A DNA stretch of 64,000 bases, from positions 1 to 64,000 of the forward strand of contig NIVC01002392.1 of NCBI GenBank assembly GCA_002269645.1. The letters run 5' to 3'. This document shows positions 1 through 64,000 of the stretch, piece by piece (within the stretch, counting starts at the first letter, position 1; each line of letters begins with the position of its first letter). The notes under the pieces are model-generated. The model saw only the letters and a list, made by a program, of their open reading frames with translations. It made no database searches and was not told where the DNA came from. The DNA comes from Macrostomum lignano. Taxonomy: Eukaryota. The position numbers and the translations under genes were made by a program.

Positions 1-1044
1 TATGGTTGTCCTGCTGTCTAGCACAGTGATTTGGGCTCTCCGTCTTCCAACTGGAAGCCTTCTATTTGCTCTTAGTAGCGTAGGTATGCTGCCACCAGTT
101 CCTTCAGCGGTCTCGGCCTTGGGTGAGGTGAGCTTCCCGTCGGAACGAAATAACAAGTCAACGAATCTCAGCACAGCGTGCAGATTTGCAGATTAATGAA
201 ACAAGGCGTCCTGCGTCAGGCAGATCCTGCTGCTCAGGGGGTGACTGGGAAGGCATGCTAGCCTCCCTTAGGCTTGGGCGTCTAAGTTAGTCAGGCCAAT
301 GGGTAACTGAACGAAGTCAACAAGAAGAAGAAAAGAAGACAATAAGAAGACTACATTCGACAACTAGGAGATAAGAAGACAAATTCTTGACTGAACCAAG
401 GGTGAGGGGCACGTTATTTATAGGCAGGAAATCCCCGCCTGCGCCAGTGCTGCGCCGGCCTCGTGACGACTCTGGTCTATTTTAGAAATGACGTCACTCT
501 CTGCCTTAGAGAAGCAGAGTCTGCGGGTATAGTGCACAGGGCGATGACTCAGTATCTATTTTTAGAAACATGAGTCACCTATTACCTTAGAGAAGGCAAG
601 GGCCCCGAAGCACGTGATTCCTCCTGTAAACACGGGCCAACGAGTGCAGTAAGCATATTAACTGCACTTTAGGACTTCGAGAAAACAAGACTTGTCAGGT
701 GACTTGCTTACATGACAAGGGAAACAGGCCGCCAGCGTGACCTCAGGACAGGAACGAACGCAGCGCAGGCCACAGCAGAGAAGCTCGTGACTGCAAGCAA
801 GAGCGCAGAGAAGAGGGGGGCGCCAGAGAACAGGCAGCAAAAGGGGAGGGAGGCTGCCCAGCGGCGGGTAAAGTGCAGACAGCAAACCCAGGGCGAGGGC
901 GAGGGCGAAGGAAGCTGCTGACAATAGTGCGACGCCTAACACCAAACTAGCGGATCACTACACATAGACGAAAGCGCATAGCAATGATTCTATCGCGCTC
1001 AAGCGCTAATAACACTAACACTCAAAAATCGTGCAGAATAATAT

Positions 1045-3259
1045 TGATGTAACGCCCTTGTCGCCTGTCCGCTCCGTAGAGAGACGAACGCATGGCTAGA
1101 GGGGGCAATGACCGTAGGCTGCCTATGACCGGGCAATGACCTGACGGACCTCCAGCACCAGACTGTCCCGCCCACATGATTAGTAGCTTTGGTAGCGCTT
1201 CGTGACCAGAGGGCCAAGGACCCACATGGACCCCACCTGTAGCCAAGGTGCAATAGTTGGTCACTCGGTCATGGTATGACCGAGTGGCTGCCACCACTCT
1301 ATGTGACCTGGCGCACCTGGATCTTTCTACCAGACCTCTCGAGGCTAGAGCCCCGCCTGGATTGGTTACCAGGGGATTTAGGCTAACAGGGGAGACGCAT
1401 GCAGCCGAGTACAGGGACTCTGCTTGGGGCATGATCGGGAACTCTGGCTCAATCCTGGAGGATTTCTCAGCAGGGGATCCTTTGTGGCTGTGAGCGAGGC
1501 TGACTTGCGACTTTGATTACTAAGAGTAGTATGAGGCGAACATGTACTGTCTACAGTTTAGATTGCTCAGGGCGAAGGGACGCGTTAGCATGGGGTTGCA
1601 ACCTTCCTACTGCCATTCTGTGCCAAGACTCGCTAATCCCTCTACTGCACGCACACGCGGCCCCGCAGCACGCACTCACAGGCGGGCTTTGCACGGGGAG
1701 AGGCCATTAGCTTACCCAAACTTCCTTATGCTTTGCCACCCCGGGAGAAAGGCTTAGCAAGCCATGAGTGAAATGATGGTGAAAGATTGAATAATGATGA
1801 AGTTAGTTAATAGTTAATAATTAGGCCCTTAGGCAAATAAGCAGGCAATTAGGCGGCTTCACTATTGAGTAAAATACAGCAAAAGATACGGTATCACAAT
1901 TGGCTCAGCTCTCTAATCAGACAATGGAAAATAGGCAAACCCCGGATAAGCAAAGGCAATTAGAGCACAAATTAGTAGTAGGAACTTACCGGCAGCTGCA
2001 CAGAGAGAGAGAGAGGCGGAGTGACCGAGGGCGGCTGTAGGCTGCAGTCAGGCAGACGGTGAAGCGGCGATGCGCTGGAGCGACGAGGCGCTGATGTAGA
2101 TCAGGCGATGCTGATGATGCTGGGCGGTATCAGACCGCTGGCCGATAGGCGAGCTCACTTGGGGAGCTAAGGATAACTTGGCGGTAACAGACCGCGGACC
2201 GGCAGGGATTCGTCTTATAGACGAATGGGTCAGAACTCAATCTGACAGCAAGTCCAAAGAAGGACGAGGAGAGGAACAGAGATAAACTCAGTTGAGTATT
2301 CTCATGCCGAAATCGCTTCCTTTTATAGACCTCACAGCCGCCTCCTCAAGGTCGTTACCATGGCTCCCTCTCTCTGATTGGCTGCCGGCAGAATGACGTC
2401 AGAATGAGTCATGATGAGAAGCATGAGACCGGCATAGCAACATGAGAAATCGGGAAATTGCGCAATCCGGAGGTGGGGTGGGGGATAATTGGCGCAGCGG
2501 GTGGTCGCGAAAGTGTTGCGCAAGCAAACATTGAGAACAATAGGGCTGGGGTCGAGAACAAAGGAATTGGAAAACGGGGATAATTGGGGAAAACTGAGAA
2601 CAATGGAAAAGTAAACATTGGAGAAAAGGTGATAATTAGGTGCGAAAACGAGAACAAAAGAAAGAGAAAATCGGAGAAAATGTGATAATTGGTGGGGGTC
2701 GAGAGAACAAAAGAAGCAAAAACGAGAACAATAGAAGCGGAGGTGGGGTGGGTGTCACATGAGAAATTTGGGAAGGAGAACAATAGCGTGAGAAAAGGTT
2801 GCGCAAGAGAGGGGGATGAGTCATCGATGAGTCACCGAGGGGGAGAAGGGGTCACACGACTTGCGTCACCGTTTGGGAGTTTGAGAGGGGATGGGGAGAC
2901 GGTGAGCACACAAAGTACTGTAAGTAGACACAGGGAAAGAGGGGACAGCGCAGGAAAAGAGTGCAGAGGGAGACAAAAAAAAGGAGGAGGTAGAGAAAGT
3001 ACAGGAAGAATAGGGCGGGAACAGAAGAGATAGGGTAGAGGGGGAGGTACAGAAAGGGGTAGGGGCTCCGGAAAGGCAGGTGTGGCGGCAGGAGAGACGG
3101 GACCAAGGCAGCAGGAGGGGTGCAGCAGAGCGGGAGTCTCCAGGCCCGGTCGGAGACCTGGCCGAGTCTCGACAGCTCTGTGCAGAGGGTGCACGGGATA
3201 GGAGGCACTTTCGAAAAAGTTCCCATGCCCTATCCCGCGACCAGAGCGTGGTTACATCA
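1045..3259 (-). repeat. 3' LTR (2215 bp) of the gag-pro element
   Basis: TG...CA with 9-bp terminal inverted repeat; TATAAAA on minus strand at 2327-2321; near-identical to 10026-12241 (differences seen are mostly homopolymer indels). Confidence 0.93.
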
Positions 3260-3270
3260 CACCCCCACTG
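3260..3270 (-). promoter_or_regulatory. Polypurine tract
   Basis: Minus strand AGTGGGGGTG immediately before the 3' LTR start TGATG. Confidence 0.6.
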
Positions 3271-5727
3271 CCTTTTGTGACGGAACTGGTTCCGTCATCA
3301 TCACTGCCCAACATGGAACCACACAGACGGGAGCGGGACCTCAACCGAACGTGAAATCACAGAATTAACAAACCGCGAGCGGGAATGGAAAAAAGGCGAT
3401 AAAATAGAGGGGATAGCAATAAATTCACAAAACGAGATACATAGGTTGGAGTGCAATACAGAATTTCAAAAATTTCAACTGTTGCTGTGGCTAAAGTGGG
3501 AGGGGGAAACACAGACAGCGCAATAGTAGGGAGAAAAATAGCGAATTGTCAACAATAAATTATCATAATTGGATAGAAGCGCAGCTGGGAAAGAGAGGAA
3601 ACGGGGAAGGGTGAGGGAAGTGGGGAAAAAGAAGGGGGGAAGGGTTGCTAGCACACAGCCAAGGGCAGAGCCTCGGGGAGAATGACGATTACACAGGGGA
3701 AAAATACTAATGCAGCGCAGTAAATTAATAAGCTAATTTCGCCGGGAGTTCAACCGCACGGAGGCCTAGCGTCCTTGAAGGCTCGGACCCCGCTTCAGCC
3801 AGTCAGAGGGCTTCGGGGCGATCGGTTGTAGGCTGGGAGGCGCCGCGTCGTGCGCTGGCCACTGTATAAAAGGCGCCACTGATAACGGGAGCCGGCTGCC
3901 TGCAACCTACACGGAGTCGCAGTTTCCAACCAAGGCACTCAGCGCGATTTTCCAAACTATACAACTACTCGGTAAGTCCCATCACCATCCTGATTTCCTT
4001 TCGCCTATACGTTAAACGAAATCTACCCACTCGCCATGCCTTTCGTTTTAAACTGAGCCAATTGCAGTAATAATATATGGCCTTTCTTACGGTAAAAGTA
4101 GTGAGCAGCCAACACAGAGCCATTTTTAGGAATTTTTAGAATAATGACACAACAATGACTCGTATATTGGTTATTAAAGTTTAAAAATGAATATTATGGA
4201 AGAACCGAATATTAATAGGATAATTTCACACACACACACACGACAAACACACAACGCAAGGGGGCGGAAAGGCGGGTCGGACCGGCCGGCGGACGTCGCT
4301 CAGCAGGCAGAAGCATCCTTACTCGAAATGGGCCTCTTGATTTAGCTGGTACGGGCCATATGCCCGCTGCCACCATTTTGAGAGAGGTTGCTAGGGAAAA
4401 CTGCCACCAATTGTACATTAACAGGGAAGAGAAAGAGGGAACCCGTCACCATTAGAGTGGATTGCCCGGGGAAACTGCCACATTTGCCCTTCTACCAGAG
4501 GAGAGGAAGACGAAAAACTGCCATCACTTAGAGGTGTATCATTAAAAGAAGGCGGGGAAGAAGGCTACCACTACTTGATCACCTAGAGCTCAAGGGAAGG
4601 AGAGGGAATGAAGAAAGGAAGAAACCCCCAGGAAGGCCACTACCACACGCCATAAAGTTAAAATCCCCATCTATCTACATCCTAATACCCGGCTAGTTCC
4701 CTACTTCTATTTCATCCCTTAAATTCTCATTTTCAGGATTCCGGCCGCTAGTAGCCGAGCCCATCCTTGAAGAGGAGTCCGACTACGAAGCGCCCGAAGA
4801 CAGCCATTCAGAGCCGGACGCCCCCTCTGATTCTGGGCCGGCTGCGCCATCTGGTGCATAGGCGCCGCGGCTCCCGGGCCATGCGACCGCCGGGCCGCCA
4901 GCGAACCAGCGTCCGGGGCCGGTTGGCATCCGGTACCACCGCCGTTGTCAGCCCGAGCGCACGCTCCGCCGCCGGTCGCCGCGGTGACGCCCGTGGCTGC
5001 CGCTCCACAGCCCTTGCCAACCCCTGTGGTGGAGACCGACGGCTCCTGGCATTTGGTCGTGCTGTCGACGGCCCTAATAGCCGGTCTCACAATGCACTGG
5101 CTACTGCTCTTGGAGCTATTTCTGCGGCTTCCCAACTGCTGATGCTGGTGGTTCTTAATGCTTACTTACTAATTCTGAACTATCTGTCCCCATAACTTGA
5201 CTTTAATTACTTACCTGACTTTACATTGACTAAACCACTGGCCTACTCTAAACTAATTGCTGCCCCATTTGCCTGATAAACTTAATTACATTGAAGCCCC
5301 CCCCTATTGCCTCATCGAAACCAATTAAAAGTTTCCCAAAATCGGACTTTCACAAAGTGTGAACAAACACACGAAATCAGACCTAAAGGTGCTAATTTCC
5401 TACGGTCCCAGACTTCCATTGTTCCCAGAAAATCTTGAACAGCGGGGCAGGACCTCCTGTGGAGCAGACCCATAGAAATTTTACTAGTTTCCAAGTTAAT
5501 ATTTACTGATAGGGAATTAACGCATACTGTACGGGCCTAATTTTCGAGCTAAAATCTTAGATATTTAAACAACACCAACGAGCACGAGGTCACAACATAA
5601 ATTCGAGTAATAGAGGGCATACGTAAATACGCGAAAAGCGGTCTCCAACGGGGCAACACGAGCAAAATTTCGACACGCGAATCGGGGGGGGGATTAAGCA
5701 ATCACTGGCTAGCTACCGATCTGTTAC

Positions 5728-6108
5728 TCAGCGGGGGTCGAATGGGAGACTCACACCTAGCAAGTAAACCTTTTCTGTTCGATAGTCTATGATAGCATGC
5801 GTACTGGCTAGAAAAGCACTACCCAGGAGGGAAACTGCTGCTGAATTGCCAACGACCAGAAAGAGGATTCTCACCTCTTCTAGCCCAATAACTGCTGTGA
5901 GGGTGGCCTGGCCTAGCATCTCTAATTCATTGCCCGTGTAGGACACGGCCTTCACACATGGGGGCTCCAGGGCCTCCACACTCTGTCCGGTAATTTTAGT
6001 AAAGTCTTTGACTGTTAGCAAAGACAGCGCACTGCCCCCATCTACCAGGAGGCGGGTGGGAACATTCTCAATTGGCAACTCTACAACAATATCTCTCCCG
6101 CGTTGTCC
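5728..6108 (-). CDS. pro: Retropepsin aspartic protease, ends with a stop; no downstream RT
   Basis: Motifs LLVDGGSALSLL (D-T/S-G variant), flap SYTGNELEMLG, LLGSAFL; stop at 5728-5730. Confidence 0.85.
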   Translation of the reverse strand, partial: GQRGRDIVVELPIENVPTRLLVDGGSALSLLTVKDFTKITGQSVEALEPPCVKAVSYTGNELEMLGQATLTAVIGLEEVRILFLVVGNSAAVSLLGSAFLASTHAIIDYRTEKVYLLGVSLPFDPR

Positions 6109-6192
6109 TCAGCTGGTCTTGGCTGATAGAAATCGGGTACCTTCTCAAATCTAAACTTCTTGCTGGGCGGACGTGGCAGGTTAAGCTGGGCC

Positions 6193-7674
6193 CTAGAGAG
6201 GGAACGGGGCTGAGTTCGGGCCGGGCCATTCAGCCCTCCCACGGGTTTCCCGAACCCGGGGCTCTTCAGGCGTGGAAGGAGGAGGCATCAGAGCTTGCGC
6301 GCGCAGCTGGGCGAGCCTCTCCTGCCTCTCCCTGGTAGCCTCGTCTAACATATCTCTGCCCCACTCCTCTAAATCTTGCCTATGGCGATCAGGTGGCGCA
6401 CGAAGCTGCAATTGCTGCTGCTGCACACCCGGCGCCGGCGGCGTGGGCGCCTCCTGAATTGCAAGCGGCGGGGGCTGGGGTTGGCGCCAGTTCCTACTGC
6501 TATTAGAGCCGCCCTGCCCCTGCCTCCAGTTCCTGTTGGGAGTGGCGGGGCGAGGGGGCCTCATCTGCTGGGGCAGCTGGGCAACAGACTCTGCTGTCGC
6601 CTTCATAGTTTCATTGAGCTGCACCAGCTGGTTGCGCAGATCCTTTTGCGTTTGCTCTAGCGCGCCCAACCTCTCTTGCATCTCTGATAGGCCGTCACCG
6701 TCCTCCTCCGTCTCGTCAGCTTCCTGGTTCACCATCCTGACCCACTTGCGAGGGGGCCTGGGTGGCTGCTGAGGTTGCAGACGGACTTCGGTGCGGGACT
6801 CAGACCTGGGCGGGCCACTACTGTCCCATTTCCCGGCTAAGTCTGCGGCTTCTAACAGGGCTTGCTGCTGTTCTAACACCTGCTCAATTGTCTGCCAGCG
6901 ACGGCTCAACAGATCTTGTCTGACCTGGCGGGGGAGCTTAGCGTGTTCCAAGTAGGTGTACACGATTTCTTGTTCTCTCTGCTCACCCTGAATCTGAGGA
7001 AACATGGCCGTTATCTGAGATCTTATCATAGCAGCAAAAGCACTATGTGATTGGCCGGGTTTCTGGCTCAGATTCTTCAGCTTATTTCTCTTAGCCAGAT
7101 CAGTGTTGGCCTCGCCCAACTGCTCTCCTAATCTAGATACGAACTGCTCAAAGGGCAATTGCCCGTCCAATCCTAAGGCTAAGTTCTGAAATTCACCTGG
7201 GAGGTGCGAGATGAGCACCTGCTTCCTAGCCTGATCTCCTACAGTTCTCTCCGCGTCCAGCTTGTAGATCATTCTCTCTACCCATTGCACAAAACAGTGT
7301 TCGCCGGGAGAGAACTTTTCTACGTAGATTTTCGGCCTCTGGGCGTCTTGGCCCATGTTTAGCTGGTTAAACGCATTGGCTATAGCGGCAACTAAGTCTC
7401 CTAGCTGCGGGACTGCCTGAGGAGGATTCTGGGCTGCGTCCGGGGGAGCAGCGGCGGCTGCTGCGTCACCCTGATTGGGAGCGGGAGCTGCTACTCCTTC
7501 ATCTGGTTCCTCAACTACTACTGCTTCTGGAGGCTGAGGGACCTGGTTACCAGCGGCTGCGGCCATTGCGGCTGCGGGGGCGGCAACTGCTGGGGTGTCA
7601 GCGGCCGAGGGTGGTTGACCAGGGGCGTCTGCGCACACAGCTTCTACGACCCTATCTCCACGCGCCCGTGACAT
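6193..7674 (-). CDS. gag: Gag-like capsid protein (493 aa), Ty3/Gypsy type
   Basis: Long ORF in the gag position of the element; capsid-like core (KIYVEKFSPG..FVQWVERM...RKQVLISHLPG), coiled-coil and Pro/Gln-rich tail; no CCHC knuckle seen. Confidence 0.8.
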   Translation of the reverse strand: MSRARGDRVVEAVCADAPGQPPSAADTPAVAAPAAAMAAAAGNQVPQPPEAVVVEEPDEGVAAPAPNQGDAAAAAAPPDAAQNPPQAVPQLGDLVAAIANAFNQLNMGQDAQRPKIYVEKFSPGEHCFVQWVERMIYKLDAERTVGDQARKQVLISHLPGEFQNLALGLDGQLPFEQFVSRLGEQLGEANTDLAKRNKLKNLSQKPGQSHSAFAAMIRSQITAMFPQIQGEQREQEIVYTYLEHAKLPRQVRQDLLSRRWQTIEQVLEQQQALLEAADLAGKWDSSGPPRSESRTEVRLQPQQPPRPPRKWVRMVNQEADETEEDGDGLSEMQERLGALEQTQKDLRNQLVQLNETMKATAESVAQLPQQMRPPRPATPNRNWRQGQGGSNSSRNWRQPQPPPLAIQEAPTPPAPGVQQQQLQLRAPPDRHRQDLEEWGRDMLDEATRERQERLAQLRAQALMPPPSTPEEPRVRETRGRAEWPGPNSAPFPL

Positions 7675-10004
7675 GTGAATGCCGGATAGCTGGGGGAGTA
7701 CCCACTACCGGGAAGGAAAAGAAAAGAAAACCGGGGCAACTACAGGTAAAGACCGAAAAGTTGACCCGAAACACACAAACACAGACAAAACTCACACACT
7801 TGCGGCGTCGAAGAAAACAATTTGAAAAACGGGTGGCTCCACATAATTCCATTTAGGCAGTCCTAACGGCTTCACTCGGCAAAGCACACTGACTCAAACT
7901 GCGGCTACCACTACCAGTTGTCTATGGCACATCCTGACAGGGAAAAATTGGCTATTCAGAGAGACTTGACCTTCATTTTGCGGCCATGCTAGGGAACCCA
8001 AATGCCGACCGTAAACGGACTTACGGCACCTGTACAAATTCTCCCCTAGGGTTGCGCGCCGGACCCCATTTCCTTAAGAAAGCTACTACGAAGAAGCGTT
8101 GGCGCCTGGACCCAAAAACCCAAGTGGCGGGAGCAATCCCCATGGAGGTCCTCCCACTTTACTGCCCTTGCACAGCCGGAAAACCGTCGGAGTCCAGTGG
8201 GGCTTCCACCTCAGGACTACCAATCTTGTACACGCAGCTTCACAAAAGGCGGGAATCCAGCTCCCCTACGTCTAGCAGAATCCACAAAAACCAAGACCTC
8301 CCCCTTCTGTTCAGAGCGAAGGCGCGCAGCGGGAGTCCAGACTAAACTGTCCCCGAAGTTTTCAGGTTAGGCGGATTACAAGCCTGAAACTCTCGCCCGC
8401 TTTCCTAGGATAAACAGACCTAAGTGAGTATCTTCCTGAAATGCTTGCCCCTCCGATACTCCACCTTTGCTGCAGCTCGAAATAGCATACTTGGGACCTT
8501 TATCTGATGGCGGAGAAAGTCCTACAGTTGTCAGCCTCTCCACTTTACTGTACTTGAACGCCCGGTTCTACCAGGAGACAGCGGTACCTCCATCTAGGTT
8601 ATTCCAAGTTGCCAGAGACGTCAACCCGTCTTATTGACCTTGCGGGGCACTGGGGTGGCACTCTATGTACCGGGGCTTTACATTAGGGGACTGCATGCAA
8701 CCCTGCGTCTAAGCGCTTAGTGGGCTGCAGTGGCCAGAGGGGAAAAGAGTTGCGCAATAGCGCCTTCCTGGGCCAGGCTGACAAGTCGGGCAGGAGCGCC
8801 GTTCTACCGGGTCGGGCTGATTGGCACACCCACCTCCCCTATCAGACTGACAGCAGGGGGAGGAATTACTAAAGGAGGAGAATGCAGCAGGAAACATTAC
8901 GAGATCACTGGGGGCCACCAGACTTCCAGTACACCATTCCAATACTCACTGAACTCCACTATCAATAGGATACTATGGGATCTACTATTTCCAGCCACTG
9001 CACCAGCCCAAATGCAACCAAAGCAGTTACTACCGGGTCTGCAATACAGTGGGGAGAGTCAGCAGACACGTTGGGATCGAATCCCAGCCATGAAGGCACC
9101 AGGGGTTACCGCAGAATTCAGGTCCGGGCTGATCGCAGGTATTCCATAGGAGGTGACACTTTTTTTAGCCCGAGATTTTTGAGTCACACTGATACCCTAC
9201 AGAGATACAATCACACCGCTATTCCCATTCCTGCGAGACTTTGGTATCCCCCAATGTTTCCAAGGCCATGACTACTGCTTCCCTTACTATGCATATATAG
9301 CGAGTTCCCCATAGCCCTTGATAGCTGTTCATTCTAATGGACAAACAAAACACGCTCCGGTCTCTACGCATTTCTAGGATTAACTGAGCGATCAGGGAGA
9401 GCGACTGTTACACTCCCCGAGTAAAAGAAAGAGGTAGGACAAAGGAAAGAAATGCTTCGCTTCCAGCTTCCCTGTGCTTGCGTGATGAGGCTTCCGTACC
9501 TGGCTGGCTGTCCACCTCAACACTCACACAGTTCTGCTGTAGGCTAGGCGAGAGAAAGAAAGGGAGGGGAAATAAAGCATATTACCATGAAATAGAAAGT
9601 GAGTCCGGAAAATTCACTTTCGCAGTTCTTCACACACTCCGTTACCAGGTAGCTATTCTGATTGTAATCAAATCCGCTCGTCTACCACTTCACACTTTCT
9701 AGCGCTGAAACTGATCGGCTAAATTAATTTTAAATTGAATCAGGGGCTTTTGGCGAATGAATGAATTTGGAAATTTCGAATGAATTGAACGAATTCGCAG
9801 CCCGAAAAATTTGAAAAGTTACATTAATATTTTTGGATTTTGTTGCCTCACGCCATGGGAGAAGAGAATGACGATTGGCGATTTTTACGATTGGTAGATT
9901 TAGACATGGCACTCTTTGCGCTTCGGCCACCATTCTGAGGGATGCCACAGGTGCGCTTGTCACATCTAAACCACCAGTCCGAAACTCAGCGCTGTTTGCA
10001 CCAG

Positions 10005-10022
10005 ATCCCACCGCTGCCACCA
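10005..10022 (-). promoter_or_regulatory. Primer binding site, tRNA-Leu
   Basis: Minus strand TGGTGGCAGCGGTGGGAT, 3 nt from the LTR; complementary to the 3' end of metazoan tRNA-Leu (AAG/TAG type, ...ATCCCACCGCTGCCACCA). Confidence 0.85.
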
Positions 10023-10025
10023 TTT

Positions 10026-12241
10026 TGATGTAACCGCCCTTGTCGCCTGTCCGCTCCGTAGAGAGACGAACGCATGGCTAGAGGGGGCAATGACCGTAGG
10101 CTGCCTATGACCGGGCAATGACCTGACGGACCTCCAGCACCAGACTGTCCCGCCCACATGATTAGTAGCTTTGGTAGCGCTTCGTGACCAGAGGGCCAAG
10201 GACCCACATGGACCCCACCTGTAGCCAAGGTGCAATAGTTGGTCACTCGGTCATGGTATGACCGAGTGGCTGCCACCACTCTATGTGACCTGGCGCACCT
10301 GGATCTTTCTACCAGACCTCTCGAGGCTAGAGCCCCGCCTGGATTGGTTACCAGGGGATTTAGGCTAACAGGGGAGACGCATGCAGCCGAGTACAGGGAC
10401 TCTGCTTGGGGCATGATCGGGAACTCTGGGCTCAATCCTGGAGGATTTCTCAGCAGGGGATCCTTTGTGGCTGTGAGCGAGGCTGACTTGCGACTTTGAT
10501 TACTAAGAGTAGTATGAGGCGAACATGTACTGTCTACAGTTTAGATTGCTCAGGGCGAAGGGACGCGTTAGCATGGGGTTGCAACCTTCCTACTGCCATT
10601 CTGTGCCAAGACTCGCTAATCCCTCTACTGCACGCACACGCGGCCCCGCAGCACGCACTCACAGGCGGGCTTTGCACGGGGAGAGGCCATTAGCTTACCC
10701 AAACTTCCTTATGCTTTGCCACCCCGGGAGAAAGGCTTAGCAAGCCATGAGTGAAATGATGGTGAAAGATTGAATAATGATGAAGTTAGTTAATAGTTAA
10801 TAATTAGGCCCTTAGGCAAATAAGCAGGCAATTAGGCGGCTTCACTATTGAGTAAAATACAGCAAAAGATACGGTATCACAATTGGCTCAGCTCTCTAAT
10901 CAGACAATGGAAAATAGGCAAACCCCGGATAAGCAAAGGCAATTAGAGCACAAATTAGTAGTAGGAACTTACCGGCAGCTGCACAGAGAGAGAGAGAGGC
11001 GGAGTGACCGAGGGCGGCTGTAGGCTGCAGTCAGGCAGACGGTGAAGCGGCGATGCGCTGGAGCGACGAGGCGCTGATGTAGATCAGGCGATGCTGATGA
11101 TGCTGGGCGGTATCAGACCGCTGGCCGATAGGCGAGCTCACTTGGGGAGCTAAGGATAACTTGGCGGTAACAGACCGCGGACCGGCAGGGATTCGTCTTA
11201 TAGACGAATGGGTCAGAACTCAATCTGACAGCAAGTCCAAAGAAGGACGAGGAGAGGAACAGAGATAAACTCAGTTGAGTATTCTCATGCCGAAATCGCT
11301 TCCTTTTATAGACCTCACAGCCGCCTCCTCAAGGTCGTTACCATGGCTCCCTCTCTCTGATTGGCTGCCGGCAGAATGACGTCAGAATGAGTCATGATGA
11401 GAAGCATGAGACCGGCATAGCAACATGAGAAATCGGGAAATTGCGCAATCCGGAGGTGGGGTGGGGGGATAATTGGCGCAGCGGGTGGTCGCGAAAGTGT
11501 TGCGCAAGCAAACATTGAGAACAATAGGGCTGGGGTCGAGAACAAAGGAATTGGAAAACGGGGATAATTGGGGAAAACTGAGAACAATGGAAAAGTAAAC
11601 ATTGGAGAAAAGGTGATAATTAGGTGCGAAAACGAGAACAAAAGAAAGAGAAAATCGGAGAAAATGTGATAATTGGTGGGGGTCGAGAGAACAAAAGAAG
11701 CAAAAACGAGAACAATAGAAGCGGAGGTGGGGTGGGTGTCACATGAGAAATTTGGGAAGGAGAACAATAGCGTGAGAAAAGGTTGCGCAAGAGAGGGGAT
11801 GAGTCATCGATGAGTCACCGAGGGGAGAAGGGGTCACACGACTTGCGTCACCGTTTGGGAGTTTGAGAGGGGATGGGGAGACGGTGAGCACACAAAGTAC
11901 TGTAAGTAGACACAGGGAAAGAGGGGACAGCGCAGGAAAAGAGTGCAGAGGGAGACAAAAAAAAGGAGGAGGTAGAGAAAGTACAGGAAGAATAGGGCGG
12001 GAACAGAAGAGATAGGGTAGAGGGGGAGGTACAGAAAGGGGTAGGGGCTCCGGAAAGGCAGGTGTGGCGGCAGGAGAGACGGGACCAAGGCAGCAGGAGG
12101 GGTGCAGCAGAGCGGGAGTCTCCAGGCCCGGTCGGAGACCTGGCCGAGTCTCGACAGCTCTGTGCAGAGGGTGCACGGGATAGGAGGCACTTTCGAAAAA
12201 GTTCCCATGCCCTATCCCGCGACCAGAGCGTGGTTACATCA
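10026..12241 (-). repeat. 5' LTR (2216 bp) of the gag-pro element
   Basis: Same termini as 1045-3259; followed on minus strand by the PBS. Confidence 0.93.
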
Positions 12242-13380
12242 ATATATCATTAGCAGTTAGCACTGCAGCTTACAATGTTTTTACCATAGACAACTATAAG
12301 GAATCTAGTAGTCAATCGATGCGAACGCAGGCTTAGCGGAGTGGGGTCGTTCTTCGGAGTTGTGATTTTTCAGGCTTGTGATACCCCCCCCCCCTTCTAA
12401 AACTGCACCCCCAATTTAAGGCAGACGAGCAAACAATGGTTTTATTTTCATCCATGGGGCCGAGCTCCCTCTGGGGTTGGGGGGTGAAGCCCCACATTGC
12501 AACCACAGACACTTTCATTTGATGAAAACGAACCTAATTGCCATGCAGCACTGCAGTCTAGAAACAGGTTGAAGCCCAGGATAAGAAAGATTGAATAATT
12601 CTTGTCACATCCACTTAAACTACCGAACCGAAAGTAGTACGCACAGAAAAGTCTCAGTTGAACAATCTAGAATATCGAAATGTTATGGCCCAGTTTTCCC
12701 GGAATGCAAAGGTTCGACGCACCTTTCGTTTGTCATTGAGCAGCTAAACATCTCTTGCGGTTGCGACTTATTCTATGGCAAAATCTAGTCTTTTGGCTGC
12801 AGGTTCAGTGCTAGCTATGGGCCAATTGTACAGACCTGCAGCGACGCACACGTTTCCTTGCTAAAGCCCCACAGCTAGAGGCTCTGACGCAAAGCAGAAA
12901 AAGTCTTCCCCCCAGCGACAGCCTGCAGGGTCAGCGAAGCGGAACTTTGACTCAGGCGCGCTTGGCTTGGTCAGGGAGTTGGCTGGCACGGAGACTGAGT
13001 AACTCCTCCAATTTTGACCAAGAATTCCCTAAATCAATTGCTTGTTTGGCGACGCCAAGCTTTAGGGACTGCAGAACACATGTAGTAATGAGCCTTCTGT
13101 CTTTCGTTAGGCAGACGGATGTCTGGGACTGAAAGAGAAGCTTGGGGAGGGGAGTGAGAAGAGAGAGAAATGGGTAGGCTAACCTACTGAGGATGCTTAG
13201 CGGTTGCCAGAGCGACAAGGAAATAAACAAAGCCGCAGTGCATGGCTATTGTCTCTGGGAGGGCTTTTAGAGTCCCGCGGCGGCGGCAGTTTCCTGGCTT
13301 TCCGCAGGAGAAAACTTTCCTACACCCCCTACCTCAAGAGCCTGCATTCGACAATTGAAACTCACTACTAGCGGCTGGAG

Positions 13381-14698
13381 ATGTTCGGCAAATTGTTGAT
13401 GATGGCGACTGCGCTATCAGTGACCTTCACCGCGGCTCAGGCTGCAGGTAAGCAACATTAGATCTTTGTAAAGCGGAATTGAACTCGTCAGGCTCTCTAA
13501 CGAATTGCAGAAACGATCAAAGTCGTGGTTTTAAAAGTCATCGAAGACAAACTAAAATTCCAGAGTTCTCTATCCAGCCGGTGAGCGATCCGATTGCGAT
13601 TTCGGACCAAAAAACTCTGCCGGGTCGCAACGAGAGAGACTGCGCGATGAGGTGCGAGTTGCTGGGCAGCCTGGTGTGCTCAGCCGTCTCATTCGTGCGG
13701 GAATCTGGTCTCTGCCTGCTGTCTGCCGTGCGGAATGCCAGCTTCGGAGCTGCTGGCGGCAGCAGCCAGGTGTTTCGGCGCACTGCCGGCGGGCTGGAGC
13801 CGTGTGAGTTTGAGCTCCTTCGTTGGAGTCCACTAAAGCTCGTGAAACGAGAAACTTCTAACAATTCATGTACTTTAAGTAGACAATGAGAACTAGTTTT
13901 TGTCTATAGCTACACTCACTGGAACTTGCTTAGTCTGCGAAACAGATGTATTTGCGGACGTTTGTCGGGCCTCACAATTTGTTTTCTCGTCTGACCTCAA
14001 GATTCTTACGTTCTTAGTCAGCTTAGGCCAACTTCCGTTCTCAACTAAGTCGTACAAGTAATTTGCGATTTTCAGACGTTGTTGGAGACCGGGTGTTCCA
14101 CTTGATACAGCAGCGAGTCAGAGGCAACCTAAGCTTTGCTCGGAACTGGACTGAGTACGAGAACGGATTTGGGGACGGCTATGACTTTTGGATTGGTGAG
14201 TTCTTCCGTAAAGTAAGATAGTTTCCTTTAAAAGAGTGAAATGATCTTTTCCATTTCTCATTTCCAGGCCTACGGATAATTAACGAGTTGACGGGAAACT
14301 CCCCGAGGCTTCTACGAGTCGAGGCTGTCACCTGGTCGAATGTCCTCTACGTCTGCGAGTACTCGAACTTTACTGTCGGAAATTCCACCACCAACTACAC
14401 CATGAACTACGGCTCCTACCTGACTGCTAGCTCAAACACGAGCATGGACTCGCTCAACTATCACAGGGGAAGGCCCTTCACCACCATCGACCGGGACAAT
14501 GACCAGAACCCAAGCGGTGCCTGCACCGACACCCGCGGCTTCGCTGGCTGGTGGTACGCGAACTGCTGCAACGCGAATCCAAATGGCATGTACTTTCACT
14601 CTGCTGTCACTGACATGTCGGCCATGGTGTGGTTTGGCGCCACATCGTCGAGCTACATTGCTCTGAAGAGCATTCGACTCATGCTCTACTTGGCTTGA
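13381..14698 (+). CDS. Secreted PAN/apple + fibrinogen C-terminal (FReD) protein, copy 1, ~285 aa
   Basis: Exons 13381-13447 (signal peptide MFGKLLMMATALSVTFTAAQAA), 13564-13803 (PAN: DCAMRCELLGSLVCSAVSF..GLCLLS), 14076-14195 (IQQRVRGNLSFARNWTEYENGFG..FWIG), 14268-14698 (FTTIDRDND..GWWYANC..NPNG). GT-AG sites; total 858 nt, in frame. Confidence 0.85.
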
Positions 14699-16611
14699 GC
14701 TTGTCAATAATTGTCAAAGTCTACACGACACAAGAAAACTAAAAAATTCAAAACTTTTTGTTATTGTCAGAAGATGTAATTTTTCAGTTCAAATCTCTCT
14801 AGGAACAAGAAACCCTCTCTGGTCGCTTCGATCCTCAGAAAGCGACACAGGCGTGTCCCTGCCTAAATTTTGTTACATTTTTTGCCTCACCTTTTATTTA
14901 GTGTCTTTTAAATGAATAGGTGAGTTACAGAGCAACTCACAATTTGGCATAGCATTGGTCTGCTTCAAACTTCAAACTTTTAAGGCCCAATTGAATGTTG
15001 CGTCGAGGCGTTGCATTCACGGCAGTAGGTTCTGTTCATAAGCAGAGCCAATTTATGCTGAACAGTGTCAGAAGATGCTCTGTAACTGGCCCATCTGTTC
15101 TATGCAATTAAAAATATCAATGGGAGGCTACCATGGAGGACTTCTTGATTCAAAAGAGTAAATTCGAATCACTTTGTGGCTACATGGGACAACTCTTAAT
15201 TAGTGAACCTCCTATTGTGCTCGCACTGTATGCAGCATAAGCATAGTACACCGTAATCTTTTATAATCTTGACAGTAACCTGAAAGTAATGCTGAATATC
15301 CTTTTAAGCATATTTTTTATTTGAAATTAATCTGGAGATACCTAAAATCAACAGAATTCTTTTCATGAACACTTCTTTAGATATTTTCTATCGCATTTTA
15401 AGAAAGTTTTATTGTCTTTTCAATGTCTTATCAACCTGATGAAGTACTGCTTCTTCAAGAATTTTGAGCTTCTACAAACCTGCAAGGTTCCTTACTAAAG
15501 CTCTCCCGGGGGAGAAACTCTGACACTAAACAGAAAGAAACGCTCCAACTCTTCTCAATTCCTGTGCAGAGAGGAACTAACATGGTTCTGTTCATGTAGT
15601 TCGTACATGCATTTGAAGCCAGACGTTAAAAAGCCCATAGGAATTGATAGCGTGTCATTAAATTTACGAGGTATCTTAAAGGCGTCGACCACAAATGAGT
15701 CGAGGGATTGGGATGATAGGATACCATGGTGGGTCAGAACCGTTTTTTGTGGCCTTACTGTTCATCAACTGGTATTATTAACTATAGCATTCTTTCATTT
15801 CTACTCTTCAGTAGGCGATCTTTTTACATCTAAAACCAAGATGTTTACGCCGTCACTGCTTGGGCGAGTCGGGAAGCTTTGCTGATGCCAACAACTCCTT
15901 CAACTTGCTTGCTTTTTTCACCGTGTCGCAGAGTTTTCAACCAGAGCGGTTTGGCTGCAAAGTCCGATTCTATTTTGACACAGTTGCTTCAAAACTGACA
16001 CCCTATGGTTTGAATACCAAAAAGTCCGATTCATTTCTGACATCTCGTAATCAATATTGAACAGTTTAAAACCAATTTTGACTGCTACCTTACTATGTCT
16101 GTTCTTGGTTGTGTATGTTTCAGAAAAAAGACCATAAACACGTGACATTGTTAACGATTCAACAGAAATGTTGTAGCTAAATGTACTCGTATAACAGGCA
16201 GATACTAGACTTCTAGGTTAGGTTAGGTATCTAATCTAAGACCAGCATTAACTTTAAATATTATGATGTAACCGCCCTTGTCGCCTGTCCGCTCCGTAGA
16301 GAGACGAACGCATGACTAGAGGGGGCAATGACCGTAGGCTGCCTATGACCGGGCAATGACCTGACGGACCTCCAGCACCAGACTGTCCCGCTCACATGAT
16401 TGATAGCTTTGGTAGCGCTTTGTGACCAGAGGGCCAAGGACCCACATGGACCCCACCTGTAGCCAAGGTGCAATAGTTGGTCACTCGGTCATAGAATGAC
16501 CGAGTGGCTGCCACCACTCTATGTGACCTGGCGCACCTGGATCTTTCTACCAGACCTCTCGAGGCTAGAGCCCCGCCTGGGATGGTTACCAGGAGATTTA
16601 GGCTAACAGGG

Positions 16612-17478
16612 TATCAGCCCCACTAACACGAACTACTCTGATTTGAATAAGTAAATTGATGAATTAACGATTCCAGCAATGTATCCTTAACTTAATATAT
16701 TTATACAATTATTAAACTGATGAATTATGAATATTAACAAGCTAAGCAGTGGGGGGGGGTAAGTCTGAGCAATTCCATCGCCTAGCACTGGGGCTGATTT
16801 AGCCATTACTACTCTATCTGATTAAAGAAAGCCTGCATATCTAATGCTAATTACTTAAGTGATCATAATCAAATTACATAGTCATGGCACGCTCAGTCTT
16901 ACCCAAGTAATGAGCAGTAGCGAAGGCACGCACAGTAGAACTTGCAGATATTACAACTTGGAGAGTATGTAGAGTTTTTAGAGAATAGAAGGCAGTGATA
17001 ATTTAGTCAAAATCATACTTATATTTATAGTAATTATTGCCCGCGCAGTTCCCAGTCATCTAGTCCAGCACCCCAGTCTTCTGCGATATTTCACACGCCC
17101 TTCCGTTCTTACGTTCCCGTCGTGCATCATCAGATGTCGCCTTCTCCAACTCGTTACCTCGTTCCAGATTCGTTGACATCAGTTCCCAAGTTCCCACCGA
17201 TTCTGAAAGGCTTATCCTGCGTAAAATATTAGTTGTCCCCCACCCCACAAATACCCTAATGGACCCTTTAAAGTGGAAACAGACTTTTAGGGCGGCCTGC
17301 ACTCGCCCTTTGCAATGCCGTCGTCAAGCACTTGTGGCTTTTTGTAAGAGTGTAGCAGTTCGCATCTACAACACTCCACCACGCTCTGATAGCATTGCAG
17401 ATCCCTAATACTACTTCCTAAAATAGTCCCTAAATAGTCCCTAAGGCCTACATGCATATAAAATTGAATCCTTATACA
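16612..17478 (-). mobile_element. ~870-bp insertion in the solo LTR, probably a solo LTR of another family
   Basis: Host LTR is continuous across it (ctaacaggg|...|ggggagac); short target duplication (ACAGGG, or GGG(G) with TATCAG...TATACA ends); TATAAATATAAG on minus strand near 17030; no ORF. Confidence 0.55.
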
Positions 17479-18042
17479 GGGGAGACACATGCAGCCGAGT
17501 ACAGGGACTCTGCTTGGGGCATGATCGGGAACTTTGGGCTCAATCTGGAGGATTTCTCAGCAGGGGATCCTTTGTGGCTGTGAGCGAGGCTGACTTGCGA
17601 CTTTGATTACTAAGAGTAGTATGAGACGAACATGTGCTGTCTATAGTTTAGATTGCTCAGGGCGAAGGGACGCGTCAGCATGGGGTTGCAACCTTCCTAC
17701 TGCCATTCTGTGCCAAGACTCGCTAATCCCTCTACTGCACGCACACACGGCCCCGCAGCACGCACCCACAGGCGGGCTTTGCACGGGGAGAGGCCATTAG
17801 CTTACCCAACTTCCTTATGCTTTGCCACCCCGGGAGAAAGGCTTAGCAAGCCATGAGTGAAATGATGGTGAAAGAGTGAATAATGAGGAGGTTAGTTAAT
17901 AGTTAATAATTAGGCCCTCAGGTAAATAATCAGGCAATAAGGCGGCTTCACTATTGAGTAAAATACAGCAAAAGTTACGGTATCACAATTGGCTCAGCTC
18001 TCTAATTAAGCAATGGAAAATAGGCAAACCCCGGATTACCGG

Positions 18043-18359
18043 TGTTAGGCTTTCTGTTCTCCGGGGTCTTAATTTATCCGGGGGACATCGCAAAGCAAAA
18101 TTATTGTCGCTTTGCGATAACCTACCCTGGATAATCCAAGGCACAACAAAATCGGGCTTTGAAATATCCGGGGTCTTAAATTGTCCGGGGTGAATAAATT
18201 AAGATTTGGGTGGCAAGGTGGTCAAGTTATTTACCTGAGAAAGCGCATGTGAATGGGGCAGGACATCATTTCGAGAGAACGGGGCTGACTCAGAGGCCAG
18301 GAAGGGCTCTGACTGCACCTTAGACAGTGGAGGGGCAAATGATGTGCAGTTTAAGAATA
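18043..18359 (-). mobile_element. Ginger-like non-autonomous TIR element, copy A (terminal part; continues at 23556-23714 after the Gypsy insertion)
   Basis: Reverse complement of 24700-25013; starts TGTTA immediately after CCGG (18039-18042); other end deleted. Confidence 0.7.
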
Positions 18360-18751
18360 TGTTGCAATGTTATTCCAATGTACCTAGTTTCCAGAAGTTT
18401 CCTTTCCCCTTCGCGCATTCTATACGAGTAAAATTTCCAAATTAATTTCTGCATTTTTCTTCGAATTTCCATAACAAAATATTTCTACGCGGAACCTTTA
18501 CATATCTTATAGTTTAATTATTAGCCATATTCTTATTCAACGCATTTATCCGTATTAGCTACAGTTTACATTATAACGTTGTATCTTTGTTATAATTCTA
18601 AAGAAATTTCCAGAACACCGTTAATTTTGCTATAAATATACACCAGGCAAACCCAGCTAATAAGCAAGTGTTTTTCCGGTAATCTCGATTATCGATAATA
18701 AATATTTGAACCACCGCTTTCAAGCCTCATTTATTTTTCAGACACGCTACA
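18360..18751 (+). repeat. 5' LTR of the CsRn1-like element (392 bp)
   Basis: TG...CA; TATAAATA at ~18631; AATAAA at ~18697. Confidence 0.93.
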
Positions 18752-18824
18752 ACTGGTCCGGTGAGGCGTCCAATTGACTAGCATTTAATTCAGACCATTC
18801 AATTCATTCAGCGTGTACGATCCA

Positions 18825-19751
18825 ATGGCGGAAGAAAGCACCAACACACCATCCGTGGTCAGCCAGCAGCCCTCCGGGGTCAGCCAGCAGCCCTCCGGGG
18901 TCAGCCAGCAGCCCACACAAGGAGCGAGTGTCGCGGCGGCACCTGCCGACCCGCCTGCGGTAGCTGCGGTAGCCCTTAAAGTACCGCCATTCTTTCGTGG
19001 CAACCCCGATGCATGGTTTCGGATGTTGGACGCTCAGTTCGACCTTCGAAACATCACCTCCGAGGTAACGCGGTTCAACCACCTGATCTGTCATCTACCG
19101 GAGGATATCGCAGCTGTTTTATTATCTGTGGACACTCCGTCCAACTATACCGCACTGAAGCAAGCCGTACTGAAGATGCTTCAGAAGAGTCAGCAAGAGC
19201 GAATTAACGAGGTCATGAGCGTCTCTGACCTGGGAGGAGACAAACCCAGCATCTTCATACAGCGGCTGCAGGCCAAGATGGCTCAATGCAATATCAAGGA
19301 GAACCCAGACATGGTCAAGGCCACGCTTCTCCGCTGCCTCCCGGCAGAGCTACGCCTTCATCTGTCCGGTTTTCAGGACGAAGATCCAGCACGGCTCGCT
19401 TCCATCGCGGACTCCATGCTGGCTATTCAGCAGTCATCTGGCCACCGCGTCCACGCAGTTCAGAGTACGGCAGGCGACTCAAAGACATCGGGGCCACGGC
19501 AGAAGTCACAGCTGACATCCAGCATGGAACCCTTCTACCCAGGCCAAAAACCAGTAGTCTGCAGAGGACATCTCTACTACGGTGCGCGAACACGCACATG
19601 CAGACGCTGGTGCCAGTTCCCGCGCTCATCCGGCGGCCGCCAGCCTCGCATCCTAGGTCCCAACGAGAGGACTCCGGTGCAATCCCGCTCGAACTCGCCA
19701 GAACGTCCGGCCCAGGGAAACTTCCAGGCACTACCCATGACGCCGCAGTGA
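18825..19751 (+). CDS. gag: Gag of the CsRn1-like element (intact)
   Basis: VALKVPPFFRGNPDAWFRMLDAQF; CHCC knuckle C-x2-H-x9-C-x3-C (CRGHLYYGARTRTCRRWC), typical of CsRn1 clade; -1 slippery site G GGA AAC at 19715-19721. Confidence 0.9.
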   Translation: MAEESTNTPSVVSQQPSGVSQQPSGVSQQPTQGASVAAAPADPPAVAAVALKVPPFFRGNPDAWFRMLDAQFDLRNITSEVTRFNHLICHLPEDIAAVLLSVDTPSNYTALKQAVLKMLQKSQQERINEVMSVSDLGGDKPSIFIQRLQAKMAQCNIKENPDMVKATLLRCLPAELRLHLSGFQDEDPARLASIADSMLAIQQSSGHRVHAVQSTAGDSKTSGPRQKSQLTSSMEPFYPGQKPVVCRGHLYYGARTRTCRRWCQFPRSSGGRQPRILGPNERTPVQSRSNSPERPAQGNFQALPMTPQ

Positions 19752-22700
19752 GCAGTGCCACAGACGAAGCGGCGCGCAAACCTTGTCTCGTCGTCGACCT
19801 CCTCTTTGACGCGCGTCGCCTACCGTTCCTGGTCGATACTGGCGCTGCAGCATCTATCATCCCACCGCAGTACTTATCCCATAACGTCCAGGCAACAGGA
19901 TTCCGATTAACCACCGCCACAGGTGACACCATTCCTGTTGTCGGCGAAATCTCCCTGGAAGTCGCCATTAAAGGACTGCGTCGCGCCTATCGATGGACTT
20001 TCATAGTGGCCTCCGTCGTTCACCCCATCCTCGGCTACGATTTTCTGTCGCATTTCGGTCTCTTGGTCGACTGCAAAGCTCGACAGCTGGTGGATCCGAC
20101 AACTACATTCCATACTCCACCTCTGCCCGTCACTACGACGACCATCGGCAACTTCAGCGTCACTCCGAACTACCCCGACGACTGCGATCCACGCGTCAGG
20201 CGGCTGATCGACTGATTTCAGGATACCTTTACCTACGTGGAGGGAGGTCGGCTGCCGCCGGCGGACGTGATCAAGCACGACACTGTTCATAGGATCGACA
20301 CCGGCGGACATCAGCCAGTGCACGCCAGAGCGCGTCAGCTTCATCCGGAGAAACTTCGCATCGCTCGCGAAGAATTCCAGCAACTCATCGATGCCGGGTA
20401 CATCCGTCCATCCAAGAGTTCATGGGCTTCGCCACTCCACATGGTTCCGAAGAAATCAGACGGCAAACCATCTGGCAAGTGGCGACCGTGTGGCGACTAA
20501 AGAAGGGCTCAACAGCGCTACCAAGCCAGACAGCTACCCGGTCCCACACATCCAGAGTTTCACGCGTTATCTCCATGGCGCGACGGTGTTCAGCAAGCTC
20601 GATCTGGTTCGCGCTTACCATCAGATCCCCATTGCGGAAGAGGACATCGCCAAGACTGCCATCATCACGCCGTTTGGCCTCTTTGAGTGGACTAGGATGC
20701 CATTCGGACTTCGCAACGCCGCGCAGACCTTCCAGCGCTTCATCGACTCCGTCCTGCGCGGCCTGCCTTGCGTCATCGCCTACTTGGATGACCTTCTGGT
20801 CTACTCGAGGTCGGAGGAGGAGCATCTCCAACATCTAGAAGCCGTGTTGACCCGCCTAGCTCATCACGGCTTGAAGGTTCAGCTCAGCAAGTGTGTTTTC
20901 CTTAAGAGCGAAGTCACCTTTCTCGGCCACCACGTTTCCGCCGACGGAATCCGACCTCTCGAAACGAGGGTCGAGACCATCAAAAACTGGCAGGTTCCCC
21001 GCGACGCTGCTGCCCTGCGACGTTTCCTCGGCGTGATCGGTTTCTACCGACGTTTCATCTCCGGTTTCGCATCCACCGCAGCCCCATTGCAGGATCTGCT
21101 CACCGCAGCACTACGGTCTCCTCGATCCTACCAATGGAGCGACATCCACCAAGCCGCATTCGACGACCTCAAGAAGAAGCTCGCCGAGCGTCTCCTGCTG
21201 TACCACCCCGATCCAGACTGCTCGGCCTATCAGCTGGTCACGGATGCCTCTGCTACCAGCGTCGGAGCCGCATTGCATCAGACAGTCGGAGAGCAGACCA
21301 CCTTGATCGGCATGTTCAGCAAGAAGCTCTCCGCCGCCCAGCGAGCCTATTCAGCATTTGATCGAGAGCTACTAGCCGCTTACCTTGCCGTGCTTCACTT
21401 CCGGAACCTGATCGAGGGCAGGCACGTCACGGTCTTCACAGATCACAAGCCTCTCGAGCAGGCATTCCGACACAACTCCCACGGCAACTCCGACCGCAAC
21501 CAGCGCTACATGAGCATCCTGTCTGAGTACGTCACCGACTTTCAATATATCCGTGGCTCGGACAACGTCGTCGCCGATGCACTTTCCAGACTCGACGAAC
21601 CGACCGCCATCGCAGCCATCCAGCAGGGAGCAGCGCCAACTGACCTGTCAGCAATCGCCGATCAGCAAGCCGCCGACAACCTCTCCGAATCAGACCATTG
21701 CCGCTTCTTTCCACTTGGAGACGGCCGTCGCGTACTCTGCGAGACCTCCACGGGTTACCCTCGCCCGGTCGTCCCCATCTCCATGCGTGAATCACTGCTG
21801 AAACATTTTCACGAACTCGGTCACTACGGATTCCGCAGGACCGCCAACCTGATCATCAGCCGCTACTACTGGACCGGCATGCGCACAGAGATCAAGGTCT
21901 TTTGCAGGTCATGCGAGGTTTGTCAGCGCACCAAGATAGACCGCCACACGACGGCCGGCAGCGCTGCCTTCAACCTCCCATCCAACAGGTTCGAGACGGT
22001 ACACATCGACATCGTCGGCCCTCTTCCAGTTCCCGAAAGGAATCATGATACTTAGTGCGGTCTTACACCTCGGTATCTCCTTACTATGATTGACCGCAAC
22101 ACGGGCTGGCTAGAGGCCGCACCCCTCGAGACCGTCACAGCACAAAGCGTGGGAGCAGCCTTCATCGCTTCCTGGATTTCTCGCTTCGGAGTGCCCCTGT
22201 ACGTCATCACTGATAGAGGACCACAGTTCGAGTCCGAGCTCTTCGAGACACTCTCGTCCACCGTGGGTTTTCACCGCCTACGCACCACAGCGTACCACTC
22301 ACAGTGCAACGGGAAGATCGAGCGCGCCCACAGGACTCTGAAGACGATGCTTAAGGCGCGCGGTCCTGCATGGCTCGACAACCTCCCATTGGCACTCCTC
22401 GCCATGCATGTCACTCCGGACGATTCAGGCATCAGCCCATTTACCAGGCTCACCGGCGAGCATCCGATGCTTCCACGGGTCATCGTCAGCGACAAAGATC
22501 CTAACTCCATTCAGATGAGCTTAGACCACCTCTTGGAGCAGCGAACAAGAATGACGTCCACCACACCGCATGTGCCTCAGGAGCTATGGTCGACCGACAA
22601 GGTTTGGGTCCGCGTGGACAGGGTGAGGAAGCCGTTGGAAGCGCCGTACTCCGGACCATACCCAGTCATTCGGCGCACTCCCAAGTTTTTCATCATCGAG

Positions 22701-22979
22701 TTCCGCCCTGGTCACGAAGAAGCCATCTCCATCGACAGGCTCAAACCCTGCAGGTCGACCCCAAGGCCACCGACATAGAGCAGGCCTAGGCAGACCGTAC
22801 AGCCGACTTCAGGGCAGGAGGAAACCTCTACACCAGCAGGACACCAGGACGACACGGAGGCCACACCAACATCCACTACAGCGAATACACCGAAAGTCGA
22901 CGAGGAGGCACCGACGACCCGAACAAGAAGTGGACGACGCGTCCGATTTAAAGCCCAAGATGACTACCTTTACTTCTGA
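19714..22979 (+). pseudogene. pol: pol (protease, RT, RNase H, integrase with GPY/F motif), disrupted
   Basis: FLVDTGA; YLDD; TDAS..ELL..TDHKPL..DALS; HHCC; D(HIDIVGP)-D(ITDRG)-E(KIER); PYSGPY; C-terminal TRSGRRV. In-frame stops at 20213, 20498, 22053, 22776 and a +1 frameshift near 20505. Confidence 0.92.
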
Positions 22980-23149
22980 CATCACCTGACCTCATCTGTA
23001 TCTTAGTCGCATCTTGCTATCCATTCGTTACAGACTTTGGACCCGACCGTCGACATCTTCAGTGTATATAGCCCATTCGGTCATTAATTTGTACATACTG
23101 CGCGATCATCATTCTATCTAGGGACTCCGTCTCCGGTGGGGGGGACTAT

Positions 23150-23551
23150 TGTTGCAATGTTATTCCAATGTACCTAGTTTCTAGAAGTTTCCTTTCCCCT
23201 TCGCGCATTCTATACGAGTAAAATTTCCAAATTAAGTAAAAGAAATTTCTGCATTTTTCTTCGAATTTCCATAACAAAATATTTCTACGCGGAACCTTTA
23301 CATATCTTATAGTTTAATTATTAGCCATATTCTTATTCAACGCATTTATCCGTATTAGCTACAGTTTACATTATAACGTTGTATCTTTGTTATAATTCTA
23401 AAGAAATTTCCAGAACACCGTTAATTTTGCTATAAATATACACCAGGCAAACCCAGCTAATAAGCAAGTGTTTTTCCGGTAATCTCGATTATCGATAATA
23501 AATATTTGAACCACCGCTTTCAAGCCTCATTTATTTTTCAGACACGCTACA
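23150..23551 (+). repeat. 3' LTR of the CsRn1-like element (402 bp)
   Basis: Direct repeat of 18360-18751. Confidence 0.93.
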
Positions 23552-23555
23552 AATA

Positions 23556-23714
23556 AATCGATAATGGACTGGCGTCACATTGCTAGCACTACAAGCGTAC
23601 GTGCAATGAAGATCAGTGTACGAGCTAATAGCCGACAAAGGAAAGTGTTGCGCAAATTACGAGTATATTAACGTAACTTTTAAGATATATAGAGTTTATT
23701 TCTTGTCGAAGTTC
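23556..23714 (-). mobile_element. Ginger-like element copy A, second fragment
   Basis: Reverse complement of ~24537-24696; rejoins 18359 exactly when the Gypsy element and one AATA are removed. Confidence 0.7.
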
Positions 23715-23811
23715 TCAAGCAAGCCATGACTCCCTCCCATGACTCCCTCTCTCTGATTGGCTGCCGGCAGAATGACATCAGAATGAGTCATGATGAGAAG
23801 CATGAGACCGG

Positions 23812-25013
23812 TGTTACACTTTAGACTATCCGGGGTTTTTTTGTCTGGCCCGGATATCCGAACGCACTTACGATGTCCGCCCGGATACTGCCAAGCAAAA
23901 AACCTGCTATGTTTTCTCCTTCCCGGATATCTTGAGCTGCTTTGCATTGTCCGGGCACTTTGAGATGTCTCTCCCGGACATCCTACGGCACTGACTCTGC
24001 TATCCGGCCCGGAGATCACAAGAAGGGAAGTTGTCTCAGGACATCCGACTGTAGGTTGAAAGAGAGGGGTCAGCCTGCGGAGACAGAGGTTTGCTTTAGG
24101 ACATCCGGCTACTGATATCCGGGGCTAGAGAAAAAGCAAAATTTCGAAATCAATTTCCGCAAAGTAGAAAAAACTTTTTGCTACTTTTTTCAATTGGCAA
24201 ACATCTTTTTGCATTTCACACACTCCAAACAGAAGTAAAATTAAAGCTATTGATACTATACATTGTCAACCGAAAAAAACTGTTACTTGATTCACAAATC
24301 TACATGTAATTCGATCAATCAAAACAGGCGATCCGCTGAATGAAGCGTGAAGTTTTTGCTCTTTTGTCTGATTTTTCTTTTTAGATCATCTCTCTCTCGT
24401 ACTGGAATTTTCCGGCAGCTCAACATACAGCTCGTCGTTCAAAACAAACATTTGTAAAAACACTTGGTTCAGCGATACTTTAGCCATCGAGAGATGATAA
24501 ATTTTCCTAAACGATTTCTAAACGATTTCCTTTCTTGGAACTTCGACAAGAAATAAACTCTATATATCTTAAAAGTTACGTTAATATACTCGTATTTTGC
24601 GCAACAATTTCCTTTGTCGGCTATTAGCTCGTACACTGATCTTCATTGCACGTACGCTTGTAGTGCTAGCAATGTGACGCCAGTCCATTATCGATTTATT
24701 CTTAAACTGCACATCATTTGCCCCTCCACTGTCTAAGGTGCAGTCAGAGCCCTTCCTGGCCTCTGAGTCAGCCCCGTTCTCTCGAAATGATGTCCTGCCC
24801 CATTCACATGCGCTTTCTCAGGTAAATAACTTGACCACCTTGCCACCCAAATCTTAATTTATTCACCCCGGACAATTTAAGACCCAGGATATTTCAAAGC
24901 CCGATTTTGTTGTGCCTTGGATTATCCAGGGTAGGTTATCGCAAAGCGACAATAATTTTGCTTTGCGATGTCCCCCGGATAAATTAAGACCCCGGAGAAC
25001 AGAAAGCCTAACA
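23812..25013 (+). mobile_element. Ginger-like non-autonomous DNA transposon, copy B (1202 bp, complete)
   Basis: TGTTA...TAACA ends; imperfect ~29-bp TIR (TGTTA..CTTT....T.TCCGGGGT.TT); CCGG TSD (23808-23811 / 25014-25017) matching the single CCGG in the uninterrupted LTR; subterminal CCGG-rich repeats; no ORF. Confidence 0.75.
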
Positions 25014-26422
25014 CCGGCATAGCAACATGAGAAATGGGAAAATTGCGCCATCCGGAGGTGGAGTGGGGGATAATTGGCGCAGCGGGAGGTCGTGAAAGTG
25101 TTGCGCAAACAAACATTGAGAACAATGGGGCTGGGGTCGAGAACAAAGGAATTGGAAAACGGGGATAATTGGGGAGAATCGAGAACAATAGAAAAGCAAA
25201 CATTGGAGAAAAGGTGATAATTGGTGGGGGTAAAGAGAACAAAAGAATCAAAAACGAGAACAATAGAAGCGGAGGTGGGGTGGGTGTCGCATGAGAAATT
25301 TAGGGAGGAGAACAATAGCATGAGAAAAGGTTGCGCAAGAGAGGGGGATGAGTCATCGATGAGTCATCGAGGGGGAGAAGGGATCACACGACTTGCGTCA
25401 CCGTTTGGGAGTTTCAGAAGGAATGGGGGGACGGTGAGCACACAAAATACTGTAAGTAGACGCAGAGAAAGGGGGGACAGCGCAGGAAAATAGTGCGAAA
25501 AGGGGCAAAAAGAGGGGAGACAGGAAGAGTACATGAAGAATAGGGGGGAGCGCAGAGGAGATAGGGTAGAGGGGGAGGTGCAAAGAGGGAGGGGGGCTCC
25601 GGAAAGGCAAGTGTGGCGGCAGGGGAGACGGAGCCAAGGCAGCAGGGGGGTGCAGCAGAGCGGGAGTCTTCAGGCCTGGTCGAAGACCTGGCCGAGTCTC
25701 AACAGCTCTGTGCAGGGGGTGCACGGCGATAAGGGGGCACTTTCGAAAAAGTTCCCCTGCCCTATCCCGCGACCAGAGCGTGGTTACATCAATTACAGAG
25801 AATTACTCTGCTACGATCGATTTGGATTAGCGAGGCTAACGACAGTAAGACCAGTGGAAACACCTTACTTATCTTTCTGTCCACAATTTAAAAGGATTTT
25901 AACAAAACTATTAAAAAAAACTTTCTCTTTAAGGAAGTATTTGAGCCAATCATTCAATGCCCCCAAGAATTTACAGAAACACTGTTGTAACTGCATGGCT
26001 TCACATTTCTAATTCTATCAAGAGGGTTTTGGCAAGTGTTGAGACAGAACTCAGCGACATCACCATCTCTAAATTCTCAAAAAATACGAGAATATTGACT
26101 GACACACAGTGTGCTCAAACATTTTAAAGGAGCTAAGGAAGCTCCCTTGTAATAACAGAGTTCTCAGAAGAGGGTTGTATTTCTTCTCAACAAGCGATGT
26201 CTCTGAGATACATAATGGTAAGAATTTCGCTAGTTGGTAAGAGCAAAATGGAAACAACCAAAAACAAGATGGCTGTTTAGTTTAGAGTTTAGTTGTTTGT
26301 GGAGCTTTAAATTGTGACGTTTCTTCGCTTCTTCAAGTTTCTTTTGCTGTCATTTGAGAAAAACTCGTCACCTTAAAACCTGTCACTTCTTCAGCTTCAG
26401 GAGAACCCGCTTGTGTTCCGCT

Positions 26423-27937
26423 ATGGAAAAACGGCTGGTGGTAGCGGCTTTGCTATCTCTGCTTTTGCCTGTGACTTCTGCAGCAGGTAAAATTTCATCT
26501 TTTAGTTGTCTTTTGTATTGTGTAATGCATTGAACTACGAGTACTTTAGTCTGTTTTATTGTTTGTATTCAGACAGAAGCACGAATTTACACGCATGCTA
26601 AACCGATTGGCATGATTTCATAAGCAATTAAGTTTGCTTAAATGCTTCACCAGACATCGAATTCGTTTGTTTTAGACTTTAAAAATGTACGCTTGTGCGA
26701 AAATAAAAAATTCCAGAGTTCTCTATCCAGCCGGTGAGCGAACCGATTGCGACCTCTGGCTACAAAACTCTGCCGGGTCGCAATGAGAGAGAGAGACTGC
26801 GCGATGAAGTGCGAGTTGCTGGGCAGCCTGGTGTGCTCAGCCGTCTCATTCTTGCAGGAATCTGGTCTCTGCCTGCTGTCTGCCGTGCGGAATGCCAGCT
26901 TCGGAGCTGCTGGCGGCAGCGGCCAGGTGTTTCGACGTCGGGATAATTCGCGTGGGGTTGAATTTTATACAGAACGCAAACTTGTTTATGCGACTCTGTC
27001 AATGGTTGAACTATCGAATCAGTGTTTTTCTGTGTCACTTTAAGACTTATCGCTTCTGGGATGAGTACGGTTGGTAACTATACACTCTTGTTTAAGTGGC
27101 TCAAAGTGATGACATTAATAACAAAAAATTACGCTTCTAGGCCTCGTGCGCTATGGGACAATCGACAGTGGCCGCGTGTTCCGAATCATGCAGCACCGAT
27201 CCAAAGGAAATCTGAGCTTTGCCTGGAACTGGAGCGACTATGAGAACGGATTCGGGGACGGCGCCGACTTCTGGATTGGTGAGTCCGGACTGTCACGAGG
27301 TTGATGCACTGAATCGGCATCATCTCACTTTATGATCTGTGTTGACCAGAGATGCAAATGAAGCTCGTGTTTTGTTCGAGGTTTGACTCACGAGTTATTT
27401 TTAAAGAAATCCTTTTAGAAATGCCGCCGAATTTGCGAGTGTAGCCTTCCTTATCCTTTACTTTTCAATGCATTTTAAAGCATTCTTCCCCAAACTGCAA
27501 CTGTAGGTCTAAAAACAATAAACCAGCTGACCGGAAACCCTCCACGGCTGCTTAGAGCTGAGATAATCACGTGGTCGAATGTTCTCTTCGTGTGCGAGTA
27601 CTCCAACTTTACTGTGGGTGACGTCACCACCAACTACACCATGAACTATGGTTCCTACCTGACTGGCAGCTCCAACACAAGCGAAGACTCGCTATCCTAC
27701 CAGAATGGAATGCAGTTCTCCACAATGGACCGGGACAACGATGTTCAAAGCACTTCCTGCTCGAACTCCTACGGCAACGGCGGCTGGTGGTTCAAGGACT
27801 GTTTAAAGACAAATCCTAATGGGATTTACGGCACCTCGGCTGTGAGCGGCCCGGTTTACATGAGTTGGAACGGAGCCACTTCGAATCGTTCAACTGCCTT
27901 AAAGAGCATTCAACTCATGATTGAGTTGAGCGACTGA
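26423..27937 (+). pseudogene. PAN/apple + fibrinogen-domain gene, copy 2 (frameshifted in the PAN exon)
   Basis: Exons 26423-26486 (signal peptide MEKRLVVAALLSLLLPVTSAA), 26717-~26952, 27141-27278, 27507-27937; (GA)6 versus (GA)4 in copy 1 near 26785 shifts the frame. Could be a true lesion or an assembly error. Confidence 0.7.
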
Positions 27938-27977
27938 GACAGCATTGCTGATCATGTGACTATGAGACAGATTTTTG

Positions 27978-28249
<272 letters not shown>

Positions 28250-28755
28250 ATACTTTGCATCAGAAAAACACAATGATGAACTTCTAGTGGTCCTTGGATG
28301 AAATATTGAATAAATCTTCATTACGCGAGTTCTTAGGTACAGAATGGCACTATTCAAACCTAAGTACGTCATGTTGTTTATTTCGTCAAATCTTTGAAAT
28401 CTCAAAGCACACGGAGTGCCCTTTGACCAGTTAACGAGTGCACCCTAAAGATATTTTTAGCAATGACTGGGCTGGTAACCTTGATTAAGCAAACCAAGTG
28501 TGTAGCCCACAACAGAAACAAAATTGCCTCAGTATATTTAGTGAGCGACGGCTATTCCATGGCATTTTCGCGGAATTGCCGGCAAAAATATTATTGTGTG
28601 TAAATACGTAATAAATAGCCCGATAAGCCAGTTTTTATGGTGAATAATAATTCCAGCTCAGAACTTAATACATATTAAACTGGGAATTACATCAGTTAAG
28701 CACAACCACAGACAGCATGGTAGCCAAACAAAGGACCCAATCGCGAATATGAGCT

Positions 28756-29418
28756 GTGACAGCCGACCCTCACTCTCGGCGATCGGTCGACACCGCAGTC
28801 GACGTCTCTTGCCCACATCCCGACGTGGACATCAGCGGCCAGAACAGCTTGCTTCGCGCCGCTGCCAAAGCTGACTTGAAAGAGTTCGAGCAGCACTATA
28901 GCCAGTGCAACAAAGACTCAGCTGCAGTCAACTACAAAGACTTTAGCAATCGAACTGCTCTGATTCTCGGCAGCATTGCCGGCAGCCTTGAGATCGTATG
29001 CAGACTGACTAAAAACCATCTGGTGAAGATCAATGAGCAGGTACGTGTGAATTCTTGGAAGAAAGTTTAATGACAAAATATGCAGGTATTAACAAACAAT
29101 TCATGTTTTGCATTGCAGGACAGGTCCGGCTTCACTGCCCTCATGTACGCCTCCCAGAGAGGTCACGCAGCCATCGCTGAGTTGCTCCTGAAGAAGAAGG
29201 CCAACTACAGGCTGACGGACAACCGCGGCAACACCGCCATCATTCTGGCCGCCAGACGAAATCAGGTGGCCTGTCTGGAGACGCTGGCTCGCTACATCAA
29301 GGACCCGGCCGACTGGGAGGCGAAGGGAGAGCACGGACTCACTGCGGAAGAGTGGGCCGAAGCCAACGAGAGGCCAGAAGCGGCTGAATTCATACGGAAG
29401 ATGCACAATTCACCTTGA
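28756..29418 (+). CDS. Ankyrin-repeat protein, paralog A (ANK only; start unresolved)
   Basis: Exon ending 29040 (CAG|gtacgt) and exon 29119-29418; motifs GQNSLLRAA, NRTALILGS, GFTALMYAS, GNTAIILAA. The upstream in-frame ATG at 28717 is cut off by TGA at 28750. Confidence 0.65.
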
Positions 29419-29929
29419 ATATTTTTGCCACACTGATGTGACCAATCAGTATTGACGTTCTACATCGCATCTCTATTTTCTCTTTCATGTTTACTTTTAA
29501 ACGGTGAAAGCATTTTATTCTATTTTAAATTTGTAAAAGGCAAGCCAAAAATTATGTCGAAAGCCAACTCACTCTGCTGCCTTAATAAAGTTTTTTAATA
29601 ATTTTGTTAAAATATAGCGTTTTAAACGAATTTCCTAGTTTTAATCTGTGATAAATTAAATTTTCTTTTTTTATAATACTTACAACAGCAATACTCAATA
29701 TTGTATTTAAAAGAGACAGAAAATTCGAGTAAACTAAGTGAAGTTTGTAACAAAATAAACCGCAAATTCGGTCAATTTTAATTTACATAAAAATTACATA
29801 CATTACATTAATTCGTTGATTTGATTTTTTAGTTTATTTATTTTATAATTAGCTAGCTAGTTAGTTCAGAGTGCGCACAGGTTGTATAAGCTCGTAGATT
29901 TTTTGTCGTAGGGTATTTAAACACTCTAC

Positions 29930-30140
29930 CAGTGGCGGATCTAGAGTTTCATTTTGGGGGGGGGGCGGTCTAAGTTTGGGGCGCCAACACGAGTGTAAGG
30001 GGCGCCAATTTTTAACCTAGGGGCGCAAAAAAGGTGTTTGGGTTCGCAAACTTAGGTTTTTTGGGGTGCACAATATGTTCTGTCAAGCTATTTTTGGGGT
30101 AGGGGGCAGCCGCCCCCCCCCCCCCCTAAATCTAACCCTG
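29930..30140. mobile_element. Possible hAT-like MITE (211 bp)
   Basis: Imperfect TIR CAGTGGCGGATCTAG / CTAAATCTAACCCTG; internal GGGGCGC(C)AA repeats and G/C homopolymers; no TSD found. Confidence 0.35.
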
Positions 30141-30409
30141 CTCTGTGCTTTGGGTTCCACAACTTTTGTGAAAAATTCGATTAGCACCCAAGGTCACGAG
30201 AGCCGCAACTATACCGAACAGACCAGTGGCCTCTCGCTAGTGATTTTTTCTATTATCGAGCCGACTTCAAAATTACTTTTAATAAGCTGGTGATGTTTTG
30301 TTTGGATAATTTTTTCTTTAATCTCATTTGCTGCTCTGTTGGTCTTCTCTGTCTGATTAGAAACATTCGAGCCGGGTGATTTTGAGTTTAGAAAATGCAT
30401 CAATTTTAG

Positions 30410-30720
30410 ACACGCCAGAGCGCGAGCCCAGGACGCGCTCTACTGATCGCTGCTGCGCTACGCGGCGTGCCTGCCGACCAACGCTCTGATGACCCACGTT
30501 GGAGCTCCGCCCTGTGCCGGTGCCGTCAGATGCTGCTGGGCCACTGCCTCCGGACCCTTGGCTCCGGGCCCTGCTGCACCGGCCAACCCAGCAACTGCCA
30601 CTCTGGCTGATTGCCTCATCGCTAACCTGCAGGTGCTATCGCTGCCCCCAGGCTGCTGCCGCCTCCCACCTGGTCTGCAAACGCGTGCACGCAATGGGTC
30701 TCCCTTATTGCGTCCTTGAA
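30410..30720 (+). mobile_element. Degenerate 3' fragment of a non-LTR retrotransposon ORF2
   Basis: Frameshifted peptides SLLRYAA..LMTHVGAPP / RQMLLGHCLR / LLHRPT / TLADCLIA resemble the post-RT 'RL.LxGHxxR' region of RTE/CR1-type LINEs. Confidence 0.4.
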
Positions 30721-31489
30721 GCTTGGCTCAATCAGAATGCAAGAATTATAGGTACATCAACTCAAAACTAGTTGTCGTAAGGTCTTTCTCCAAGCTGTCA
30801 CTACAGTAACCATGGGTTTTGTGCGGCTTTTTGTCACCTTGTAAACATGTTTTTTCCATAACAGAATCGGAGCCATTGTATTTGAATCCTTCAGTTTTTC
30901 CCCATTTATTTAGGACGCAGTACTACGAAAGCCTTTACTTGTACGCTGGTAGTAGCAACGGAGCAGCCCACTTTAGTATCTAAAAGGGTAGAAAAACTGG
31001 GGGTTGGAAACAGCGGTGGAAGCCGTGCTTCAAAAGAGGAAAGCAGTACGGCGAGTACGCGATCACCGCTGCTGGGTATGAATGTACTGAGCGTATAGTT
31101 TCTGTCTACTGCATACCCATTTGCACACCGTTGCCAGTGCATTTACTGTAAAGCACCGCCTGCAAACCAACTTGCGTATATAATTGAGAGTTTTAACACA
31201 GGTATAGGTATGCGTTGAGGCAGCTCTGCACTGTAGGCTCGGTTCAGTTTCTGCTCCAAAGCGACAGAAAAAGCAGAAGACATGGGGCTAATATTACCAT
31301 TAGTCTATTAAGATTACTCAACTGACAGTTCTGTTGTACAAATTCAACTAAAAAGTTAGAGAAAATTGAATCAATATTTTTTAAATCGAATCGATTTATT
31401 GATTCAACTCATCTTAAAAAATCGCAGGGAAATCTGTCGTTTTTCCTATTCATAGCGAGCTGAAGCCGTGAAAAAAGTTATAGAGAAAA

Positions 31490-33312
31490 ATGAACTACGA
31501 ATCAACCAGTGGCCTCAATGGTTTCCATAAAAGTGTCAACCACAGCCATTCGACAGGTAAGATTTGAAAATATTTTTTTGTTCTAGTAAGCCCGTTCGTG
31601 CAGCGGCGCAAAAGTCCTACTCACATATGTTGTTTCTCATCTCAGATCTCTCAAATCCCAAACTGAAGTATTTCTTCTTTCATTTTGCAAATTCTCAGCA
31701 GCTTTGGCTTGAAGGGGAGTACTGAGTTCGAAAAACTTTAGTTCCTAGTGCTGAAGGTCATTCCACGGTAAATCCGTGGAAGAACCGGCCGGAACAGACA
31801 AGTTATTGCGCTGGCAATTCCAGGAATTTCCCACGGAATTGCCGTGGAATTGCCGACTTAGTTTTATTATTTTACTGTACAAGCAAGGGTTTGAGAAATT
31901 TCTCTCTACGCTCGTACGCTCGTATGATGTACTCCATAAAAGTTAATTTTAGCAGCTGAGTAAATATTAAATCAGATACGCAACAACTGATTTCAATTAG
32001 TAGACAACTTTTTAAACCACAATATAGCACGAAGTACTACGATTAATTTTGTTATAAAGGTTAGGCGATAGAGTTCAGGTACAATGTGTCTCCAGATCGA
32101 CTTAAATCTGTAATCGATTCGTATTTTTCGAATTTTTTTCGCAGATGAAAAGTATGGAAAAACCGGCCAATCAGAGACTAAAAGTCTGCACAGGTCCTCA
32201 ACTACAGGGGATGTCCCCGCCAACGACGTGGACATCAGCGGCCAGAACGCGATGCTGCGAGCGGCTGCCAAAGGCAACCCGCAGGAATTCGTGACTATCT
32301 ACCAGCTGAACTCTCGCAGCCAAGAGGCGGTCAATTTTGTGGACTACAGCAAGCGAACTGCGCTCATTCTTGCCAGCGTGGCTGGCTGCGAGGTGATTGC
32401 GAAAACCTTGCTCAGCAACAAGCTGGTGTTGCTCGATTGCCAGGTGAGATAAAAAAATTTGAATGAAACTAATAAAAACAGTTCCCTAATAATCATAACG
32501 CTTACACTTTGTTTTGCATTGCAGGACAGGTCCGGCTTCACTGCCCTCATGTACGCCGCCCAGAGAGGTCACGCAGCCATCGCTGAGTTGCTCCTGAAGA
32601 AGAAGGCCAACTACAGGCTGACGGACAACCGCGGCAACACCGCCATCATTCTGGCCGCCAGACGAAATCAGGTGGCCTGTCTGGAGACGCTGGCTCGCTA
32701 CATCAAAGACCCGGCTGACTGGGAGGCGAAGGGCGAGCATGGACTCACTGCAGAAAAATGGGCCCAAGCCAACGAGAGGCCAGAAGCGGCTGGATTTGTC
32801 CGAAAGACGTAAGTACCGTTTTTGGTTTCTTAGAATTTACAATAAAGTATATCTAAATGAGCGGGAATTTTGATGACTCAGCATCCGGATCGAACTAACC
32901 TACAGGATTACTGAGCTCACTGCCGGCCAGTCAAGCTCTGTGGCGGCCGAATCCAATGACAGAGACGGAGCTGGAGGTCCTTCAAGCGGGAGCGGAAAGG
33001 ATGCCAGCAACCACAGCGGCTCGAACAGGAGAAGTAGCAGAAAGCGCACGCATCAGTCGACAGTGGGCAGTCAGGAGGACAAGACCTCGGGTGGAATGGT
33101 CGGCCGAAAGAGCTGTTTTGCGCCAAGGCTGACAAACGGCGACCGCCGAGTAACCATGGAGACGGGGGTGTTTGGGGTGGTGGCCGTGCAGGATACATGT
33201 CAGGCTAGGGTGTCGGTGGTCGATACTGTTAGTGATAGTCGTGAAAGAGCCGTAGGCGGAGGCGGAGGCGGAAGCGGCGGCGGTGGAGGTAGCGGAGGAG
33301 GAGGAGGCGGAG

Positions 33313-33355
<43 letters not shown>

Positions 33356-34037
33356 TGGCGGAGGCGGAGGCGGCAGAGACGCCAATGAGTTTCAAAACGT
33401 GAGAAACCTTGTCACGCCAGACGACGCCGATGTCTACGAAATTGGTGAAAATCGGCAAGCGTTCCTGGCTGCCTTTAATTTGGTGGATGTCGATGGTCAG
33501 TGTCACTATCGAATTGAGGCCAAGAAGAAAGTTAATAAGAATTTTCGCAAATTCCTTGAAAGCAAAGGCTTTTACGTTGTGGATCTCCGATCAAATGTAT
33601 CATCAGAGTTAAGAGACTATGTGCAAAGCAGAATAGCCGTTGAAACTGAAAGCAGTGCCTGGGCTCTTGCACTACTCGACTTCGGTCGCCTGTCCTTCGA
33701 CGAGAAGCTGGGGCTGCTTGGGCCTGCCCGAACTCGCGAGGGACTGCCAAAACTGCTGCTGAATCAAGGCGTGTCTCCGGATGGGATGGCAGCCTATGGA
33801 GACGTGCGAGTCCACAGGGACACGTTGATGTTGTACAGCCATCAGGGCGGTGACTGCGAGGGTTCGGCCTTCTCGGCGGAGTTTCAAGAGCATTTTAACT
33901 ATCCGCCGCCAGGGCCGGAGTTCACCCAGCACCTGCACAGATTGGTGGTGCCACCTCACGCCAGATGGAGGCAAGACGAGGAGACTCCGGTGTTTGACAA
34001 TTTCCTGACAAAGAGGTTGAAATTTCGTGGAAACTAA
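31490..34037 (+). CDS. Ankyrin-repeat / caspase-like (pseudocaspase) fusion protein, ~593 aa
   Basis: Exons 31490-31556, 32145-32443, 32525-32808 (AC|gtaagt), 32906-34037 (ctaac..cag|g); 1782 nt, in frame. ~5 ANK repeats, Gly-rich linker, then a domain collinear with caspase p20/p10, with catalytic His and Cys replaced. Confidence 0.75.
33255..33375 (+). repeat. (GGC/GGA)n poly-Gly coding run
   Basis: ~40 Gly/Ser codons between the ANK and caspase-like domains. Confidence 0.9.
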
Positions 34038-35326
34038 AAAGGCCTATTGGCTCGAAAGTCGATAGTTAAAATACAAAGAATTCAGACATACGAGCTAAAT
34101 CCTGCAAGCATCGACTTAGACGAAAGCGAGATTATAACTGAAAGTACAAGTCGCAATTGCAGATAAATTTACATATCAAACTAAACGAAAGTTGTTTATC
34201 TGAACTGGTGCCACTATACAGCACCGGGTGCTCAGAGCACGCATGCCAAATTTTTAATCGTAATTATTCTTGTAAAACTTTTTTGAAGGTTCAATAATTT
34301 TATTTCCAAAGCAAAAGCGCCTATATATAACATTCTTTCATTCTTTCCTCTTGCGTAAGATTATTTCATGCTCCTTAAAGACGATTTACCAAAAATGTGA
34401 AAAAAAGGTTTGCATGACTCAATTTTTTGGCCTTGTTCGGTTTCAAAAAATATACAAAATAATTATTAAAGTGTTTTTAGACAGCAAAAAGTGTTAATCA
34501 AAATTTGATTCCAGCTTTCATTTGATTTATTACTGATGTGCACCGAAGCGAAGCGGCGGTATGCACAGGGGATCGGGAGGGGGGGGGCTGTACACAGTTG
34601 ATCGAGAGTCAAACAGACTCAACCGCAACATCACTCAGATAAACATAAAAATTGTTCAGAAAATTCTATTTTCAGCTGTGGATCTCGAATGCAAAACGCT
34701 AGCAAAAAACAATACAAATATTACGAGCCACATAAAATATGCTTGCAAATATCACCAATTGTGAAGAAGCTGCTGTTTAAAACTGCTTCTACAGTTTTTG
34801 CTCTGCAAGGAGAGACGTGCATCCGCAACTAGGCCAGCATGTAGCTTGATAATGTACAATCGGGCACCGCATGCACCAAGCAGAAGGGTGCTACTCTTGC
34901 AGATCGTGCATAGGTGCAGATTCGGTTTCGAATGTACCGCACGAGTGCTTGAAGCTCAGGATGAGAGGCACAGGTGAGACAGGGAGCAGAAAAAATATTT
35001 AAAACTCACTGGCATTAAGAGAGCGCAACACTGATGAGATGCCCGGACTTCCATTCAAGAAGCATTCAAGAGATTTATGATTTTAGACTTCATATCCTCG
35101 TCATCGAATGTCTAAAAGGCAAGAAAGTTGCCTATTTAGTGCTAAAGCAGGGGCAAATCACGCGTCACGCCCTTTTGCTGCCAGGTGTTTTTTAATGATC
35201 GGCATTACCCATGCAAATCTAAGTACTAATTAAAATGTAGAATGTTTTTCAGCAATGCATTAATTAAAAAACAGTTTTTTGTGTAGTTTACAATTGTAAT
35301 ACAGAGAAGCTGCCCCAGTGAATTTT

Positions 35327-44115
<8,789 letters not shown>

Positions 44116-45201
44116 TGCAGAAAAGAATTGGAATTTCAAAGAAATTAAAATGCGAAGTGGCTACAGAAGCGCTAGCAGGGAGCTTTCCATGTTTAGCCAG
44201 CAATGCCTCAGCTGCTGCTGAAAAAAGCAAAAGCAAGTCGAGCAGACAAAAAAGCGCTTGAAGTCTTCTTTTATTGCTGCTTTTTCTGTCTCTTCTTCTT
44301 TTTAAGGCTATGAGGCTTCGGTCCTTATCTTTTGAGTTCAAGGCTGAGACGGACGGCAATATGGACTGCCTGTCCCAGTCCTATTGTGTCCAGAGCCTTC
44401 CTCACCTTGGCTCTGTCAAAACTACTCAGAACGTTTTGGTTAGCAACTGGCAGAGCTCGGGGGGGGGGGCTGGCTCGACCCTCTCTGCTAAGAGAGTCGA
44501 GAACTCACTGAGCGAGCGGGCGTGTGCTCAAGGGTGGGTCGAACTCGGTGATGGATGGACAATATTCTTTCTATAATACGCTCGTAAAAAAATATGAGAT
44601 GAAGCTGCGTGCGTGTGTGTGGAGATTCTGAGTCACTCGAGAGACGGAGTGGCAGAGCAAAGAGGCAGAATAATTCGCAAGTGTGCTGGTGCGTGCCAGG
44701 CGCACAGAGCCGCAGGGCCTGGGCTTCATAAACACACAGAGCGCACACAATCAGGCAGACAGACAGGCAGAACCAACCACAGTTTGTTTGTGTTCAGTAA
44801 ACTTGTCTTGAGAGCAAGAGGCGCCCTGTTTGCTAAGAAATTGCCTGGAGCGGCAGGGTGCAGTGCAAGCAAGAGGGAGACAGTGATGAAAAATGAAAAT
44901 GCAGAGATGAAGCAGAAAAGAATTGAGCTTGAAAGCTTGGCAGCTGCAACAGAAGCTGAAATTATGCATTTTTGTCTACAGTAGCATCTGCTACCATAAT
45001 GGGGCGAAGAAGAGATGGTGGCTTACTTTTTACAAGCCTAAAACAGCGGGGCGCCTTGTAGCTCTGCAGAATTTACAAGCTGCCGTCATAAATAACACGA
45101 TAAGGTGGATAAGCATTTCCCTTTGATGCTCTGAGCTGCACGTTTGGGACAAGGGGGTGAATGGCACCTGCGGAATGGAAAATGCCAGCTCAGAAGGCGC
45201 C

Positions 45202-45577
45202 GTGAGGGGCGCCAACTGGGTGTTGTGAGGGGTGCCAACTGGGTGTTGTGAGTGGCGCTAACTGGGTGTTGTGAGTGGCGCTAACTGGGTGTTGTGAGTG
45301 GCGCTAACTGGGTGTTGTGAGTGGCGCCAACTGGGTGTTGTGAGGGGCGCCAACTGGGTGTTGTGAGGGGCGCCAACTGGGTGTTGTGAGGGGCGCCAAC
45401 TGGGTGTTGTGAGTGGCGCCAACTGGGTGTTGTGAGGGGCGCCAACTGGGTGTTGTGCGTGGCGCCAACTGGATGTTGTGAGGGGCGCCAACTGGGTGTT
45501 GTGAGGGGCGCCAACTGGGTGTTGTGAGGGGCACCAACTGGGTGTTGTGAGGAGCGCCAACTGGGTGTTGTGAGTGG
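45202..45577. repeat. 23-bp minisatellite (CCAACTGGGTGTTGTGAGGGGCG), ~16 copies
   Basis: Tandem array. Confidence 0.95.
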
Positions 45578-46174
45578 TGGCGACAGGGAACCCGGAGGGG
45601 TGCTTAGCCATCTGAGAACTGCTCCATTAGCATTTAAAGAGGCTCAAACAAAAACAGATAACGTAAAAACTATATTCGCTATTTTAGAATCAGCATTTTC
45701 GTAATATTGTAATGTATTGCAAACTACGGTATCTGCTTCTTTTTGCCAACTTATTGCTACAAGTTGCTTTTGCCTTGCTTCTTTCTGTTCGTCCCCCTCT
45801 CTCTCTGTGCCTTTTGTGTCTCTGCATGTCTCCAGTAGCGCGTACTCGGGCTTCGGTTCTCCTTCATTGAATAACGGCATTTTCAACTAACTGAATAAAA
45901 TAATAAGAAGTGGCCCACGGCTGTCTGGCTGCGGAATTCAGTTCCATGCCTGAGACCTGACTGTCTGCACTGTTTATGCGCACTGCGATACCCCTCAGCC
46001 CGCTCCGCCTTTCAGCTTTCCATTGAACAAGTCTGCATTTGGGGCATTGGACTGCTGGGGACGAACGCATGACCGCGTTTCCGGGCGGCTCTTGCTGGCG
46101 AACTGGCAACCGCTTGGGCCTGACAGTGAACACCCAATACAAGCAAGCGCTTGCGACTCCGACTGGCATTTGAC

Positions 46175-46435
46175 AGATCTTTGTAACCAAATCACCTGTC
46201 TTTTGGTGGATCTTTGTAACCACATCACCTGTCTTTTGGTAGATCTTTGTAACCACATCAGCTGTCTCAAATGGAACTCTGTAACCACATCACCTGTCTT
46301 TTGCTGGATCTTTGTAACCACATCACCTGTCTTTTAGTGGATCTTTGTAACCACATCACCTGTCTTTTGGTGGATCTTTGTAACCACATCACCTGTCTTT
46401 TGGTAGATCTTTGTAACCACATCACCTGTCTTTTG
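46175..46435. repeat. 33-bp minisatellite (GATCTTTGTAACCACATCACCTGTCTTTTGGTG), ~8 copies
   Basis: Tandem array; related to 50655-51990. Confidence 0.9.
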
Positions 46436-46683
46436 ATATCTGTTCACTTTAAAACCTATATTATCTGTGAATTTCTAAAACAATTTAGACAGCAAGTTCT
46501 AATATTATGATAATTTGATTCAAATTAGCCAATTGTCATGTGACACTTGTAAGTGTGTACTACGGTTGCATGTTGTGCTACTAGTTGCAGTAGAGTATGC
46601 CGATTATGCTGTTTTTCTTACGAAAGTGATTAATTAAAACTTAAGTAATAGCTGAACCGAAACTCTGCTTAATTAGCTACAGA

Positions 46684-46912
46684 ATGGAAATCTCAGGTGT
46701 GGAATGGAAATCTCAGGTGTGGATTGGAAATCTCAGGTGTGGAATGGAAATCTCAGGTATGGATTGGATATCTCAGGGTGTGGAATGGAAATCCCATGTT
46801 TGGACTGGAAATCTCAGGTATGGAAAGGAAATCTCAGATGTGAATTGGAAACTTAGGTGTGTAAAATGGAAATCTCAGGTGTGGACTGAAAATCTCAGGT
46901 TGTGGAAGGGCA
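46684..46912. repeat. ~20-bp degenerate minisatellite (GGAAATCTCAGGTGTGGAAT)
   Basis: About 11 diverged copies. Confidence 0.8.
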
Positions 46913-47387
46913 AATCTCATTTTACTGCATGAAATCATGTGGCTACATAGAAAACTACTGGCAAGCGCTGCAAGCCTCTCCAACAAAGGGAGGCCCCTCC
47001 TGCGACCTGAATCAATTCATAAATCCCAGCTGGCCCTGATCGGCCCGCAGGCCTCCAGCCAATCAGGGAGGCCTTTGAAACAGCGGGTCGGGCTGATGAT
47101 TGATAAGTGAATTCAGGCAGTCTCTGCGACCCGATTCTGGACCACCAGCCCGGTTTGCCGCCCCCGCGCCTTTCCGCCTTATTCAAAGCCAAGCAGCCGG
47201 GAGAGTTGAGCACCGCTTCTCGCGCAAGTTACCGCGTGAGTCACTTTTCAGTTGCACTTTCTACTTTTCAGTTGTTTGTCGGGCGTCACCCTGGATACCA
47301 AATTCCTTTTCCGGTATCCCGAACTGCTTTTGTCGTATATTGGGAAATTTCGTTCTCAGAAACAATGCAACGTTTTTTCCACCTAAA

Positions 47388-48150
47388 TAATCCCATAAAA
47401 TCCCACCTCAATTATCCCATAAAATCCCACCTCAAATAGCCCACAGAATCCCACCTCAATTATCCCATAAAATCCCACCTCAAATAGCCCACAGAATCCC
47501 ACCTCAATTATCCTGCAGAATCCCACCTCAATTATCCCATAAAATCCCACCTCAATTATCCCACAGAATCCCACCTCAATTATCCCACAGAATCCCACCT
47601 CAATTATCCTGCAGAATCCCACCTCAATTATCCCATAGAATCCCACCTCAATTATCCTGCAGAATCCCACCTCAATTATCCCATAGAATCCCACCTCAAT
47701 TATCCTGCAGAATCCCACCTCAATTATCCCATAGAATCCCACCTCAATTATCCCACAGAATCCCACCTCAATTATCCCATAGAATCCCACCTCAATTATC
47801 CCACAGAATCCCACCTCAATTATCCCATAAAATCCCACCTCAATTAGCCCACAGAATCCCCCCTCAATTATCCTATAAAATCCCACCTCAATTATCCCAC
47901 AGAATCCCACCTCAATTATCCCATAAAATCCCACCTCAATTATCCCATAGAATCCCACCTCAATTATCCTGCAGAATCCCACCTCAATTATCCCATAGAA
48001 TCCCACCTCAATTATCCTGCAGAATCCCACCTCAATTATCCCATAGAATCCCACCTCAATTGTCCCACAGAATCTCACCTCAGCTATCCCATAGAATCCC
48101 ACTTCAATTATCTCACAGAATCCCACCTCACTTGTCCCACAGAATCCCAA
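47388..48150. repeat. 24-bp minisatellite (AGAATCCCACCTCAATTATCCCAT), ~31 copies
   Basis: Tandem array with variant units. Confidence 0.95.
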
Positions 48151-48654
48151 ATTATTATCTGGAATCCCAGCCTATAATTCTCAAAATGAGGGGCAACCTG
48201 AACCTATTTCTAGCCACAGCTCACCTCAAGCGAGCCGTTCGATAATTGCTTCGCCCGTTGGAAAGCAAAATTCTCAGGGAGTCTGTCAATCACTTTGAGC
48301 TGAAAACTGAAAACTTTGACGGGCAATCAGCCCCTCGTTTCTCCGCCTCCTTCTCAAACCCCCGCAGAGGTATTTCCCGTCCGTCAAATCCCATCTTCAG
48401 CCGAGCCAAGAGACCTGTCAATCCATATGTGGTGCTGCCAGAGCTCCAACCTGGACTGACAGCTTAGCAGCTCACAGGCAGTTGCTGGGGAGGGGAGGTG
48501 AGTAGGGATAGAGCTCTTTCTGTCTGTCGTCTGCATGTAATTGGTGATTAGTTAACAGAAGCAAGTCCGCTACAAATTCTGCAACAATCTGTGTTTTTTT
48601 CTTCGGGTGAAATATTATACCCCCTAGCGTTCCAAACGTTATGGACGCCTCTGT

Positions 48655-48920
48655 CTCTTACCTGGAATCACTCAGCTCTTACCTGGAATCACTCAGCTCT
48701 TACCTGGAATCACTCAGCTCTTACCTGGAATCACTCAGCTCTTACCTGGAATCACTCAGCTCTTACCTGGAATCACTCAGCTCTTACCTGGAATCACTCA
48801 GCTCTTACCTGGAATCACTCAGCTCTTACCTGGAATCACTCAGCTCTTACCTGGAATCACTCAGCTCTTACCTGGAATCACTCAGCTCTTACTTGGAATC
48901 ACTCAGGTCTTACCTGGAAT
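48655..48920. repeat. 21-bp minisatellite (CTCTTACCTGGAATCACTCAG), ~12 copies
   Basis: Near-perfect tandem array. Confidence 0.95.
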
Positions 48921-49165
48921 GTACTGCCGCAGGGTAATCACATTAATTAGGAAAAAGGACTGACTCACAAAATATCGATCCAAGAGCCGACTTAAACAGC
49001 TCCACTTACTGGCCAACTCAGCCAGTTAATCTGCACCGTAAACGCTCAGTACATTCAAGTGGTCTTCTCGAAAAGAAGGAAAACTCTTCATTCTATTTGG
49101 TTTCAAAATAGTTCTTTGTATTTGATTCGAGGGCAGACTGGCGCAGACAACGTTTAACTTCCAGA

Positions 49166-49470
49166 AATAATAATAATAACTGATTACACCTGCCCTAATG
49201 GCCAGATGTGCAACCGACAGCTCAGCAGCAGCTGTTTGCGCGGCGCATCTGAAGGCTGCGTACGGCTGTTCAGTCCAAGGACTGGGGGGTCGCCACACAC
49301 CCTCAATCACCCCAGCTAATGCTGGCACCCATTTTACAGCTGGGTGAACTGAAGCAATGCAGAGTTAAGTGTCTTGCTCAAGTACACAAATTGTTCCCAG
49401 TGGGATCGGGAATCGAACCCCCGACCTCTCAGTCGTGAGTCCGACTCTCTGACCACTAAGCAACAACCCC
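49166..49470 (-). mobile_element. tRNA-derived CORE-SINE (MIR-like core)
   Basis: Minus strand: A-box TGCTTAGTGG, B-box GGTTCGATTCCC, core CTTGAGCAAGACACTTAACTCTGC..CAGTT..CAGCTGTAAAATGGG, (TTA)n tail. Confidence 0.8.
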
Positions 49471-49919
49471 ACGTTCCAGAAAGAAAGCCTTAAGTATTTA
49501 ATTTAATTCTTTAAGAAATTTAATTTGGTTGTGGAAAAGTTGTTGGTAGTTTCTGTAGGATGAGGACTGTGTTTCCGTGGGTTTAGGCCTGGTTTAGATG
49601 GTTTTGGCTGGAGTTTAGGAAAGTTTGAATAGGGTTTCGGAGTGTTCAGTTGGGATTTTCTATAGAGTTTTGGCAGGATTTGTTAGAATTTGAAAGTTGG
49701 AGGTGGGTTTCAGAGGCTCTCGAAGTGTTTGAACACAAAATTGCCACTGATCACGCAACCCAAAACCTGTTCATTCGCAGCCACCAGCAGCACCTCAGCT
49801 TCGCCTCCGATGCTCAGCACTGCGGCACCCCGATGACAGCGCAGCCGTCCTGACGGCAGCCGGAACGCGAACCCTCCCGCTCTCCTATTTTTGAGCACAT
49901 CTCGACTCCCCTGACCAGC

Positions 49920-63402
<13,483 letters not shown>

Positions 63403-64000
63403 CACAGGCAAATAATCAGATTGTGGCAGATACCGGATGCTGGTTAACCAACGTCATTGATTTCTCTGGAGGCTAATGTACACAGCTGGATCTAGCGAAT
63501 ACTACGTTGATAGATTGATAGATTTTATCATCTCTTTTTGGTGGACAGAAACAAGAAACCACAAGTTTGCACAGTGTGCTGTGTCCTTTTCTAAATCGAA
63601 TGCAAATATTTTCTGACGTTGGCAGAAAATGCTTTTGTTACTCATAATCTTCGATAAATAATTGCGTTGCTAATAGTGAAAATACTTTGCATTGTGTTAC
63701 CTGCCGTGCTTGTGCATGAAGCGCCCCAGAACCTGTACGGGTACTGCTGCACCTCTTGCATGTCCACTCATGCTTCTTAATGTTGTCGTATATCGCACCG
63801 AACAATGGATCAATAAAGGTCTAATGAAGGCCCGTCGTCTGCAGGCTAAATTTCCCTCAGCTCATATTGGTTGCTTAAAGGTGAATTGATACAGGATAAG
63901 AGCTGGGCCTTAGAGGAACACGAGGGTCAGGCCTTCAAAATCGATGCAAATCGGTCCGACATCTCTCTCCAGACCGATGTGTCTCTTTCCAGACCGATTT

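Follow-up and report, generated by a model that had tools for sequence, protein, structure and literature searches.

An ankyrin-repeat gene of a Macrostomum flatworm with an orphan C-terminal domain of nominal caspase resemblance

The locus and its gene model

The window, that is, the whole stretch of 64,000 nucleotides of DNA analysed here, carries what is, judged from its sequence, one gene with four exons from a Macrostomum flatworm, belonging to the lineage-restricted Mlig016103 family (Table 1). The gene lies on the + strand with GT-AG borders throughout (acceptor positions 32144/32145, 32524/32525 and 32905/32906), and its spliced ORF encodes a product of 593 aa. From a disordered N-terminus, this product runs through four to five ankyrin repeats and a linker rich in Ser, Arg and Gly to a glycine tract of 40 residues and, last, a C-terminal domain of 220 residues, to which we refer below as the tail. 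An earlier note on this DNA had described the locus as an ankyrin-repeat protein fused to a catalytically dead caspase domain; the gene coordinates and motif strings that it quoted are all present, the motifs verbatim. It had also treated the ankyrin repeats, the glycine tract and the tail as parts of one transcript unit, and this is corroborated by the paralog models of M. lignano, the annotation of which was guided by RNA-seq (PMC5730564): these join exon 3 to exon 4 by splicing the same nucleotides at the 32808/32906 junction (FIRKT/ITELTAG). The N-terminus encoded by exon 1 is also present in the M. lignano paralog protein P0002.

Table 1. Features of the ankyrin-repeat gene and its neighbour, in coordinates of the window
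Feature	Coordinates	Strand	Description
ANK-only neighbour	28771-29418	+	Exons 2-3 duplicated in part and in tandem; blocks resembling exons at ~28771-29040 and 29119-29418; nothing corresponding to exon 4
Exon 1	31490-31556	+	ATG at 31490; donor CAG/GTAAGA; 22 codons of disordered N-terminus (MNYESTSGLNGFHKSVNHSHST)
Exon 2	32145-32443	+	Remaining N-terminus and ankyrin repeats 1-2; acceptor ttttcgcag/A, donor CAG/GTGAGA; Pfam Ank_2/Ank_4/Ank
Exon 3	32525-32808	+	Ankyrin repeats 3-5; donor GAC/GTAAGT; Pfam Ank families, E 1e-13 to 1e-17
Exon 4	32906-34037	+	Linker, Gly/Ser tract, 220-aa tail, stop
Linker	32906-33254	+	Ser/Gly/Arg-rich; basic patch NRRSSRKRTH; short hydrophobic stretch (METGVFGVVAVQ)
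G5 run	33164-33168	+	Shortened to G4 in L001 and in L002, by DNA alignment both pairwise and three-way
Gly/Ser tract	33255-33374	+	40 codons (38 Gly, 2 Ser); (GGC/GGA)n repeat; equal length in L001
C-terminal domain (tail)	33375-34034	+	220 aa (aa 374-593); proposed 'dead caspase'; no family or structure match
Conserved core of tail	33633-33884	+	aa 87-170: IAVETESSAWALALLDFG...GLPKLLLNQ...DTLMLYS...GSAF
Stop codon TAA	34035-34037	+	Position identical in L001 and L002

The ankyrin repeats, four to five by eye, score above the Pfam curated thresholds at aa ~55-185 (Ank_2, 64.7 bits against a cut-off of 27.3; Ank_4, 57.3; Ank_5, 50.8; Ank, 49.0; these four hits together cover aa ~57-181), and no Pfam family other than ankyrin matches the 593-aa protein. 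The linker (32906-33254) has no match in Pfam or PADLOC. The dN/dS is 0.30 for the conserved ankyrin module and 0.18 for the linker, the latter measured against L001, one of the two M. lignano copies (L001 and L002) compared here. A derivation of the ankyrin module from the neighbouring Notch-like gene was considered and rejected, the two having no similarity at E<1e-3.

Upstream lies an ANK-only neighbour that is 66% identical to the ankyrin region (tblastn), with the exon at 29104-29401 being 95% identical to exon 3. The earlier suggestion that the gene might work with this neighbour finds nothing to link the two: downstream of the TGA at ~28750, the first visible exon of the neighbour contains no ATG in frame, and a counterpart, looked for at L001 and L002, is absent from both. 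The window holds no second copy of the C-terminal domain.

The Mlig016103 family and a one-base frameshift

The closest relatives of the gene are BOX15_Mlig016103g1 and g2 (PAA49719.1 and PAA92327.1), hypothetical ankyrin proteins of Macrostomum lignano, on which no paper was found in the full-text literature under the name Mlig016103. Its membership of this family is marked by exon structure, all three splice junctions being common; by synteny, the paralogous loci being collinear with the window, downstream Notch-like gene included; and by a protein identity of 87% over 331 aa, P0002 included. At the DNA level, the loci are 91-94% identical to the gene. An insect origin of the locus was considered and discarded on account of the 87% match to M. 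lignano.

The products diverge in extent, as the G5 run of exon 4 is a G4 in L001 and L002, which shifts the frame to a stop (..VVKEP*) ahead of the glycine tract; the corresponding M. lignano site lies in NIVC01000056.1 and NIVC01003806.1. The paralog proteins P0002 and P0024 are both of 331 aa, and the annotated products of Mlig016103g1 and g2, unlike that of the gene in the window, have neither the glycine tract nor the 220-aa tail. The M. lignano assembly was polished with Illumina DNA and RNA reads (PMC5730564), and the G4 of the M. lignano copies may still be an artefact, introduced when a multi-copy region was assembled or polished. The public M. lignano models of the family are truncated by a 1-bp difference, and a related locus has an intact orphan domain of 220 residues. 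Large indels break the alignment with L001 directly downstream of the stop codon of the gene.

The orphan tail and its resemblance to effector caspases

The tail is genuine coding sequence: none of 20000 nucleotide shuffles kept its frame open, all five alternative frames are closed by 5-13 stops each, and the GC content by codon position is 0.61/0.38/0.57. Nothing related to it was found in Pfam, NCBIfam or PADLOC; PDB sequences, searched with phmmer and with a two-sequence profile, returned noise at E>1 only; and no relative emerged from 5.8 billion clustered proteins (word-indexed search), 1.84 billion representative proteins (exhaustive phmmer) or the JGI metagenomes. The single phmmer hit among the 1.84 billion, P0001, is a bacterial repeat protein matched over 45 residues of unstructured lead-in and was discarded as spurious. 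These searches show the tail to be, at the level of sequence, an orphan domain with no detectable relative in the databases searched. Two single-sequence AlphaFold runs, which were not seeded with caspases since seeding would force the answer, reached pLDDT values of 43 and 47, and these two low-confidence models suggest a putative alpha/beta character. When the same models were compared with the PDB by Foldseek, nothing matched at E<=0.001, the 50 best hits included no caspase, and the hits themselves were meaningless.

Direct searches for a caspase domain gave a similar picture. Peptidase_C14 (PF00656) had no hmmscan match at E<=10 with either the whole protein or the 220-aa tail; HMMER with its filters off (--max) and a purpose-built caspase HMM yielded -1.2 bits, a score equalled by at least 97 of 2000 shuffles (at least 5%); and neither BLASTP nor tblastn detected similarity to caspase-3 in the tail, the window or L001. 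Judged by the refuting condition that the earlier note had set, the lack of any caspase-fold hit, its caspase assignment fails with Pfam, with PDB sequence search and with the low-confidence AlphaFold models plus Foldseek. What stands of it is the pairing of motifs, which is reproduced, weakly, by hhalign.

When the tail was aligned by targeted hhalign in global mode with a purpose-built caspase alignment, the seven-block collinear pairing that had been read by eye was independently obtained, beginning at the first strand and extending to LTKxLxF at the C-terminus. The score of this alignment, 15.3 as against 3.0 +/- 2.2 for shuffles, lay above 1198 of 1200 full shuffles (the other two reached it), all 638 window shuffles and 111 of 112 natural decoy segments (one reached it). 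With the paralog added to form a two-sequence profile it rose to 23.5, which none of 500 column shuffles attained. Against this, the HH probability of the alignment is 3-8%, and the signal is gone when the tail is compared with a profile built from initiator/inflammatory members (caspase-8/9/1/2, CED-3) and cFLIP (score 2.6, with 59 of 120 shuffles as good). The hhalign signal comes from effector caspases only; in pairwise local alignment, caspase-3, -6 and -7 match the tail solely within its p10-like half. Further, no avoidance of caspase-identical positions was seen among the sites that vary between copies (P=0.21). On these figures the resemblance would exceed chance only nominally, with p roughly 0.002-0.01, below database-level significance, and this nominal p is itself weak because the caspase family was chosen after looking at the sequence. 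The by-eye resemblance is, then, reproducible by a profile aligner yet well short of proof.

Compared with the effector caspases (caspase-3/-6/-7 and Drosophila Drice; MEROPS C14A, PF00656), the tail has a weak collinear likeness over its whole length, with 44/218 identities to caspase-3 and no significant profile match. The matching blocks are F..LGF.V, LLSHG/LLDFG, GKPKLFIIQ/GLPKLLLNQ, DFLYAYS/DTLMLYS, GSWF/GSAF and the C-terminal LTKxLxF. The tail is ~50 residues shorter than these enzymes and is without a conserved Asp cleavage site, and for it a caspase/haemoglobinase fold, a six-stranded sheet between helices, is putative. Under the best caspase alignment, which is not statistically secure, the catalytic His121 becomes Phe103 (LLDFG), and QACRG is paired with Q131 and then with either a gap or GVSP, so that a gap or Val133 stands at Cys163 and there is no Cys. 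Of the S1 pocket residues of caspase-3, Arg64 and Gln161 pair with Arg46 and Gln131, and the substrate loop of Arg207 (SWR) is deleted. Hence, if the tail is aligned to caspases at all, an active caspase is impossible, with neither the catalytic His nor the Cys in place and the SWR loop lost, and the description of the domain as catalytically dead holds to that extent.

We consider it unlikely that the tail is a true pseudocaspase, derived from an effector-type caspase and retaining the caspase fold after loss of His, Cys and the SWR loop. The matched R64=R46, Q161=Q131 and GSWF=GSAF of the seven-block alignment, the shuffle and decoy statistics, the gain in score with the paralog and the concentration of local hits in the p10-like half would speak for such a derivation, as would helices or strands at 9 of 11 caspase element positions in our own reading of the low-confidence AlphaFold models. 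They are countered by the failed family, PDB and Foldseek searches, the low HMMER and HH values and the post hoc choice of family, as well as by the loss of the domain to a frameshift in the M. lignano copies and by its dN/dS of 0.83. An action by cFLIP-like pairing with, or capping of, an active caspase, with the ankyrin repeats giving localisation or a second partner, is likewise doubtful. The same low probability attaches to the broader proposition that Macrostomum has an ankyrin-tethered pseudocaspase that is a genuine, extremely diverged effector-caspase derivative, the presence or absence of which varies between closely related loci or species. Nevertheless, the sole concrete candidate for the ancestry of the tail is an effector-type caspase, of which the tail would be a highly degenerate relic, and we would tentatively grant this a probability well short of even, at about a third.

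Should the homology be real, the idea common to the tail and to cFLIP-L (CFLAR) and other pseudocaspases would be a caspase-like domain that is without the catalytic Cys and acts by binding only. cFLIP carries two DED prodomains in tandem, and its homology to caspases is easily recognised. The N-terminal module of our protein, in contrast, consists of ankyrin repeats, and a Pfam search of the N-terminal half for a death-fold prodomain (DED or CARD), which in pseudocaspases of the cFLIP type brings the protein to a caspase-activating platform, gave ankyrin families only. A different parallel is offered by an ankyrin-repeat adaptor of a caspase pathway, the ANK domain of which binds the active caspase-1-like Caspa; this shows that a caspase can be bound through an ANK-repeat module, but the adaptor has no sequence relationship to the present protein beyond generic ANK repeats. 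Neither an ANK-caspase fusion in animals nor an ankyrin-tethered pseudocaspase architecture was found in the full-text literature and keyword searches. If the tail were caspase-derived, an ankyrin-recruited pseudocaspase would join the short list of non-catalytic caspase relatives; its pattern of presence and absence would be in keeping with a rapidly evolving modulator of caspase activity in an animal used as a model of regeneration; and, with RNAi and transgenesis available in Macrostomum, the control of cell death in regenerating animals could be tested directly.

Selection on the tail and the nature of the protein

At 0.83, the dN/dS of the tail does not differ from 1 (binomial P=0.37), and its substitution rate, 6.5%, is that of the downstream non-coding DNA (6.1%). 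The core of the tail, however, differs from L001 by 5 substitutions in 252 nt where 16 are expected (Poisson P=4e-4), and has a dN/dS of 0.22 as against ~1.0 in the flanks, although its N/S counts are small and not significant alone (Fisher P=0.10).

At roughly even chances, we favour the reading of the gene product as an ankyrin adaptor with a fast-evolving, non-catalytic and dispensable tail. The protein would be a non-enzymatic adaptor, the conserved ankyrin module of which would bind a partner protein, a role that draws only on the general behaviour of ankyrin repeats. The flexible linker is predicted to tether a small alpha/beta module without plausible catalytic residues, which would act, if at all, as an accessory surface for interaction or self-association. 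Of this module only the central 84 residues would be conserved, with the outer parts changing at the neutral rate. The tail as a whole would be dispensable, since the two M. lignano reference copies lack one base of the G5 run, a 1-bp deletion by which their protein stops short of the glycine tract. As these copies are frameshifted ahead of a domain that is itself nearly neutral, the gene is probably not an indispensable regulator, and nothing ties it to either cell death or immunity, for which the earlier note had advanced it as a candidate regulator. As no standard test confirms a dead caspase, the gene offers a modest lead and not a new regulator of cell death.

The tail may even be functionless altogether, given that its rate equals that of non-coding DNA and that the N/S counts of the core are not significant alone. 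The C-terminal ORF would then have been coding in the common ancestor and would now be drifting in all copies, the working gene being the ANK-plus-linker protein of M. lignano and the intact frame in the window a chance survival. Besides the near-neutral dN/dS and rate, this account can draw on the truncation of both M. lignano copies, on the lack of any relative in the searches of 5.8 billion and of 1.84 billion proteins, and on neutral simulations with 42 substitutions, in 21% of which the frame stays open; the two in-frame indels of the tail are not telling, because 43% of the adjacent non-coding indels are also multiples of three. Yet the deficit of substitutions in the central 84 codons, the identical placement of the stop codon in three copies, just after which alignment quality collapses, and an ancestral ORF of >290 codons, far beyond chance, all run counter to it, and we regard complete loss of function as rather improbable. 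Very improbable indeed is a separate unit, whereby the C-terminal ORF has its own transcript or exon 3 is read through to the TAA at 32810 and the fusion is an annotation artefact: exon 4 does contain in-frame Met codons (ATGs ~33096 and 33148), but the exon 3-exon 4 splice of the RNA-seq-guided models falls at the same nucleotides, its donor and acceptor are canonical, and the frame of exon 4 is continuous with that of exon 3 and unbroken for 377 codons.

Gene architecture and coding status

Splicing of four exons with GT donors yields an uninterrupted 593-codon ORF, the closest protein to whose product is BOX15_Mlig016103g2 of Macrostomum lignano (87% identity; cluster mate Mlig016103g1). 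An insect origin, to which the wealth of repeats had seemed to point, was rejected on this match. Copies of this family lie at two M. lignano loci, L001 (NIVC01000056.1) and L002 (NIVC01003806.1), and its truncated models are the closest known relatives of the gene. Pfam recovers ankyrin families only (aa ~57-181, far over threshold). Ankyrin repeats, Gly linker and C-terminal domain are united in one ORF, as the earlier note had proposed. The tail is coding sequence, since its frame was open in none of 20000 nucleotide shuffles, the remaining five frames hold 5-13 stops each, and its GC at codon positions 1/2/3 is 0.61/0.38/0.57.

Features of the ankyrin gene and of the surrounding window
Feature	Position	Strand	Remarks
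Exon 1	31490-31556	+	ATG; donor CAG/GTAAGA
Exon 2	32145-32443	+	donor CAG/GTGAGA
Exon 3	32525-32808	+	donor GAC/GTAAGT
Exon 4	32906-34037	+	acceptor ctacag/G; stop TAA
Ser/Gly/Arg-rich linker		+	basic patch; after ankyrin repeats
Gly/Ser tract	33255-33374	+	40 codons
C-terminal tail	33375-34034	+	220 residues
Tail core	33633-33884		aa 87-170
ANK-only neighbour	28771-29418 (~28.77-29.42 kb)		
(ACT)92 microsatellite	27978-28254		perfect; directly upstream of ANK-only neighbour; also in L001
Young LTR retrotransposon	1041-12241		2.2-kb LTRs (1041-3259, 10022-12241), 99.7% identical
gag-like ORF	6193-7674	-	between these LTRs
Diverged partial LTR	25151-25793		
Second retroelement	18813-22778	+	gag-like, protease/RT (554-aa ORF), integrase-like ORFs, by motif content only
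Fibrinogen C-terminal globular domain exons	14288-14698, 27590-27937	+	Pfam PF00147, E ~1e-20
ORFs of 322, 189, 129 aa in series	36474-38533	+	Cys-rich N-terminus; no Pfam match
Notch-like receptor gene	~39183-43832	-	ANK, LNR, EGF-like exons; syntenic in L001 and L002
17-bp x 36 tandem array	43271-43876		within long ORF of Notch-like locus; would encode repetitive peptide
Other Notch-like locus arrays	40369-40637, 41695-42238		39/81-bp; (CTGT)137
Rhodopsin-family GPCR exons	49920-50369, 60949-61434	+	Pfam 7tm_1; ~10 kb apart
Minisatellites between GPCR exons	50657-51997, 52796-52969, 55304-55767, 58315-59187		
Long minisatellites	45202-45574, 47379-48149, 48655-48920, 62282-63141		period 21-24 bp, 13-36 copies; long spurious ORFs on both strands

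The caspase question

The tail had been assigned to the caspase fold, and standard searches did not bear this out. Pfam gave no Peptidase_C14 match at E<=10 in the protein or its tail, NCBIfam and PADLOC had none for the tail, neither phmmer nor a two-sequence profile found one among PDB chains, and BLAST with human caspase-3 returned only noise. Our own HMMER caspase profile, run with filters off, scored the tail at -1.2 bits, with shuffles equally good; it comprised 15 sequences, six caspase-3 orthologues plus caspase-1, -2, -6, -7, -8, -9, Drice, CED-3 and cFLIP. Two single-sequence AlphaFold runs, made without homologues to deepen the alignment, reached pLDDT 43 and 47, and Foldseek with these models against the PDB returned nothing at E<=0.001 and no caspase. 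Relatives of any kind were absent from 5.8 billion clustered proteins and from JGI metagenomes, and an exhaustive search of 1.84 billion representatives gave none that was genuine, its sole match, a bacterial repeat protein, being spurious.

In a targeted alignment, made blind to the earlier proposal, hhalign in global mode nevertheless paired the tail with a caspase profile in the same blocks: VYEI..AFLAAFN with Y.M..CIIINN, FLESKGFYV with FRNLKYEV, ALALLDFG with CVLLSHG, GLPKLLLNQ with GKPKLFIIQ, DTLMLYS with DFLYAYS, GSAF with GSWF, and TPVFDNFLTKRLKF with IPCI.SMLTKELYF (tail first); 44 of 218 residues aligned with caspase-3 are identical. The score, 15.3, was equalled by 2 of 1200 full shuffles, none of 638 twelve-residue window shuffles and one of 112 natural decoy segments, and rose to 23.5 on adding the L001 copy, a level that none of 500 column shuffles reached. 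The motif-by-motif alignment is thus reproducible and beats most shuffles, but its HH probability is only 3-8%. The nominal p of 0.002-0.01 falls far short of database-wide significance and is weak because the caspase family was picked after reading the sequence. Pairwise caspase matches fall only in the p10-like half, and caspase-identical positions are not spared among the sites that vary between L001 and the window (4 observed against 6.2 expected, P=0.21).

From these alignments, a true caspase ancestry of the tail appears possible if on balance improbable; proven, it would make the gene more interesting. Were it true, the tail would certainly be catalytically dead, because the best alignment sets Phe103 at His121, leaves Cys163 without a counterpart and deletes the SWR loop, in keeping with the His-to-Phe change and Cys loss noted earlier. 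An effector-caspase profile scored 18.0 (0/120 shuffles as good), and these enzymes are the closest analogues by resemblance, although the tail departs from them in profile and dyad tests. That it is a true cFLIP-like pseudocaspase is more doubtful. Pseudocaspases are likewise analogues by resemblance, from which the protein differs in prodomain, and the signal, carried by effector caspases, is absent with a profile of caspase-8/9/1/2, CED-3 and cFLIP (2.6; 59 of 120 shuffles as good).

Selection and paralogous loci

Compared with L001, the ANK part (dN/dS 0.30, binomial P=0.0006) and the linker (0.18, P=0.02) are under purifying selection. The whole tail has a dN/dS of 0.83 (11 synonymous, 31 non-synonymous; P=0.37, neutrality not rejected), and its substitution rate (6.5%) equals that of downstream non-coding DNA (6.1%). 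These figures fit a functionless relic, a reading we nonetheless consider unlikely, and slightly more so than a pseudocaspase; the tail core, with five substitutions against 16 expected (P=4e-4) and dN/dS 0.22 beside ~1.0 in the flanks, sits poorly with it, its N/S contrast not being significant (P=0.10) at counts this small.

All three junctions are identical in the Mlig016103 models, including FIRKT/ITELTAG at 32808/32906, and these models come from an annotation guided by RNA-seq (PMC5730564). Read-through of exon 3 to the TAA at 32810, which would have undone the four-exon model, is therefore unlikely, and a separate transcript unit for the tail very improbable.

L001 and L002 are 99% identical, and the window matches them at 91-94% across ~4 kb; all three share the downstream Notch-like gene. 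Divergence among the three subgenomes of M. lignano is only ~2% (PMC10733133), so the window is either an older paralogous locus or from a sister species. In both loci the tail frame likewise runs without interruption to the TAA that ends it in the window, from which it differs in length by just a +3 and a -9 indel. Their annotated proteins stop at ..VVKEP, before the Gly tract, because the G run at 33164-33168, G5 in the window, is G4 in both; this one-base difference (L001 ~11915; equivalent in L002) governs translation of 260 C-terminal residues. The truncation is probably real, since Illumina reads of both DNA and RNA served to polish the Mlig_3_7 assembly (PMC5730564), though G4 may be a polishing artefact of a multi-copy region. 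Public M. lignano models of this family may hence be truncated, truly or through assembly error.

Proposed role and genomic surroundings

The product combines ankyrin repeats, a long flexible linker and a small orphan tail lacking a catalytic dyad, and its novelty lies in this unannotated tail. We propose an adaptor role, in which binding would fall to the constrained ANK module, and the fast-evolving, dispensable tail would be an accessory module whose conserved core may mediate interaction or self-association. Caiap, an ANK-CARD adaptor whose ANK domain binds active caspase (PMC5662874), is an analogue in concept only. A full-text literature search found no ANK-caspase fusion in animals.

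The suggested partnership with the ANK-only neighbour found no backing. This unit arose by partial tandem duplication of exons 2-3, to which it is 66% identical overall. Neither L001 nor L002 has it, and nothing in it corresponds to exon 4; no in-frame ATG follows the TGA at ~28750 in its first visible exon, so an upstream exon would be needed. Its second exon is closer to L001 exon 3 (98%) than to exon 3 of the gene beside it (95%), a hint of a complex duplication history or gene conversion.

Two fibrinogen-related genes lie upstream of the ANK genes, and the serial ORFs at 36474-38533 may be exons of one gene, possibly transposon-derived.
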